From Spirochaetota bacterium (lineage in GTDB: Bacteria > Spirochaetota > UBA4802 > UBA5550), in assembly GCA_050298055.1 (NCBI GenBank), contig JBNKTL010000004.1, positions 34,223 through 98,222 on the forward strand: 64,000 nucleotides of DNA. Reading direction: 5' to 3'. Below are positions 1-64,000 of the stretch, piece by piece. Under the pieces are notes generated by a model that had not been told where the DNA came from, ran no database searches, and worked only from the letters and a program-made list of their open reading frames with translations. The position numbers were made by a program, and so were the translations under genes. Each line of letters begins with the position of its first letter. Within the stretch, counting starts at the first letter, position 1.

Positions 1-471
1 TTCACTCTCACGCAGTGCCTTCTCGGTTTTTTCCCTGGCAGCGATTTCCTTAAGAAGTTCATCGTTTGCCTGGCTCAGCTCTTTTTCCTTTTTAAGCAGT
101 TTCTTTAATGTCTGGTCAAGCTGTATCACCATTTCATTGAACGACTGGGAAAATTCGCCCATGAATTCTACCCGTTGTGTAAAATCGCCGGAAGCAACCA
201 TTTTTGTTTGCCAGGTCAGGTGTTTCAGGTTTGCCTGGAGTGCTTTAAGTGTTCCTGCAATGAATCCTTTCTGGGTAACCTCAATTGAGAGATCTCCGCT
301 CGATGCGGCAGAGAGAAAATCCCTGAATGAAATGAGGTTGCTGTACAGGAGGCGGAGAGATTCAACAGAAGTATGGGAATCGGGGATTTCCGGAGGGGTG
401 GGAAGCATGATAATGTCCAATATAAGTTTTGACAGTTCATCCGCTATGTTATTTACATTTTTTGAAGACAT
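1..471 (-). CDS. HAMP-containing signal transduction protein, N-terminal part (probably a diguanylate cyclase or sensor kinase); runs off the window edge
   Basis: Not in the ORF track. Manual translation from ATG at 471 is open to base 1: MSSKNVNNIADELSKL...GTLKALQANLKHLTWQTKMVASGDFTQRVEFMGEFSQSFNEMV...ARE(K)TEKALRESE. This is a HAMP plus coiled-coil linker typical of V4R-adjacent signalling proteins. Confidence 0.75.
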   Translation of the reverse strand, partial: MSSKNVNNIADELSKLILDIIMLPTPPEIPDSHTSVESLRLLYSNLISFRDFLSAASSGDLSIEVTQKGFIAGTLKALQANLKHLTWQTKMVASGDFTQRVEFMGEFSQSFNEMVIQLDQTLKKLLKKEKELSQANDELLKEIAAREKTEKALRESE

Positions 472-505
472 TTGTCTTGTTATTAATCAGACAGAGAATA
501 TCATT

Positions 506-1024
506 TTATTTAACAGTTTCAGCCGTGAAACGGCATGTTCGATCACCGGTACACCAGCAGTCGACTTCCTTGACTTTGAAAGAATTGCCCGTAAAGCTTT
601 CCAGAATTCCTGAGATAAAACCTTCATCGTATGTACAAACCTCGTAACCGATATCCGGTAAACCGGAGCAGTCAAGGTCCTCGGAAACAGTGAGAATAAA
701 GCTTCCTTTTTCCAGGTCTGCCTCTTCAACACGCAAAATGCCGATGCTCATATCGCGGAGTGTCTCCTGGAGACTTTTTATAAAGGCGTTAAAATCTGTA
801 ATTCCGGAAAAAATGTTGCTATAAAATTCCATACCTGCAAGTTTTCCGGCTTCATAAAAAATTTCCTCGGTCTTTTCCGTTCCAATATACTGCTCCATAA
901 TATCCCTGAATGTAAACTGCATGAGACGATAGACCTCCAGGCGTGTATTCGGACCGAGATTGGGGCGTCCTTTTGCAATATCTCCCAATAAATCCCATGA
1001 AAATTTGTATTTCCGCTCTGCCAT
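506..1024 (-). CDS. V4R (4-vinyl reductase) domain protein
   Basis: DLDCSGLP...VCTYDEGFISGILE...EVDCWCTGDRTCRF Cys pattern; GGAGG RBS upstream. Confidence 0.9.
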   Translation of the reverse strand: MAERKYKFSWDLLGDIAKGRPNLGPNTRLEVYRLMQFTFRDIMEQYIGTEKTEEIFYEAGKLAGMEFYSNIFSGITDFNAFIKSLQETLRDMSIGILRVEEADLEKGSFILTVSEDLDCSGLPDIGYEVCTYDEGFISGILESFTGNSFKVKEVDCWCTGDRTCRFTAETVK

Positions 1025-1272
1025 ATCGGACCTCCTTTGAATTACATGAAACCAGGAATGTATTTTCCCTTTTATTAAAAATGAAAAAAATTAAAAAGTC
1101 AATTAAAATCGTTTTTTATGAGAGAAAAAACCGGAATAGGTAATTAAAGAAGATATTTTACACGAAGCTCATTATGTGAAAAAATTTTATTGAGTAATCC
1201 ATAGATATGAACGAACCTGCGGAAAAAAGGAGAACCGGTCCGGGTCAACAGGCACTATGGCTTAAAAGAGTA

Positions 1273-1986
1273 CTAGAGTTGATGCAGCTTCCCCCTTACG
1301 AAGTTGCGAACAAAATCAATATGCTCCCGCATTGCGTAATAAGCGCCTTCCGGGTCATGGTCTTTAATGCAGTGATATATTTTCAGGTGGGTTCTGATTA
1401 TCTCCTCTATGCTCTCAGGCTCGCTGTAAAGATGATTGAGGTTTTCTTTTATCCCGTGAAATAGAAGATCGTAGAGGTTTCTCATTATGTTTATCTGGAT
1501 ATTATTTTTTGTGGCAAAGGCGATGGACATATGAAATGAAACATCTGCGTCATTCCCGAGACCTCCCTTGCTCTGGTCCTGGACCATTGCATCGATATAT
1601 TTTTTCAGATCCGAAATATCTTCATCTGTGGCCCTCATTGCGGCAAGAACAGCGGCGTTGCATTCAAGTCCCATTCTCACCTCGAGAAGTTCTTCCAGAG
1701 TGGCATCCTGCCCGTTCATAATACTGGCCAGGGGATTGGATTCCGATGCAGGTGATGCCACAAAAGTCCCCTGTCCCTGCCTTTGCTCCAGGAGGCCCAT
1801 TGAAACCAGCCTCTGGATAGCCTCGCGAATAGTGGGACGGCTTACTCCAAGCAGTTCCGCAAGTTCACGCTCAGGCATTATCTGCTCCCCCGGTTTGATT
1901 TCACCTTTGTAAATCAGGTCTCTGATTTGTTCAAGTACCAGGTCGGCAATTCTTTTTGGTTTAACCGGTTTCAGGTTTAATGTCAT
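1273..1986 (-). CDS. lldR: FadR/GntR-family regulator (LldR/LutR-like lactate regulator)
   Basis: PERELAELLGVSRPTIREA...QGQGTFV wHTH plus FCD domain; adjacent to lactate genes and operators. Confidence 0.85.
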   Translation of the reverse strand: MTLNLKPVKPKRIADLVLEQIRDLIYKGEIKPGEQIMPERELAELLGVSRPTIREAIQRLVSMGLLEQRQGQGTFVASPASESNPLASIMNGQDATLEELLEVRMGLECNAAVLAAMRATDEDISDLKKYIDAMVQDQSKGGLGNDADVSFHMSIAFATKNNIQINIMRNLYDLLFHGIKENLNHLYSEPESIEEIIRTHLKIYHCIKDHDPEGAYYAMREHIDFVRNFVRGKLHQL

Positions 1987-2028
1987 TAAAATTCTCCAGC
2001 TAAATGTATAGAGAAATAAATTTATATC

Positions 2029-2135
2029 GTAACGACTCAGCTATATAACTGGTGTGTCTTCGCCGACTTCGGCAGCAGGGACACATTGTTGAAATTTTAT
2101 TAAATATATATTTAACCATTGAACTGAGCAGTTAC
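2029..2135. mobile_element. Degenerate copy of a MITE-like element
   Basis: GTAACGACTCAGCTATATA ... ACTGAGCAGTTAC ends with an internal decayed palindrome (TGTGTCTTCGCCGACTTCGGCAGCAGGGACACA); matches 60558-60695. Confidence 0.7.
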
Positions 2136-2265
2136 CTAAAATCTTTTCTTTCAAGGTTAAGATAACAGTTCCTCTTAAAATACCAAATGGTGTATTAAAG
2201 TAATATTAAGTACTCTAATAATTCAATTAATTTTTTCAATGATCTTAAGAAAATTACCCATTCTA

Positions 2266-2300
2266 AATAATAACACCGCTTATGAAGCGGTGTTATTATT
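2266..2300. terminator. Intrinsic terminator-like hairpin after dctM (possibly bidirectional)
   Basis: AATAATAACACCGCTT-ATG-AAGCGGTGTTATTATT inverted repeat. Confidence 0.7.
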
Positions 2301-2406
2301 GATTAAGGAGGTGATTAAAGCTCAGCCTCTACCCGGGGCCTCATGAGATAATAACTCGTCAAAAAAAACAAAACGATCTATTCGGTCAGTCATTGCATTC
2401 ATGCAG

Positions 2407-3792
2407 TTAATTATAGGCCATCGCAGGCAGCCATGTGACAATTTCCGGCCATATAAGAACGGCAGCAAGACCGATCAACTGCAGAATAACAAAGGGGACC
2501 ACTCCTCTGTATATATCAATTAATTTCACTTCGGGCGGAGCCACTCCCCGAAGGTAAAAAATCGCAAAACCCACAGGCGGTGTGAGAAAGGACGTCTGCA
2601 GGCCAACGGCAACAAGGACCGAAAACCAGACAAGTTCCGGATTTGAAATAACATTATACCCGTTAACATTGATGTGAAGGGAACTGATAACCGGGGCAAG
2701 GAGAGGCAGGATGATCAGTGTTATCTCAATCCAGTCAAGGAAAAAGCCGAGAAAAAACACAGTCATAAGGATGACGCCGATAACCCCATAGGGCCCGAAG
2801 GGAAGTTTTCCCAGTGCCATCTCAATAAACTCATCACCCCCCAGGCCTCTCAGAACAAGGGCGAATGCGGTAGCGCCGATAAAGATACCGAAAATGTATG
2901 CTGTTGTATTAAAGGTCCCATAGACAACCTCTTTAATTGCCGTAAAATTCAGCTTTTTGTTTGAAAAGGCGAGGACCATTGCGCCGAAGGCCCCAACGCC
3001 GCTGGCCTCCGTGGGGGTTGTTATCCCGGCAAATATAGATCCCAGGACCGCCAGAATCAATGCTGTTGTGGGGAGAATCGTTTTGAAAACATCTATCACC
3101 ACACCAAAGGAGAGGGGTTTCAGGTTCTCTTTCAGCGGCGCGACCCGGGGCTTCATATAGGCATATGCAAGGACATAGATAATATAAAGGGTTCCCAGAA
3201 TTATACCGGGGAATACAGCGCCCATAAAAAGGTCTCCCACCGAAAGCCCAAGCTGGTCGGCCATTATCACAAGCATTATGCTTGGAGGGATGAGGATGCC
3301 GAGAGTCCCCGAAGCGCACACAATCCCCACTGACAGTGTCTTATTGTATCCCTGGTTAAGCATGGCAGGGAGAGAGAGGAGTGAGAGAAGGACCACGGAA
3401 GCCCCGATGATTCCCGTAGACGCTGCCAGGATTATCCCGATGAAAATGACATTGACTCCCAGTCCGCCCCTCAGTTTCCCGAAAAGCTCCTGAAACGAGT
3501 CCATCATTTTTTCGGCAATCCCCGACCTGTCAAGCATGAGCCCCATAAATATGAACATGGGCACCGCTACAAGCACCCAGTTGTCAACAAGCTTATATGT
3601 CCTGTTAGAGATCATGCCGATATAGTCCCATCCCAGGCCTGTTGTTGCTCCCAGGTAGGTATCCGCCAGGTATCCGATGCCGGTGAACAGGATGGCAACA
3701 CCTGCAAGGACAAAGGGGATGGGGAACCCGGTAAATAACAGGAGAATGAAAACAACAAACATTGCCACAACAAGAATTTCAGATACAATCAT
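2407..3792 (-). CDS. dctM: TRAP transporter large permease DctM
   Basis: SGTLGILIPPSI, GITTPTEA and SFLTPPVG motifs; true start MIVSE at 3792 overlaps the dctQ stop. Confidence 0.93.
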   Translation of the reverse strand: MIVSEILVVAMFVVFILLLFTGFPIPFVLAGVAILFTGIGYLADTYLGATTGLGWDYIGMISNRTYKLVDNWVLVAVPMFIFMGLMLDRSGIAEKMMDSFQELFGKLRGGLGVNVIFIGIILAASTGIIGASVVLLSLLSLPAMLNQGYNKTLSVGIVCASGTLGILIPPSIMLVIMADQLGLSVGDLFMGAVFPGIILGTLYIIYVLAYAYMKPRVAPLKENLKPLSFGVVIDVFKTILPTTALILAVLGSIFAGITTPTEASGVGAFGAMVLAFSNKKLNFTAIKEVVYGTFNTTAYIFGIFIGATAFALVLRGLGGDEFIEMALGKLPFGPYGVIGVILMTVFFLGFFLDWIEITLIILPLLAPVISSLHINVNGYNVISNPELVWFSVLVAVGLQTSFLTPPVGFAIFYLRGVAPPEVKLIDIYRGVVPFVILQLIGLAAVLIWPEIVTWLPAMAYN

Positions 3793-4367
3793 TTTATTTC
3801 TCCTTTTTTCAACTGCTTGTAAAGCCTTATCTGGGCGATAAGCCGTGTAACTGATGAAACGGCCAGAAGGAAAAACCCGGTACAGACAAAGGACTTGATT
3901 ATCCACCTGAACGGCAGGCCCGTAGGTGAGGCCGATGATTCATTGACCCTGAACGATTCGAAGAAGAGCTCATACCCCTTGATTATTCCCACAATGGCAA
4001 AGGGGAGGAGCAGGAATATAATACCCAGTATATCGAAAAAGGCTTTTCTCTTATCCGACATTTTTTCATAGACGAGATCCAGCCGTATATGGCTGTCCTT
4101 CACCACCGCATATGAGAGGCCTACCATAATGCCTACTCCATAGAGGTGCCACTGGAGCTCCTCAAGGGGCACCATCCCCCGTCCGAAAACATATCGGAGT
4201 ATTACCTGCACAAGAATGATCCCGATGAGGATAAAGTTTAACCAGGCAGTCCCCTTGCCGATTTTTTCAAGGAGAGTGTCTATTTTATGCGTAAGATCCA
4301 TCTCTTTCTCGGAGATGTCATCTTCCGGCAGAGGCGTTTCTTTAACAACGGCTTCTTCTGTATTCAT
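3789..4367 (-). CDS. dctQ: TRAP transporter small permease DctQ
   Basis: VILRYVF, EELQWHLY and DSHIRLD motifs; 4 TM segments. Confidence 0.92.
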   Translation of the reverse strand: MNTEEAVVKETPLPEDDISEKEMDLTHKIDTLLEKIGKGTAWLNFILIGIILVQVILRYVFGRGMVPLEELQWHLYGVGIMVGLSYAVVKDSHIRLDLVYEKMSDKRKAFFDILGIIFLLLPFAIVGIIKGYELFFESFRVNESSASPTGLPFRWIIKSFVCTGFFLLAVSSVTRLIAQIRLYKQLKKGEIK

Positions 4368-4641
4368 AGATGTATTCTCCTTGTTGTAATCCGTATATTA
4401 TTTGAAGATAATATTCGGGTAAAAAATGATTTTAAAAATTGTATGATAGTTAGATATAATTCCATTTTTAAATCCTTTGAAGCTATTTCTCAAGGAAACT
4501 TCTTTTTTTATTTATTAAAACTTAAGTCTGCAATTTCCTGTAACCGCCTTTCGGTTTTATTCCGTTGAACCTGTCTCCGGCCTCATGTTCCCTGCCGAAC
4601 AGACAGGTTCCCGGAATAAAATTAATCTTTCCTGGAGAAGA

Positions 4642-5736
4642 TTACCTGGGTAAAAACCCTCTTTTCTTCCAGTACGTGTAGTCCGTTCTGAATTTGTTCA
4701 GATCGGAGTATATCTTTTTAAACATGGGATCCTTTTTGCTCTGAGCAGCCGCAACTTTTTCCCATTCTGTTTTAAACAGATCCAGCATTTTCTGGTCCCA
4801 GTAGACGTTTTTTACTCCTCTTTTCTTTTCGTTCTCTCTGATTACCTGCCCCTGGATTGCCTCGGTATAGGCGTAGGAGTCTGCCGTGGCCGCCTTGCAC
4901 ATCATCTCAATTGCGGCTTTCTGGTGGTCGCTGAGCCCCTTCCATACGTCCTTGTTTATCAGCAGTTCGAAAACCGTGGCCTGCTGGTGCCAGCCCGGGT
5001 AGTAGTTGTATTTAACGACTTTGTAAAAGCCAAGCCTCTGGTCGATGGCCGGCATTGAAAACTCGGTTGCGTCAATAGCGTTCTTCTCGAGAGCGGGGAA
5101 TATCTCGCCGCCCGGGAGGAGGCTTGTGGAGACTCCCAGGTTCTCCATTACTTTTCCCCCGAGACCGAAAAACCTCATCTTAAGACCTTTAAGGTCTTTT
5201 GAACTTTTAATGGGTTTTTTAAACCACCCGGAAGTTTCGGGAGCAATAACAGCGGCAACAAGGACCTTTACGTTATAGCCGGCCTTGTCGTACATCTCCT
5301 GGTAGAGTTTCATCCCGTTTCCATACCAGAGCCAGGCAAGGTATTCCCCGGCTTCCGGACCGAAGGGCACTGCGGAAAAGAGCGGTGCGGAGGGTATTTT
5401 CCCCTGCCAGTATCCTGCGGTTGAGTATCCTGCGTTTATCTTACCGCTTGAAACGGCATCAAGGATCTCAAACGGCGCAACGAGCTTATTCGGTTCATAG
5501 ACCTTCATTTTTACGGAGCCGCCGCTTGCGGTCTGTATCCTGTCAGCCATCCACTTGATTGATGAGCCGAGTCCGGGAAGTTTTGTGGAAAAACAAACGG
5601 GGACTTTCAGAAGAACAGTCTTGTCTGCAGCGGTGCTTCCCCCTGTTGATGACTGTTTGCAGCCTGGTATGATGAATACAGGCAATGTTATGCAAACAGC
5701 AATGAGTGCTATTTTTTTTGTAATTCTTATAATCAT
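4642..5736 (-). CDS. dctP: TRAP substrate-binding lipoprotein DctP (TakP-like, 2-oxo/hydroxy-acid binding)
   Basis: YWQGK, GLKMRFFGLG, GEIFPALEKNAIDATEF and YYPGWHQ motifs; lipobox IPGC. Confidence 0.92.
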   Translation of the reverse strand: MIIRITKKIALIAVCITLPVFIIPGCKQSSTGGSTAADKTVLLKVPVCFSTKLPGLGSSIKWMADRIQTASGGSVKMKVYEPNKLVAPFEILDAVSSGKINAGYSTAGYWQGKIPSAPLFSAVPFGPEAGEYLAWLWYGNGMKLYQEMYDKAGYNVKVLVAAVIAPETSGWFKKPIKSSKDLKGLKMRFFGLGGKVMENLGVSTSLLPGGEIFPALEKNAIDATEFSMPAIDQRLGFYKVVKYNYYPGWHQQATVFELLINKDVWKGLSDHQKAAIEMMCKAATADSYAYTEAIQGQVIRENEKKRGVKNVYWDQKMLDLFKTEWEKVAAAQSKKDPMFKKIYSDLNKFRTDYTYWKKRGFLPR

Positions 5737-5865
5737 TAGATTTTTACTCCTGTTGAATTAATGTTCTTAATTTACGACTTATAAACACCATTGTACAGAT
5801 ATAAAGTAACCACCTCCTGTATTAAAGTTGCACATACGATAAAATTTGTATAAATAAATTGGTCT

Positions 5866-6136
5866 AATTGGTATTACCATAGTGAATATAACCCATAACC
5901 ATAAGCTAAAACAAATACTATAAATGATAAATTGGTAATACCAAATACAGTATAGATAATATGCTGACGGTATTTGCATTCTGTCAAGAAAAAAACGGAA
6001 ATAAAGAAAAAAATACTTGTTATTATTATATGAAATATGCAATATGTGTATATATATAACAAGAGAGAAAATTATATAATGATTAAAGCAATTGGTAATA
6101 CCTCATGAAAGAATATATTAATTGGTATGACCAATT
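5866..6136. promoter_or_regulatory. Four FadR/LldR-type operators in the divergent dctP / lldG promoter region
   Basis: AATTGGTATTACCATAG (5866), AATTGGTAATACCAAAT (5930), AATTGGTAATACCTCAT (6090), AATTGGTATGACCAATT (6120); all resemble the AATTGGT-N3-ACCAATT palindrome. Confidence 0.85.
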
Positions 6137-6215
6137 GTGTGAACGGCTTTGATATTTGAGAAAATGAGAAGGGTCTTTCCGATAACGGGAGTCACAATAA
6201 TATCGAGAGGTACTG

Positions 6216-6779
6216 ATGAATTACAGATCAATTGAGCAATGGTTTACAGAATCGGCCAGGGAAGCGGGTTCGGTGGTATTTGATGCGAAGAGTCTTGATT
6301 CGGCGGTATCGTATATTGCAGGACAGGTAAAGGGGAAATTGATGCTGCCGGAATTTGAGTCTTCAGAGAGGTCCGGTCTTCCCGGGTTGCTTGAAAGAAA
6401 AGGTGTCCGGCTGATCAGGGATAACTACCGCAGCCTGGGCCCTGAAGGGGAAGGGGGAGTAACAGGGGCGAACTTTGCCATTGCGGAGACAGGGACCTTG
6501 GTCATTGAGAGCACGTCCGAGCCCATACGCCTGGCTTCTTCTCTTCCCGAAAAACACTTTGTTCTGCTGGACAGGAGAAAGATCATAGAAGGATCTGTGA
6601 ACGCAGTGCCCATACTACGGGAAATCAACGGGAAAATGCCGAAAAACTTTCTTGCCTACATTACCGGTCCCTCCCGGACTGCCGATATCGAAAGGGTCCT
6701 TACTATCGGTGTTCATGGGCCCAAGGAGCTTCACATTATTTTAGTCTCGAACTTCAGCAAAGACATGATGGAATCGTAA
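6216..6779 (+). CDS. lldG: Lactate utilisation protein, LUD domain (LutC/LldG)
   Basis: AIAETGTLV...ITGPSRTADIERVLTIGVHGPKELH. Confidence 0.92.
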   Translation: MNYRSIEQWFTESAREAGSVVFDAKSLDSAVSYIAGQVKGKLMLPEFESSERSGLPGLLERKGVRLIRDNYRSLGPEGEGGVTGANFAIAETGTLVIESTSEPIRLASSLPEKHFVLLDRRKIIEGSVNAVPILREINGKMPKNFLAYITGPSRTADIERVLTIGVHGPKELHIILVSNFSKDMMES

Positions 6780-6798
6780 AAATTAACCGGAGAAAGAT

Positions 6799-8961
6799 AT
6801 GAACCATCGAGCGAAAACGTACAACAGACGAATCAGCGAGGCAATTGGACAACCGAGGCTCCTTGAGGCCCTTCACCGGTTCGGGGACGCATACCTTGTT
6901 TCACGGGAGAAGGCTTTTCGTGAATATGACTTTGATGCACTGCGCGAAGAAATTGCAGAAATGAAGGACAGGGTCATAGATGATAACGGGGACTATCTCA
7001 ATCAGTTTACGGAAAACGCGAAAAAAGCGGGAGCACTTGTCTTTTTTGCGGATACCGCCGAAGATGCCAACCGCTATATAGGTGAACTTGCCGTTCAAAA
7101 AGGCGTAAAGAAAGTGGTGAAGAGCAAAAGCATGGTCAGCGAAGAAATCCATCTTAACCGTGCCCTCAATGAAAAAGGTATTGCGGTCAATGAAACAGAC
7201 CTGGGGGAATGGATCGTCCAGCTGGCGGACCAGAGGCCCAGTCATATGGTTATGCCGGCCATCCATATGTTCCGGGACCAGGTCGCGGAACTCTTCAGCA
7301 GGGAAACAGGAGAGGTTGAACCCCCTGACATAGAACATCTTGTTGAGGTCGCGCGGAAAAAACTTCGCGGAGAATACCTTGAGGCGGATATGGGGATCAC
7401 CGGTGCCAATGTTGCCGTTGCGGAAACAGGGGGGATCCTCCTGGTAACCAACGAAGGAAACGCCCGGCTGGTCACAACTCTCCCCCCGGTCCATGTTGTC
7501 CTGGTGGGAAGAGAGAAGCTTGTGCCCACACTGGAAGACGCTGAAAAGATCTTAAAGATCCTCCCGAAAAACGCAACGGGACAGAATATCACATCCTATG
7601 CCACCTGGATAAGGGGAGCAGTCCCCGGGGAAGAGGGTGAACGGGAGTTGCATATTGTTATTCTTGATAACGGACGGAGCAGGCTGGCGGAATCGGAGGC
7701 CTGTAAAAGCGCCCTGAGGTGCATAAGGTGCGGTGCCTGCGCCAACGTCTGCCCCGTCTACCAGACCATCGGCGGACATGTTTTCGGGCATATCTATATC
7801 GGGGCAATTGGAATTATCCTTACGGCATTTTATCATGGTCTCGACAAGGCGGCGGAAATAGTCAAGGCCTGTATCGGGTGCAGATCATGCGTATCGGTAT
7901 GTCCCGCGGGGATAGACCTGGAGGGGATAATACTCTCACTCCGTGAAACCATCGGGGAGAAAGAGGGGATCGGCAGAGGGAAATCCCTGGTCTTCAAAAA
8001 CATCCTCCGCAACAGGAAGCGCTTTCACTCACTCCTCTACACCGCGAGAAAGCTCCAGGGCCCGGTAACCGACAGGGACAGGATGATACGGCACCTCCCT
8101 CTCTTTTTCTCGGGACTGACCAAATGGCGCTCTCTTCCTTCCGTGGCGAAAACATCTTTCAGAGAGCTCTTCCCCGAAATAAAACAGAAGATCGAGAAAC
8201 CGGTGAAAACGGCGGCCTTCTACGGGGGATGCCTCAACGATTTTGTTTACCCGGAGATGGGGACTGACCTGGTAAAGGTCCTCAACAGGCTGAATATCAA
8301 GGTGACTTTCCCCGGGGACCAGAACTGCTGCGGGGTACCCGCCCTCTATTCAGGGGACAGGGAGACGGCTGTTGAGCTTGCCATGCAGAATATCGACGCC
8401 ATGCTGGGGGACGGGACGGATTACGTGGTTACCACCTGTCCCACCTGCACCATGGCCCTCCAGCGGGACTTTGCGGAACTTCTGAAAGACGACCCGGAAT
8501 GGTATTCACGGGCGGTGGAGCTCGCGGAAAAGACCATGGATATATCCAAATTCATCTCAACGGTGGCCCAGGGGGCGGATATTTTTTCTGAAACGGATGA
8601 AACAGTGACCTATCACGATTCATGCCATCTCAAAAGGGGCGCGGGTGTCTGGAAGGAACCGAGAGAGCTTCTGGAGAAAACAGGGCGGAAACTGGAAGAG
8701 ATGTCCCGTCCCGACAGGTGCTGCGGATTCGGGGGTTCCTACTCGTTTACCGCCCATGGAGATATCTCGGAGCAGATACTCAAGGACAAGCTCGATGATA
8801 TCGCGTCAACCGGCGCCGGGGCCGTGGCTGTGGACTGCCCGGGGTGCCTTCTGCAGATCAAGGGGGGCCTTGATAAGGAAGGGAGAAGCGAGAAGGTGAA
8901 GCATACCGTTCAGCTCCTGGCGGAATCGCTGACCCCTGAGAGCCGGAACAGTAATGCATGA
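6799..8961 (+). CDS. lldH: L-lactate dehydrogenase Fe-S subunit, LutB-LutA fusion (LldH/LdhH)
   Basis: KSKSMVSEE, ETDLGEWI, CIRCGACANVCP, CIGCRSCVSVCP and two CCG domains. Confidence 0.92.
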   Translation: MNHRAKTYNRRISEAIGQPRLLEALHRFGDAYLVSREKAFREYDFDALREEIAEMKDRVIDDNGDYLNQFTENAKKAGALVFFADTAEDANRYIGELAVQKGVKKVVKSKSMVSEEIHLNRALNEKGIAVNETDLGEWIVQLADQRPSHMVMPAIHMFRDQVAELFSRETGEVEPPDIEHLVEVARKKLRGEYLEADMGITGANVAVAETGGILLVTNEGNARLVTTLPPVHVVLVGREKLVPTLEDAEKILKILPKNATGQNITSYATWIRGAVPGEEGERELHIVILDNGRSRLAESEACKSALRCIRCGACANVCPVYQTIGGHVFGHIYIGAIGIILTAFYHGLDKAAEIVKACIGCRSCVSVCPAGIDLEGIILSLRETIGEKEGIGRGKSLVFKNILRNRKRFHSLLYTARKLQGPVTDRDRMIRHLPLFFSGLTKWRSLPSVAKTSFRELFPEIKQKIEKPVKTAAFYGGCLNDFVYPEMGTDLVKVLNRLNIKVTFPGDQNCCGVPALYSGDRETAVELAMQNIDAMLGDGTDYVVTTCPTCTMALQRDFAELLKDDPEWYSRAVELAEKTMDISKFISTVAQGADIFSETDETVTYHDSCHLKRGAGVWKEPRELLEKTGRKLEEMSRPDRCCGFGGSYSFTAHGDISEQILKDKLDDIASTGAGAVAVDCPGCLLQIKGGLDKEGRSEKVKHTVQLLAESLTPESRNSNA

Positions 8962-9130
8962 GACGTGACAGATGCCGTTGCCGGTAAAATCTGAATGACA
9001 GACGGGTGTGAATTAAATTCCGGGAAAATTCCCTGAAATCAAAAAAAGTTTTAATGAACCAGGTTTCAGAATCGTATTAATAGTGAGGAATAATTGCATT
9101 CCTGATCAAAATACCGGGAGGTTGAACATA

Positions 9131-9598
9131 ATGAGAACCACCATCACTATTGACTCGGAACTTCTTGAAAAACTGGAAGAGGCTGCGGATACACTCCGTC
9201 TATCAAATAATGCACTGATCTCACTCCTTCTCACGCGTATCATCAGGAAAAACGAGTTTGAACCCAGGCCCTATGAAAGAGTCACCTACCAGAAATTTGG
9301 AAAGGAGTTTATTATCCTGGAAAAAGAGCATATTAATATAGATTCTGTTTTTTATGAGAAGTATCTGGATTTAAGAAGGAATTTTAAGTTTTCCGTTTCC
9401 TGGCTTATTGGATTTGCCATCAGGCATTATCTTGATGAACTTGTTTATGATTTGAGTAATCCCAGGAATCATAAAAAGATCCTGGATAATTATGCAAGAA
9501 ATTTCGTATATATTACACGAATGCTGGATACTGTTCCCCTTTTTATCTCGATTCTGGGATTTCCGGATCAAAAAACCCTGGAAAGACTCATGCTCTAA
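9131..9598 (+). CDS. Ribbon-helix-helix / DUF1564-like spirochaete protein
   Basis: MRTTITID..LLEKL RHH-like start, YQ, and DLRRNFKFSVSWLI motif; GGGAGG RBS before ATG 9131. Confidence 0.6.
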   Translation: MRTTITIDSELLEKLEEAADTLRLSNNALISLLLTRIIRKNEFEPRPYERVTYQKFGKEFIILEKEHINIDSVFYEKYLDLRRNFKFSVSWLIGFAIRHYLDELVYDLSNPRNHKKILDNYARNFVYITRMLDTVPLFISILGFPDQKTLERLML

Positions 9599-10139
9599 CC
9601 AAAACCACATCAAAAAAGTTAGAAAAATCCTTTCATAAAAAACCGGCTTTATCCCGGAATTACAATCACGCCCTGATAGACTCTTCAAAAAATTATTTAC
9701 AGACTTATATACATAAGTTATAGTGTCTTGTCTCTATCTGAGTTAAACCAGTTTTTGTTTTGAGATGTTGGGAGACCGGGAAAAAACACCGGTTTCGGTG
9801 AGAAAAGAGAAGACCCCCCCGATATTTATCAAGCCTGAATGTTCCGCGTGCAGTTGAAATTACCCGGTTCCACCAGGTAAATGAGAGGTATGAGTGAAAT
9901 TCTGGAGAATGTTGGATGATTGAGGTCCCAAGAGTCATTCTTATTAACGAAAAGCTTAAAAATTCCATGGAAGATGCCGTATAACCGGATTGCAGTTTGT
10001 GCTTCCCGAACAATGGGATGGTTATAAGCAATAGAAAGAGCATAAAAGGTCATCACGTGACTTAAGCAGGGAGAATGTGCGAAGTAAATTTTACCCTTGA
10101 ATAAGAGTAATCAGAATTATTAAAATGGAGGAATCTACA

Positions 10140-10254
10140 ATGTATTATGTTCTCAGATGCCCCCTTCTTGTTACCGAAGAAGACGAGCTGCTTCTTTCGG
10201 AAATCCAGAATCATGAAGAGGTGGGTGAAACCGGAAGACTATGTGCACCTGTAA
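10140..10254 (+). pseudogene. Deletion remnant of an Imm11/DUF1629-like gene (first ~30 codons fused to a 3' end)
   Basis: MYYVLRCPLLVTEEDELLLSEIQNHEEVG matches the start of the 14958 gene; it is followed out of frame by KPEDYVHL*. Confidence 0.75.
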
Positions 10255-10383
10255 GCCCGCGCTGCGGGGTCCCGGTTGTATCAATTTTGCAAAAGTGTTC
10301 TCGATCATATGATAGATCAAAAAGTTATCCTGAGAGGGATGAGATTTATTGAGCTTCTCAGCGTATAAAAAAGGAAGAATTTT

Positions 10384-12144
10384 ATGAAAAAATATTTGGA
10401 ATACAGAGACGATAAAAGCGCCAAATTCTGGGAAATTACCGTAACAGGCAATTCTCACACAGTCCGCTACGGAAAGATAGGGAGCGGCGGGCAGAGCAAG
10501 AGCAAGGAGTTTCCTTCGGCAAAGGAGGCCGGAAAAGATGCGGAGGGACTCATCCTCTCAAAAGTGAAGAAAGGCTACAGGGAAGCGAACCAGGATGACT
10601 CTTCTGCAAAAGACGTCGACATCACAGAGTGGTGGGAGGGTCTCGATAGCACATGGCAGGAACTGCTGAAAGGAGCGGCAAAGATCAAGGCCGGTGTGGG
10701 TGAGAAAGAGCTCCGCAAAATAAAAAGGCTGGAAGAGCTGGAGATTTTTGCTAAATATACCATATCAGATTTGCAGCCGCTTTCGTTCCTGGAAAACCTT
10801 GAGGAGTTATCAATCTATTCGCAGAAAAATATTCGCAAACTTGCTCCTCTGCAAAAATTGAAAAATTTGCGAAATCTTGAAATCTATAACAGCAGTGTTT
10901 CAGATCTTTCCAGCATCAGCGATCTAACCGGATTGCAAAATCTGTCGCTTTCCCGGACAAAAGTTAAGGACCTCTCTCCGCTTAGCAATTTAAAACAGCT
11001 GCACTCTTTGTGTATCGATAATACAAATGTTTCCGACCTGTCGCCTTTAAAGGATTTGGAAAACCTGGAGAAAATCGAATTCCGGGAAACGTCCGTTGTT
11101 TCCATAAGGCCCATCCTCTCCCTGTCAGGATTGAAGACAATTATATGCTGGGACACAAAAATTTCGTTCCGGGAATATCTTCACTCCTTTGATGAGGGAA
11201 CTTTTTCTGAGATTCGTATCAGGTGTGATTATCTCAAGTCCGGTCTCTTTTTAAAAGAGATACAGAGGCCGGAGTTTTCTCTGGAAGAGCATAAAGAGAG
11301 CGTGGGGCTTGCGGCCTCTTTTGCCATAACAAACGAGTCTTCAAAAGAGTCTGTCTCTCTCCTTGCTCATTGCTTAAAAAATCTTCCCGGTTCTATTCCC
11401 GAAAATCGCATAGCCGAAATCAAAAACAAATTCCAGCAGGATAAAGGAAAGGGGTATTTAGCAAAAATAGATAAGGAACTGGATGCTCTTTTGTCAGGAT
11501 ACAGTCCCGTTAAAGGATCCGGAGCCCCAGTGGGGTTGTCCCGCGAAGTGTGGGATGAGATCTCTCTGGCGGATGATCAGAGCCGGGCAGTGGCGAAATA
11601 CATCAAGACCATTTTCCCCGATTCGGAAGAAAAAGTCATTCAATTACTAATGAAGCAATTTGACTCTGCGGGGCTGACAGAGGATGGCTTCCTGTATTTA
11701 AATTTTAGACTCGTAGAATATGATCATATAATCACGTTTACATTTTTTCCCCCGGTAGAGAGAATTTTACCCTTTGTCAGTTTGCAGGCCCTGTACAATA
11801 TACACGGCGAGATTCAAGGAGAATGCCTGGGCGGAGGGCTTCTCTGTTGCCCTGCCCGTACTATGGTATCGGACTGGTTTGAAGAGGGCGACGATTTCCT
11901 GATTGGTATGGATGACTTAGATGACTTTTACCCCCTGGTATTCGATGTGGGGCAGAATGCCATGGTGGCCCATCCCGGTAAAAAGAATAAAGGTGGTGAA
12001 CCGGCTCTCTTTTTTCTGGACCATGAAGAGGGAGAACCCTTCGCTCTATCCAATGCCGAACAATTATCGGCGCGCCAGATCTTTCTCATGCTGATTGTCC
12101 AGTATCTGGGAGCGAAAACATATTTTGAAGAGGTATCTTTTTAA
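10384..12144 (+). CDS. WGR domain + internalin-like leucine-rich repeats + acidic C-terminal SUKH-like domain
   Basis: YLEYRDDKSAKFWEI...RYGKIGSGGQ (WGR); SDLSPLxxLxxL repeats; HPGKKN..EPALFFLDHE. Confidence 0.85.
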   Translation: MKKYLEYRDDKSAKFWEITVTGNSHTVRYGKIGSGGQSKSKEFPSAKEAGKDAEGLILSKVKKGYREANQDDSSAKDVDITEWWEGLDSTWQELLKGAAKIKAGVGEKELRKIKRLEELEIFAKYTISDLQPLSFLENLEELSIYSQKNIRKLAPLQKLKNLRNLEIYNSSVSDLSSISDLTGLQNLSLSRTKVKDLSPLSNLKQLHSLCIDNTNVSDLSPLKDLENLEKIEFRETSVVSIRPILSLSGLKTIICWDTKISFREYLHSFDEGTFSEIRIRCDYLKSGLFLKEIQRPEFSLEEHKESVGLAASFAITNESSKESVSLLAHCLKNLPGSIPENRIAEIKNKFQQDKGKGYLAKIDKELDALLSGYSPVKGSGAPVGLSREVWDEISLADDQSRAVAKYIKTIFPDSEEKVIQLLMKQFDSAGLTEDGFLYLNFRLVEYDHIITFTFFPPVERILPFVSLQALYNIHGEIQGECLGGGLLCCPARTMVSDWFEEGDDFLIGMDDLDDFYPLVFDVGQNAMVAHPGKKNKGGEPALFFLDHEEGEPFALSNAEQLSARQIFLMLIVQYLGAKTYFEEVSF

Positions 12145-12231
12145 TTCTGATTTTTCACGAAAGTGTTCCCGGTTATATGAAAGATCAAAAAGTTATCCAC
12201 CAATTTTAAAGAAGAATTTTCAGGAGGTCAA

Positions 12232-12801
12232 ATGTACTATATTTTAAAGCAGCAGGATGAGGATGAGAATTCCGGTTATATGGAAATTGAAGAGGGTAAA
12301 CACTGTAAAGGTTTCAGGAACTGGGGAGTAGGGCGCACAACATCCACTGTTCCGTCGGATGATGTGATCATTGATGTTGTCCCTTATGACGGTTATCAGG
12401 GCGATCCGCCCGATTTTTCCGATTCCAGTATACCGCTGATGTCCGAACGTTTGCGTAAGGCGCTGGAAGGCGCCGGGGTGGACAATATTCTCTATCATCC
12501 GGTGACATTGAAAAATACCGAGACCGGGCAGACCTATCCCTACTACGCCTTCAATCTGATCGGTCGCGTATCCATGGTAGATTTGAAAGCATCGGATATT
12601 CAGAGTTACGATGGGGATTATACCGGTGACAGCAGTATCAAGAACCTGGTACTGGATGAATCAAAAGATCCCGGGCTTTCCCTGTTTCGTTTGGAAGAGA
12701 ATTTCTCGATTGTTATAAAAGAAGAAATAAAAAAACACTTGGAGTCCTGCGGGATTGATACATTGAAATATATTGCACCGGAAGATTATTACGCCCTGTA
12801 G
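12232..12801 (+). CDS. Imm11/DUF1629-like immunity protein
   Basis: PLMSERLRKALEGAGVDNI.YHPV, YYAFNLIG, L.LDESK, LFRLEE; acidic; CAGGAGG RBS. Confidence 0.8.
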   Translation: MYYILKQQDEDENSGYMEIEEGKHCKGFRNWGVGRTTSTVPSDDVIIDVVPYDGYQGDPPDFSDSSIPLMSERLRKALEGAGVDNILYHPVTLKNTETGQTYPYYAFNLIGRVSMVDLKASDIQSYDGDYTGDSSIKNLVLDESKDPGLSLFRLEENFSIVIKEEIKKHLESCGIDTLKYIAPEDYYAL

Positions 12802-12849
12802 TATTGAGGAGAGTTTGTATCTATTTTATAAAGGTTAATGGAGATAAAA

Positions 12850-14847
12850 ATGCCAAAAAAAACACGACTTGAATACACAGATGAAAAATCCAACAAATTC
12901 TGGGAGATCGAAGTCTCAGGTAACAGCCATACTGTCCGGTTTGGAAAAGCCGGTACAGAGGGACAGAGTAAGACAAAGGAATTCCCGTCGGAAGAAGCGG
13001 CGCAAAAAGATGCGGATAAGCAGATCGGGGGAAAGCTGAAAAAGGGGTATCTTGAGAAAAAGACCGGAACAGGTTCAAAAAGTCCTCAGAAGAGCGGGAA
13101 AACCGGCCAGGGGACCGGCTATTCCGGGATACTCAACGCGAAGGATAAGAAAGAGCTTCAGAGAGCATTGTGTGAGCATTTCTCCTCTCTGGCCGATACT
13201 CCCGGCGCGGAAAAAATTCTTGAGATGGTTATGGGCACTGCCTCTTCCGCGAAACTCGAAGACGGGAAACTGGTGGTACATTTAAAAGATAAGGCCCTCA
13301 CCGCGTCACCGCCGGATAAAAAAGCAAAGTATGGCAGCTACGGCTACCTTTTTAAAAACCATGCCCGCCTTGAATGTGCGTCCCTGGACCTGGGTTTCAT
13401 TACCGCGGACCGCTACTTTGATGATCTGGAGGAGGATGAACTGGAAGATGAGCTTGGAGATTATTATGATGAGTTAAAGGATATATCCCTGAAAAAACTG
13501 AACATTCTTGTGCGGGAGAACTCGGATATATGGATGCCCCATCCCAAAAAGAAGAATCCCCTGGGGAAACCGCAGTTGATCGGTATCCTTCATGATGAGG
13601 GGAGTGATGCTTCGCCCTATAACCCCGGCGGATTTTTTCTCTTAAAAATAGCCGGTTATTTAAAGCTGAAGGTTTCATTGCCTGATGCCCCGCAGGAGAA
13701 GAAAGCTGCCCCTCACTCTTCGCAAACCCTTTCCTTCTCTTCCGCTGAATTTTTAAAAGAGACCGTTGAGACAGCAGACAATTTAAAAAACGACTTACCG
13801 GAAAGTGGAATTCAAATTTTTCTTACGCGGGAAGATAACAATACCGCGTATATGTATAATGATGAAGAGGAAAAACTCTTTATTTATGAAATCAAAAATA
13901 ACAGGTTAATGAAGGCAAGTGAAATAGCCTTGAAAATGGAAATGGGAAGTTCTTCATCTATCCTTGATGGTGATTACATATATATATCCGGTTTTTCAGG
14001 GGGAATTTCAGGTGGAAACGCGTCTATTCTTGATATAAGTGATTATAAAAATCCGAAGCATATCCCCGTGAAAGAACAATCTGTAAATACCCTCTGCGTG
14101 AGAAAGGGAATTATCTATTCCAACCGGTACAAATATAATGAAGAATACAATGAAAAAAATAACTCCTACTTAACTCCCGGTGACATTGAGATGCCGGAAA
14201 TCCCTAAAGGGAAAAACCTGATCAGGCATTGGAATGAAGAAGAATCACCGGGAAATCTTCGGTGCCGGGAAAACCCGGTATACCTGGCGGACGGTATCTA
14301 TGTCCGGGAACTGACCGGCAAGGAAGCAGTGAGAAAAACCTTAAAATTCGGCCAGAATTGTTTACTCATAACAATAGATGATACCCTGGTGGGGTTTACG
14401 GATGATGATACCGTTGCCTTTGATATTTCTGATCCACTGGAACCAACAATTGTAAACAGCAAAAAGAAAGAAAACTACCCGGTCCAGCCCATTGTTTTTC
14501 CCGGCAAAAAATGTATTGTTTTGCTTGAAAGAAATTTCGCGATTTCGGTGACAACAGTTGACCGAAAAATTACCGGCATACAAAAACTTCTGAAAAATTT
14601 CAAAACAGTATTATGGGACAGGCTGGGCGATATTATCTGGCTGCTGCTGGAAGGGAAGAAGAGTTTTTCCCTTGCTGCAGTCCAGATTGACGCGGTAGAA
14701 TCCAGAGTGATTGTCGAGCCAATGAAACTGAAGCCGGAAAAAGATATTCCTTTATATAAATGGCGCTGGATGAAGGTTGACGGCAACAGGGCGCATTTCT
14801 TTCTGCATGGGGAAACAGATGAGTATATAAGTTTTCATTTAAAATAA
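12850..14847 (+). CDS. WGR domain + SUKH-like segment + LVIVD-like beta-propeller protein
   Basis: RLEYTDEKSNKFWEI...RFGKAGTEGQ; WMPHPKKKNPLGKPQL..HDE; ILDISDYKNP and AFDISDPLEP repeats. Confidence 0.8.
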   Translation: MPKKTRLEYTDEKSNKFWEIEVSGNSHTVRFGKAGTEGQSKTKEFPSEEAAQKDADKQIGGKLKKGYLEKKTGTGSKSPQKSGKTGQGTGYSGILNAKDKKELQRALCEHFSSLADTPGAEKILEMVMGTASSAKLEDGKLVVHLKDKALTASPPDKKAKYGSYGYLFKNHARLECASLDLGFITADRYFDDLEEDELEDELGDYYDELKDISLKKLNILVRENSDIWMPHPKKKNPLGKPQLIGILHDEGSDASPYNPGGFFLLKIAGYLKLKVSLPDAPQEKKAAPHSSQTLSFSSAEFLKETVETADNLKNDLPESGIQIFLTREDNNTAYMYNDEEEKLFIYEIKNNRLMKASEIALKMEMGSSSSILDGDYIYISGFSGGISGGNASILDISDYKNPKHIPVKEQSVNTLCVRKGIIYSNRYKYNEEYNEKNNSYLTPGDIEMPEIPKGKNLIRHWNEEESPGNLRCRENPVYLADGIYVRELTGKEAVRKTLKFGQNCLLITIDDTLVGFTDDDTVAFDISDPLEPTIVNSKKKENYPVQPIVFPGKKCIVLLERNFAISVTTVDRKITGIQKLLKNFKTVLWDRLGDIIWLLLEGKKSFSLAAVQIDAVESRVIVEPMKLKPEKDIPLYKWRWMKVDGNRAHFFLHGETDEYISFHLK

Positions 14848-14957
14848 GGAGTTTTCTGAAACCTGAAGACTCTGTGCAGCTGTAATGCCGGGTTGAAGTT
14901 TATTCCACCGGAAGATTATTACGCGCTGTAAGTGCTGAAAAAAAAGGAGGTACATCA

Positions 14958-15475
14958 ATGTACTATGTATTAAGCTGTCCGATTATTGTTACCGAGGAAG
15001 AGAGGTTGCTGCTTTCCGAAATCCAGACAGATGAAGAGGTTGGCGACATCTGGAGCTGGGATTCCGGGGAAAAATTTGAGCCCGATGAAGAGAGCAGCAT
15101 TCCCTCCCCCATCGAAATGGAAGTGAAGTTCTTTCGTGGATATAAAGGGCCTCCCGAAGAGATGAACGATCTCGATGTATGTGTCATGTCGAAGCGCCTT
15201 TCCCATGCGTTGACCGGTGCCGGAGTGGATAACATTGACTACTACCCGGTTGTTTTACGCCATAAGAAAAGCGGTCAAAGCTATGATTATGCGGCTTCAA
15301 CATCATCGGAAAGATAGCTGCGGCGGATATCGAGAAATCGGCAACAGGAGGCCTTCTGGTATTCCGCCTTGCGGAAACAACCGGGACCATACTTGTGCAT
15401 GAAAGCGTACGCGGCTATATTGAAAAGCAGGGGATCAATACGCTGAAATTCACCGCTCTTGAAGACTATGAATAA
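14958..15475 (+). pseudogene. Frameshifted Imm11/DUF1629-like gene
   Basis: VMSKRLSHALTGAGVDNIDYYPV; after a frameshift near 15290 it continues GFNIIGKIAAADIEKS..LLVFRLAETTGTILVHESV...FTALEDYE*, with a ~20 aa internal gap versus paralogs. Confidence 0.8.
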
Positions 15476-15643
15476 CAGCCAGGCGCCCCATATTCTGATT
15501 TTTCACGAAAGCGTTCTCGATTACCTGGATGAGCACGCGCCGGATCTGGAAGGTATGGAATACCAGGAGCTTCTCAGCGTTTGAATTGGAGACATCCCGG
15601 CAAAGCCGTGGATTTACTTATTTGATTTTAAAAAAGAAAACAA

Positions 15644-16429
15644 ATGCAGAGTGAAGACTTACAAGACATTATAAATGATGTAAAAAAAGATTTTATTGTC
15701 AAGCTGGAGAAGTTTCTTGAAATGGAAGGGCCTCGAGATCTCTGGTACGGCTGTATAATAAATCCATACGGTGTAACAATGTGTAACGAATTAATGTTCG
15801 TTAATAGTGCAAAAAGTGCAATGTCAGCAGATCCGGAAAATTACAGTAATCCAGCCCGTCTTTATCAGTTGCGCTGGGAGTATGAAGGTTCAGGTTTATT
15901 GGTAGCAGATTTTTTTGAAGAACCTTTTGATAGTAATGAAAAGTTACAGTCATTTATTGAATCCCATAATAATTTATCATTTGAGGAACAGGTTTCTTCG
16001 CCTCTGACAGGTATTATGCACTCTCTTCTATCCTGTGTGGAGGAAATAAGAGAGGTAATGGCCCTGGATCTTTATCTTACCAGGGATTTTTATGTTGTCC
16101 TATCTATAAATGGGAAAGATATTGAAAATCCTCCACCCTGGCATGGAAAGAGTTATGATCAACCACAGCCAATGAAAAAAACTCGATATGGTAAAACATC
16201 CGAAAGTCCGGCAAAAGTATTGACCCTTGAAGAAAAAACGGAATTTCAAATTAAAATCGAAAAAGCAATGAAGTTGATACGTCCTCATGAAGAGGCAATG
16301 GCAAATCAAAGGATGATTTCCGAGAGGATGTTAGAAGAAATTAAAAATAGATGGAGTGATTATAAAGAACGGAGAGAATTGCTTCGAAATCTCAGGCAGA
16401 GGAGTGATTCTGATTATCGCAAAGAATGA
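15644..16429 (+). CDS. Hypothetical protein (acidic N-terminal domain, helical C-terminus), in the immunity-like array
   Basis: 261 aa open frame co-oriented with the array; no recognised motif. Confidence 0.65.
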   Translation: MQSEDLQDIINDVKKDFIVKLEKFLEMEGPRDLWYGCIINPYGVTMCNELMFVNSAKSAMSADPENYSNPARLYQLRWEYEGSGLLVADFFEEPFDSNEKLQSFIESHNNLSFEEQVSSPLTGIMHSLLSCVEEIREVMALDLYLTRDFYVVLSINGKDIENPPPWHGKSYDQPQPMKKTRYGKTSESPAKVLTLEEKTEFQIKIEKAMKLIRPHEEAMANQRMISERMLEEIKNRWSDYKERRELLRNLRQRSDSDYRKE

Positions 16430-16487
16430 AACAGGTCTAATGCGGATCCCCAAGGATCCCGCTTGAACATTAAACAGGAAGAAAATT

Positions 16488-17201
16488 ATGAAAATGATAA
16501 CAGGGAAACAACTGAATTCACTTGAAAAATTCAGCCCGGGAAGCGGGGAATACATGGATTTCAGTGATGAACTTATGGTCGATATCGGAGAGCTCACAGC
16601 CCTTGATACCATGGCGGGTAACGACCAGGGGCTTGGCTGCCTCTGGGAATCCCGGACTCCTTTTGGATTCTTCCATTCCATGAAACATGAAATTATCAGG
16701 TATTTACACTGGCTTTTGATATTCCGTTCCTTTCAAAGGGGCGCGTCTCTTTCCTTTGAGGAAGAGATATACTGTGACTATCCGCGGCAGGACCCCTGGT
16801 ATCTTATTGTGGGAGAGCATGACCAGATGCATTGCCTTGTATCCGAGGTCAGAGCCTCCGGGCAGGTGGAACCCACACGGTACCGTTCCAACGAGCATTC
16901 AAAGAAAACGGCCTACTCAAACATTGAGAGATTTGTTGTCAATCTGCAGGTTGAACGTCTGTGCGGTGAATATCTCAACTGGTTGTCCGGGACCGGCGAG
17001 TTTGACTCCTATCTTGACCGTCTTTCTGCCATAGATTTTACGAAGATCGAACAGATGATCAAGGGGGAGCTCCTTAAACACTATGGCTCCGCCATAGAGT
17101 CGAAAACGGAAATCGGCGGCGTGCAATTTGAATGGACCGGGGGGCATTACAACAAAGAAGCATACGGGCAGGGTTTTTGTTATTCTGCCCCCCTGCGGTA
17201 A
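16488..17201 (+). CDS. Hypothetical protein, in the immunity-like array
   Basis: 237 aa ORF with AGGA RBS, co-oriented; no recognised motif. Confidence 0.65.
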   Translation: MKMITGKQLNSLEKFSPGSGEYMDFSDELMVDIGELTALDTMAGNDQGLGCLWESRTPFGFFHSMKHEIIRYLHWLLIFRSFQRGASLSFEEEIYCDYPRQDPWYLIVGEHDQMHCLVSEVRASGQVEPTRYRSNEHSKKTAYSNIERFVVNLQVERLCGEYLNWLSGTGEFDSYLDRLSAIDFTKIEQMIKGELLKHYGSAIESKTEIGGVQFEWTGGHYNKEAYGQGFCYSAPLR

Positions 17202-17314
17202 ATTTTTTTAAGCTGTACCAGGTAGTTATTTTAAAAGGGTTTTTCCGGGGAGAATCTCGGAATGAGTAAGACTGAAAATGAAAAAGAGAATGATAGGAGC
17301 TGAAAGGGACGTTC

Positions 17315-17875
17315 ATGAGTAAATACTATATACTGGAAAGCAGGGAACATACCCTGGTGGGTATGATCAGCTACAGGAACTCCGGGTGGGGGACCCACTT
17401 TACCCGGGGGGAACTCCTTGAGGAAAATTTCGGCGAAGGGGAGATCCTTGTGGAGTTTGAAAAAAACCATGATCAGTTGCCCGATTATTTTGAGCTGTCA
17501 GCCGTACCTGTTGTCAGTGAAAATTTTGTTCGTCACCTGGAAGCTCTGGCCCCGGAGAACTTCCAGCTTTTTCCGGTCACAGTGAAAATGCCCGGCAGGG
17601 AATTATCCGGCTACTCCATTATCAATGTAGTGGGACGTGTTCCCGCTGTGGACGGGGATGCCAGTGATTGTAAAATGTATGATGGGGATATTATGCGGTT
17701 GAATAAACTGGTCCTGAAAAAAGACCTGGACCGGGGCCTGGATCTTTTCAGGGCCGAAGAATATCCCCTGGCCATCTTTATCTCAGGAGCTGTGAAAGAC
17801 GCATTAGAGGCAGGTTCCCTCACAGGGATGCGGATCACTCCGGCTGATGGCTGGAGCGATAAGCATAGATTCTGA
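17315..17875 (+). CDS. Imm11/DUF1629-like immunity protein
   Basis: YYIL, PDY, PVVSE, FQLFPV, YSIINVVG, LVL, LFRAEEYP.AIFIS..VK. Confidence 0.82.
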   Translation: MSKYYILESREHTLVGMISYRNSGWGTHFTRGELLEENFGEGEILVEFEKNHDQLPDYFELSAVPVVSENFVRHLEALAPENFQLFPVTVKMPGRELSGYSIINVVGRVPAVDGDASDCKMYDGDIMRLNKLVLKKDLDRGLDLFRAEEYPLAIFISGAVKDALEAGSLTGMRITPADGWSDKHRF

Positions 17876-18012
17876 AAATTTTACTATATTTTGAGGTATT
17901 AAAAAGCAGGGGATCGATACCCTGACCTTCATCAAACCTGAAGAGTATGTGCAGCTGTAAGCCTGGGCTGCGGGTGTGTCCCGGTTGATTCCGCCGGTCT
18001 TTAAAAAAGCCA

Positions 18013-18597
18013 TTACTTTAGTAAAACTCTTTTCAGAACTATTTTCATGTTGTTTATATACTGATCCTGTGTCCATCCGCAATCAATTATAAACTGCTCC
18101 CAGTTTTGCACAGAGATCTGTATGAAAAATATATCCACAGCTTCTTCTACTTGCAGCTTTTTCGTGAATGTTCCTTCTTTTTTTAAATACAGGACAACAG
18201 ACCTGACAGCATCTTTTAAACAGTCCAAAATACTCCTCCAGGCAACAGCTGCTGCCTCATCATTGTCCTTAGTGAGCAAGAAAGCTTTTGATATCCCGTA
18301 GATCTCAGGTATATAGTTGCCCCAGACATCCACAGTAGCATCAATCATCTCTGCACCGTTTGCGCTATTATAGAGCCGTTCAAGCCTCTCATTGAGCCCT
18401 TTTACCTGATCAATGTATGCTATAGTTGCAATCATTAAATCGGTTCGAGTTGGAAAATGGAGGTAGACAGCCTGCCGGGATACACCCGCGCGTTTTGCTA
18501 TATCACTCATGCGCACACCGAGTCCCTGGTTTTCTTCAAGGAGATGCCATGTAGCTTCTAAAATGTCTTTTTTTGTCTCTTTTTTATCAAAATTCAT
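18013..18597 (-). CDS. TetR/AcrR-family regulator
   Basis: MSDIAKRAGVSRQAVYLHFPTRTDL HTH. Confidence 0.92.
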   Translation of the reverse strand: MNFDKKETKKDILEATWHLLEENQGLGVRMSDIAKRAGVSRQAVYLHFPTRTDLMIATIAYIDQVKGLNERLERLYNSANGAEMIDATVDVWGNYIPEIYGISKAFLLTKDNDEAAAVAWRSILDCLKDAVRSVVLYLKKEGTFTKKLQVEEAVDIFFIQISVQNWEQFIIDCGWTQDQYINNMKIVLKRVLLK

Positions 18598-18614
18598 AAA
18601 AAAATATTATCAAG

Positions 18615-18674
18615 TGCTTGACATGGTGTCAAGCATTTATTACTTTACACGGTGTAAACTTGACACTGTGTCAA
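18615..18674. promoter_or_regulatory. Three tandem palindromes, putative TetR operators
   Basis: TGCTTGACA-TGG-TGTCAAGCA, TTTACAC-G-GTGTAAA and TTGACAC-T-GTGTCAA between divergent genes. Confidence 0.8.
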
Positions 18675-18696
18675 ACATAATAAAAAACAATATGAG

Positions 18697-19131
18697 GTGA
18701 AAAACATGCGTAATTCCAGAATTGAATCAATTTTATTATTCGTTGGAGGATTGATTGCTCTAGTGATTGGAGCTTTAACTTTAATTGTACCGGTACAGTT
18801 TCACTCTTCGACAAATATTGACCTGGGGGCTCAGATAAACCTCCTTAATGAAGTGCGAGCACCGGGCGGTGGATTGGTTGCTATTGGTATTTTAATTCTG
18901 CTTGGGATTTATCTGAAATCACTCAGATATACATCACTGCTTGTTGCAGCAACAATCTACCTTTCATACGGTACTGCCCGAATAATAAGCATAATAGTTG
19001 ATGGTATACCGGCAACAGAACTTATACTGGCCACTATTCTTGAGTTAGTAATTGGCCTGTTTGCTTTCTTTCTGTCAAAGCGACACAAAAGCCAGGTTGA
19101 ACTGACACGTGCTATGCAAGCGGGTTTGTAA
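18697..19131 (+). CDS. DUF4345-like membrane protein
   Basis: LLNEVRAPGG, ARIISIIVDG.P; 4 TM segments. Confidence 0.75.
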   Translation: MKNMRNSRIESILLFVGGLIALVIGALTLIVPVQFHSSTNIDLGAQINLLNEVRAPGGGLVAIGILILLGIYLKSLRYTSLLVAATIYLSYGTARIISIIVDGIPATELILATILELVIGLFAFFLSKRHKSQVELTRAMQAGL

Positions 19132-19169
19132 AATTAAATAGAGTTCTAAATACTGGATGTATATAAAAA

Positions 19170-19835
19170 ATGACTAGAAAAACAAGAAAAGACTTTTTCG
19201 AACATACAGCGGCATTTTCAGGAACACTATTTGGTTCTTATATGCCTGGAGCGCCGCAAGAAGCCGCTGCTACTCCTGGCATATTTCCCGAAAGACAATG
19301 TTTAAGTAAAAATACAAATGATAAACGTATACTTGTTGCTTATGCAAGCGAGTACGGAAGTACAGGCGATGTCGCAGTTACAATTGGGAAGACTTTATGC
19401 AAACAGGGGTTTAATGTTGATATATTGCAAATTAAAAATGTTAAGGATATATCAGGATATGATGCATTTGTCATTGGCAGTCCGATTCAGTATGATGATT
19501 GGAAAAATGAAGCAAAGAAGTTCATAAAAACTTACGGGAGCAGATTGCAAAATTTTCCGGTAGCCTATTTTTTCACATGTCTTACACTATCAAAAAGGAA
19601 GCGAAAGAATCTTGATGAAGCAGAAAAGTATGCTGATAAGATCAGTAAAACCTCTGCATGTGTTAACGCAATTGATGTTGGGAAATTTACCGGTGTATTG
19701 GATTACAAAAAAATTCCCTTATTTACTTCTCTCGTAGCCCGGTTTATTTTTTTCTTTTTAGACATTACAGAAGGTGATTACAGGGATTGGAAAACCATTG
19801 AGGCCTGGGCACGTAAAGTTGGAACAAAAATTTAA
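19170..19835 (+). CDS. Flavodoxin-domain protein (HemG-like) with a degenerate Tat-like leader
   Basis: ILVAYASEYGST, YDAFVIGSPI, GDYRDW..I..WA. Confidence 0.85.
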   Translation: MTRKTRKDFFEHTAAFSGTLFGSYMPGAPQEAAATPGIFPERQCLSKNTNDKRILVAYASEYGSTGDVAVTIGKTLCKQGFNVDILQIKNVKDISGYDAFVIGSPIQYDDWKNEAKKFIKTYGSRLQNFPVAYFFTCLTLSKRKRKNLDEAEKYADKISKTSACVNAIDVGKFTGVLDYKKIPLFTSLVARFIFFFLDITEGDYRDWKTIEAWARKVGTKI

Positions 19836-20114
19836 TCAACCATTGCTTGCTGGCAACGGGATTTCACTGGAACGTCAAACCTGCATATGATTCCGACAGG
19901 AATCATATGCGATGTTTCATATTAAAGAAAATATCGGCACCATCATGGTCCATGAGAGTGTGAAGCATATTGAAGAGCAGAGGATCAAAAAAGTGATGGA
20001 AAAATAAAAAATATATTGACAACAGAGGGATGTAGGTTAGGAATCCTAACTAGCATGGCTTTTGCCATCCAACACCGGTACCCGGTACCGGATCTCAGAA
20101 ACCGAGGAGAAGAT

Positions 20115-20531
20115 ATGACACAGATACAGAGATATATCGACCAGCATGAGCAATTACTGAAAATTGCCGGTGATATTGCAGAAAAACTCCATGAAAACAC
20201 GCTGAAACAGGATGCGTCCCGGGTCCGGATTCTCCTGGCTGAATTTGCCGGCAAGCTCAAGGTCCACCTTGCCATAGAAGACAAATCTCTCTACCCGTAC
20301 CTTCTCACCCATGAAGATGAAACGGTGAAGAGCACCACCAGGAAATTCATAGAGGAGATGGGGCACCTCTACCAGGCATTCAGTGATTATCTTGAACACT
20401 GGCCCGGGGCTCCTTCCATACAGAAAGATGCCGGTAAATTTATAGAAGAAACAAAAGAGATAGTCAGGGCCCTGGAAAACCGGATTGACCGGGAGAATAG
20501 AGAGCTCTACCCACTGGTGGGACAGGCTTAA
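20115..20531 (+). CDS. Hemerythrin-like (HHE) domain protein
   Basis: QH.., HLAIED..LYP and RI..EN.ELYP motifs; GAGGAG RBS before ATG 20115. Confidence 0.85.
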   Translation: MTQIQRYIDQHEQLLKIAGDIAEKLHENTLKQDASRVRILLAEFAGKLKVHLAIEDKSLYPYLLTHEDETVKSTTRKFIEEMGHLYQAFSDYLEHWPGAPSIQKDAGKFIEETKEIVRALENRIDRENRELYPLVGQA

Positions 20532-20582
20532 TTACACCCCTGCCATATAACAATCACTATATGCAGAAAAGGAGAAAGTGAA

Positions 20583-20894
20583 ATGACAGATACCCCGAAA
20601 ATACTGGAATCCTGGAAGTATGCCGAAATTGCTAGCGCCTTCATGAACAAGCTGGAAAAATTAACCAATGATTTCGAAGAGGCAATAGATGAAAGTGACA
20701 AAAACGTACTGCCCGGCTTCATTACCCGGGCAAATGACCTGATTGACGAATACCACGCAACAGCCGAAGATTTAGCACAATATGGCACCGGTATTAAAAA
20801 AAAGCAGTTCCTGGAAGACCATGAAGATGATATCGATTATCTCAAAGACCAGATTGGACAGGCAAATGAAAAGCTGGGGAAAGCTTTCGGTTAA
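20583..20894 (+). CDS. Small acidic helical hypothetical protein
   Basis: 103 aa ORF with AGGAG RBS. Confidence 0.65.
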   Translation: MTDTPKILESWKYAEIASAFMNKLEKLTNDFEEAIDESDKNVLPGFITRANDLIDEYHATAEDLAQYGTGIKKKQFLEDHEDDIDYLKDQIGQANEKLGKAFG

Positions 20895-20948
20895 GGAGAA
20901 TTTAAAATATGACGCATTTTCACCTTAAGCAAATCATAGAGGGGCGCA

Positions 20949-21506
20949 ATGTACTATTTTCTTAGCTGCTTTGGCCCCCGGGACCGTGACCGTGCCAGCC
21001 TCACCAATATTCCGCAATTTGACGGCGTATACTGGAATATGGGCCAACGTATTACCCGGGAGTTACCCAGCCCGATTCATATTGACCTTTATACCGATGA
21101 AGGTGATGCAATGGTGCCGATGTTTCATGCCGGTATTCTGCTGATGGAAAAGAAAATGGTAAAAACCCTCATGGATGCCGGGGTGGATAACCTGCAGCTA
21201 TTTACTGCAATTTTGCATGACAGGGAAAACAGCAGAGAATACGATAATTATTTCGCGGTCAATATCCTGGGTGCAATTGCCGCCGTTGATTTTGAGCAAT
21301 CCAATTACACTGCCCACGGTGAACCGGTGACCGATGTGGATTTTGAAGGATTAACCATTGACGAATCCAAAACGGATAATGCCTCTATGTTTCGCCTGGC
21401 TGAATCTGTATCCGGCATAGTGGTACATGAAAAGATAAAAACTGCCCTGGAATCGGCCAATATTCCCTACTTAGATTTTATTCTTCCGGAAGATTGGATT
21501 GGCTGA
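20949..21506 (+). CDS. Imm11/DUF1629-like immunity protein
   Basis: MYYFL, L.DAGVDNLQ, YFAVNILG, IDESK, MFRLAES..IVVHEKIK, PEDW; paralog of 12232 and 14958. Confidence 0.82.
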   Translation: MYYFLSCFGPRDRDRASLTNIPQFDGVYWNMGQRITRELPSPIHIDLYTDEGDAMVPMFHAGILLMEKKMVKTLMDAGVDNLQLFTAILHDRENSREYDNYFAVNILGAIAAVDFEQSNYTAHGEPVTDVDFEGLTIDESKTDNASMFRLAESVSGIVVHEKIKTALESANIPYLDFILPEDWIG

Positions 21507-21583
21507 AAACTTCCACACGCTGATACCATACGTTTCCGAGGATACTGGAAATTTTAAAATAACAACTTTTCAGGAGATCATTC

Positions 21584-23956
21584 ATGGAAAAAATCTATAA
21601 AAGCGTACACTGGGAAGAAGAGAAACAGCAATCATCTGCTCTTACCAGCGGGCCCGTGCCGGAGAAACAGCTGCCCTCTCTCACCTTTGAGTATGAAGCA
21701 AATCAATGCAGGGATATGCTGAAAGGACATCCCCTGTTTAAGGATTATGGTGATAAAAACTGGGAAAATATTATAATGAAAGTGAGCACCCCGGATGGGG
21801 AAGTCACGGTCTATATGAAAACCCATTCCGATACAAACAACTGGCTGGTTTTTCCCCGTGAAGAGCTGAGGGACGAAATCTATGAATGGATCATTGATAC
21901 CCATTTCCCCGAAGAAAGGACCAAACCCCCGGATGATTCTGAAATCGATGACGCCCTCTACGCCATGACCGAAGAAGAGGATCTCACCCTTCTGGAAAAC
22001 ATCTGCCAGCGGGGTTTTGACATCAATGATCAACGCCTGTTGGATCACATCGACTTTGAATATCCCTCCGCCGAAATGCTCCGCGGCATGGTGGCCCTGG
22101 GCTTTGACATCAATGCGCCGGATGATATGGGGGAACCCTACTGGTTTAACTGGGTTATGAACATTGAAGATAGCGATGCAGTAGAGGAGCTCTCTGAAAT
22201 ACCCGGTCTTGATATTAACGCGGTAAATGAGGACGGGGACACAATACTCCACCGTTTAAATGCCTGTACCGGCAGTGGAGATGTGGATGAAGGACAGGAT
22301 CTCCTGGGGAGGGAGCTGGCGGAGATATTTGTTGAGAAGGGTGTTGATATTCATAAAACAGATAATGCGGGTGAAAACGCACTCTTCAACCTCTACGACT
22401 ATCCCCTGACCGTTGAATACCTGGTGGAACAGGGTATTAATATCAATCAGAAAAATAACAAGGGAAAGAGCCCTTTTATAAATCTCTGCGGATATTTGCT
22501 CAGGAGAGATGAGGGTGATCTTATTACAGAAACATGGGTCAGGCTGGGCGCTGATATAGAGGAGGAATACACCGGTTCCAATTCTTCGAGACATGGCTGG
22601 ACTCCCCTTCATTTCGCGGTCAGGGGGGGGCAGGTTCCCATGGTAAAAGAACTTCTCAAACAGGGGGCGGACCCTTTACATAAAACTGCAAATAATGAGA
22701 CACCCCTCTCCCTTGCCCTTGAAACAGCAAAGAGTGAGATGGTTGAGCTTATCCTTCCCTATTATACCGATGTCATGGAGGACCATGAAATAATAAAAAA
22801 AATGGTATACTATTTCGTGGCCAACCAGCAATGGCAGGATGCCGTTACCTGGGGAGAAAAAGCCCTCTCTCTGGAAATAAAAGATGAAAACACCTGGAAC
22901 TATCTTTCCGGGGCTTACCTGAAGAACAGGCAGATTGAAAAGGCAATAGATCTCTCCCTGGAAGCAGTTGATGAGTTTGGTGTAAGTAACAACCTCATTG
23001 ATACCGTGGTGTACAACTATCTTATTACGGGACAACCGGAAGAGGCGGTAAAATTCTGGGAAAATAACCGGAATACATTTATTCCGGATCAAGATCCTGC
23101 TGCAAATATACTGGCCCACATCCTGGTGGCCTATGACCAGACGGGCAAGTATCAGGAGGGAATTAACCAGGTGAAGCCCCATTTTGAAAAAGCCGACGGG
23201 ACCCGTATATCAAAAAATGGGCTCCTCCATTTCAATATGGCCTGTATCTATGCAAAAACCGAAGACGTCGAAAACTCTGTCCGCATGGCCATCGGTGCAA
23301 AACAAAAAGGGTACACATTGAAAGATTTTGAATGTGATGACTTTGATGCCGTCAGGGACCATGGTTTTTTCACCCTCTTCCTGACTTATATTGAGGATAA
23401 TCTTTTATATTATTATTTCTCAAAGGATAATAAAAATATTGTTCTCTATACCCGGATGGATAGTGAATTTGGTAAGTATATTTTTGACGGGAAGAAATAT
23501 ACAAGGGAGATAGAAGAGACAGACTCGGCCTTTGACATGCTGAAAGAGTTTTATGGGGTCCGGGAAAAAGCAAAAGGGGAGGGATACACCGAAACAGAAC
23601 CGGATTTCAAATCACCCTGGATCCCCTTTTTCGATGACCTGTTTAAACGAATCGCAAAAGATACCACCGAACCCCTGGGGGAACTTCGGGTTGAATGGGA
23701 TTTTGTCCATGACGATGACCCGGAGCTCAACCCCATGGAGAGGCCCTATTATGCCTATTCTGACAATGGTTATGAAATTGATCATCTTGACTTTATCTTA
23801 TATATTCCCAAAGCCGGTATTCACAATGCCGTGGTCAGGGAGGCCGTGAAATTAGAGTCATTTAAAAAACTCAAAAAGAAGGAAACGGTAAAGATTATCC
23901 AATCGGAACATGATAGCGGTGATGAATTTACCTTTCTCTGGGAAAAGAAGAAATGA
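21584..23956 (+). CDS. Acidic ankyrin-repeat + TPR protein
   Basis: DIN..N..G.T.LH, GWTPLHFAV, TPLSLA ankyrin repeats; LHFNMACIYA TPR-end motif. Confidence 0.85.
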   Translation: MEKIYKSVHWEEEKQQSSALTSGPVPEKQLPSLTFEYEANQCRDMLKGHPLFKDYGDKNWENIIMKVSTPDGEVTVYMKTHSDTNNWLVFPREELRDEIYEWIIDTHFPEERTKPPDDSEIDDALYAMTEEEDLTLLENICQRGFDINDQRLLDHIDFEYPSAEMLRGMVALGFDINAPDDMGEPYWFNWVMNIEDSDAVEELSEIPGLDINAVNEDGDTILHRLNACTGSGDVDEGQDLLGRELAEIFVEKGVDIHKTDNAGENALFNLYDYPLTVEYLVEQGININQKNNKGKSPFINLCGYLLRRDEGDLITETWVRLGADIEEEYTGSNSSRHGWTPLHFAVRGGQVPMVKELLKQGADPLHKTANNETPLSLALETAKSEMVELILPYYTDVMEDHEIIKKMVYYFVANQQWQDAVTWGEKALSLEIKDENTWNYLSGAYLKNRQIEKAIDLSLEAVDEFGVSNNLIDTVVYNYLITGQPEEAVKFWENNRNTFIPDQDPAANILAHILVAYDQTGKYQEGINQVKPHFEKADGTRISKNGLLHFNMACIYAKTEDVENSVRMAIGAKQKGYTLKDFECDDFDAVRDHGFFTLFLTYIEDNLLYYYFSKDNKNIVLYTRMDSEFGKYIFDGKKYTREIEETDSAFDMLKEFYGVREKAKGEGYTETEPDFKSPWIPFFDDLFKRIAKDTTEPLGELRVEWDFVHDDDPELNPMERPYYAYSDNGYEIDHLDFILYIPKAGIHNAVVREAVKLESFKKLKKKETVKIIQSEHDSGDEFTFLWEKKK

Positions 23957-24099
23957 CTGAGGTCAAATTCTTTAAAAACAGAAAATTATTATTGACATTC
24001 CGGGGAAACCTGTTTTCCATGCTCCTATTATTTAAAAAAATTATATTAAATGGTATAAAATATTAATATCATTTAATATAATTACAACAGGAGTAAGTT

Positions 24100-24243
24100 A
24101 TGGGTGAAATGAATGAAGTTAAATCAGAGAAAGGATTAAGTATTACTAAAATACTTCTCGCAGTGCTGGGTGGTCTTATCACCCTGGGATGTGCCGGTTT
24201 TGTTATTTATATTCTGGTTTTCTATTCAGATAAGATGGGATAA
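24100..24243 (+). CDS. Small single-TM protein (47 aa)
   Basis: Below the ORF-track cutoff. AGGAG RBS; MGEMNEVKSEKGLSITKILLAVLGGLITLGCAGFVIYILVFYSDKMG*. Confidence 0.6.
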   Translation: MGEMNEVKSEKGLSITKILLAVLGGLITLGCAGFVIYILVFYSDKMG

Positions 24244-24312
24244 ACTCTTTCCCGGAATGCAATATCTCTGCGGCAGGTTTTGTCTTTATTGGAATTAATG
24301 CAAATCCTGTCC

Positions 24313-25425
24313 TTACTCAAATTTCTTCCCCTCCCTTAACAGGGGAAAGTAGTGGGCGTTGATCCTTGCCAGTATGAGGGAACCGACAAATGTTGTGGCT
24401 GTAAGAAGGGGGATTGTATAGTGGATCTTCCCTGTGAGGCCCACGAGAAAAAATACCATCGAATAGGCCTCCTTCTTTACAAGGTATTTTGTCCTGTGGA
24501 TAAATTTTACCTTGCAATCGTCCGGGGGAAGCTTTGAGATAAATTCAACATCATAAGCCTTAAGTGATTGTGACCGGCTGAATTCCCTGAGATACATGAG
24601 AACAATGCCTATCATGATAATAAGACCGGCGATTGTAAGAACAATGGTTGAGAGTGTGTAAATCATCCCGAAATCGAGGTAGTTCACATAGTAGATGGCA
24701 ATAATCAGGTAGATCACCGCGATATGGTCGCATATGGTGTCGAGCCAGCCTCCCAGCCGGGATGACCTGAATGTGAACTTCGCCACCTCGCCGTCAACCC
24801 CGTCGAAAATGGACGCAAGCTGAAAAAGTGTTCCCCCCAGGGCAATGCTCCAGTACCTGTTCCGGAAAACCAGGTATCCCGCGAGCATCCCGATAACGAA
24901 GTTCAGGAGGGTGAGGGTATTGGGATGGACCCTTGTTCCGGCCACAACTTCGCTTATGGGCACGGATATCCTTTTATTAATATTTTTTGAAATATAGCCC
25001 TCGGTTGTGTCCAGGAGTCTCTGTTTGACCATGGATGATGCTTTTTTAATCTCCTGCGGGCCGTCTATGGGGAACTGTTCACCGTTGAGTACCGGTTCAT
25101 AGGACTTTTTCTTTTTTTTAAAGTACTGCTCAAAAGAATCCAGGTAGTGTGACTGCATGAAGAGGTTGGAGGGCATCCTGAGGTAATTGACCTCGATATC
25201 CTCCTCCTTATCGAATATGATGACAAGGGTCTTTATCCTGCCGATATGTTTTTTAATCCTCTCCCGGTAAAAACTCAGTTCCTCTTCCGAAAGGTCCAGG
25301 TGAATTTTATTTACCCCCCCCTTTGCCAGTACATTGATAAGCCTCTCGAAGGGATAGAGGCCGCATATTTTCCTGTTATGGGGATATTTCCCTCTGCTGT
25401 AAATATAGGCTGTATCTGGAATCAT
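24313..25425 (-). CDS. CDP-alcohol phosphatidyltransferase with a degenerate N-terminal NTP-transferase-like domain
   Basis: HPNTLT; DGVDGEVAK...SRLGGWLDTICD signature. Confidence 0.9.
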   Translation of the reverse strand: MIPDTAYIYSRGKYPHNRKICGLYPFERLINVLAKGGVNKIHLDLSEEELSFYRERIKKHIGRIKTLVIIFDKEEDIEVNYLRMPSNLFMQSHYLDSFEQYFKKKKKSYEPVLNGEQFPIDGPQEIKKASSMVKQRLLDTTEGYISKNINKRISVPISEVVAGTRVHPNTLTLLNFVIGMLAGYLVFRNRYWSIALGGTLFQLASIFDGVDGEVAKFTFRSSRLGGWLDTICDHIAVIYLIIAIYYVNYLDFGMIYTLSTIVLTIAGLIIMIGIVLMYLREFSRSQSLKAYDVEFISKLPPDDCKVKFIHRTKYLVKKEAYSMVFFLVGLTGKIHYTIPLLTATTFVGSLILARINAHYFPLLREGKKFE

Positions 25426-25468
25426 GGATGTTAAATTATATTCAGATGTTTAAATAACAATTCTTTTT

Positions 25469-27151
25469 TTAAAGTCCCATATTTCCCGGGTTCATGATAT
25501 TTTTCGGGTCCAGCTGCTTTTTAATTGCTCTCAGGATATCCGTCTCCCTTTTTCCGAGATAACTTTCCATCCAGGGTGAAAGAAGTCTTCCCACACCGTG
25601 ATGGTGTGAAAGTGATCCCCCCGCTTTGAGGATTGAATCGATAACACCCGTAAGAAACTCCCTGTACCTGTCTAGGCTGTGAAGTTTCATGATAAAAATA
25701 AAGTAGAGATTTGTCCCCTGGGGATAGAAGTGGGAGCAGTGGCTCATGCAGATGATGTTATTTCTCCTTTTTACATGCTTCCTCACAGACTCATGGACGT
25801 GATGGAGGTTGTCCCATTTTACCGATGTCTCAAGAGTGTCTGTGATAATCCCGTAATCCAGGAGGTCTTCCCTCATGTAGGGGTCGGTATAGCGTCCCTG
25901 TTCCCACATCTTTACGGGCTGTCCCGTAAGGGAGACACCTTTGAAACCGCGGCAGATGGCTTTCACCTGCTTTTTAACGGCGGCGGTGCGGCTTTTGTGG
26001 CCGTCAGAGCTGCCGATAAGGAGGGACCGTTCTCCCGGTTTGAGGCTTCTCATTTTCATGAGGGTATCCAGAGGTGTCCCTTCGATGCCGTAGAGTTTCA
26101 GCGCGGCATCGGTCTCCTCGGGGTCGGATATCCTGAGCACCGAGGGCTTCCCGAACTCTCCCTGCATGATCTCCCTGCAGGCGTTCACGGCTCCCTCCCA
26201 TTCCGGGAAGATAAAACTGAAGTATCTCCTGTTCCGGGGCATGTGTCTGAATATCCTCAGGATCGCTTCAACCATCACGCCGAAGCATCCTTCGCTCCCC
26301 TTCATGATCTCATTGATGTCGGGCCCGGTTGCGGCGGAAGGATAGTCCCGTGTCCGGACACTCCCCGCGGGGGTAAGATATTCCTGGGCCAGGACGAGAT
26401 CGGAGGCGTCCCCGTAGTAGGTGGACTGCTGCCCGGAACCCAGGGCCGATATCCAGCCACCCACGGTTGAATACTGGAAGGACTGGGGAAAATGACCGCA
26501 GGTATAGTTGTGCTCTGTTCCGTGGGTCTCTGCGGCGTTGTTCAGGAGTGCTTCAAGTTCCGGGCCCCTGATTCCCGGTTCAACGGTCACTGTCTGGTTG
26601 AGTTCGTTTATGCCCAGCAGGCGGTTCATGTGGGTGCTCATAACCAGGGTAATCCCCCCCCGGGCCGGACTGAACCCGAAGTTCACCGAGGAACCGCCGC
26701 CGTATGTATAGAGAGGTAGTTTTTTCCTGTTACAGTAGCTGATGATATCCTCAACATTCTTCCTGTTTTTCGGGTGGACGACAATGTCGCAGAGCCCCCC
26801 GTGTTCTTCTCCCCGGAGAAGTATCTCCTCCTCTGCGGTCTTCCCGGTTGAGTATTTTATCCTCTGGTAGTCTTCGAAAGATATGTTATTTTCACCGACA
26901 ATTTTCTCAAGGGCCCTGATATCTCTTTTTGAAAGACGCTGCTTCTGACTGCTTCTGGCCGGGGCATCGCCTTCATTTTTCCTCTTATGGAAAAATTCAT
27001 CTGTGAGTTCTAGCTTTTCCTTTAAGAGTGAGTAAAGCCTTTTGTTGGGATGTTTGTAGATGCGGGGATCACCCCACTTGAAAATGGAGCGCCATGAGTT
27101 TTCAGCAGGAGGTGTCTCCCTCCATGGGGGGATAAAATCTTTTTCTTTCAT
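25469..27151 (-). CDS. FAD-linked oxidase, alkyldihydroxyacetonephosphate synthase (ADPS/AgpS)-like
   Basis: YGGGSSV, GHFPQSFQYSTVGGWI, GSEGCFGV, SHCSHFY..G.NLYF, GGSLSHHHGVG, LDPKNIMNPG; start set at MKEKD (27151). Confidence 0.85.
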   Translation of the reverse strand: MKEKDFIPPWRETPPAENSWRSIFKWGDPRIYKHPNKRLYSLLKEKLELTDEFFHKRKNEGDAPARSSQKQRLSKRDIRALEKIVGENNISFEDYQRIKYSTGKTAEEEILLRGEEHGGLCDIVVHPKNRKNVEDIISYCNRKKLPLYTYGGGSSVNFGFSPARGGITLVMSTHMNRLLGINELNQTVTVEPGIRGPELEALLNNAAETHGTEHNYTCGHFPQSFQYSTVGGWISALGSGQQSTYYGDASDLVLAQEYLTPAGSVRTRDYPSAATGPDINEIMKGSEGCFGVMVEAILRIFRHMPRNRRYFSFIFPEWEGAVNACREIMQGEFGKPSVLRISDPEETDAALKLYGIEGTPLDTLMKMRSLKPGERSLLIGSSDGHKSRTAAVKKQVKAICRGFKGVSLTGQPVKMWEQGRYTDPYMREDLLDYGIITDTLETSVKWDNLHHVHESVRKHVKRRNNIICMSHCSHFYPQGTNLYFIFIMKLHSLDRYREFLTGVIDSILKAGGSLSHHHGVGRLLSPWMESYLGKRETDILRAIKKQLDPKNIMNPGNMGL

Positions 27152-27164
27152 TTCTTTCTTCTTC

Positions 27165-27202
27165 AACTCGGAACTCGAAACTTGGAACTTGGAACTCAAA
27201 AC
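27165..27202. repeat. Five imperfect heptamer repeats (AACTYRR)
   Basis: AACTCGG AACTCGA AACTTGG AACTTGG AACTCAA between glpD and the ADPS start. Confidence 0.7.
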
Positions 27203-27215
27203 ATTTCTTACTCAA

Positions 27216-28847
27216 TCAGGGTAACCTCAATGATTCAATAACTTCTTTTACTTCTCTTCTTCTCCTGAAGAATCCCCATTTCAGCTCTTTACCCGCGGCC
27301 TTTGCGGCTTTTTTCAAAACACTTTTCCCCGGATTTCCAAGGGTCCCCAGACCTGTCCTTCTCAACACCACATCCTTCAGGGTATAAGCCATCTCATTTT
27401 TTACCGCGTATACAACCTGCGCGAGGATTTCTCCGTCGCTGTTCAATATTTCCGCGTACTTCCTGTTTTTCCGGGCAATCTCCAGGACCTGCCCGTACTC
27501 GGTGCCGTAGTTCCTTGCGAGGTACCTGACGCTGGTTTCTTTAAAGTCACTGTTTCCAGCAACAGCGGATTCAATGAAATTTTTCATATCTTCTATTTCC
27601 GAACCGGAGAGGTGCTCTTTCTCCGTTCTGGATTTAATATGATCTCTTCCCAGTTTCTTTTCTATGAGGTCTACTACTTTTTCTCCCAGGTTCCTGCTGG
27701 TTGTATATTTTCCCCCTTCAACGGTGATCAATCCTTCAATACCGTTTGTACTGCTGTCAAATATTTCATACTTCCTGGATGACTGGTAGGTGTCCTTTTC
27801 AGGATCTTCCACAAGGGGCCTCAGGCCCCCGTAACAGGAGAGAACATCTTCATATTGTAAGCTCCCGTCACCAAATGACTGGTTGACTTCATGGATCAGT
27901 TCCCGGATGCTTTCCTCTGACACCCTGTAATGATCGGGATCACCGGTGTAGTCCTTGTCAGTGGTCCCGATAAGTGTGTGGTCCCTCCAGGGGATAAGAA
28001 AAAAGTGTCTGCCCGAGGGTGTCCGGGAGGCTATGATGTATTTGTTGACCAGCTTTCCGGTTATGATGTGGATCCCTTCGGACCTCTTGATCTTATGTGA
28101 TCGGTTATTTTCTTTCATGGCCATGTTCAGTGTGATGTCCGCCCAGGGCCCGGTACAGTTGATAATGATTCCGCCCCTGAGTTCTTTGACTCTCCTGTTT
28201 AACCTATCCAGGACTTCTATTCCTGAAATTCTCCCCTCACGGTCTTTGATAAAGCCCTTTACCTCCGAGTAGTTGGAAATATCAGCACCCTGTTTTACCG
28301 CGGATTTCAGAAAGGCGAGGGTCAATCTCTCCGGAAAGATGTTCATGCTGTCATAGTAGATTACGGCACCGGTAAGATCTTCCTTTTTGATATTGGGTTC
28401 CCTTGCAAGGGCCTCTTCCGGTGAAAGTGACTGGTGGCCGGGGATCTTTTTGCTCATATCGCTTACAGCTCCCCTGTCGTAGGCAAGAAGATCATAGAGC
28501 ATCATACCCGATTTGAACATAAGCTTGCTGCTTTTTGAACCGCCATATTCGGTAATGAGGATCGGTACCGGGTAGACAAAGTTGGGAGCAATGTTGCCCA
28601 GGATCCTTCTCTCCCTGAGTGATTCTCTTACAAGGCCTATCTCCATGTTTGCCAGGTAACGGAGACCGCCATGTATGAGTTTGGATGTGGCCGCCGATGT
28701 TGCGCCCCCGAAGTCGTTTTTTTCAACGAGAGCGGCTGAAAATCCCCTGCTGCATGCCTCGTAGGCCACTGCGGCCCCTGATATCCCTCCCCCGATAATA
28801 ACAATATCGTATTCTTTTAATTCATTTTCTTCAATAAATCTTTTCAT
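27216..28847 (-). CDS. glpD: FAD-dependent glycerol-3-phosphate dehydrogenase/oxidase
   Basis: IIGGGISG, TSAATSKLIHGGLRYL, IGTTD, GGLRPL, GGKYTT, RRT. Confidence 0.93.
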   Translation of the reverse strand: MKRFIEENELKEYDIVIIGGGISGAAVAYEACSRGFSAALVEKNDFGGATSAATSKLIHGGLRYLANMEIGLVRESLRERRILGNIAPNFVYPVPILITEYGGSKSSKLMFKSGMMLYDLLAYDRGAVSDMSKKIPGHQSLSPEEALAREPNIKKEDLTGAVIYYDSMNIFPERLTLAFLKSAVKQGADISNYSEVKGFIKDREGRISGIEVLDRLNRRVKELRGGIIINCTGPWADITLNMAMKENNRSHKIKRSEGIHIITGKLVNKYIIASRTPSGRHFFLIPWRDHTLIGTTDKDYTGDPDHYRVSEESIRELIHEVNQSFGDGSLQYEDVLSCYGGLRPLVEDPEKDTYQSSRKYEIFDSSTNGIEGLITVEGGKYTTSRNLGEKVVDLIEKKLGRDHIKSRTEKEHLSGSEIEDMKNFIESAVAGNSDFKETSVRYLARNYGTEYGQVLEIARKNRKYAEILNSDGEILAQVVYAVKNEMAYTLKDVVLRRTGLGTLGNPGKSVLKKAAKAAGKELKWGFFRRRREVKEVIESLRLP

Positions 28848-28856
28848 GATGTTGAT

Positions 28857-28971
28857 GCTCTGACCCCTTTATTCTCCGGAAAGAAGGATAACAATACGAA
28901 AAATGCTCTGACCCCCCTGAATCTGCTCTGAGCAAGCTTGATAACTATCCGCGAAGGGCTCTGACCCCTGA
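28857..28971. repeat. Three copies of GCTCTGACCCC (plus one partial GCTCTGA) upstream of glpD
   Basis: Direct repeats at ~28857, ~28904 and ~28958. Confidence 0.65.
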
Positions 28972-29195
28972 ATTATAAACATGGGAGCTATCTTTGTCAA
29001 TATTTATTTCATGATGTTATAAAATGACAGGTAAAGTGTCTTCAATCCGTGACCATGAGCAGGATATTTTAGAATTACATAAAATGTTAAATTATTTTCT
29101 TGACAAATTATGGGCTGTAAGAGAATGTTTTTACAGAGTTTATTTGAAACTCTTTTATTGAGCGAGTCACATAACTTTCATATACCATCCATTGG

Positions 29196-29232
29196 ACCGC
29201 CGGGCATGCTTTGAGTATGTCCGGCGGTTTTT
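29196..29232 (+). terminator. Intrinsic terminator about 190 nt upstream of ilvE
   Basis: ACCGCCGGGCATGCT-TTG-AGTATGTCCGGCGGT stem (15 bp, 2 G-U pairs) followed by a T-run. Confidence 0.75.
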
Positions 29233-29418
29233 CATATTTTCTCTAAAAAATTTATTTTCTTCATTAAGCTCAAGGAACATTATAATGAGCCAATTGCCGG
29301 TTTTACCCTTAAATCAATAATTCTTGACAATTTTTTTACATAAAGGATTTATATCCAATGATAGGGAAAACCGGTAAACTGTTGAGGGTACCGGTAAACC
29401 CGGAACGGAGAATGAATC

Positions 29419-30441
29419 ATGGGTAAAAAAGCGGACCTTGATTGGAAGAACCTTCCATTTGGTATAGTCAAAACTGATTATAATATCAGGTACCACTACA
29501 GGAACGGGAAATGGTCAGAAGGTGAGATGGTCAAAGATACGGACCTCACTATTCATATTGCCTCTCCCTGCATCCACTACGGACAGCAGGCATTTGAAGG
29601 GCTTAAGGCGTTTGAAACAGCCGAAGGGAACATTGTGGTCTTCAGGGCGGATGAAAACGGAATGAGGCTGCAGAAGAGCTGCAGGAGAATATTCATCCCG
29701 GAAATCCCCATGGACCTGTTTCTTGATGGAATAAAGAAAGTTGTCAGCGCCAACTCAAGGTTTGTGCCTCCTTATGGTACCGGGGCAAGTCTCTACATCA
29801 GGCCGGTGGTCATAGGGACCGGCGGACAGGTTGGTCTCGGACCCGCATCGGAATATATCTTTATTATCATGGTTACCCCTGTAGGCCCCTACTATAAAGG
29901 GGGATTCAAACCGGTTAAAGCGCTGGTTGTTGAAGAGTATGACAGGGCCGCGCCCCTGGGTGTGGGTGACTGCAAAGTGGGAGGTAACTATGCGGCGGGT
30001 CTTATGGCGCGGCAGTTCGGCCTTGACAAGGGATATCCTATCGCGCTCTTCCTTGATCCAAAGGAGAAAAAGTTTATTGATGAGTTCAGTACTTCCAACT
30101 TCATGGGAATAAAGGGCAAAAAATATATCCTTCCCGATTCAAAAACAATACTCCCCAGCATTACGAACAAAAGCCTTGCGGTTATTGCGGAGGATATCGG
30201 CATGACCGTCGAAAAAAGGCCTGTTGATATTGAAGAGGTTGAAAACTTTGACGAAATCGGTGCTGTGGGAACCGCGGCAGTGATAACACCTATCAGCGTG
30301 ATACACTATAAAGGGAAGGATTTCACATACGGAGACGGGGAGAATGCCGGGCCCATAATAACAGACCTCTATAAAAGACTGGTTGCAATCCAGACCGGCG
30401 ATGAACCTGACAGGCATGAATGGCTGATGAAAGTCGAATAA
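29419..30441 (+). CDS. ilvE: Branched-chain amino acid aminotransferase
   Basis: HYGQQAFEGLKA, SLYIRP, KVGGNYA, ILPSIT, GTAAVI. Confidence 0.96.
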   Translation: MGKKADLDWKNLPFGIVKTDYNIRYHYRNGKWSEGEMVKDTDLTIHIASPCIHYGQQAFEGLKAFETAEGNIVVFRADENGMRLQKSCRRIFIPEIPMDLFLDGIKKVVSANSRFVPPYGTGASLYIRPVVIGTGGQVGLGPASEYIFIIMVTPVGPYYKGGFKPVKALVVEEYDRAAPLGVGDCKVGGNYAAGLMARQFGLDKGYPIALFLDPKEKKFIDEFSTSNFMGIKGKKYILPDSKTILPSITNKSLAVIAEDIGMTVEKRPVDIEEVENFDEIGAVGTAAVITPISVIHYKGKDFTYGDGENAGPIITDLYKRLVAIQTGDEPDRHEWLMKVE

Positions 30442-30443
30442 CA

Positions 30444-30477
30444 GAGGTGCCTGATCTCTGGCACCTTTTTTATTTTA
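30444..30477. terminator. Terminator between convergent genes
   Basis: AGGTGCC...GGCACCT followed by TTTTTATTTT. Confidence 0.7.
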
Positions 30478-30672
30478 TTCCCCGCTCGTCACTTTTTCCG
30501 CCTGAAGCGCAAGATACTTAACAAGAACCTGCTCTGATATCGAACCCTGGTTGACCAAAATAATGCCGATCAGTCCTCCTTCATTTTTCTGTACTTCCAG
30601 GGCTTTATCAAGTTGCTCCTGTGTAATTTCTCCCTTTTCAAGGAGTATCTCTCCCAGCAACGGTCTCGCCAT
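30475..30672 (-). CDS. Stand-alone MshEN-like (GspE N-terminal) small protein
   Basis: LGEILLEKGEITQEQLDKALEVQ...IGIILVNQGSISEQVL..YLALQ; GGAGG RBS before ATG 30672. Confidence 0.8.
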   Translation of the reverse strand: MARPLLGEILLEKGEITQEQLDKALEVQKNEGGLIGIILVNQGSISEQVLVKYLALQAEKVTSGE

Positions 30673-30799
30673 TATGTCCTCCCCTAAGCAGTTGATATTT
30701 TTTTTGATCAGTTCTGGAACACCCAAATCATGTACCCTTATATATATCTGAAAAAACAGTATACTACAAACAGTTTTTTAATTTTTTTCAAAATTTAAA

Positions 30800-30884
30800 G
30801 TTACTGCTCAACCCCAGCGTAAGAATAAGCATGTTAATGATGTTTTAGTAAATACATTTATTTCTGCCATTACTGAATAGTTAT
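30800..30884. mobile_element. Possible third, highly degenerate copy of the MITE-like element
   Basis: GTTACTGCTCA ... TATTTCTGCCATTACTGAATAGTTA resembles the ends of 60558-60695; central palindrome absent. Confidence 0.4.
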
Positions 30885-30895
30885 AATTACCATCC

Positions 30896-32380
30896 CTATA
30901 ACAGTCTCTTCACGGCCTGTTTCCAGAGGGCAACCTCTGCTTCTCTTCGTGCTTTGTCAATGGAAGGTTCATACCTTCTGACTATTATATTGGTTTTTGC
31001 GATCTCGTCAATACTCTTATAGATGCCCGCTGTGATTCCGGCAAGGTATGCGGCCCCCAGCGCTGTTGATTCCGTTATCTCCGGAAGGAGAACAGGAACA
31101 CCGAGGAGATCGGACTGGAACTGCATCAGGTATTCATTACCGGTTGCGCCGCCATCTACTCTTAACTCGGTGATCTCTTTTCCCGAATCCTGTTCCAGGG
31201 CTTCAATGACATCCATGGACTGGAACGCTATGGATTTAAGGGCGGCCCTGACGATCTGCTCCCTGGTCGTGTCCCGGGTAAGACCGAAGACGGCGCCCCG
31301 GGCGTCCATTTCCCAGTAGGGAGCTCCCAGGCCCGTGAAAGCCGGCACAAAGACAATCCCGTCGTCATTCCCCGCGTCCCGTGCCATCTTTTCACTCTCG
31401 GAGGTATCGGTAAAGAAACCCATATAATCACGAAGCCACTGGTTCACGGCCCCCGCGATAAACACGGAACCTTCCAGGGCGTAGACCGGTTTGCCGGAGT
31501 TGTCACATGCAAGGGTCGTCAGGAGCCCGTTTTTTGATATAAGGAAATTATCTCCATTGTTCTGCAACAGAAAACATCCCGTACCGTAGGTGTTTTTCAG
31601 TGTGGATTCGAAAACACAGTTCTGGCCTACCATTGCCGCCTGCTGGTCTCCCGCAATACCCCCGATAACGATACCGTCAGGGAGCCCGGGAACATTTGAT
31701 GTCTTTCCAAACTCAGACGCGGATTCAGCCACTTCCGGGAGTATTGATCCGGGGATGTTCAGGATCTCCAGCAGTTCCTTTGACCACTCTCTTTTCTTTA
31801 TGTCATAGATAAGGGTCCTTGAGGCGTTGGTATAGTCGGTCATGTGGGATCTGCCTCCGGTGAGGTTCCAGAGGACCCATGTATCTATTGTCCCGAAAAG
31901 AAGTTTCCCTTCATCAGCCAGTTTCCTGATCCCCGGGACATTTTCAAGGAGCCATTTGATTTTCGTCCCCGAAAAGTAGGCGTCAACAACGAGGCCGGTC
32001 TTTTCCCTGAAGGTCTTTTCATGACCCGCTTCCTTGAGGCTGTTACAGATACCGGCAGTACGCCTGCACTGCCAGACAATTGCGTGGTAAACCGGTTTAC
32101 CGGTGTCCCTGTCCCAGAGAAGGGCGGTCTCCCTCTGATTGGTGATCCCTATGGCTGCCGCATTTTCTCCTCTCAGGTTGCCTTTCCTGAGGGCCTCCGG
32201 GATGAGGGCATAAATGGATTCAAGTATTTCCCGGGCATCATGTTCCACCCAGCCCGGTTTCGGGAAATGCTGTGTAAATTCACTATAGGCGCTGGACAGG
32301 GGCTTTCCCTCCTCGCTGAAGCAGAAAACCCTGTTTCCCGTAGTCCCCAGGTCCAGTGAAATGATAAATTTGCCGCTCAT
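30896..32380 (-). CDS. glpK: Glycerol kinase
   Basis: DLGTTG, GWVEHD, GITNQRET, AIVWQCRRT, DAYFSGTK, GDQQAA, KNTYGTGCF. Confidence 0.96.
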   Translation of the reverse strand: MSGKFIISLDLGTTGNRVFCFSEEGKPLSSAYSEFTQHFPKPGWVEHDAREILESIYALIPEALRKGNLRGENAAAIGITNQRETALLWDRDTGKPVYHAIVWQCRRTAGICNSLKEAGHEKTFREKTGLVVDAYFSGTKIKWLLENVPGIRKLADEGKLLFGTIDTWVLWNLTGGRSHMTDYTNASRTLIYDIKKREWSKELLEILNIPGSILPEVAESASEFGKTSNVPGLPDGIVIGGIAGDQQAAMVGQNCVFESTLKNTYGTGCFLLQNNGDNFLISKNGLLTTLACDNSGKPVYALEGSVFIAGAVNQWLRDYMGFFTDTSESEKMARDAGNDDGIVFVPAFTGLGAPYWEMDARGAVFGLTRDTTREQIVRAALKSIAFQSMDVIEALEQDSGKEITELRVDGGATGNEYLMQFQSDLLGVPVLLPEITESTALGAAYLAGITAGIYKSIDEIAKTNIIVRRYEPSIDKARREAEVALWKQAVKRLL

Positions 32381-32472
32381 ATAAAAATTAAAACATAAAA
32401 AATTGTGAGTGTCAATCAATAAACCGGAATGTGGTTATTTTTTTTGAAAATGAGATGTTGTTTTTCCGGAGT

Positions 32473-32500
32473 GCAGGCGGGATCACGTGACCCCGCCTGC
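32473..32500. terminator. GC-rich hairpin at the 3' end of the 32500-32964 gene
   Basis: GCAGGCGGG...CCCGCCTGC. Confidence 0.55.
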
Positions 32501-32964
32501 TACAGGGTCCCTGCAGCCTGAAGAGATCCGTATATGAGTAACAGGGAGAAAGCTACGGAAATTGCCAGGAAGAGAAGAATCCCCATGATAGTGATTTTTC
32601 GTGAATTCCCGGGGTCTGGCCCCCTGTGAAATCTGTCATACCGGTGATATTCCTCTGAGAGATATTTAAGGCCGCCCCTTTTTTCACGTAAAATAATATT
32701 TCGGGCATAATGTCTTACCCATTGCGGCATGTTGCCGTTTATGATAAAAGAGAAATAACACCTTTCCAGGAGTTTGATATCGCCCTCTTCTCCATGCCAT
32801 TCAAAATATGCCAGCTGGAAGATCTGGAACTCTCCCACGTCGAGGAGTGAAGAGGCGCAGGCAACAACATCCTCCTCTGTTACCCCGGTGTCAAATAAGC
32901 GGTGGTAAACATCGGCGATAAAACCCTTCAATGTTTCATTCTGATTGTTTATCTGCCGGTCCAT
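32500..32964 (-). CDS. Hypothetical protein with a C-terminal TM helix
   Basis: 154 aa ORF; EFQIFQLAY..W motif; hydrophobic C-terminus. Confidence 0.7.
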   Translation of the reverse strand: MDRQINNQNETLKGFIADVYHRLFDTGVTEEDVVACASSLLDVGEFQIFQLAYFEWHGEEGDIKLLERCYFSFIINGNMPQWVRHYARNIILREKRGGLKYLSEEYHRYDRFHRGPDPGNSRKITIMGILLFLAISVAFSLLLIYGSLQAAGTL

Positions 32965-33291
32965 CTCATCTCTCTTTTTTTGTGGATAATATAACTCAGT
33001 GGAGATATTGAGACAATAGGGGATACCCTTTCCTTCGTCGGGAGAAAACCTTTTTTAAACGGAGGGTTTTTCCTGCTTATCATTAATTAAGTTGAATCTA
33101 TCCGATCACTGCAGCCTCTTTAAGAGTGAACCGGAAGACCGTTTTGTACAGGGTAATATAATATGACAAAATCCCGGCTTTTTTCCTTCAATTTTCACGC
33201 AAAAAAATGCGATTATAGTAGTATAAAGAAAAAATCGTTCTTGTTAAAGGTTTCACAAAAATTAAAATTGTCATTAATAGAGTCATTTAAT

Positions 33292-34338
33292 ATGGAAAAT
33301 CCACTGTTTGAAAAATTCAAGTCGGAAAAGAGGCAATGCCTCTATATCGCGGAGATCGGGCTTAATCACAATGGTGATATAAGTACGGCAAAAGAACTTG
33401 TGAAATCAGCGGCAAAAGCCGGGGCGGACTGTGTGAAGTTTCAGACCTTCATCCCCGAAAAGATGAATTCCATCTATACCTCCTCGCTTTTAAAATCGGG
33501 GAGGGAAGAGGAACCTGATAAAAGCCAGGTGGAATTCTTCAGGAATTATCTCCTCACTGAGAGTGAGTACGGGGAACTGAAAAAACTTTCCGATGACCTT
33601 GGACTGGTCTTCTTCTCATCACCCTTTGACAGGGAATCCGTTGATCTTCTGGAAGGGCTCGATGTTCCCCTCTATAAAGTGGCATCCTCGGAAGTGACCA
33701 ATCACAGGCTGTTGAAAAGGATCGCAGAGACAGGGAAACCGGTTATACTCTCTACAGGCATGGCAGGGAAGCCGGATATTGCCGGTGCCCTGAAAATTTT
33801 CGGAAACAGGGATTGTGATGATATCGCCCTTCTTCACTGCGTTTCACTCTACCCGCTGGATCACTCCGCGGCCAATTTAAAGAGAATAAAGTCCCTGAGG
33901 AAGACCTTTGGCAGGGAAACCGGTTTTTCGGACCATACCCGGGGAAGTGAAGCAGCCCTGGTTGCGGCCTCACTGGGGGCCAGGATTTTTGAAAAGCACT
34001 TTACACTGGATGATGACTTTGACTGTCCCGACAGGGATGTTTCACTCAATGGGGAGGGCCTGTCAGCTTATATTGAATCTGTTGAGAGGGCGGTGAGGAT
34101 GCTGGGCGGCGGTGAGATATCCTTTGCCGGTGATGAGGCGGTAACTGCCCGGGCCGCGCGAAGAAGTATTTTTGCAGGGAGAGAGATCCCGGAGGGTAAA
34201 GTCATTATGGATGATGACCTGGTAGTTTTAAGGCCCGGCATTGGAATTCCGGCTTCCCTGATGGAAAACATTGTGGGGAAAAAAAGCTGTGTTGACATAA
34301 AAAAAGACTTTATGATAAGGGAAGAATACCTGGTTTAA
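33292..34338 (+). CDS. N-acetylneuraminate synthase family (NeuB/SpsE/PseI) with SAF domain
   Basis: IAEIGLNHNG, VKFQT, KVASSE, LSTGM, LHCVSLYP, GFSDHT, EKHFT, RRSI, RPG.GI. Confidence 0.93.
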   Translation: MENPLFEKFKSEKRQCLYIAEIGLNHNGDISTAKELVKSAAKAGADCVKFQTFIPEKMNSIYTSSLLKSGREEEPDKSQVEFFRNYLLTESEYGELKKLSDDLGLVFFSSPFDRESVDLLEGLDVPLYKVASSEVTNHRLLKRIAETGKPVILSTGMAGKPDIAGALKIFGNRDCDDIALLHCVSLYPLDHSAANLKRIKSLRKTFGRETGFSDHTRGSEAALVAASLGARIFEKHFTLDDDFDCPDRDVSLNGEGLSAYIESVERAVRMLGGGEISFAGDEAVTARAARRSIFAGREIPEGKVIMDDDLVVLRPGIGIPASLMENIVGKKSCVDIKKDFMIREEYLV

Positions 34339-34352
34339 AAAAGGAGCATGAG

Positions 34353-34847
34353 ATGAATAAACGAGCAATGATTGCCATAATACTTGTTGCGGCTGTAACC
34401 GGCTGTTCGGCACTGGCTAAAAAGGAGAGTGATTTTTTCAACGGTAAGGAGATAAAAATGCTGGATGCCACAACCTCCGCGATTGGATACAATTACGGAT
34501 ATGATTCGGAGCCGGACCTTGACTATGTTTTCTCATTCACCTACAGTGAAAAAGGCGTGAAAAATAAGCCTGCAAAGTTAAAAGGCGCCCTTGATACTTA
34601 TGATAACAGGTCCCTGGTAAGGTTTTATGAGAAAGTCTATATTCTTAAGTTCAAGACAATCAAGGTCAGGGGCAAATACAGGGAGAATAAGAGGTGGAAA
34701 GAGTATACGCATGTGAACAAGTATCTCCTCCCCACCCTTGAAAAATATATTCAGCTCCTGGAGGGGCAGGTGCTGGTAAAGGTCCCTGAGTACAGGAGCA
34801 GAATTGCTTCAAGAAAAAAGGAAATCGAAGCGGTTTTTACAAGGTAG
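34353..34847 (+). CDS. Hypothetical lipoprotein
   Basis: Signal peptide with VTGC lipobox. Confidence 0.75.
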   Translation: MNKRAMIAIILVAAVTGCSALAKKESDFFNGKEIKMLDATTSAIGYNYGYDSEPDLDYVFSFTYSEKGVKNKPAKLKGALDTYDNRSLVRFYEKVYILKFKTIKVRGKYRENKRWKEYTHVNKYLLPTLEKYIQLLEGQVLVKVPEYRSRIASRKKEIEAVFTR

Positions 34848-34856
34848 CGCGGTCCC

Positions 34857-36134
34857 GTGAAGATAGCACCGTTTATATTGTCCCTCCTTCTCCTTTCACC
34901 GGGTCAGGGGAAAAGCCCGGGGGTCCATGTTCTGTGCTATCACGGTTTTCAAACAGATAAGAACAGGTTTTCCTTTCTTCTTACTGAGCTTAAGTCACAG
35001 CTTGATTTTTTCAGGAAAAGAGGATTCAGGTTCGTGACATTTTCAGATATTGATAGCGGCAATTTCAGCGGAAACAGGAATATCCTTATTACCGTTGATG
35101 ACGGAAACAGGAGTGTGTATGACGCATACTATCATGTTTTCAGACCCATGAAGATAAAGCCGGTACTTGCGATTTACCCGGCAGTTACCGGCAGGGAAAA
35201 ATATGCCCTTACATGGAAGCAGCTCAGGCGCCTTTCCGATGATGGCTGCGAGGTTGCCGCTCACGGCTATTCCCACAGGTATTTAAACAGCAGGCTTTAC
35301 AGAAAGGAGCGGAGGGCGTTTGAGAGGGAGATAAGCACCTCTCGGAAACTGCTGGAGAGAAAACTGGGAAGGTCTGTGGATATTTTTGTTTATCCCTACG
35401 GTGTAAAATCTCCCGAGGCGGTAAAAGCCCTTAAGAAAGCAGGCTACAGGTACGCCTTTACAATAAACAGCGGAACAATGTTCCTGAAATCTGCCCGGGG
35501 AGATTCGGTTTATGACCTTCCCCGGTATATGATTACCCGGGGGACCCGCAGGCTCATCCTGGACCGGATAGCACGGAAAACAGGCAGTGAGAAACAGGTC
35601 CTTGCACTGAACAATCACGGGGAAAAACCGGTCCCGGATATGAAATCCCTTATTATCAAACCGAAGAAAGTACCCGAACCCCTTGATGAGAAGACAGGGC
35701 CCGTGGTTGTATACCGGGACAGGTACAGGGACTATGGAAGAAAGAAGGAGAGCTCTCTCATTAAACTCGGCCTGAAGGACTCCCTTGTTGAGATTGATGA
35801 AAAACCGGGGGTCTCTCCTGATAATGGTTATACGTCTTACAGGGACGGAAAGTCCGGCCGGGAAACAGAGCTTGTCGCCGGTTTCGGGATTGTTGATATT
35901 CCCGGTACCCGCGGGATATACGTGCACACCGGCACCGGTGTGAAAACATTCCGGGATTACGGGGATACAAAGAAAGAGGGGAGTTGCCCGGTACTTACAA
36001 AATTAAAAAGCAGTTATAAGAAAACAGCAATCTCCGCTTACAGGTATTACTCCCTCTGGATCGACCGGCTCAGGGCGAGGATGCATGCCGTAAAGAGAAA
36101 AATCGAAAAACTGATAAATGATGTCTTTACCTGA
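34857..36134 (+). CDS. Polysaccharide deacetylase (CE4) family protein
   Basis: VLCYH, ITVDDG, HGYSH, FVYPYG, LPRY. Confidence 0.88.
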   Translation: MKIAPFILSLLLLSPGQGKSPGVHVLCYHGFQTDKNRFSFLLTELKSQLDFFRKRGFRFVTFSDIDSGNFSGNRNILITVDDGNRSVYDAYYHVFRPMKIKPVLAIYPAVTGREKYALTWKQLRRLSDDGCEVAAHGYSHRYLNSRLYRKERRAFEREISTSRKLLERKLGRSVDIFVYPYGVKSPEAVKALKKAGYRYAFTINSGTMFLKSARGDSVYDLPRYMITRGTRRLILDRIARKTGSEKQVLALNNHGEKPVPDMKSLIIKPKKVPEPLDEKTGPVVVYRDRYRDYGRKKESSLIKLGLKDSLVEIDEKPGVSPDNGYTSYRDGKSGRETELVAGFGIVDIPGTRGIYVHTGTGVKTFRDYGDTKKEGSCPVLTKLKSSYKKTAISAYRYYSLWIDRLRARMHAVKRKIEKLINDVFT

Positions 36135-36792
36135 TACGGACCGCTTCCCACTGCTTCCTTATGCCCCCCACCGTATAGAACCCCTTGATGACTTTTCCGT
36201 TCTGCTCATAGGTCCCGGAGTAGTTCTGTGTAAAATATGACCCGGACCCTGTTCTCTTCAGCTCCTTTGCCGTGGTGATTGAACGGGTGAAGGTGATCCT
36301 GTTACTGGAGATCCGGATATACTTCAGGTATTCCCAGACCCCGTTCTTCCACTCCGGGAACTTTACGGAACCGTAGAGTTTCCCCTTTGAGACAAAGAGG
36401 TTGAGAATACCCTTATGCCCCGAGGCCACAATCCTGTAGCCGCCGATAAATTTTCCCGGTATACCGGAGATGCCGGTCTCATCATCGGGGGTTTCCGGAA
36501 TAATTTCTATCCGTTTCACTTCCCGGACAGGTATCAGCGCCAGTGTATAATCGGGGTCAGGGACTTCGAGGGCCTGTCGCCTTGTCCCATGGCTTTCACT
36601 GTCCCGGATACAGAAAAGAGTATTGCCTATGAGCAGTATCTTTTTCCCCCGGTAGAACTTTGAGTCTGAGTCAACGATCAGGACCGAATATCCAGGAAGA
36701 AGGGCGGCAGAGAGGGCCATGAGTACCAGGAGTGCAGCCGTAACAATAAGTGCCGGTTTAATAAATCTTCTGATGGTCTTTTTTCCCTTCAT
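36127..36792 (-). CDS. Hypothetical membrane-anchored protein
   Basis: N-terminal TM segment; beta-rich C-terminal domain. Confidence 0.7.
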   Translation of the reverse strand: MKGKKTIRRFIKPALIVTAALLVLMALSAALLPGYSVLIVDSDSKFYRGKKILLIGNTLFCIRDSESHGTRRQALEVPDPDYTLALIPVREVKRIEIIPETPDDETGISGIPGKFIGGYRIVASGHKGILNLFVSKGKLYGSVKFPEWKNGVWEYLKYIRISSNRITFTRSITTAKELKRTGSGSYFTQNYSGTYEQNGKVIKGFYTVGGIRKQWEAVRIR

Positions 36793-36847
36793 GTTCTCTA
36801 TTCAGGGTTAAGTTATGATATCAGTCAAGCTAAAGTCATGAAGCAGG

Positions 36848-37804
36848 TCAATTTTTGTTAAGTTTCTCCTGCCGGAGCCCCCTCTTTTCGAACTTTACCG
36901 CCGTATCAGGATCATCTATGAGCCTGTAGATATCCGCAAGGAAAAAGTAGGTATCGGTATTCCGGGGATTGATTTCAATGGCCTTCCTGAGGTTTTCTAT
37001 TGCACGGTTAATATAGAAGATCCTCTTTCCCGGCAGCTTCCTGTTAAAGTACAAACTGCCCAGGTAGAGGTAAGCCTTTTCATAACCGGGCTTTATGAAC
37101 TTCAGTTTTTCCATGATATCCGCCGCTTCCCGGTACATCTTCCTGTTCCGGTAAATGTCCGCAAGTCCCACATAGGCTTCCGTATATGCCGGGCTCAGTT
37201 CAATTGCCTTGTTGAGATTTTCAATTCCTTTCTCATATTTTTTCTCACCGTAAGCGGAGATCCCCGCGTCATAGAACCGGGCGGCTTTTATTTTGCCGGT
37301 CTCATAGCTGTTCCTGAAGTGCTTTTCGGCCTTTTCCTTTTTTCCCCGGAGGAGGTAGTAGCGGGAAAGCTCCAGGTTCGCTTTGATATCATGGGGCCTG
37401 AGATCTACAGCTTTTTCAAAATGGGAGACAGCAAGACGGTCTTCCGCGAAAAAACTGTAGAGTCCGCCGATCTTTGTGTGAATATCTCCCTGCCTGCTGT
37501 TTATGGCAAGGGACCTCTTAAGAAGTTCTATTCCCTTCTGCCTGTTGTTTCTCATTATGTATATATCCGCCAGGATGTTTAAAGCTTCAAAGAGGTCCGG
37601 GTTGCCGTCAAGGGCCAGCTGAAGGTTGAGGATAGCGTAGTCGTACATCTCCGCCCTGAACTGCAGCTTCCCCTTCCTAAGATAGTAGGCGGCAGGTCTC
37701 CTGGGGTTACTCTTCCCCTTCACCTCTCCGGGAGAAACTGAAATTGAGAAGAGCAATATTATAATTAAAAAAAAGTTGAAATATCTTATTGACATATTCC
37801 GCAT
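36848..37804 (-). CDS. Exported tetratricopeptide-repeat protein
   Basis: Signal peptide; repeated KAIEL.P..AY..LA..Y motifs; start could be 37795. Confidence 0.85.
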   Translation of the reverse strand: MRNMSIRYFNFFLIIILLFSISVSPGEVKGKSNPRRPAAYYLRKGKLQFRAEMYDYAILNLQLALDGNPDLFEALNILADIYIMRNNRQKGIELLKRSLAINSRQGDIHTKIGGLYSFFAEDRLAVSHFEKAVDLRPHDIKANLELSRYYLLRGKKEKAEKHFRNSYETGKIKAARFYDAGISAYGEKKYEKGIENLNKAIELSPAYTEAYVGLADIYRNRKMYREAADIMEKLKFIKPGYEKAYLYLGSLYFNRKLPGKRIFYINRAIENLRKAIEINPRNTDTYFFLADIYRLIDDPDTAVKFEKRGLRQEKLNKN

Positions 37805-37831
37805 CTGTAATAAATGTGTATCGTCTTTAAT

Positions 37832-37904
<73 letters not shown>

Positions 37905-38215
37905 TTTTTTCATGCCCTCACATTCCCTTCATTAATAATAACGGCCGGTTTGGTTATAGAGTTGCAGATATTTTTCTTTGGAAATTTTTTTTATTCCCGA
38001 AAGTGTAATTATAACGCAAGTACTGGTTTCGTTCCGGGTTCCGTATTGATGATTCTGTCCTAACGAGCGCAACGTGGCTATCTGTTATGGCTTATTAGTG
38101 ATTTAACGAGTGATGCGAGGATGTCTGTTTATAAAATGTTCGCTGCTTAAAGGAACATTGTAATTTATGACAAACAGATCATGACGTCGCTCCACTCCTC
38201 AAGGTGACAGAGTCT

Positions 38216-38980
38216 TTAATGCGAAACTCTCCGTACAATCTCCCTCAGCTTCTCTTTGCCTGCAGGGGACAAACCCAGGGAGTCAATCACTCCTTCAAGC
38301 TCCTTCCGGGACCCGTATCCTCCCGCGAAGCCGTTTACCCGTGCCGCGGCCGTTGACTTGAGAAGATCATTCATGAGGGGATAGATCTTCAGGAATTCAT
38401 CCTTGATGCTTTCCCGCATCTGCAGGTAATACTTTTGATGGTAGTTTTCCGCCCGGGTGAATTGGGAAGCCGGTTTTATTCCCGTATGGATTTCCCTTCT
38501 GACTCTCTCAGCTGTTTCCGCGAGGCTTTTCTCCGCGGTCTTCTTCTGGGATTCGTTCTTGAAAAAAATAAAAGACCGGTACTGATTGCTCATAACGGCC
38601 CGTGTGGGATCGTGCCCTTCCCAGAACTCGTCCAGGAGTTCCCGGTAGCTGATAATATCAGGATCGTAAACGATCTCTATTGCCTCCGAGTGATTGCCTA
38701 TGCTCTTATAGGTGGGTCCTGGCGTTGTTCCGCCGGTATATCCCACCCGTGTTGAAATGACCCCTTTGAGAAGCCCGAACCGGGCATCGGGACCCCAGAA
38801 TCACCCCATGGCAAAAAGGGCGGTTTCGCTTCTTTTGTGTTTCACTTTATCGATTTGAGGGATTTCCCCTTTCTGAGACGCGTTGAGCAGCGGCCTGTTC
38901 ATATTATCCTTCTCCGGAAAGTCAGCAAGTATCCATATAATGAATAAACCTGCGGGAATAAGCAATAATTTTTTTATCAT
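38216..38980 (-). CDS. msrA: Selenocysteine-containing peptide-methionine (S)-S-oxide reductase with an N-terminal signal/anchor
   Basis: Open frame from ATG 38980 (GGAG RBS) through in-frame TGA at 38803-38801 in FAMG-U-FWG, continuing into RVGYTGG, HSEA, QYRS and AENYHQKY. Confidence 0.9.
38773..38803 (-). promoter_or_regulatory. Putative bacterial SECIS element
   Basis: UGA, then 15 nt, then a GCCCG-GUU-CGGGC hairpin with a G-containing apical loop. Confidence 0.6.
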
Positions 38981-39058
38981 GATATCCTATCTCCGTTTTC
39001 ATCGATAGAATTTTTAATACTTTAAGGATAGGGACAATGGATGTGGCAATTGTTACAG

Positions 39059-39084
39059 AATCAGCCCGTAGCCACGGGCTGATT
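39059..39084. repeat. Perfect palindrome (REP- or terminator-like)
   Basis: AATCAGCCCGT-AGCC-ACGGGCTGATT. Confidence 0.6.
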
Positions 39085-39263
39085 ATAAATAGTTTAAGTA
39101 AATCACCGCTTAAACCTTAAGCCGTTAAAGTGGAAATATTACCAATATTAAAAATTTATTCTGAATGTATAATGCGATGGTTACTATAAAATTGAATTTA
39201 ATTAAGTTAAATTACTCTTGACCTTCTGTAAAATACCCATATTCTGGATGCCAATTTAATAAG

Positions 39264-39665
39264 ATGTTCTGCTTTGAAATGATAATAGCGAATCATAAAA
39301 AACGATTTAACCAGGGCGCATCACATTATACCACTGATCGCTATCCCGGTCGCGGACAATGTGTGCGGAAAGTCTTGGAGCTTCTTGATCCACAGCAGGA
39401 CGATGTCATACTCGATCTTGGTTGTGGTCCAGGGATCCAACTCATTGAACTTGCTCATTCAATTAGATCGGGGTATGGAGTCGATCCGGCGGAAGAGATG
39501 ATCCGGCGGGCGAGAGCCGAAGCCGCTGGATATGTAAAAGTGTCTGAACTCCTGCCCGGCGGCGGGCTGTTTGTTCTTGGTGACCTTATGTTCAGTGACG
39601 TCCCTGAGAAACATCAAGATCTCTTTGAGTTTAATGAAACATGCATTTTAAAGAAAAAAAGATAA
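39264..39665 (+). pseudogene. Class I SAM-methyltransferase with an apparent internal deletion
   Basis: ILDLGCGPG and GVDPAEEMI are followed almost directly by LLPGGGLFVLGD; the middle strands and a normal C-terminus are missing. Confidence 0.6.
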
Positions 39666-39693
39666 ATATAAGCGATAAATTATTGTAAATAAA

Positions 39694-40869
39694 ATGCAAT
39701 TAAGTATTAATATTGTATCTCTCATAATTGGCACTGCAGTTATTTTAGGATTATTTATTTCCATCTTGATATTAACGGTTAAAAAGAAAAATAAATCACC
39801 GAATATTATTTTGGCTCTTTTTCTTCTGACTATAACCTTTCCCCTTTCGAATGTTATTCTTTATGAAACTAAGGCTTTCCAGTATATGCCGTATCTGATA
39901 CGATTGGGCGAACCTTTTCGACTACTCATAGCCCCATTTTTTTATTTTTATACTATAGCATTAACTAACGGCAGAATTAAGTGGAACCGATTCTTAATAC
40001 TTAATTTTATTCCTTTTACAGCCAATGTCATTTTTCTATTACCGTTTTATATGGAGCCATCTGACATAAAAGTCAGGTTTATTATGGGCCATTATTTTAC
40101 GCATAAAGTATCTTTTGTTGCTTATCACTTCATCTTCTTCATTATAATGCTGATACAGTTTGCCTTTTATCTCTTTCTGGCAAAAAAAGAGATAAAACAT
40201 TATGAAGTAAAGATAAAAGATACTTTTTCCTCAATCGAAAAAATCAGCCTCTCCTGGCTGAATTCCTTTGCCAATGTGGCTCTGGCATTTTGTATCTTCC
40301 TTCTTGTATTTTGTGCATTTCTCTTCATTTTTGTTATCATACTTGGGCCTTTTAAAAACCAGTTTAGTATTTCCATTCGCCTGTTTCCGAATATTGTTTC
40401 ACTATTGCTTATAGTCATTGTTTTTAAAGCATTGCGTCAGCCGCTGATATTAAGCGACTTTTCCGAAGACAGGAAATATGAGACTCCATTGGAAAAATAT
40501 GAATTATCTAACCTGATTCCGAAAGATGCTGAAAAATATTTGCAGAAACTCATCCGGTATATGGAAGAGGAAAAACCATACCTCCAGCCTGAACTAGCTC
40601 TTAAACAGATCGCAGATAAATTGCAAATCCCGGTACGGCATCTCTCGCAGGTAATTAATGAAAAGATTGGTATGAATTTCTATAATTACATTAATTCATA
40701 CCGTATTGAAGAAATAAAAAAGTATCTCTCCGATCCTGATTTTAAAAAGGAAACCATTCTCAATCTGGCTTATGATGCCGGCTTCAATTCGAAGTCCACC
40801 TTCAATGCTGTTTTTAAAAAAGCCACTGGCCTGACCCCTCAACAATACCGCCGGACAGCATTTAACTAA
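39694..40869 (+). CDS. Membrane-embedded (7TM) AraC-family regulator
   Basis: Multi-TM N-terminus; EKPYLQPEL, LSQVINE, NFYNYINSYR, GFNSKSTFN.VFKK.TGLTP. Confidence 0.92.
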   Translation: MQLSINIVSLIIGTAVILGLFISILILTVKKKNKSPNIILALFLLTITFPLSNVILYETKAFQYMPYLIRLGEPFRLLIAPFFYFYTIALTNGRIKWNRFLILNFIPFTANVIFLLPFYMEPSDIKVRFIMGHYFTHKVSFVAYHFIFFIIMLIQFAFYLFLAKKEIKHYEVKIKDTFSSIEKISLSWLNSFANVALAFCIFLLVFCAFLFIFVIILGPFKNQFSISIRLFPNIVSLLLIVIVFKALRQPLILSDFSEDRKYETPLEKYELSNLIPKDAEKYLQKLIRYMEEEKPYLQPELALKQIADKLQIPVRHLSQVINEKIGMNFYNYINSYRIEEIKKYLSDPDFKKETILNLAYDAGFNSKSTFNAVFKKATGLTPQQYRRTAFN

Positions 40870-41010
40870 AAAAATGTCCGAAAGGATGCTTTCGGACGAC
40901 AAAACCACTTCATCGATAATATTATATAACCAAATGAACCAGACCGGCGGATAGCATCCCGGTCATAAACAAAGTTAACCTTAAAACTCGTTATCAGGAG
41001 GTAACTCATT

Positions 41011-41700
41011 ATGAGTTTGTTAACCATGCATGGTATTTCAAAGACATACCAGGCAGGAGAGATTCAGGTGCCCGCATTAAAAAATATTAATCTCGAAATC
41101 GATGAAAATCTTTTTATTTCCTTTATCGGTCCCTCAGGCAGCGGCAAAACCACGCTGCTTAACTTGATCGGCTGTCTGGACAAACCTACCGAAGGTGAAA
41201 TTTTTATTAATAATGAGAATGTAAACAGGCTGATGCGGAAAGAAGCGGCGGAATTCCGGGGCAGAAATATGGGGTTTATATTCCAGAGTTTTAACCTGGT
41301 GCCTGTGCTGACAGTTTATGAAAATGTGGAATACCCCCTTGTCATGGTGCAGAAACTGCCGGTATCACAAAGGAAAGAGAGAGTTCTGAGACTTCTCGAA
41401 AGGGTCGGCATGATTGATAAAAAAGATCAATTGCCCAACCAGATTTCCGGAGGGCAGAAGCAGAGGACTGCCATAGCAAGGTCGCTGGTATTAAATCCTA
41501 AAATTGTGCTGGCTGACGAGCCTACGGCAAATCTCGATACCGGAACGGCATACAATATCATTAACGTTATGCACGAAATGAAAAAAGAATTCGGAACCAC
41601 ATTTATTTTTTCCACCCATGATCCGAAGATCGTCGGGGAAGCAGAGATTATATACACCCTGGAAGACGGTATTATCATCGGTTCTAAAAAAGTTCATTAA
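41011..41700 (+). CDS. ABC transporter ATP-binding protein (LolD/MacB-like)
   Basis: GPSGSGKT, GFIFQSFNL, ISGGQKQR, LADEPTANLD, STHD. Confidence 0.95.
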   Translation: MSLLTMHGISKTYQAGEIQVPALKNINLEIDENLFISFIGPSGSGKTTLLNLIGCLDKPTEGEIFINNENVNRLMRKEAAEFRGRNMGFIFQSFNLVPVLTVYENVEYPLVMVQKLPVSQRKERVLRLLERVGMIDKKDQLPNQISGGQKQRTAIARSLVLNPKIVLADEPTANLDTGTAYNIINVMHEMKKEFGTTFIFSTHDPKIVGEAEIIYTLEDGIIIGSKKVH

Positions 41701-41712
41701 AGGAGACAAAAA

Positions 41713-42963
41713 ATGAAAAGCATCTTGCAGATTGCACTAAGAAATCTCTTCCGCTATAAAAGGAGAACATATTTAACTACCGGTATTGTCATTTTCGGCG
41801 TTGCCCTGGTGATCGTTTTTTCCGGATTTTCGAATAGCATGAAAAAAGATATGATCAGCGCAATAACAGGCGGACTTTTGGGAGATATACAGATCCATGC
41901 GAATGGTTATGTAGCTTCTATTGAAAGCCTGCCTCTTTATCTTAACATAAATGAAACTCATTATCAGAAACTAAAAAAACTTCTGGATCAAAATCCAAAC
42001 ATTGAAGCTTTCACTCCCAGGATCAAATTCGGTGGCATGGTCAGTAACTATGCCAGAACTTCAGGGATGCGTTTCCTCGCAGTGGATCCTGTCAGCGAAA
42101 TGAAGGTTTGTACCAATCTTCCGTTAAGGATTAGTCCATCCCCGGATCCGGAAAAAGGAGTCATACAAAAAGGTGAAATAGTGATGCCGTCTCTTATCGC
42201 AAACGGCATGTCTATCAAGAAAGGGGATGAGGTTGTCATTCTGGCCAACAATAAAGAAGGCTCAATCAATGCCGTACCATTAAAGGTCGCAGGTATGTCA
42301 GATTCTGTTACAGGTCCGAGCGGACGCGATGCTTATATTCATATTGATGATGCCCAAACTTTACTCAGAATGGGCAGCATTGAGATAAGTGAAGTGGCGA
42401 TAAGACTTAAAAATTTTGATAAGTTAAAAAAAATCCAAAGGAACATCTCTCAGATTTTATCCCAAATTGAGGATGAAAACGGTAAAACCATATTTGAATC
42501 CCATACCTGGCAGGAGCTTTCCCCGGTTGTAACTTTCATCAATGTAATGGATATTTTTAGAATAGTATCCAGATTAATTCTGATAGTAATAGTTTTGATC
42601 AGCATTATGAACGTAATGATCATGTCGGTTTACGAGAGGGTGAGTGAAATAGGCACAATAGCGGCAATCGGGACTGTCCCCTCAAAGATATTATCTATAT
42701 TTCTTTCTGAAGGAATTATCATGGGATTTTTAGGGACCGTTCTTGGGATTGTCGCCGGTTTTATTATTAATTGGATAATCGGTCTTATGAAAATAAACAT
42801 GACCCTGGGGCATATGATGAGGCTGACGCCGCACCCCTTTGTTTATGCAGGTGATATTGTCAGCACCTGTGTTATCGTAATCATTATCGCAGGATTGGCA
42901 AGTCTGGAACCGGCGTTAAAGGCTTCCAAACTTGAACCCGTGGATGCCATGAGGCATAATTGA
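41713..42963 (+). CDS. FtsX/LolE-like ABC permease
   Basis: IALRNLFR..RR, SVYER..EIGT..AIG, PALKASKLEPVDAMR. Confidence 0.93.
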   Translation: MKSILQIALRNLFRYKRRTYLTTGIVIFGVALVIVFSGFSNSMKKDMISAITGGLLGDIQIHANGYVASIESLPLYLNINETHYQKLKKLLDQNPNIEAFTPRIKFGGMVSNYARTSGMRFLAVDPVSEMKVCTNLPLRISPSPDPEKGVIQKGEIVMPSLIANGMSIKKGDEVVILANNKEGSINAVPLKVAGMSDSVTGPSGRDAYIHIDDAQTLLRMGSIEISEVAIRLKNFDKLKKIQRNISQILSQIEDENGKTIFESHTWQELSPVVTFINVMDIFRIVSRLILIVIVLISIMNVMIMSVYERVSEIGTIAAIGTVPSKILSIFLSEGIIMGFLGTVLGIVAGFIINWIIGLMKINMTLGHMMRLTPHPFVYAGDIVSTCVIVIIIAGLASLEPALKASKLEPVDAMRHN

Positions 42964-42981
42964 AAGATTAAGGAGGGATCT

Positions 42982-43749
42982 ATGAAATATAAGATTAAAT
43001 TGCCGGTATTCGTCATCATAATATTTTTTTGTTTAATATTGAATGTATTCCCGGGGGACAATATTTCGAAAAAAGGAAATAGAATATTGGAACAGATCGA
43101 CAGGAGCCTGATGCCTGTTTCATATGAATCCTACAGAAAGCTTATTAATATTGAACCGGATGGAAGAAAAAAAGAATTCGTATTATATACGATTAAACGC
43201 GGAGCGAATAAGCTTGCTATGCTCTATTTATCACCCCCGATTGACAAAGATAAGGCGACCCTTCGTCTGGGCGATAACATGTGGTTATATATGCCAAACA
43301 TCGGTAAACCGCTCAGGATCACAAGCATACAATCAGTCACAGGCGGTGTCTTTAGCAACGCGGATATCATGCTGTTGGATTATCACGTTGAATATAATGC
43401 TGTCAATCTGGAAGAAAAAGATGATGAATATTATCTTATGCTGAAAGCTAAAACCAATGCCGTGGCTTATGACAAATTAAAGATGTGGGTAAAAAAAAGC
43501 GGGACAATCGTTAAGAGTATCAAAAAGGTTGAATGTTACTCCGCATCCAATATGCTTTTGAAGACACTGGAATTTAAAAATATAAAAGATTTCGGAGGCA
43601 ACCTGGTCCGTCCTTCGGTAATCGAGACATACAGCCCTCTTTATAAAGGGTATAAATCATATATGATTATTTTAAAAGTTAAGGAAAGAATATTTCCGCA
43701 TGAAGTATTTTCACTTAATTATTTACCGCGGTTAAAGAATTTAAAATGA
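42982..43749 (+). CDS. LolA-like outer-membrane lipoprotein-sorting protein
   Basis: SPPIDK..TLR..DNMWLYMP....LRI, GGVFSNAD, YDKLKMWV. Confidence 0.85.
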   Translation: MKYKIKLPVFVIIIFFCLILNVFPGDNISKKGNRILEQIDRSLMPVSYESYRKLINIEPDGRKKEFVLYTIKRGANKLAMLYLSPPIDKDKATLRLGDNMWLYMPNIGKPLRITSIQSVTGGVFSNADIMLLDYHVEYNAVNLEEKDDEYYLMLKAKTNAVAYDKLKMWVKKSGTIVKSIKKVECYSASNMLLKTLEFKNIKDFGGNLVRPSVIETYSPLYKGYKSYMIILKVKERIFPHEVFSLNYLPRLKNLK

Positions 43750-45068
43750 AAACAATAAAGTTATTATTGATTCTGCTTATAATCTCCAGGACTGCATTTG
43801 CTGCAGATGATGATATTGATGTCTCTAAGATCACAAATATCCCCGATATTGAAAAAACGGACACTCAAGAAAACAACATAATCGAACTTCCCCTTAAAAT
43901 CAGCGGTATTCTGGATGGGAAATGGCAGATATATCAGCTGAGAATAGGTTCGCCGTATTACAAACTTAATTATTACGGTCAGGAGAATATTAATCCAAAT
44001 CTATCTTTATATCTTTTTGAATTATTTCTCAATGGTGATTATTCAGGCAAAAATTATGGGCTTCATATAAAAACTCATAGCACATATATTGACGAAGAAA
44101 ATAAAGATTTTACTGTGTATGAAGCGTATAATTATTTAAATATCGGTTCAATGTTTTCCCTGGAGTTTGGTAAAAAGATATTTGGATGGGGGAAGGGGTA
44201 TATAATAAATCCTGCAGGATATTTTAATCCAAAAAAAGATATTGAAAATCCGGAACAGGCACAGGAGGGAATACTTGCTTCTCAAATCGAGTTTACAAAA
44301 AGTTTTAATTCGGATATATTGGGAACCTTTGCATTAACATTTGTCGTTGTTCCCCCATCTCCGGTTATTAATGACACATACGGTGAGTTGGGAAAGACGG
44401 AATACGGCGCTAAACTGTATTTTCTTTTCCTCGATACAGATATCGATTTTTTATCTTATTATATTGACCAAACTCATTATCAGTACGGATTGGATTTATC
44501 AGGAAACATAGGGGATTATTTTGAGGTTCACGGAGAATTGAATTATTTTCATAATAAATATGTATATCTTTTTGAAAATGATACTATCTTAAATCCAAAA
44601 AACAAAAAAGGTATAAGTTATCTTGCCGGCTTCCGTTTCGTGCCCCGGTATGATCTCAAAGTTATTGGTGAATATTATCATAATGACGCCGGATTGAGCG
44701 AAGATGAATATAAAGATTATCTTTCTTTTATGGAGAGAAGCTATGAGAGTAATGATCCGGCTATAATACAAAAAGCAAAAGGAATTGTTAAAAGCAATTT
44801 AAAATCACAGATGCTGATGAAAGATTATGCATATATGAAGATAACAAAAACGGATCTATTCGGTATTCTCTATCTTTCACTATCGCCTTATATCCTGTTT
44901 AATATTCGGGATAAGAGCTTTATCACCGGTCCGGAAATATCATATAATCCATTTTCAAATTTTGAACTGGCTTTAAAACAGTTATCTTTCATAGGAAAGG
45001 ATGATTCCGAATATGGCAGCAAACAAAATAGATTGATGTATGGATTTGAAATGAGAGTGTATTTTTAA
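43746..45068 (+). CDS. Putative outer-membrane beta-barrel protein
   Basis: Signal peptide, GKKIFGWGKG...NP, EYYHN, C-terminal aromatic residue (RVYF). Confidence 0.75.
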   Translation: MKTIKLLLILLIISRTAFAADDDIDVSKITNIPDIEKTDTQENNIIELPLKISGILDGKWQIYQLRIGSPYYKLNYYGQENINPNLSLYLFELFLNGDYSGKNYGLHIKTHSTYIDEENKDFTVYEAYNYLNIGSMFSLEFGKKIFGWGKGYIINPAGYFNPKKDIENPEQAQEGILASQIEFTKSFNSDILGTFALTFVVVPPSPVINDTYGELGKTEYGAKLYFLFLDTDIDFLSYYIDQTHYQYGLDLSGNIGDYFEVHGELNYFHNKYVYLFENDTILNPKNKKGISYLAGFRFVPRYDLKVIGEYYHNDAGLSEDEYKDYLSFMERSYESNDPAIIQKAKGIVKSNLKSQMLMKDYAYMKITKTDLFGILYLSLSPYILFNIRDKSFITGPEISYNPFSNFELALKQLSFIGKDDSEYGSKQNRLMYGFEMRVYF

Positions 45069-45746
45069 ATTAAAGGTTATTATTTATTATTTAGCAATAA
45101 ATTACTGCTGACCAGACCAGTAAGTGCGGCATTTGGAGAAAACACTTTTTTTTTTGCAATCTTTGCGTCCCGGCGGTTCAGAAAAAGTGTGAATGAAAAT
45201 CCTTCAAACAGAACTCGCACCGGAAAGGCTGAACCGAATAATCGAGTCATCCGATAAATTTACACTGATCTCATAGCCGAGAAAATCCGAGAGGGATTGA
45301 ACAAGGGGAAGACCCAGGCCGCTGTGCCCCGATCCGGAGGTCCGCGCGGTGTCCTTCCTCCAGAACCTTTCGAACATCCTCTCCAGGTCCTCATTGTATC
45401 GAATTAAGATCTCCTTTGAGATCTCTTTCCTGGATTTATTGCTGTTGAGAATATTTTTAATAAATTGGGATAGTTTTCTGGGACGAAGAATTATCGGGGT
45501 ACCCAGACTTATATCCCAGGTCAGTGATTTGTCAAATATTAATCAGATTGAGTTTTCTTCTCTTAACGGGAATAATATAAATTCTAACATTACGGGAAGA
45601 TGACTAAAAAATTAAAAAAATTTTGTCCTATTCATCTCTAAAATGCACTATATAATGATAGATCATTAATAAGGATATGTCCATACCGTGGTTGGCGGCG
45701 GTATATCTTTTATTATGTTTTTAATGAATATGATTATTATGCATAG

Positions 45747-46124
45747 ATGAGTCGTTACATCCGGACTATGAAAAATAAAAACTTTACACTTGAATATCTC
45801 CCCAATTCTATTATCCTGAAATTACATCTGGATGAACTTGACCTCATGACTTCACCTAAGATCGCACCGGGTATTGAGTCTGTGATAAAAAATATCAGTG
45901 ACACACATCTTATCATTGATATAGACAGGCTGGACTATATCGACTCCACGGGCATATCGCTTATCTTTTCCATAATAAAGACATGCAGTAAGAAGGAAGT
46001 GATCATATCCATAATCTGTAAAAATGAGAAGATCAGGCAATTCTTCAGTCTGTTCAGCATGAACTTCAACTTTACCTTTTATCCGGATATTGAAGAAGTC
46101 TTTAAAAAATTCCCCGATAAGTGA
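45747..46124 (+). CDS. STAS domain anti-sigma-factor antagonist
   Basis: LDYIDSTGISL motif. Confidence 0.85.
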   Translation: MSRYIRTMKNKNFTLEYLPNSIILKLHLDELDLMTSPKIAPGIESVIKNISDTHLIIDIDRLDYIDSTGISLIFSIIKTCSKKEVIISIICKNEKIRQFFSLFSMNFNFTFYPDIEEVFKKFPDK

Positions 46125-46151
46125 TTTTTCTAAAGTTCCGGTTTTTCTGTT

Positions 46152-47240
46152 TTAATCTTCACAGGACATATGGCAAATGCCTGTGGGGGTATCCTTTACA
46201 AAGGGGAAGTATTTCTTCCTGAAGCGGATGGCTACGTTTACAAGGGATATCAGTACCGGGACCTCTACAAGGGGCCCGATGACCGCGGCGAAAGCCTGTC
46301 CCGAATCTATCCCGAAAACGGCAATGGCAACGGCAATTGCCAGCTCAAAGTTATTGGAGGCCGCCGTGAACGAGAGGGTTGTTGCCTGCTCGTAGCTTGC
46401 TCCTGCTTTCATCGAGAGGAAAAAGGAGACCAGGAACATCACAAGAAAGTAGATGGTAAGGGGTATGGCTATTCTCATAACATCGAAGGGGAGCTGGACT
46501 ATATATTCGCCCTTGAGGGAGAACATCACAAGTATGGTAAAGAGAAGAAAGATAAGAGTCAGGGGGCTGATTTTCGGGATCAGCTTCTCCCGGTACCACT
46601 CTTCATTCTTCAGTTTTATTCCCGCCAGGCGTGTTATCATTCCCGCAAGAAAAGGGATGCCCAGGTAAATAAAAACCGATTCCGCGATCTGGCCCATGGA
46701 TATATCCACCACGGTGCCTTTCAGGCCGATTAATCCCGGAAGGACCGTAATAAACAGGTACGCATAGACCGAGAAAAAGATTACCTGGAAGAGGGAGTTG
46801 AAGGCGACCAGCCCGGCACAGTACTCCCTGTCGCCCTCTGCCAGGTCGTTCCAGACGATGACCATGGCAATACACCGGGCAAGACCGATAAGGATAAGCC
46901 CCGTCATATATTCGTGCCGGCCGGAGAGAAACGTGATTGCCAGGAGAAACATCAGTACCGGCCCGATGATCCAGTTCTGGACAAGGGAGAGGAGGAGGAC
47001 CTTCCCGTTCCGGAAAACCTCATGGAGTTTCTCGTACTTGACCTTTGCAAGGGGCGGGTACATCATCAGGATGAGGCCCACGGCAATGGGGATATTTGTT
47101 GTCCCCGCCTGGAACGAGTTAATGATATCTTTAATCCCCGGAAAGAAATATCCTGTCATGACTCCCGCAAACATGGCGGAGAAGATCCAGAGTGTGAGGA
47201 AACGGTCGAGAAAAGATAACCTTTTGCCTGTTTTTTCCAT
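46152..47240 (-). CDS. acr3: Acr3-family arsenite efflux transporter
   Basis: [52 protein letters not shown]. Confidence 0.96.
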
Positions 47241-47278
47241 GAGAGCCTCCTTGATTACCGGTTAATAAAAATAGCTTT

Positions 47279-47629
47279 TCAGCTGCAGGCGTTTACCTTT
47301 TTTCTCTTAAGGTAAGCAGCCATTTTGATCCTGTCTTCCCTTGCCTCTGAAGTAAGGGGCAGTGATGCCCGCAATGCCTCTATAAAATCATCTTCCGGGT
47401 TTTCCGGATCTCTCTGCAGCCGGTAGTAGTTCCACCGGTTCTCACGCCTGTCATCGAGCCAACCGCTGTTTTTCAGATAAGCCAGATGCCGTGATACCGT
47501 TGACTGGGGGAGCCCCAGGACCTCCATAAAGTCACAGACGCAGTATTCCTTTCCGTCAATGAGTATGGCCATTATCCGCAGACGCGTGACGTCACCCAGA
47601 GCCTTAAAAAGTTTTTCCACCCTTCTCAT
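47279..47629 (-). CDS. arsR: ArsR/SmtB-family repressor
   Basis: FKALGD.TRLRI, EYCVCD, QSTVSRHLAYL. Confidence 0.92.
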   Translation of the reverse strand: MRRVEKLFKALGDVTRLRIMAILIDGKEYCVCDFMEVLGLPQSTVSRHLAYLKNSGWLDDRRENRWNYYRLQRDPENPEDDFIEALRASLPLTSEAREDRIKMAAYLKRKKVNACS

Positions 47630-47790
47630 ATGGAACCAATATATCCGCATAAGCAGATGGATGTCAATAGATTTTCATTTGTTAGTGATCTGTGAAAATC
47701 TTTCTCTTACTCTTCTCTGTGTCGAATTTATCGTCTTGACAAATAAATTCAGGACCGTATTTTTGCAAAAAAAATATGAGGGAGTGGAAG

Positions 47791-49053
47791 ATGATTGATC
47801 CCCGGCTGATACGAGAGGACCTTGATGGAATAAGGGCCATGCTGAAAAAGCGTCACATGGAGGACGCGGTTGATGTTGACTACCTGAAAAAGATTGATGA
47901 GGAGAGGCGTGAACTCACCCAGGGATCCGATGAACTGAAGAGCAAAAGGAACAGGATCTCCAAAGAGATCGGGAACAGGAAGTCCCGGGGCGAAGATGCC
48001 AATGATATCATGAAAGAGGTCCAGGAGATCAACGACCGGATAAAGGAGATGAGCGACCGCCTCGCCTTTCTTGACGAAGAGTACCGGGAGCTCCATCTTT
48101 CCATTCCGAATATTCTGGACGGTTCTGTCCCTGAAGGTGCCGATGAAAAAGACAACGTGGAGGTAAGGAGCTGGGGAGAAAAGAGGGAGTTCTCCTTTGA
48201 ACCGAAACCCCATTATGAACTGGGTACCGATTCCGGGATACTGGACTTTGAGAGGGGAGTAAAGATCTCCGGCGCACGGTTCTATCTCTACAGGGGACTG
48301 GCCGCGCGCCTGGAAAGGGCCGTCATAAACTTCATGCTGGACCTGCATACGGGAGAACACGGGTATACCGAGACATTCGGGCCCTTTCTTGTTAACGATG
48401 AGAGTATGACCGCTACGGGTCAGTATCCCAAGTTCAAGGATGAGTATTACAGAATGGAGAGGGACGGCCTGTCGCTCATACCCACCGCCGAGGTGACCCT
48501 TACCAATATTTACCGGGACGAGATCCTCAATCTTGAGGAACTTCCCGTAAACGTTACCATGCAGTCCTCCTGTTTCCGGAGAGAGGCCGGTGCCGCGGGA
48601 AAGGACACCCGGGGACTTATCAGGGTCCACCAGTTCCAGAAGGTTGAGCTTGTTAAGTTCGTTGATCCCGAAACATCCTTTGATGAACTGGAGAAGCTCA
48701 CCTCCCACGCCGAGGAGGTGCTGAAGAGGCTCAACCTCCACTACCGGGTGGTCCTCCTCTCAAGCGGGGACACCTCCGCGTCCTCCGCCAGGACATATGA
48801 TATCGAGGTCTGGATGCCGGGGCTTGACAGGTACCTGGAGATATCATCCTGCTCCAACTTCATGGATTACCAGGCCAGAAGGGCAAAGATAAGGTACAGA
48901 AAGGCAAAGGGTGAAAAGCCTGAGTACCTTCATACCCTTAACGGTTCGGGACTTGCCGCGGGGAGGACCCTTGCCGCAATTATGGAAAACTACCAGAGAG
49001 AGGACGGCAGCATCGAGATCCCCGAGGTACTGAAGCCTTATATGAAGGAGTGA
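47791..49053 (+). CDS. serS: Serine--tRNA ligase
   Basis: [43 protein letters not shown]. Confidence 0.97.
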
Positions 49054-49333
49054 AGATCCATTGGGAGTCCTTTAATAATATTAGAATTATTCACATCATC
49101 GTAGTTAGATATAAAGAAAATTTTCTTCTGCTAGTTTTTTGATATTATTTCAAAAGAATTTATTATACAGAACAGATCCTAAATAATTGATAGATAGTAT
49201 TTCTCATGAAAATGGAAACTAGAATGGAATGCTTTTTTTATTTGATATTGTAATAAGAAGTGGTGGACAAAAATTCATAATTGATATAACCAGTCATATG
49301 TATAGTGTGCATTAATCCTATGCAGTTTTAAAA

Positions 49334-52273
49334 ATGATGAAAATATCAAAAATATTAGAAGAAATTGGTATTTCAAAAGAGAATGATTATTTTTATCTCT
49401 TTAGTGATAATGAATGGAAGAAAAAAATACCTATAAGATTGCATAAAGGACTCATAGAAATAAATCCACATAGTTTTCTCCTTCATGAAAATAAAATTAT
49501 CGCTTTATTTTTCATCTTTACATCAAACGAAAATGTAAACATTAAAGTACTCTTTAAAAAAATCTGGAATTTGGGGGGGAGCCCGATAATTTTTATCATA
49601 TCTGAAGATGATTTAAAGATATATAATGGATTTTCATTTGATACAAAAGAATCTCGTTTTGATAAACTTAAAGTTGGAAACAAAGACGTAACAAGAGAAA
49701 ATATTAAAAGTCATCTATCTATTTGGGACATTATTTCCGGGAAAACATTTAAAAACCTAACAACAAAAAAAACGCAGGTTGATGAAAAATTATTAGAAAA
49801 CCTTGAAAATACAAAAGAAATCCTTATAAATAATGGATTAGATAATACTTATGCACAAAATATTATTGGCAGATTAATCTTTTCAAGATATTTACTCGAT
49901 AGAAGAGTAAAAATAAAATCAAAATATTTTACTGATAAAAAGAGTTTTCTTGAATTAATAAAAAATAAAGAATTGCTTTATGAATATTTTGATTATTTGA
50001 AGACAACTTTCAATGGGGACCTATTTCCTGTAAAGAAAAATGAAATTGATAAAGTAAATGGTCGACATCTCAAATATTTATATGAACTTTTTTCAGGAAG
50101 TTATATACATAATAATGGAATACAAAAGTCTCTATTCGAAATGTATGATTTCAATATTATTCCAATTGAATTAATATCAGAAGTTTATGAGCGATTTATT
50201 GGAAAAGAAAATCAAAAGACAAATGCCGCTTATTATACTCCATCATTTTTAGTTGACTACATACTTGAAAAAACTGTTAAGCTTCATTTGAATGGTAATA
50301 AAGCATGCAAAGTGCTTGATCCTTCATGTGGTTCGGGAATTTTCCTTGTTGAATCATTGAGGGCCATAATTGAAAATAACCTTGATAGACAGGGAAACAT
50401 ACAAAAAGAGAAATTAAAGCAACTTCTTATAGAAAATATATTTGGAATTGACATTGATGAAAACGCAATTAATTTAACAGTCTTTTCATTATGTTTAACA
50501 CTGCTCGATTATGTTGAACCAAAGGATATTACTAAATTCAAATTTCCTGAATTGTTAAACAAGAACCTTTTTACTGCTGACTTTTTTGATACTGAGCATT
50601 CATTTAATAAAACTATTAATAATTTAGACTTTATAATAGGGAATCCACCATGGGGGAGCAATAAAGAAGAACTTCATCTCCAATATATCAAATCAAAAAA
50701 TATTCCAATAAGTGATAAGCAAATTGCTCAAACGTTTACCATAAGGACAAAGGATTTTTCAAATAAAAAAACGAAGTGTACCTTGGTTCTACCAAGTTCA
50801 TCTATCCTGTACAACCTCAACGCAAAAGAATTCAGGTATTATTTATTAAATTCATTTTTTATTAAAGAGATTCTTGAACTATCACCGGTAAGAAATCAGA
50901 TCTTTTCAGGGGCGGTTGCGCCGACTTCAATTGTTTTCTATCAATATTCACATAATGTGAACATAGAAAATAATGTTGTATTGCATACCTCTGTTAAACC
51001 GAATATCTTTTTACAATATCTGAAATTAATTGTAATAGAAAAGAATGATATAAAACAAATCAAGCAGCATTACTTCATTAAGTATGATTATCTATGGAAA
51101 ATAATGCTTTATGGAAATGTTTTAGATTTTTATCTGATTAAAAGGCTTAAAGAGGAGCATGATAATCTTAATCAAGTTATAGAAAAAAGAAAACTTCTTT
51201 TTGGGCAAGGTTTTATTAAAGGAGATAAAAAAAGAAAATTTCACCCAAAACATTTACTTGGCAAAATATTCTTAGACATGAATAAGAAGCCATTATCAAA
51301 ATTTTACATAAAAAAAAGTGAATTGAGTGTTTATAATGACAAAAGTTTGATTTATCGGCGTGGCAAGTATGAAGGTAAAATATTTAAACCACCATATGTT
51401 TTATTAAAAAAAGGGTTTTCTAAGCAAAATTTTTCAATTGTATCTGCTTATACTGAAAATGAGTTTGTTTTTACTGATTCGATTACAGCAATAAAAGGGA
51501 AGGCGGATGATGGGTCACTGTTGAAGAATATTTGTGGCTGTTTAAATTCATCATTGTCCAGTTATCATTTTTTATTACAAGGTTCATCTGCTGGAATTGA
51601 AAGAGAGCAAGGTCATAATAAAGATGATAGATTTACTCTACCTATTATAATAAACAATAAAATCAGTAGCAAAGTTGATATAATACAAAACCTCTATAAA
51701 CAGTTGTATTCAGAGATAATGTATAATTATAAAATAGAATCACTTATTGAATCTGAACAAAAAAAATTAAATGAATTAATATTAAAATCATTTAAATTTT
51801 CAGATTTGGAAAAATCATTAATAGATTATGCAATTCGAATTACCATACCGCAGATAAATAACAAACCGGAACCGTTAGAAAGAACATCATCCGAACAATT
51901 ACACAAATATGCAGAAATATTTTTAGACCACTTTGCTTCGAGATGGAATGGGAATCCAAATTATTTTGCCATAGATATTTATTATGATAATAATATTGTT
52001 GGAATGAACTTCAAAGTATTAGATTCTAAACCTGATAATAAGGTGAAAATATATTCTGATAAAAAGGTTGAAGAACTATTTCAGCTAATAAAACTAGGAG
52101 AAGAAAAAATTACCGATGTTTTTTATAAGCAGAGAGATATCCGTGGTTTTAATGAGTTGTCTTTTTATGTGATAAAAGCTAACCAGTATAAAAATTGGCA
52201 CCATGCAGTAGCTCATGGTGATTTGCTTGAATTTGTTGAAGCTATGCTCCAAGCAGAAAAAGAAATTCCATAG
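49334..52273 (+). CDS. Large N6-adenine DNA methyltransferase with TRD (Type IIG / Eco57I-like architecture)
   Basis: FNGDLF, IPIELISEVYE, YYTP, VLDPSCGSGIFL, FIIGNPPW; strongly AT-rich. Confidence 0.9.
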   Translation: MMKISKILEEIGISKENDYFYLFSDNEWKKKIPIRLHKGLIEINPHSFLLHENKIIALFFIFTSNENVNIKVLFKKIWNLGGSPIIFIISEDDLKIYNGFSFDTKESRFDKLKVGNKDVTRENIKSHLSIWDIISGKTFKNLTTKKTQVDEKLLENLENTKEILINNGLDNTYAQNIIGRLIFSRYLLDRRVKIKSKYFTDKKSFLELIKNKELLYEYFDYLKTTFNGDLFPVKKNEIDKVNGRHLKYLYELFSGSYIHNNGIQKSLFEMYDFNIIPIELISEVYERFIGKENQKTNAAYYTPSFLVDYILEKTVKLHLNGNKACKVLDPSCGSGIFLVESLRAIIENNLDRQGNIQKEKLKQLLIENIFGIDIDENAINLTVFSLCLTLLDYVEPKDITKFKFPELLNKNLFTADFFDTEHSFNKTINNLDFIIGNPPWGSNKEELHLQYIKSKNIPISDKQIAQTFTIRTKDFSNKKTKCTLVLPSSSILYNLNAKEFRYYLLNSFFIKEILELSPVRNQIFSGAVAPTSIVFYQYSHNVNIENNVVLHTSVKPNIFLQYLKLIVIEKNDIKQIKQHYFIKYDYLWKIMLYGNVLDFYLIKRLKEEHDNLNQVIEKRKLLFGQGFIKGDKKRKFHPKHLLGKIFLDMNKKPLSKFYIKKSELSVYNDKSLIYRRGKYEGKIFKPPYVLLKKGFSKQNFSIVSAYTENEFVFTDSITAIKGKADDGSLLKNICGCLNSSLSSYHFLLQGSSAGIEREQGHNKDDRFTLPIIINNKISSKVDIIQNLYKQLYSEIMYNYKIESLIESEQKKLNELILKSFKFSDLEKSLIDYAIRITIPQINNKPEPLERTSSEQLHKYAEIFLDHFASRWNGNPNYFAIDIYYDNNIVGMNFKVLDSKPDNKVKIYSDKKVEELFQLIKLGEEKITDVFYKQRDIRGFNELSFYVIKANQYKNWHHAVAHGDLLEFVEAMLQAEKEIP

Positions 52274-52283
52274 AAAAAGTAAT

Positions 52284-52907
52284 ATGGACGCATCTGTTTT
52301 TAAACATAGTTTTGGCTCTCATCTTGATTACATTAAGATAGCATATGTTTTTTTGATTGAGGCATATGAGGATTTGATTAGAAATAACTACATTGCTAAT
52401 AATGAAAATAGAATTCGTGATGATTTAGTAAAAATTGCTAAATTAAAAAAGAATACAAAATTTCCTTTTCGTTGGATTACGGAATTTCCTGATATTAAAA
52501 GAAATAATAGAATTGATATTGATTTAGCTACTCCGCAAAGCTTACTAGATGATTCAAGTGCAATTAAAATTGAATGTAAAGTTGTTGGAGTAAACGAATA
52601 TATTGATTCAAAAAAAACATTCAAGAGAATAAATAGTCCAACGAATGGTATTATGAGTTTTATTTCTGGAAAATATTCACCTAAGATGCCTTTAGCAGGA
52701 ATGATCGGGTTTGTTAAAGAAGGTGATATCAGTGTTAAAATTGATCGTATTAAAAAGAAACTTCAAGAACATCAAGATATAGTAACAATTCAAAATTTAA
52801 CACACTTTACAATTTGTAGTAATTTTAAATATAGTTATCATTCAAAACACAAAAGATCTAATCTGAAAGACATTTCAATCTATCATTTGTTATTTGATTT
52901 TTCGTAA
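52284..52907 (+). CDS. Small PD-(D/E)XK-like putative nuclease
   Basis: E..I, RIDI...IKIECK, GIMSFISGKY, AGMIGFV; starts 10 nt after the MTase stop. Confidence 0.6.
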   Translation: MDASVFKHSFGSHLDYIKIAYVFLIEAYEDLIRNNYIANNENRIRDDLVKIAKLKKNTKFPFRWITEFPDIKRNNRIDIDLATPQSLLDDSSAIKIECKVVGVNEYIDSKKTFKRINSPTNGIMSFISGKYSPKMPLAGMIGFVKEGDISVKIDRIKKKLQEHQDIVTIQNLTHFTICSNFKYSYHSKHKRSNLKDISIYHLLFDFS

Positions 52908-52978
52908 GAATGAATAGGCATCTATAATTAAACAAGTATATTTGAATTATTGTATTGTTGATATCATATGGTAAATTA

Positions 52979-53980
52979 ATGCTTCACATTAAACCGGATT
53001 TTCTCGACTGGACCCTCGTAAGACAGGGGTTCTCCCTCTCTCTCGCAAGGCAGGTCCCCCTGACCCTGGAGGGAGCGGTCTCCTGGCTTGAGGAGAATCC
53101 CTTTTATAAAAACATCCTTAACGATATCTCCCGGGCCGCGGACGCAATGGGTGCCGGTTCCCCGGAGGTTTCCGGGAATGATATTATTTTCACTCCTTCC
53201 GGAATATCCGGAGGGAGTTTTTCCCTGGATACTCACCGGGAATCCGCCCTTTCAGAGACGGTGCTTTTTGCCGCCCCTTTTTTATTCGGCAGGAAACAGA
53301 GGACCCTCCTTCACCTGAAAGGTGTCACCCATCCCCTTGTTTCATTTTCAACAAACCAGCTCCAGGAGACCCTCTTTTCCCTTCTGGAACTTCAGGGTTT
53401 TTACGCGGGAGCGGTTTTAAAGCGGTATGGTTTTCACGGATCCGGTGAGGGAGAGGCAGAGGTGCGGATCTATCCCGGGGAAAAGACCGGTTTCACCTTT
53501 AATCCCCGTATTGATTCATGGGAAACACGGGACGGGGGCATTGTCTTTTCCGGGCCCTATATGAAGGATGCCGGGGATATCCGGGAGGTTCTTTCCCATG
53601 AAAAGGGCCTTGATGAGAGCAGGGTGAGGATCCTGGAGGTGCAGAATTCAGCGGGAGAGGGGTTCTATCTTTTTATTGTTCTCAATATTAAGCTTTCCGA
53701 AACCGGGAAAGAAATTCCCCTTGTTCTCTCCGGCGCGGTGGATACCCGCAGGGGGAGGGACAATTTTGAGGATGAGTGTTACAGGACACTGACCCGGCTG
53801 AAAAATTCGGTGCGGGCCATGGATGAAGAGAGACTCCTTCCCGCGGAACTGGTCCGTGAGATCATGCCCTACTCATTATTTACCGAAGGGATTGTTCCTG
53901 AAAAAATTCTCGAGGTTTATCAAGATAGTTCAGAAATTCAGGCTACTGCGGAACTGGTAAAGAGATTTCATTTGTTTTGA
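52979..53980 (+). CDS. Divergent RNA 3'-terminal phosphate cyclase (RtcA)-like protein
   Basis: IIFTP..I.GG.F..D, L.LKGVTH, LKRYGFHGSGEGE; catalytic His motif not seen. Confidence 0.65.
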   Translation: MLHIKPDFLDWTLVRQGFSLSLARQVPLTLEGAVSWLEENPFYKNILNDISRAADAMGAGSPEVSGNDIIFTPSGISGGSFSLDTHRESALSETVLFAAPFLFGRKQRTLLHLKGVTHPLVSFSTNQLQETLFSLLELQGFYAGAVLKRYGFHGSGEGEAEVRIYPGEKTGFTFNPRIDSWETRDGGIVFSGPYMKDAGDIREVLSHEKGLDESRVRILEVQNSAGEGFYLFIVLNIKLSETGKEIPLVLSGAVDTRRGRDNFEDECYRTLTRLKNSVRAMDEERLLPAELVREIMPYSLFTEGIVPEKILEVYQDSSEIQATAELVKRFHLF

Positions 53981-54034
53981 CAATAATGTTTGCTCTCCCC
54001 TGCAGAGGAATTTTTTAAAAGTGAGGATAAGAGG

Positions 54035-54919
54035 ATGAAAGATCCGAAAGAAGTTTTTGTTAAGCTGTTTTCCTTCCTGGTCTCCACCGATGAGGACCGG
54101 GAGCTTCTTAATGCCATGGCATCATACGTGTGCCATATTGAGACAGGGGACCGCGAATATCGTGTGGTCCTGAACACGCCCGGCAAGTGGTACCTCCTGC
54201 ACGCGTATCCGCCCCGGGACTCCGACCTGAAACCATCAATGCCCGGGGACTACCTCAAAATTATGCGTCACCATTCAGACCTGATGCTGTCGTTATGCTT
54301 TATGGCCAGTGATGTTGCCACAACACTGGAGAAGCAGGTTGCCGAGGATATTGGTGTCTCTTTCTGGTTTCCCGATTGGTGCGATCCCTATGACTGGTTA
54401 CGTACTCTTGTACAGGATTCTCCTGTGGCCGGTGACGAGGAGATTGATGCAATTGATTTTGTTCTTGGTTTTTCTTTTGGTTGTTACTTCCTGACAGGCT
54501 CTGACCAGGAAGACCGCCGAATGGTCTTTGTGGACCGCGATTCTCCTCTTCAGGGACTTGACGAGCTCTTCGGTAAAACGCAGGAGTCCGGAGAGGGGAA
54601 AGGATCCTCAGAGTACTCCCGTTTTGCCCGAATGGAAGTTGGTTCCCTGTATCTGAAACTTGCCTATCGGTTCGTTGTGGAAAGCATAAAAATTTATAAG
54701 GTTAAACTGGTGTCCGGGGGGAGCCGAAAGTCAGATACCATCAGTGGACTGAGCTCTCTGATGGGGATCAACCTGGAGGAAGCCCGGGACCTTGTGGAAC
54801 GTTCGCCTGTTATCATAAAAGAGGGGATTGAGACCATGGATGCGGCCAGAGAACTCGTGGAAAAACTTGAGGAACTGGGGGCAGTGGCTACGATGAGTGA
54901 TGAGAAAAAATTTCCCTGA
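54035..54919 (+). CDS. Acidic protein with a C-terminal ribosomal L7/L12 CTD-like domain
   Basis: YKVKLVS.GSRK...GINLEEARDLVE.SPVIIKEG....A..L...LEELGA. Confidence 0.7.
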   Translation: MKDPKEVFVKLFSFLVSTDEDRELLNAMASYVCHIETGDREYRVVLNTPGKWYLLHAYPPRDSDLKPSMPGDYLKIMRHHSDLMLSLCFMASDVATTLEKQVAEDIGVSFWFPDWCDPYDWLRTLVQDSPVAGDEEIDAIDFVLGFSFGCYFLTGSDQEDRRMVFVDRDSPLQGLDELFGKTQESGEGKGSSEYSRFARMEVGSLYLKLAYRFVVESIKIYKVKLVSGGSRKSDTISGLSSLMGINLEEARDLVERSPVIIKEGIETMDAARELVEKLEELGAVATMSDEKKFP

Positions 54920-56133
54920 TGAATTCATTAAAGATTGTCTTTATAATACTTCTCCTGTTAACCTGTCATTCATGTAAAAAGGACTCTCACCTCTCGCCGA
55001 AAGAGCTGCTGGGGAAAAAACTTTTTTTTGATGAGAACCTGTCATCGCCTCCCGGGCAATCGTGTGCAACCTGCCATGACAGGAAAGGAGGATGGGCCGG
55101 ACCAGATTCAAAAATCAACAGGGAAACCGGCATATACCCGGGGGCCCTGAAACCAAGATTTGGAAGACGCAAACCCCCTGCAGCGGCATATTCCGGGTTC
55201 AGCCCTCCACTCCACATTGACAAAGAAGGAAATTTTATCGGAGGCCTTTTCTGGGATGGCAGAGCCACAGGCTGGGAGACAGGAGACCCCCTGGCAGAAC
55301 AGGCCATGGCCCCCTTTTTAAATCCACTGGAACAAAATCTTGCAAACAAAGAGGAAGTCATTAAAAGAGTGATTGCATCAGATTATGCTGATCTTTTTGA
55401 AAAGGTATGGGGAAAAGGCGCACTTTCTCTTAAGGAGATTGATAAAACATATATATTCATTGTTCGATCCATTGCCTCATATGAACGGTCCATTGAATTG
55501 AATCCCTTTAATTCCAAATTTGATGACTTCTGGAAAAAGACCGTAAAGGCCGGCCTGGATGTAGAGAAAATTGATGCAGAGAATCAAAACACCTTCCGTG
55601 GCCTTGGTCTCGGTGAAAGAGAACTGAAAGGTCTTGTCATATTTAATACAAAGGGTAAATGTTCTCAATGTCATGTCTTAACCTCTGATGGTACACCGCC
55701 ACTCTTTACTGATTTCACATATGACAATCTCGGTGTACCACGGAATCCGAGGAATCCATTTTACAGGCAGGATAAAAAAATCAATCCCCTGGGGATAAAG
55801 TGGACAGATCCGGGCCTGGGTGAATTTCTAAAAACCGTACCAAAATTCAGGAAATACGCCCGCCGGAACCTGGGCAAACACAGGGTACCAACTCTGCGCA
55901 ATGTTGACATGAAGGAATCGGATAGATTTAACAAGTCCTTTATGCACAATGGCGTCTTCACCACCTTAAAGGAAGTTCTTGATTTTTACAACACCCGGGA
56001 TATTGCTGAAAAAAACTGGCCGAAACCTGAAGTAAAAGAAAATGTCAATACGGATGAATTGGGAAATCTGAAATTGACTGATGCAGAGATTGATGATGTG
56101 CTGATATTTCTTAAAACACTCTCCGATGGATAA
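54919..56133 (+). CDS. Di-haem cytochrome c peroxidase / MauG-family lipoprotein
   Basis: LGKKLFFD..LS, CATCH, FWDGRA, CSQCH, VPTLRNV, FMHNG. Confidence 0.93.
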   Translation: MNSLKIVFIILLLLTCHSCKKDSHLSPKELLGKKLFFDENLSSPPGQSCATCHDRKGGWAGPDSKINRETGIYPGALKPRFGRRKPPAAAYSGFSPPLHIDKEGNFIGGLFWDGRATGWETGDPLAEQAMAPFLNPLEQNLANKEEVIKRVIASDYADLFEKVWGKGALSLKEIDKTYIFIVRSIASYERSIELNPFNSKFDDFWKKTVKAGLDVEKIDAENQNTFRGLGLGERELKGLVIFNTKGKCSQCHVLTSDGTPPLFTDFTYDNLGVPRNPRNPFYRQDKKINPLGIKWTDPGLGEFLKTVPKFRKYARRNLGKHRVPTLRNVDMKESDRFNKSFMHNGVFTTLKEVLDFYNTRDIAEKNWPKPEVKENVNTDELGNLKLTDAEIDDVLIFLKTLSDG

Positions 56134-56159
56134 ATTTTAAGCAGAGATTTAAAATTATC

Positions 56160-56438
56160 TTAAAAAATACCCGCCTTTTTCAGTTCTTCTTCGGAGAGTT
56201 CGGTTATATCAATGATGTCTTCCAGGGAGAATCCCTTCTCATGCATCTTTCGGGCATCTTTAAGCCTGCCTTCAAGAATTCCTTCTAATTTCCCTTCAGT
56301 TATACCTTCCCGTTTTCCCTGTTCTGTCAATCTTTGAGCTAATGACGGCATAATTTTACCTCCCGGGATTTCCTTTTCATCTATTATGTCGGCCAGTTTT
56401 TCAAAACTGATGCCCTTTACATGCATTATGTAGGTCAT
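56160..56438 (-). pseudogene. C-terminal fragment of an Rpn/YhgA-like protein
   Basis: MPSLAQRL..QG..EG..EG..EG..EG...ARKM...G.....I..IT.LS.EEL; no nuclease domain. Confidence 0.7.
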
Positions 56439-56622
56439 ATCCTCGCCGGTTTCGGCATGCGGTTTTAATGATGAGTTGAGTTTAACCTGTCAGGCAACAT
56501 CTTAATAGCCCAAAAAAAGCAAAATATTTCGAGAATATTCTTGATGACATTACCCTTCTGAGAAAAATGGAATTGCAGATAATAATAAAAAAGAAACAGG
56601 ATGTTATTAAAAAGGGTATTCC

Positions 56623-58296
56623 ATGTTTGACTATATTGTAATAGGTTCAGGTTTTGGGGGAAGTGTTTCCGCCATGCGGCTTTCTCAAAAGGGTTATAAG
56701 GTCCTTGTCATAGAAGCGGGAAAAAAATGGGAGGATGATGACTTTGCTGACCGGAACTGGAATTTAAGAAAATACCTGTGGATGCCAAAAATCGGTTTTT
56801 ACGGAATCCAGCGAATGAATTTACTCAAGGATGTATTAATACTGGGAGGATCAGGTGTCGGCGGGGGAAGTCTTAATTATGCCAATACATTATATGTCCC
56901 GGAAAAAAATTTTTTTAAAAAAGACAGCATTAAAAGACTGGAAAAGAAAAGGCCGCTTATTCCCTATTATGACCTTGCAAAAAAAATGCTTGGCTGTACG
57001 GAAAATCCCTGCGAGACCGAACCTGACAGAATATTCAGAGAAGTCGCAGAGGAATATGGAAGAGAGGAGAGCTATACTCCAACCTCAGTTGCGGTATATT
57101 TCGGAGAAGAGGGGAAAAACAATCCTGACCCCTATTTCATGGGAGAAGGGCCTGGGCGCACAGGATGTGAGCTATGCGGAGCCTGCATGACCGGCTGCAA
57201 AAAGAACGCAAAGAACACACTTGTAAAAAATTATCTCTACTTTGCGCAGAAATTCGGCACTGAGATAATCCCGGAGCGGAAGGTTATTGATATTGTTCCC
57301 CTTTCCGAAGAGGGAGATGATGGATATGAGGTGACAACTGTCCGCACCACCGGCCTTTTCGGGGCCTTTCATCGGGAAACATTTAAAACCAAAGGAGTGG
57401 TTTTTTCAGCCGGAACCCTTGGTACTCTTTCCCTTTTATTGAAATTAAAACAAACAGGAAGACTTCCAAAGCTGCCTGATACAATCGGCAAAGAGGTCCG
57501 TACAAATAGCGAAGTCATTGCCGCGGCACGGTCCAAGAGAAGAAAAGCAGATTTCTCAAAGGGGGTGGCAATAACATCAAGTGTCTATCCCGATGAAAAA
57601 ACCCATATTGAACCGGCCCGATATGGACGGGGCAATGATATTATGGCATTTTTAAATGTCCTGATGACCGATGGGGGAGGTAAAATTCCCCGGCAGCTGC
57701 GTTATCTCGGAAACATTATAAAGCACCCTCTGCTTTTCCTCCGGACTCTTAATCCTTTTGGCTATGCTCATCAGGCAATTTTCATCCTTGCCATGCAGAC
57801 CCATGATAATTACATTGACATCCTGCGTAAACGGCGCATCCTCTGGCCCTTCAGCAAATCACTTACCAATGTCCAGGCCACTGAAAAGAAAAATCCTGCA
57901 TATATCCCCATCGCAAATGATTTTACCCGAAGAGTCGCCAGACGGATAAATGGATTTGCTGCAAATGCAATAACCGAGGTGTATATGAACGCTCCGATTA
58001 CAGCCCATATTATGGGAGGCTGTTCAATAGGCCGTACATCTGAATCGGGAGTAATTGATGAGCAAAACAGGATAAAGGGTTATCATAACTTTCTGGTCAA
58101 TGACGGTTCCCAGATACCTGAAAATCTTGGTGTAAACCCCGCACTTTCAATTACTGCATTCTCTGAGCGTGCAATGTCCTTTATTCCGGTAAAACCGGGA
58201 GAAAAAATCAAATTATTGAAAGTTGAAAAAAAATGGAAGATCAAGGACATTATAAATCCTCCAAAGAATACCTCAAAGTCAAAACAGAAAGGCTGA
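56623..58296 (+). CDS. choD: GMC oxidoreductase, cholesterol oxidase (ChoD)-like
   Basis: VIGSGFGGSVSAMRL, GVGGGSLNYANTLY, CELCGACMTGC, TAHIMGG, NLGVNPALSITA. Confidence 0.85.
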   Translation: MFDYIVIGSGFGGSVSAMRLSQKGYKVLVIEAGKKWEDDDFADRNWNLRKYLWMPKIGFYGIQRMNLLKDVLILGGSGVGGGSLNYANTLYVPEKNFFKKDSIKRLEKKRPLIPYYDLAKKMLGCTENPCETEPDRIFREVAEEYGREESYTPTSVAVYFGEEGKNNPDPYFMGEGPGRTGCELCGACMTGCKKNAKNTLVKNYLYFAQKFGTEIIPERKVIDIVPLSEEGDDGYEVTTVRTTGLFGAFHRETFKTKGVVFSAGTLGTLSLLLKLKQTGRLPKLPDTIGKEVRTNSEVIAAARSKRRKADFSKGVAITSSVYPDEKTHIEPARYGRGNDIMAFLNVLMTDGGGKIPRQLRYLGNIIKHPLLFLRTLNPFGYAHQAIFILAMQTHDNYIDILRKRRILWPFSKSLTNVQATEKKNPAYIPIANDFTRRVARRINGFAANAITEVYMNAPITAHIMGGCSIGRTSESGVIDEQNRIKGYHNFLVNDGSQIPENLGVNPALSITAFSERAMSFIPVKPGEKIKLLKVEKKWKIKDIINPPKNTSKSKQKG

Positions 58297-58319
58297 TTTA
58301 TGAAATAAAATTATTTCCA

Positions 58320-58569
58320 TGGTTGGATATGAAATTCCCCAGGCTGTAGAAGATATAAGCTGCCCTGCCGTCTTTCCCTGCGATTTTCTCCACCGGTTGA
58401 AGGATATGGGGATGGTGCCTGATGACCAGGTCCACACCTGTTTGAGGATAAGTGTTACAGGACTCTGATCCGGTTGAACAATTCAGTACGGGCTATGGAT
58501 AAAGAGAGCCTCCTTTCCGTGGAACTGGTCCGTGAGATCGAGGCCACGGCGGAACTGGTTAAAACGATT
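58320..58569. pseudogene. Chimeric scar: capA internal fragment joined to rtcA-like 3' fragments
   Basis: 58320-58440 matches 59400-59520 (5 mismatches in 121); 58441-58539 matches 53765-53863 (12 in 99); 58540-58569 matches 53939-53968. Confidence 0.9.
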
Positions 58570-59023
58570 ATATAGAACTATGTGTGCATATGTTCAGAAA
58601 ATAAGAAAAAACCGTCATAACGAGAATAATAGTAAGGTTTTAATTTAAATCCCATATGTATCACTTATTATAAGCACTATAATTGCTAATATATACAATA
58701 CATAATATATGTCAAATAATTTATAAAATGTTTAAAAATAGTTGAGTTTTTCCCGCTGGTAACGGTAATCCCACACGTATTTTTCTCCCGGCAGGCATGT
58801 CGTCATTATCTAGAGCCTCAACGAAGATGCCGGGGGGCTTTATGAAAAAGTATCTGTGTATATCAGGGATTTTTTTCCTTATTACGTTCGTATCAGCGGA
58901 AAGTCTAAAATAAAAAAATAGATGACATTCCCAAAGTAACACCGTATCCTTTTCTGAAAAGGTCCTGAGAACTTTTTTTTGTGTATTGTTTTACTAAACA
59001 GTCAGGTGAAAAGAAGTACCGGA

Positions 59024-60268
59024 TCAATCTGTGAGAGGATTACCCCCGGTCTCCCCTTCAATGATCTTTATCTCCGGGAACCCGCCGTTTCTGAAGAGGA
59101 CTTTTTTTATCGATGACACCCTGGCTAAAAGGATTTTTACTTTTTTCTCAATCTGAATCTTCCTTCTGCCTTTGGATTTTTTCAGCTTCTCCTTAAGCCT
59201 TTCAATTTCATCAAAGAGGGGGACTGTCTGTATCACCCGTTTTCCTTTTCGGTCGCTCCTGATATTTACCGTGGTAATGGGCAGCAACCTGAATCCCGGT
59301 ATAATTTTTTTCTCCTTTTTTGTAAGGACCGCCGTTACCACCACAGAGTCACGAGTACTGGCCCGGAGATTCTTTCCCCCTATCCTCACACTGCTGCTCT
59401 GGTTGGATATGAAGTTCCCCAGACTGTAGAAGATATAAGCTGCCCTGCCGTCTTTCCGTGCGATTTTTTCAACCGGTTGAAGGATATGGGGATGGTGCCT
59501 GATGACCAGGTCCACACCTGCTTCCACGTATTTCCTGATCAGGGCCCTGTCCTTTTCCAGGGGGACAGGGGAGTACTCTTTCCCGGTGTGTAAAACCATC
59601 ACCAGGTAATCACACCGCTTCCTGATATTTTGGATATCCTCCAGAATTTTTTTTCCGGAATAGAAATTGTTTATGTAATAACCGTTCTGCTTTTTAGGGA
59701 TCCTGTAGTTTAATACACCGGTATATCCGATGAATCCAAACCTGATCCCGTTGATCTCCTTCACAACTCCCTGCCTGGCGGCTTTTTCGGTTGAATCAAC
59801 ACCGAGATAGCTCATGCTGTATTTCTTCAGGTGCTCCAATGTGCTCCTGACTCCCCTGTCGCCCTGGTCGAGGATGTGGTTGTTCGCGATGAACATCATG
59901 CTGAACCCTCCCTTCTGCATGGCGGGTATCACGTCCGGGTAACAGTTGAATATCCAGGGAACGCTTTTAAAGGGGGGGGATACGGGGAACTCCATATTGC
60001 CCACGGTGATGTCCGAGCTCTTCAGGTACGCGGAGGTTTTTTCAAAGAGAAAGTCGTATCCCCTGTTGTTCAGGGTACATTTTTTTTCTTTCGATTTTTT
60101 TTCGTGGTGCCGTGCCGCGGTCCTCACCGGCATATGCATGATTATGTCCCCGGTAAAGGAGAGAATCGCCTTCCTCTCCGGTTTTGAATAGCAGCCGGTG
60201 GATAAAAGAAAGAGGAGAGAAAAGGAGAGTAAAGTGTTTTTCATTGGGCCGGATATATTTTTATTCAT
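59024..60268 (-). CDS. CapA/PGA_cap family metallophosphoesterase lipoprotein
   Basis: FTGDIIMH, GNME, ANNHILD, H.G.EY, HHPHILQP, YSLGNFIS; STGC lipobox. Confidence 0.9.
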   Translation of the reverse strand: MNKNISGPMKNTLLSFSLLFLLSTGCYSKPERKAILSFTGDIIMHMPVRTAARHHEKKSKEKKCTLNNRGYDFLFEKTSAYLKSSDITVGNMEFPVSPPFKSVPWIFNCYPDVIPAMQKGGFSMMFIANNHILDQGDRGVRSTLEHLKKYSMSYLGVDSTEKAARQGVVKEINGIRFGFIGYTGVLNYRIPKKQNGYYINNFYSGKKILEDIQNIRKRCDYLVMVLHTGKEYSPVPLEKDRALIRKYVEAGVDLVIRHHPHILQPVEKIARKDGRAAYIFYSLGNFISNQSSSVRIGGKNLRASTRDSVVVTAVLTKKEKKIIPGFRLLPITTVNIRSDRKGKRVIQTVPLFDEIERLKEKLKKSKGRRKIQIEKKVKILLARVSSIKKVLFRNGGFPEIKIIEGETGGNPLTD

Positions 60269-60557
60269 GCAAAAATTCGTAAATTAATTTTATCAAAGGG
60301 TGTCTTTTTAATAATCACTTTTACATTTTATGCATAAAATATGTCAAGAGGTATTGTTTTTAAGAGAGGTTCCGGAAATATATTCTTCCTTGGGATTTCG
60401 AACTTGTACTTTAAGATATGTCGAACTCCAGGTTCGAAATATCTTAATATTCCAATAATCACGGGTCCGGATTTTCAGTGACACTCTATTAATTTTATGA
60501 TTGCAAATTAAAAGCGGCTTTTTATATGTCAATATTTCAGTATTTATAAAAAAATAG

Positions 60558-60695
60558 TAACTACTCAGCTATATATGAAATAAGATGAACTAATAAACAA
60601 AATATACCTGATATGTGCCCGCCGCCTTCGGCGGCGGGCACATATTATTGGTTTTTTATTATATATACATATTTTGCCATATAGCTGAGTAGTTA
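60558..60695. mobile_element. MITE-like element (138 bp) with 17-bp perfect terminal inverted repeats and an internal 16-bp palindrome
   Basis: TAACTACTCAGCTATAT ... ATATAGCTGAGTAGTTA; internal ATATGTGCCCGCCGCC-TTC-GGCGGCGGGCACATAT at 60611-60645. Confidence 0.8.
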
Positions 60696-60731
60696 AAAAA
60701 AATAAAAGAGCTAGCATCTTAATAGATCATT

Positions 60732-61598
60732 ATGATTTTATTGAATAAACAGCGAAAATCTCTCTTTAAATTCCTTCTTTGTGCACTTCGTGATCTTCGT
60801 GGTGGGAAAAATCTTACTCTGAATATTTTAAAAGTTATAATTATCGGAACTCTCACAGGCCTCATCTCCTGCGCCACCCTGAATGGAAATAAGAACGGAA
60901 AGGAGATCGAGAAGCTTAAGTCGGAGAACCATGTTATCCGGAAGAGGATCCTTCTTATTGAGCGGAGGAACAATATCCTGGAGGAAGAGAACATAATCTT
61001 CAAAAAGGACCTCAAGCAGAAGGACGCGAAGATAAGGAGTCTCGATTCCAATATGACTTCACTGAGGAGTAAATATAAAAATGACCTGAATCTCTGGACA
61101 AAGAAATATGAAAATATCCGGGAAAAAAATGCCATACTGGAAAAGAAGAGCAATGAAAAGATCAAAGAACTTACGGAACTGAACAGGAATATTGAAGAGA
61201 CCTTTACGAAAAAAGTGAATGAACTCAATGACCTCTTACGGACAAGGGAGCGGATGTACGCGGGGGATATTGAGAAGCTCACAAAGGAGTCTGCTCAGAA
61301 GGAATTTGATCTTTCGAAAAAGATCGAGGAGCTGAAGAAGACCATAAACGTAAACGATGAGAAAATACTCTCCCTTGAAATAAGTATCAAGGAACTGGGG
61401 AAGCTCCTGGAAAAGCAGAAATCCGAAACAGGGGAGAAGGACAGGACCATTAAAGAGTGTCTCGAAAAAAACAGCATGATGAAAACCGTGCTGGACAATC
61501 TCAGGAAGAAGCTTGAGGAAAAAAGCAGAGAGATTGAAAAGCTCACGTCCCTGAATGAAAAGATTGAGAAGAAAAAAATCCCGGAAAAAGAAAAGTAA
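60732..61598 (+). CDS. Coiled-coil putative lipoprotein (true start probably downstream, near 60819)
   Basis: LISC lipobox followed by a long K/E-rich heptad region. Confidence 0.75.
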   Translation: MILLNKQRKSLFKFLLCALRDLRGGKNLTLNILKVIIIGTLTGLISCATLNGNKNGKEIEKLKSENHVIRKRILLIERRNNILEEENIIFKKDLKQKDAKIRSLDSNMTSLRSKYKNDLNLWTKKYENIREKNAILEKKSNEKIKELTELNRNIEETFTKKVNELNDLLRTRERMYAGDIEKLTKESAQKEFDLSKKIEELKKTINVNDEKILSLEISIKELGKLLEKQKSETGEKDRTIKECLEKNSMMKTVLDNLRKKLEEKSREIEKLTSLNEKIEKKKIPEKEK

Positions 61599-61662
61599 CG
61601 GTGAAGGAGAGACCCGGACCGGGAAAAAAGGCCGGAAATGAAGAGGAGATAAAAAGATTTAC

Positions 61663-63786
61663 GTGAATAAGTACAGGTTTATCAGTACAATTCTTTTTAT
61701 CTCTTTTTTTTCCACGGGAAGCGCATTTGCCGGTACTTCTCTCAGGATCGTTATCACGTCAAATCTCTCCGGGGCTTTCTCGCCGTCCGCTGAAAACCAG
61801 GAAAAAAATGATCCGGTCATTCTCACCGGGCAGTCGGTGATTTCGGAAAAAAAGAAGGGGGCCGATATTTATATCGACCTGGGGAACGCCTTCTATCCCG
61901 GTGTTATCGCAAAGTACAGCTTCGGGTCAGCCATGATGGACTTTTTTAAGTATACCGGCTGCGACCTGACCCTTGTCTCCTCTTCCGACCTGATGCTGGG
62001 GACCAACACCCTTGAATTTCTCCGGAAGGGGAGCAGTACCCGGCTTGTATCGGGGAACCTTTTGCAGAAAGGGAAAAATATCTTTCTCCCCTATCGCCTG
62101 GTAAAAAGGAAGAACCTCCGGATCGCGTTTATCGGCCTCTCATCCAGAAAGATCTTCGTAGACATAGCGGAGAAAAACCTCTATGAAGTTGAGCTTGGTG
62201 ATGAGCAGGATATATTGAACAGGGCGCTGGGGGATATTAAAAAAGCCGGTATTGAATACGTTGTTCTCCTGTCGGGCCTTGATGACAAAACAAATCTTGC
62301 TCTCCTGAACAGGTTTAAAGAGATCGATCTTGTCATAAGCGGCGCGGACAGGAGGAGAGGGATTTTCGATGAAAGGATCATGAGGATGGATGCGGCGGAT
62401 TCCCGTTCCCTCATAGGCGCTTACAGGGGATCGGGCTACTATCTCCTGGACCTCAATATGGACGGGAAAATTGAAGTGAAAAACTTCCGGTTCTTCAGGT
62501 CAGTCTACCATAAGACAGAGAGCAAAAGCTACCGCGAGTTCATAAGCAGGATCACCCGGTGGAAGGAACACTACCTGCAGAAAACAGGGAAAATAATTGC
62601 AGTTGCAGAGGGGAGGGTCATCAGGCTCAACGGCACTCTTGCCTCACACCTCATGAGGGACATCTTTAACACGGAGATCGCTGTTCTCATGAGGGACTCC
62701 GTAACATCATTTACAGGCGCGGATTCCGTCAGTGAGTCGAGTATCCTTGCCGCCATTAATGATATTTACCCTGTGTTTGTCTTTACCCTGAGCGGAAGCG
62801 AGGTGCTCAAAATAAAACCGTTTCTGGAGAGGATGATCACAACAGGCATTAAAGAGAAAAAGGTACAGGGGTACGATATTAGCCCGGAGAGGCTCTACAG
62901 GGTTTCCGCGACCCAGCCGGTTTTCGAGATGATGGAGAAGGAGCTCGGCAGAAAAATAGAGTATACAAACACCTGGAAAAACCTTGCCGAGATTGTGGTT
63001 TCGGACCTTAAGGGTAAGAGGGCCCTGCTCAAAAAAGATTTCGGCTACATTGACAACAGGTTCCGGATGACCGTTGATGTTCTGCTCTCAAACTTTTTCC
63101 AGAGGAGCACAATCAGGAACAGGGACAGGATTGACCCGCCCACGGGCCAGTCCGGGGAGTCTTATGAGAGATGGGGAGTTGAGGACAGGATTGACTTTAC
63201 CCTTTATAACAGGTATCACAGGTTTGTGCTTACACCCTATATCCATTATGTAAAAGAGGGAGAGGAATATATAAATAACCTCCTCCGGGGGACTTTTCTC
63301 TACAGCCTTAACTTAGGATGGCTTATTCATCCCTATCATAAACTGCAGGCTGATTCGGTTGTATCACGGGACGAGGGGAAGAGGCCCACCATTATGAGGG
63401 AGACCGTGGGAGGAAACATCGAGAGCGGTTTTATAACCGGAAAGATCGGTATCGGTTTTGAAAAACATATCCATGATGAACGTGAACCTGCCATATACGG
63501 TTTTGAGGCCCTGCTGACCGTGAAATATGATTTTCTCAAGATGTTTTCTTATTCGCTCAGCCTGGATTCTTTTGTTTCGTTCAGTTCCGCGGAGAGGATC
63601 ATGCAGGACCAGGGTTATCTCAGGGGTGAGATCGAAAACAAGCTTTCGCTAAAAGTGACAACATTGATAGATCTTTCCTTCAAACATAAGTACTATCACT
63701 ATTACCTGTTTGAAGAGGATAAGAAGTTTACCGAGTCACTCTTTGTCACTTCTCTGGACCTTAAGACAGACTTTAAGTTATTCTAA
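61663..63786 (+). CDS. Exported 5'-nucleotidase-like (degenerate calcineurin fold) protein fused to a C-terminal beta-barrel-like domain
   Basis: LRIVITSNLSG, IDLGNAF, PY..VKRKNLRIAFIGL, VVLLS, IDLVISG; beta-rich C-terminus ending in F. Confidence 0.7.
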   Translation: MNKYRFISTILFISFFSTGSAFAGTSLRIVITSNLSGAFSPSAENQEKNDPVILTGQSVISEKKKGADIYIDLGNAFYPGVIAKYSFGSAMMDFFKYTGCDLTLVSSSDLMLGTNTLEFLRKGSSTRLVSGNLLQKGKNIFLPYRLVKRKNLRIAFIGLSSRKIFVDIAEKNLYEVELGDEQDILNRALGDIKKAGIEYVVLLSGLDDKTNLALLNRFKEIDLVISGADRRRGIFDERIMRMDAADSRSLIGAYRGSGYYLLDLNMDGKIEVKNFRFFRSVYHKTESKSYREFISRITRWKEHYLQKTGKIIAVAEGRVIRLNGTLASHLMRDIFNTEIAVLMRDSVTSFTGADSVSESSILAAINDIYPVFVFTLSGSEVLKIKPFLERMITTGIKEKKVQGYDISPERLYRVSATQPVFEMMEKELGRKIEYTNTWKNLAEIVVSDLKGKRALLKKDFGYIDNRFRMTVDVLLSNFFQRSTIRNRDRIDPPTGQSGESYERWGVEDRIDFTLYNRYHRFVLTPYIHYVKEGEEYINNLLRGTFLYSLNLGWLIHPYHKLQADSVVSRDEGKRPTIMRETVGGNIESGFITGKIGIGFEKHIHDEREPAIYGFEALLTVKYDFLKMFSYSLSLDSFVSFSSAERIMQDQGYLRGEIENKLSLKVTTLIDLSFKHKYYHYYLFEEDKKFTESLFVTSLDLKTDFKLF

Positions 63787-63791
63787 AATAT

Positions 63792-64000
63792 CTATTCCAG
63801 CTTGAACTTCTCCAGGGACTTCTCCATGCCATGGGCTATTCCTGTCATGGTTGCCGAGTATTCATTGATCTTGTTAAGATCATTGAGGAACATCTTTATC
63901 TCGCTGAGGAGGGATATGATGTTTTTTGATATTTCCTTTATGTCACCGGTCTGTTCATTGCTCTTCCGGTGAAGGTCTTCAATGATCTCATTGACCGTGT
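63792..64000 (-). CDS. C-terminal end of a probable methyl-accepting chemotaxis protein (partial)
   Basis: Manual translation ...SNEQTGDIKEISKNI...TGIAHGMEKSLEKFKLE*, an MCP-type helical tail. Confidence 0.6.
   Translation of the reverse strand, partial: TVNEIIEDLHRKSNEQTGDIKEISKNIISLLSEIKMFLNDLNKINEYSATMTGIAHGMEKSLEKFKLE

Follow-up and report, generated by a model that had tools for sequence, protein, structure and literature searches.

Orphan 3' ends of Imm11 genes as rearrangement scars in an immunity-gene array of a Spirochaetota bacterium

Described immunity-gene arrays and the present locus

Arrays of orphan immunity genes are found in integrons and in the recombinase-associated form of acquired interbacterial defense clusters. 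The array analyzed here, part of a 64,000-nucleotide stretch of a Spirochaetota genome (the window), resembles these in its orphan immunity genes but differs in that no tyrosine recombinase lies on its contig and the repeats between its genes are coding tails, not recombination sites. Among polyimmunity loci, for which Imm11 is one of the named families (Zhang et al. 2012, PMC3482391), the likeness extends to co-oriented tandem immunity genes, short gaps, and no recognized toxin; however, the polyimmunity section of that paper does not describe the tail remnants present in our array, XerC/D-type recombinases adjoin several of its loci but not this one, and its extended loci are listed only in proteobacteria, bacteroidetes, firmicutes, and actinobacteria. 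The esaG and tipC arrays of type VII secretion share with this locus integrase-free gain and loss of paralogs, homology blocks that take in the gene end and its downstream spacer, and mosaic alleles, but as described there, blocks of 55 to 100 nt undergo in-register recombination that yields whole genes (PMC9484751), whereas our array has ends that are not extra conserved, perfect matches that never exceed 20 nt, and out-of-register joins at its orphan tails. The type VI orphan-immunity arrays of V. cholerae, attributed to sequential displacement, are similar in their illegitimate joins, shifted 3' gene end, and lack of an integrase; in that account a toxin end is what remains and effectors travel together with their immunity partners (PMC5361080), whereas the remnants here are those of immunity genes and a toxin is not recognized.

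All genes of the array lie on the + strand, and seven of its eight gaps measure 48 to 168 nt; a polyimmunity locus is recognized by closely spaced immunity genes in tandem that share one orientation. The content is heterogeneous, combining Imm11, WGR-LRR, and SUKH-like genes, although both SUKH-like assignments are Atlas leads only. The intact genes comprise a WGR-LRR gene with a candidate C-terminal SUKH-like domain (10384..12144; Pfam PF05406 and PF12799, Atlas neighbors SMI1/KNR4 and Syd), a subfamily C Imm11 gene (12232..12801; PF07791, E 1.7e-11), a 665-aa WGR-domain gene (12850..14847; PF05406, alleles P0075 and P0076), a 261-aa open reading frame (ORF) without a Pfam or NCBIfam match (15644..16429), a 237-aa ORF that is a SUKH-like lead from language-model features (16488..17201), and a subfamily E Imm11 gene (17315..17875; PF07791) with mosaic alleles in the population, seen as a single-nucleotide polymorphism (SNP) tract and four allele combinations. 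A homolog of the 237-aa ORF (L037, 39% identity) sits in an Imm11 array of another genome. The subfamily A Imm11 gene at 14958..15475 is decaying: aligned with the full-length protein P0004 and its relatives, it has shifted frame near 15290 and has lost ~23 to 24 internal codons in frame. No toxin family was recognized among the 15 proteins scanned, with 15644-16429 and most of 12850-14847 lacking a family assignment, and a genome search for the AHH toxin gave no match, the positive control being equally silent. The suggestion that the locus is integrase free agrees with our search: none of the seven tyrosine recombinase (PF00589) matches in the genome falls on the array contig (C4) or on contigs C15 and C49. 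A single repeated noncoding recombination site was not found among the 20 largest repeat families in 9600-18100, which are coding tails or starts of different subfamilies. The locus has the look of a polyimmunity array, made of orphan immunity genes that turn over fast, and its products, judging from their families, may neutralize toxins.

Imm11 gene ends in the spacers

Imm11 3' ends of 8 to 38 codons sit in five of the eight gaps. A sequence-only reading had noted that most gaps hold the end of an Imm11-like gene whose body is absent, and self-BLASTN of the window bears this out: there are nine same-strand self-matches of at least 40 bits in 9600-18100 (one pairing WGR domains, not tails), compared with none in 100 codon shuffles (maximum, 34.6 bits), and only 2 of 100 random genome windows hold at least eight such matches. 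The tails are genuine Imm11 ends and scars of rearrangement.

All remnants are on the + strand. The leftmost, at 9919..10034, is a frameshifted tail of ~38 codons (13.1 and 13.8 bits with the C-terminal hidden Markov model [HMM], against a background maximum of 8.3); it had been overlooked, as had another Imm11 3' piece at 19903..20007, beyond the interval first considered (28.2 bits; DNA match to 15374-15438). At 10140..10227 is a 29-codon 5' stub of a subfamily A gene, complete with a ribosome-binding site, that matches the 14958 gene's start at 76% nucleotide identity (10122-10228 versus 14941-15046, E 8e-14) and has 50% amino acid identity to residues 1 to 29 of P0004. It is joined out of frame to a tail (10228..10278) that ends in KPEDYVHL, the final eight residues of P0004, and retains its native hairpin-bearing spacer; this tail is 85% identical to 17934-17987 (E 5e-10), so the downstream DNA said to be common to the copies ending at 10254 and 17960 is indeed shared. 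The stub and tail are the start and end of one subfamily and most simply would be one gene with an internal deletion, a reading that draws on subfamily-level evidence. Two 5'-to-3' fusions had been proposed; the 10140 stub does abut a 3' end, but support for a start near 17882 is slight, with 82% identity over 17 nt for a start-like piece (YYILR) that precedes the 17897 tail.

Subfamily B is represented by a tail ending in ELLSV at 10280..10368, which has a 2-nt deletion near its start and 48% amino acid identity to residues 156 to 182 of the intact protein P0058 (10284-10330 is 86% identical to 12150-12198, E 2e-8), by an 18-codon piece at 12144..12198 that starts at the stop codon of the WGR gene and lacks its own final ~11 codons (12144-12175 is 91% identical to 15492-15523), and by a 34-codon tail at 15480..15584 that begins 4 nt past the upstream stop. 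The last is identical to the end of P0058 over all 34 residues, and the loss of that gene is therefore recent. The subfamily A tail at 14856..14885 ends in LKPEDSVQL (14859-14885 is 93% identical to 17934-17960); the one at 17897..17987, IKKQGIDTLTFIKPEEYVQL followed by its stop and native spacer, has 76% amino acid identity to residues 176 to 196 of P0004 and an HMM score of 24.3 bits. At 14893..14931 lies a subfamily C tail, LKFIPPEDYYAL, which had been called nearly identical to 12763-12801; it is the 12232 gene's end in diverged form (89% nucleotide identity for 12763-12800 versus 14893-14930, E 3e-7), with three of the five differences at third codon positions. The peptides quoted in that reading translate where it placed them, except that the first codon of the 10228 tail had been put at 10229.

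Full-length parents of several tails exist. P0058 (182 aa) and P0004 exceed the PF07791 cutoff of 22.1 bits, with 27.3 and 40 bits, respectively; P0001, a further intact parent of the 34-codon tail, falls short at 19.7. The parents of the tails are absent from the source assembly, and no gene in the source genome ends in YVQL or ELLSV. An intact subfamily B parent occurs in other assemblies, near-identical assemblies have most genes in common, and we infer the locus and species of P0058. No intact parent was found for the 14958 gene among three candidates, where only the gene itself matched, or for the 10140 stub among 30.

Three other places in the source genome hold four more tails. On contig C49 a tail heads a duplicated block of two genes, and the long array on C15 has 11 spacers without any tail. 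No tails were seen beside 55 relatives in other organisms with the C-terminal HMM, a weak negative given that this model also missed four of the shortest or most divergent tails in the window (10228, 10280, 12144, and 14856). More than one full gene occurs in only 4 of 44 loci surveyed in other organisms, and DNA comparison with relatives gave short matches only, in 3 of 40. Subfamily C relatives are present in 7 of 121 genomes of the order (best, 53%), and another organism from the same study carries a similar subfamily C gene. A metagenome scan with P0001 found no relatives among 25 stretches, and scans with an alignment (A3) returned 27 and 14 loci, all distant (32 to 50%).

Joins and variation in the population

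Of the 13 left breaks, 10 are no more than 25 nt from the upstream stop, a clustering that departs from single-step random deletion (p 2e-7 to 9e-6, or 7e-5 if two tails without a near upstream stop are scored as misses). In three cases the tail runs over the upstream stop codon, once inside a 9-nt word that recurs in the second tail of family K. Diverged copies begin at almost the same base, twice in A, three times within ~12 nt in B, and twice in K. Internal deletions were caught in three Imm11 genes (10140/10228, 14958, and C45:13004-13349), and an N-terminal HMM search, albeit with a weak model, found no free 5' stubs. Each WGR gene sits between two directly repeated copies of a tail, the first between B copies (B...B) and the second between C copies (C...C); on C15 an Imm11 gene is enclosed in the same way (K...K, 83%). 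Mean identity across successive sixths of the gene in 10 paralog pairs was 0.66, 0.64, 0.68, 0.70, 0.67, and 0.70, the last sixth being no more conserved than the body, and the longest perfect match between tail copies is 20 nt. Third codon positions hold 30 of the 61 differences between tail copies (nine nonindependent pairs), and the copies therefore diverged as whole genes before truncation.

Four runs (X1 to X4) were compared as contigs, which drop rare variants; X1 may be the source sample, and X3 and X4 contribute small shares only. Contigs of X1 bridge the joins at 10228, 10280, 12144, 14893, 15480, and 17897 with 0 to 1 differences, and those of X2 bridge the joins at 10228, 10280, 12144, and 17897. 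Among the contigs listed, breaks fall at 12757-12768 and 14846-14850, and the step from the second WGR gene into the 14856 tail is not covered by any 31-letter bridge. A fusion ORF (P0053) and a frameshifted 119-aa ORF each occur on four contigs. In X2, 11 of the 13 listed differences lie in 17782-17909, from the 3' end of the 17315 gene into the next tail, with 8 silent among 10 coding changes; P0065-P0068 between them show every one of the four combinations of two marker sets, P0087 departs from its allele only past residue 121, and other mosaic tracts sit mid-gene. The SNP tract and the four combinations are those of mosaic recombined alleles, although a mixed-strain consensus could mimic mosaics, and they support the earlier claim that the array recombines in the population. 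No junction variants of the source organism were found in the contigs of the four runs. One candidate, P0064, in which a subfamily C gene continues into a foreign tail past KYIAP, was set aside: its tail matches nothing in the genome and may be a contig-end chimera; a 12666>12745 joint in X2 and X3 is probably from another organism.

Routes to orphan gene ends

We lean, at somewhat under even confidence, toward the tails being products of body loss through out-of-register joins at short homologies, with neighboring genes spared by selection. Imm11 genes freed from selection would lose their bodies, probably in more than one step, through joins between short similar words; joins would be retained only where the stop of the gene before and the ribosome-binding site of the gene after stay intact, those leaving a translated 5' stub would probably be purged, and the remnant would be a tail with its native spacer directly behind the previous gene. 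Such tails may afterwards act as weak direct repeats, as a product and not a cause. The locus contains tails, out-of-register joins, and intermediate states of decay, and parents exist; deletion as the route, the part played by selection, and the purge of 5' stubs are what we infer from them. We counted for deletion the intact parent identical over 34 residues, the third-position bias, the three internal deletions, termini not extra conserved, the short perfect matches, the tails over the upstream stop, and the lack of enrichment of promoter-like sites; we counted against it the similar start points of diverged copies and the tail-flanked WGR genes, both of which fit models of gene gain equally well, together with the tail-free spacers on C15 and the presumed provenance of P0058. 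Because so many breaks fall near the upstream stop, deletion needs an added, putative element of selection or erosion, and this closeness, with the absence of free 5' stubs, is the oddity that this best reading leaves unexplained. The main rival, possible but distinctly less probable, is displacement by incoming DNA through homology-facilitated illegitimate recombination, in which a donor would align through a long stretch of homology at one end while microhomology serves for the join at the other, so that it either substitutes for the 5' part of an Imm11 gene already present or carries in the tail of its own upstream gene; each tail would then mark a gene gain. Displacement would account for short tails right behind a stop without special selection and was put forward for V. 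cholerae arrays in which an effector 3' end is shifted back, although in the same account such events are orders of magnitude rarer than ordinary recombination (PMC5361080). The genome encodes ComEC (one gene) and DprA (two), whose presence is not proof of competence and which are widespread (competence genes exceed the cutoff in 10 of 14 control genomes); the C49 tail ahead of its duplicated block, the mosaic alleles, and the subfamily C gene in another organism also fit displacement. The mirror event should, however, yield 5' stubs about equally often, and the three internal deletions need no donor.

The sequence-only reading had proposed that the scars arose by recombination anchored at conserved gene termini, with cassettes entering and leaving between tail repeats in an integrase-free accordion like that of the esaG and tipC arrays. 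We consider this unlikely. The tail repeats around both WGR genes and the C15 Imm11 gene, the X2 difference tract, the P0065-P0068 combinations, and the P0087 switch are all consistent with it; yet exchange between homologous ends should stay in register and yield whole genes that leave no orphan tails, and it cannot produce the out-of-register left joins seen here. The ends are also not more conserved than the bodies, perfect matches stop at 20 nt and so fall short of the 40 to 70 nt cited for efficient recombination (PMC9484751), the remaining mosaic tracts are mid-gene, no excision joint appears in the contigs of the four runs, and an assembly consensus of mixed strains can mimic mosaic alleles. 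An equally doubtful candidate is a polar, recombinase-free route that joins post-stop DNA to a preferred site in the last 8 to 48 codons of Imm11, the tails being reused as docking repeats through which the flanked gene is gained or lost and forming a log of displaced immunity genes, much as in an integron that lacks its integrase. That selection keeps the tails as a promoter or other cis-element of the next gene, erosion halting at the element's edge, would account for the 3' bias and recurring start points, and one tail does carry a sigma-70-like site (9 of 12, 10286-10313); it is nevertheless improbable, since promoter-like sites number 16 against 14.7 expected and terminator-like sites 10 against 9.8, only one of eight tails inside the scanned region begins such a site, and stacked tails and tails ahead of dead genes stay unexplained. 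Misassembly of paralogs, which had been named as grounds for refutation, is very improbable: contigs of two samples cross most joins, P0053 and the 119-aa ORF recur, the copies share only 70 to 93% identity, and the assembly does not contain the parents. In its favor are that all four runs are represented by contigs, that one run may be the source itself, and that the join at 14856, behind the second WGR gene, lacks a bridge among the contigs listed.

For orphan-immunity arrays that gain and lose genes without a recombinase, the mechanism offered in PMC5361080 is put forward as putative. This locus preserves about ten junctions in 10 kb, more lie elsewhere in the genome, and strains with an intact parent exist; sequencing of sister strains can therefore separate deletion, displacement, and tail-anchored exchange. 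If the polar route is true, the array would represent a new way of building defense arrays; if plain decay is true, it would be a clean example of biased pseudogene erosion. The tails record fast gene turnover, and they resemble what deletion or displacement leaves behind more than they resemble anchors for a new machinery of gene exchange.

Imm11 gene ends in the array gaps

The sequence-only reading had described gaps filled with the ends of Imm11 (PF07791) immunity genes whose bodies are absent, and all of the pieces that it named are present when 8000-19999 is re-read and every piece is translated. In a self-BLASTN comparison, the copies match one another at 76 to 93% identity (E values of 8e-14 to 2e-3), and the array region holds nine same-strand self-matches of at least 40 bits, a score attained in 0 of 100 codon-shuffled controls; at least eight such self-matches occur in 2 of 100 random genome windows. 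Tails are present in five of the eight array gaps, and a C-terminal HMM built from Imm11 genes outside the window's contig recovered extra ones at 9919-10034 and 19903-20007, scoring above background, which peaked at 8.3 bits over 585 kb. Misassembly of paralogues, which the same reading had named as a possible cause, is extremely improbable: contigs of run X1 (possibly the assembly's own source sample) bridge every join with 0 to 1 differences except that behind the second WGR gene, and contigs of X2, another sample from the same study, bridge four. In the protein collection, four contigs carry the out-of-frame fusion ORF and four the frameshifted ORF.

The intact genes comprise a pair of Imm11 genes (12232 and 17315), a pair encoding WGR domains (one of them also LRRs), and two ORFs that match no family; Atlas suggests a SUKH-like domain, as a lead only, in the 16488 ORF and in the C-terminus of the 10384 protein. 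By the criteria in the accessible part of PMC3482391, the array resembles a heterogeneous polyimmunity locus. The nearest literature, as far as the accessible parts of these papers go, concerns polyimmunity loci (PMC3482391), esaG/tipC recombination (PMC9484751), and displacement in V. cholerae (PMC5361080). No description of stacked immunity-gene tails was found in the literature searched, where some results were largely unrelated and subscription coverage was thin, and arrays of this sort may already appear in Additional File 1 of PMC3482391.

Parents, decay states, and 3' polarity

Full-length relatives were recovered for both main tail families. The frame at 15447-15581 returned two 182-aa proteins among seven candidates, and P0058, a member of their cluster, exceeds the Imm11 cut-off and is identical to the family B tail over 34 residues. 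P0004, found by phmmer with the 14958 protein as query, starts like both the 14958 gene and the 10140 stub and has GIDTLTFIKPEDYVHL at its end, so family A is the end of the stub's own subfamily. Judging at the level of the subfamily, 10140-10254 would most simply be one gene minus its middle. An exact parent was not found, the 14958 query returning only itself (three candidates) and the stub none of 30; none of the genome's 25 PF07791 matches, which are spread over several arrays, ends in YVQL or ELLSV. The 14958 gene, frameshifted and missing 23-24 codons internally, is a half-way decay state, and a third internally deleted Imm11 gene lies on contig C45. Across nine non-independent pairs, tail copies differ at 13 first, 18 second, and 30 third codon positions, which indicates that divergence mostly predates loss and that the parents were then working genes.

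The 3' pieces span 8 to 48 codons (14 cases, measured by eye), and a weak N-terminal HMM found no free 5' stubs. There is no room for them, since the left break falls within 25 nt of an upstream stop in 10 of 13 cases and overlaps the stop in three. Under a null of single-step uniform deletion, this clustering has p values of 2e-7 to 9e-6, of 8e-4 with two cases taken out of the hits, and of 7e-5 if the 9919 and 19903 tails, omitted because no stop lies close upstream, are scored as misses; boundaries were fixed post hoc, two tails follow other tails' stops, and the test does not hold under multi-step erosion. Diverged tail copies start at nearly the identical base.

Other Imm11 loci and neighboring elements

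Contig C15 carries two tail copies, 83% alike, on either side of an Imm11 gene, and C3 carries a further tail. A tail on C49 (75% to the end of the upstream paralogue) heads a duplicated two-gene block; its HMM score of 7.8 bits is below background, and it was confirmed at the DNA level. The long C15 array has no tail in its 11 spacers. In other organisms no tail was found beside 55 full genes at 44 loci (HMM and DNA; one 18-nt chance-level match), a weak control given that 4 of the 44 loci are multi-gene and the HMM misses four of the window's own tails.

The C15 array (24206-32195) holds 11 intact co-oriented Imm11 genes and one other ORF, contains a 1.3-kb internal duplication (80% identity), and adjoins a tRNA-like sequence at about 32355-32418. 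The window's Imm11 gene at 20949-21506, with about 370 bp upstream, is duplicated at C15:23064-24089 (82 to 86% nucleotide identity), and its alleles P0078-P0080 have some residues in common with the C15 paralogue, suggesting conversion or retained ancestral states. The C49 array (14182-20137) includes a gene with a C-terminal WGR domain at which alleles vary, P0093 lacking about 50 residues and ending earlier. At C45:10004-13349, a large beta-propeller/TSP3-repeat gene directly precedes an Imm11 gene with an internal deletion; the two may once have formed a toxin-immunity pair.

A 665-bp element at 9008-9673, whose terminal inverted repeats are imperfect and about 25 bp long, encodes a ribbon-helix-helix protein (9083-9598) as its sole gene and no transposase; it has at least five full-length copies (85 to 94% identity) in unrelated settings, and there are 21 homologues in the genome by tblastn. 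The element may be mobile but non-autonomous, with a regulator as its cargo. Two palindromic intergenic families, at C15:32477-32544 and C45:15440-15474, are highly repeated, with dozens of copies across the genome. The interval 49001-53000 (GC 0.26-0.30 versus about 0.44) is probably acquired DNA. In X2 and X3, contigs of another organism (at depth 32 in X3) show at least 80% identity to parts of the subfamily C gene at 12604-12792 and may represent a donor pool.

Possible routes to the tails

We tentatively favor a reading in which Imm11 genes would be lost through out-of-register joins at short homology, with selection then filtering which joins persist; that the tails are instead retained as promoters is highly improbable. 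Close to this reading is displacement by incoming DNA, a somewhat unlikely route for which ComEC and DprA are present in the genome and which, in the V. cholerae model as given in the accessible part of PMC5361080, is predicted to leave a shifted 3' end behind. The proposal that conserved gene ends anchor recombination is less probable again. Direct tail repeats do stand on both sides of each WGR gene, all four marker combinations occur among four alleles, and in X2 a stretch of 128 bases (out of 2,359) that lies at the 3' end of the 17315 gene holds 11 of 13 listed differences, with 8 of the 10 coding changes silent; no tyrosine recombinase was found on C15, C49, or the window's own contig, in agreement with the integrase-free part of the proposal. 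However, an in-register crossover would leave no tail, identity by gene sixth is flat over 10 paralogue pairs, perfect matches between copies reach at most 20 nt, further mosaic tracts sit mid-gene, and the contigs examined contain no excision joint. Ordinary recombination is probably active at the array, but its use or making of the tails is putative only.

A known kind of locus here preserves a genuine and unusually dense history of gene turnover, and its strong 3' polarity is the feature worth following.

Follow-up and report, generated by a model that had tools for sequence, protein, structure and literature searches.

The reverse strand of the window, a stretch of 64,000 nucleotides from a Spirochaetota bacterium (GCA_050298055.1, contig JBNKTL010000004.1), carries an msrA gene whose frame runs uninterrupted from ATG to stop for 254 codons when its single in-frame TGA is counted as selenocysteine (Sec) (Table 1). 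The TGA is codon 60, in the context GGG TGA TTC TGG GGT, and the frame 3′ of it stays intact for 194 codons. The encoded protein holds no cysteine over its entire length. In the annotation the ORF starts at 38746, and the deposited protein (P0002) is a truncated stub of 176 residues that lacks the catalytic motif. Because gene callers cut such proteins at the UGA, databases hide the exported or two-start MsrA layout that is proposed below. The TGA is covered by contigs of two runs, X1 and X2, which show no alternative letters there; these are not independent, because both may be the source of the window DNA. Scans for promoters and terminators gave results at chance level. No MsrA match other than this gene occurs in the host genome, which is 98% complete, and MsrB is also present as a single gene.

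Table 1. Features of the msrA locus, in window coordinates.
Feature	Position	Strand	Basis
msrA coding sequence, long isoform, 254 aa, TGA counted as Sec	38216..38980	-	Reading frame, profile and PDB matches
In-frame TGA, predicted Sec60 in GUFWG	38801..38803	-	Reading frame; contig letters of runs X1 and X2
SECIS-like hairpin core GCCCG-GTT-CGGGC, loop G	38773..38785	-	15 nt 3′ of the TGA; contrast between homologues
PMSR catalytic domain, residues 53-190, with Y91, E99, Q133, Y134, H181, Y184	38411..38824	-	Profile, alignment
MsrA_helical domain (PF20939), residues 205-249, CoMsrA type	38234..38368	-	Profile, structure model
IPQID, the family-conserved IPPID arm at -20 to -16	38849..38863	-	Homologue alignment
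Residues 1-19, basic n-region and hydrophobic h-region; predicted to act as a Sec-type signal peptide or as a membrane anchor; lipobox absent	38924..38980	-	Hydrophobicity; family comparison
Shine-Dalgarno-like site of start 1, GGAGATAGGA, duplex -6.6 kcal/mol	38985..38994	-	SD energy
Internal Shine-Dalgarno-like site, GGAGAAGGA, -6.6 kcal/mol, the same as for start 1	38907..38915	-	SD energy
Met27 ATG, 33 codons 5′ of the UGA; predicted second start of a 228-aa cytoplasmic isoform	38900..38902	-	Homologue comparison

The surroundings of the gene contain several further features. A short dispersed repeat lies 3′ of msrA (38056-38228), with partial copies of 70-93% identity on contigs C4, C9, C13, C16, C17, C33 and C34. 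On the plus strand, a methyltransferase-like ORF of 133 residues (39264-39665) looks internally truncated, and part of it recurs in similar form on C43. An AT-rich block (39000-46000, GC 0.32-0.41) containing genes for an AraC membrane regulator, an ABC transporter and LolA-like proteins adjoins msrA and a tRNA-Phe gene (37831-37905); no att duplication was found. A genomic island at the tRNA-Phe is unsupported, as the 3′ end of the tRNA is unrepeated on C4 and the gene has a GC content of 0.495 against 0.444 for the genome.

Homologue sets and criteria

Homologues comprised 14 genome loci, 80 metagenome loci and the window itself, giving 95 records, of which 92 were parsed (L067, L140 and L188 were left out). 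Removal of six records at 80% identity left 86, with TGA at the catalytic site in 75 and Cys in 11. Six of the TGA records are incomplete upstream, so that 69 could be evaluated for a leader. A hold-out of 40 loci, five of which were dropped as near-duplicates, supplied another 33 TGA and 2 Cys genes. Signals and leaders were assigned by a hydrophobicity rule, and a gene was taken to pass the second-start rule when an ATG with a Shine-Dalgarno (SD) energy of -5 or below lies within 30 codons 3′ of the hydrophobic stretch. These energies were calculated with a generic anti-SD, which may differ from the 16S tail of each host. Formal p-values overstate the case, because the homologues are kin and not independent. 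The homologue tree was built by a quick method and has 11 well-supported inner branches out of 73.

Decoding of the UGA codon

The host genome encodes the machinery for selenocysteine. The selA, selB and tRNA-Sec genes lie together on contig C5, while selD, itself with an in-frame TGA, is found on C39. A second match above the tRNA-Sec cut-off occurs at G000:C17:82992-83081 (L015; 61.1 bits). Across genomes, selA accompanies TGA-containing MsrA in 12 of 12 cases and is present in one of four genomes chosen for a Cys MsrA; this lone positive genome also carries two TGA MsrA paralogues. Of four MsrA matches seen in G132, the genome of L061, half have TGA and half Cys.

The hairpin downstream of the TGA is by itself no more stable than shuffled sequences (z -0.16 to -0.80), and for this reason it was judged by comparison of homologues. 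With the amino acids already constrained by the search pattern, synonymous positions are the informative ones. Of the 75 TGA homologues, 71 retain the three core pairs and the loop G, as does none of the 11 Cys homologues, seven of which belong to a single clade; the hold-out loci give 32/33 and 0/2, respectively. The third position of the Gly codon is G in 71/75 TGA genes against 1/11 Cys genes, and the loop position is G in 74/75 against 4/11. Third positions beyond the stem vary freely, and the closing pair (+20:+24) is G-C in 51 genes, A-U in 13 and unpaired in 11. A de novo scan of the genome for a TGA followed by a hairpin returned 1143 candidates and was too noisy for use. Taken from sequence, the evidence makes it very likely that the in-frame UGA is read as selenocysteine.

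Much of this had been anticipated by the original prediction, which was drawn from the letters of the window. It traced the frame to the ATG at 38980 through one TGA at the catalytic position of GCFWG, and recomputation gives the same result. The start of the ORF track at 38746, the lack of cysteine and the GCCCG-GTT-CGGGC hairpin 15 nt past the TGA were all recovered. The prediction also proposed that the host uses selenocysteine, for which the four genes selA, selB, selC (tRNA-Sec) and selD, whose lack would have meant a pseudogene, and the SECIS contrast now provide support. The suggested search for Cys/TGA alternation yielded the 75 TGA and 11 Cys genes described above, and neither TGC nor TGT occurs at the codon in the X1 or X2 contigs.

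A CoMsrA-type enzyme

Membership in the MsrA family is indicated by matches to PF01625 (PMSR; 151.1 bits, cut-off 23.7) and TIGR00401 (130, cut-off 108.1). A C-terminal match to PF20939 (MsrA_helical; 35.1 bits, cut-off 23.7) is modeled with a pLDDT of 92. The closest PDB entries, both by sequence and by fold, are those of MsrA from Clostridium oremlandii (CoMsrA), with 43% identity and a TM score of 0.90 over the target (4lwj). The reference residues of CoMsrA are the G-U/C-FWG motif, Tyr47, Glu55, Gln89, Tyr90, His137 and Tyr140 (PMC4333827). All 11 listed active-site positions align in the window protein (G59, U60, F61, W62, G63, Y91, E99, Q133, Y134, H181 and Y184), and the TGA aligns with Cys/Sec16 of CoMsrA. 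CoMsrA is described as a Sec enzyme of 209 residues with no Cys and no leader, which is reduced by glutaredoxin and not by thioredoxin (PMC4479559). The missing cysteine is therefore unsurprising, being the normal state of the CoMsrA family, and the precedent of a Sec-MsrA without a resolving Cys that the original prediction had cited from Alkaliphilus oremlandii fits this enzyme (PMC4479559).

Together with the evidence for Sec, these matches leave hardly any doubt that the product is a CoMsrA-type methionine-S-sulfoxide reductase with Sec (Sec-MsrA). It shares with the enzyme of Clostridium/Alkaliphilus oremlandii OhILAs (PDB 4LWJ-4LWM, 4U66, 4W8C and 7C13) the GUFWG motif, the active-site residues, the C-terminal helical domain and the absence of Cys. 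However, whereas CoMsrA is leaderless with Sec at residue 16, the window protein has an N-terminus of 59 residues with a hydrophobic leader. The window gene further differs in its internal SD and ATG, its IPxID arm and its diderm spirochaete host.

Other members of the family show variations of their own. Many homologues (L136, L139, L147, L150 and many protein matches) have a short C-terminal tail with one Cys (PGCP, PAC), which could serve as a resolving Cys and is absent from the window protein. Three proteins with spider names (P0106, P0114 and P0119) score among the helical-type MsrA matches, which suggests that some animal MsrAs resemble this subfamily. In the class of the host, helical-domain MsrA was found in four of 122 genomes, and the search pattern matched in four of 401 genomes of the phylum. 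This patchy spread hints at transfer without proving it; a donor lineage taken from the tree was rejected, since the gene falls in no well-supported set.

The N-terminal leader

The best Kyte-Doolittle 11-mer of the N-terminus scores 2.85, in agreement with the hydrophobic character that had been noted for it. A hydrophobic in-frame extension is present in 56 of the 69 evaluable TGA homologues and in 20 of the 33 hold-out genes (13/69 and 13/33 are without one), as compared with 115 of 3246 (3.5%) shifted frames of the host genome. Among the 56 leader-bearing homologues, 21 have a lipobox-like Cys and 44 an SD-led start upstream. The leaders are of several kinds, including lipoprotein, Tat-like and plain types. 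The window protein has no lipobox Cys, and its leader would thus be a cleaved signal or an anchor. Within the host class, two of the three other Sec-MsrA genes are leaderless (L257 and L258). The host is a spirochaete with three FlaA matches in its genome, and spirochaetes possess a periplasm.

The long form is very probably exported or anchored in the membrane. The earlier proposal of an extracytoplasmic enzyme gains from the leaders of the homologues; it was incomplete in that it overlooked the second start and with it a likely cytoplasmic form. Exported bacterial selenoproteins have been described before, among them SaoB, which combines a signal peptide with an in-frame Sec codon (bioRxiv 10.1101/2022.07.06.499078). 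SaoB is a substrate-binding protein, unlike the repair enzyme encoded in the window, and MsrA is unmentioned in the available portion of that source.

A probable second start at Met27

Met27 lies seven residues past the hydrophobic stretch. The second-start rule is passed by 32 of the 56 leader-bearing homologues and by 13 of 20 in the hold-out (24/56 and 7/20 fail), against 25 of 403 other signal-like proteins of the host genome. The internal SD is stronger than synonymous recodings would provide, both in the homologues (-7.57 vs -5.93, 0/500 as strong) and in the hold-out (-7.44 vs -4.93, 0/500). Shuffling of the linker codons gave a mean of 8.4 and a maximum of 14 genes, against 31 of 56 observed. 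Only 14% of 119 downstream ATGs have a comparable SD. The internal SD is found in each of the three frames, at a distance from the ATG of 5-9 nt in most cases. Met stands at exactly -33 in 17 of the 56 genes; the rest of the linker is unconserved. The genes with this Met are scattered over the tree (Chloroflexota, Bacillota and unplaced lineages), with a median domain identity of 53%. These comparisons make it probable that both starts of msrA are used. In five of seven genomes with a two-start gene (G000, G089, G122, G124 and G126; not G123 and G125), it is the sole MsrA found, a count from a small sample of partly incomplete genomes.

The same layout is found in other Msr genes. In relatives of the host, 22 of 29 Cys Msr genes, which are non-orthologous, have a leader and 11 of these 22 pass the second-start rule, as do seven of nine MsrB-first fusions among them; the synonymous SD test of these genes gave 1/500. 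Among the msrB neighbors of Sec-msrA, a leader with a second start was seen by eye in five of eight. The single msrB of the host (G000:C2:153920-154453, minus strand; L053) encodes a twin-arginine-like leader (RRGFLK), after which there are a weak internal ATG site and a strong GTG site, both with SD-like sequences; TatC is present in the genome. Cys msrA loci from other phyla have a leader in one of 66 cases (seven unparsed). The second-start layout is not selenium-specific, being shared by Cys MsrA, MsrB-MsrA and msrB genes, and a tie between the -33 start and UGA decoding was for that reason discarded as the main explanation.

Probable supply of two compartments by one gene

The reading that best accounts for the locus, to which we assign a probability of roughly 0.6, is that of a CoMsrA-type Sec-MsrA whose two starts yield an exported and a cytoplasmic form. 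Translation from Met1 would produce a precursor that passes through the inner membrane and is either cleaved after about Ala19 or kept as an anchored protein, and this long form would mend oxidized methionines in the spirochaete periplasm. Initiation at Met27 would bypass the leader, leaving an enzyme of 228 residues in the cytoplasm. Because the gene is the only MsrA match of the genome, two starts would serve both compartments. A precedent is found in Neisseria PilB, for which a periplasmic form and a cytoplasmic form made from an internal AUG (Met195) are described, with DsbD as the proposed periplasmic source of electrons (PMC6210582). The likeness to PilB would be confined to the predicted dual start, through which one msr gene supplies two compartments. 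PilB relies on Cys and joins Trx-like, MsrA and MsrB domains in one polypeptide, whereas the window protein consists of PMSR and MsrA_helical with a Sec nucleophile. To make its short form PilB sheds an entire domain; the window MsrA would shed the leader alone and has no fused reductant (PMC6210582).

The strongest alternative, which we consider unlikely, holds that the exported or anchored form is the sole product and that the internal SD and ATG are a relic of an ancestral cytoplasmic start, or a pause site. Five leaderless Cys homologues are annotated to start at -33, possibly the ancestral start; the several leader types fit repeated gains, and the internal start has been lost in many homologues. 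A relic does not readily explain why the SD exceeds the expectation from synonymous recoding in three sets, why it persists amid an unconserved linker, even in the pair L137/L204 with its change of 15 codons in downstream spacing, or why the layout recurs ahead of MsrB domains. At a pause site, the ATG would be needless.

Considerably less probable is that Met27 is the sole start of a cytoplasmic enzyme like CoMsrA and that the hydrophobic extension is untranslated or due to chance. The leaderless state of CoMsrA (209 residues; PMC4479559) and of L257 and L258, the low pLDDT over residues 1-30 and the partial masking of the first SD by local folding (mean unpaired 0.47 vs 0.59) are in its favor. 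They are opposed by the excess of in-frame extensions over the 3.5% null, by the lipoboxes and upstream SD-led starts of the homologues, and by the equal strength of the two SD sites in the window gene. That the TGA is a nonsense mutation or an assembly error in a dead gene would suit the unexceptional stability of the hairpin by itself but is scarcely credible, given a TGA conserved at the site in 75/86 records, the SECIS contrast between TGA and Cys genes, a full Sec machinery, the intact frame past the TGA and the identical letters in contigs of two runs.

Candidates for recycling

The original prediction had asked what recycles the enzyme, and the host genome offers candidate answers. It encodes a DsbD-like protein (C9) carrying both a signal and a Trx domain, several exported TlpA-like proteins and one Grx-like protein (C15). 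On C22, two adjacent genes encode predicted lipoprotein selenoproteins, a UPIC thioredoxin (C22:25330-25707, with an in-frame TGA) and a TxxU peroxiredoxin (G000:C22:25330-26253, minus strand; L262 and L273). This pair lies near a Tat-signal molybdoenzyme-like gene pair that is split at a TGA (C22:26872-30054). Related UxxC thioredoxins are encoded next to ccdA in two further genomes whose Sec-MsrA bears a leader; the better of the two matches the C22 protein at only 27% identity.

In the proposed scheme, a partner of thioredoxin fold would react directly with the oxidized Sec, like Grx with CoMsrA. The best candidate recycler in the periplasm would be the UPIC thioredoxin lipoprotein, fed by the DsbD-like protein; the Grx-like protein may recycle the short form in the cytoplasm. 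The scheme is modeled on the CcdA-Etrx-MsrAB2 system of Streptococcus pneumoniae, in which an anchored extracellular Msr is recycled by CcdA-fed thioredoxin-fold lipoproteins (PMC3914529). That system uses a Cys-based MsrAB fusion in a monoderm and its partner link is shown, whereas the link here is drawn by analogy (PMC3914529). A Trx-like partner is disfavored, because thioredoxin does not reduce CoMsrA (PMC4479559). The complete chain, DsbD-like protein to UPIC thioredoxin outside and Grx-like protein inside, is put forward as a tentative suggestion.

Gene neighborhoods did not point to a partner. Among 50 neighbors scanned out of 96, picked as close and on the same strand, no reductant gene is conserved beside the homologues; msrB is the commonest (eight, and one msrAB), and one AhpC/TSA-like gene was seen. 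A recycling partner identified by neighborhood was thus rejected. The co-occurrence of DsbD or CcdA is uninformative, with 15 of 16 genomes positive, leader-bearing and leaderless alike.

Meaning for the Msr family

The type of enzyme is already known, and the variant part lies in the predicted combination of a leader with a second start. No description of an exported or dual-start Sec-MsrA was found in the literature searched, with most subscription journals outside its scope, nor did a word search of the text available for PMC13188914, PMC13326102, PMC9312934 and PMC13515050 return such a passage. Characterized Sec-MsrA is short and leaderless; most of the relatives sampled here look exported and have a second start. 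The placing of a conserved internal ribosome-binding site after a leader could be a general, convergent design of Msr genes (Sec-MsrA, Cys-MsrA, MsrB-MsrA and MsrB) in many uncultured bacteria, by which a single gene would repair proteins on both sides of the membrane, and which here would feed a selenium-based periplasmic chain of DsbD, UxxC thioredoxin lipoprotein and Sec-MsrA, with a Sec-peroxiredoxin lipoprotein encoded beside the thioredoxin; on sequence comparisons, we rate this as a little short of even odds. If both starts are used, dual targeting in the manner of PilB would be a widespread rule among Msr enzymes and not an oddity of Neisseria, and the gene would provide a model of extracytoplasmic recycling for an enzyme with a single Sec.
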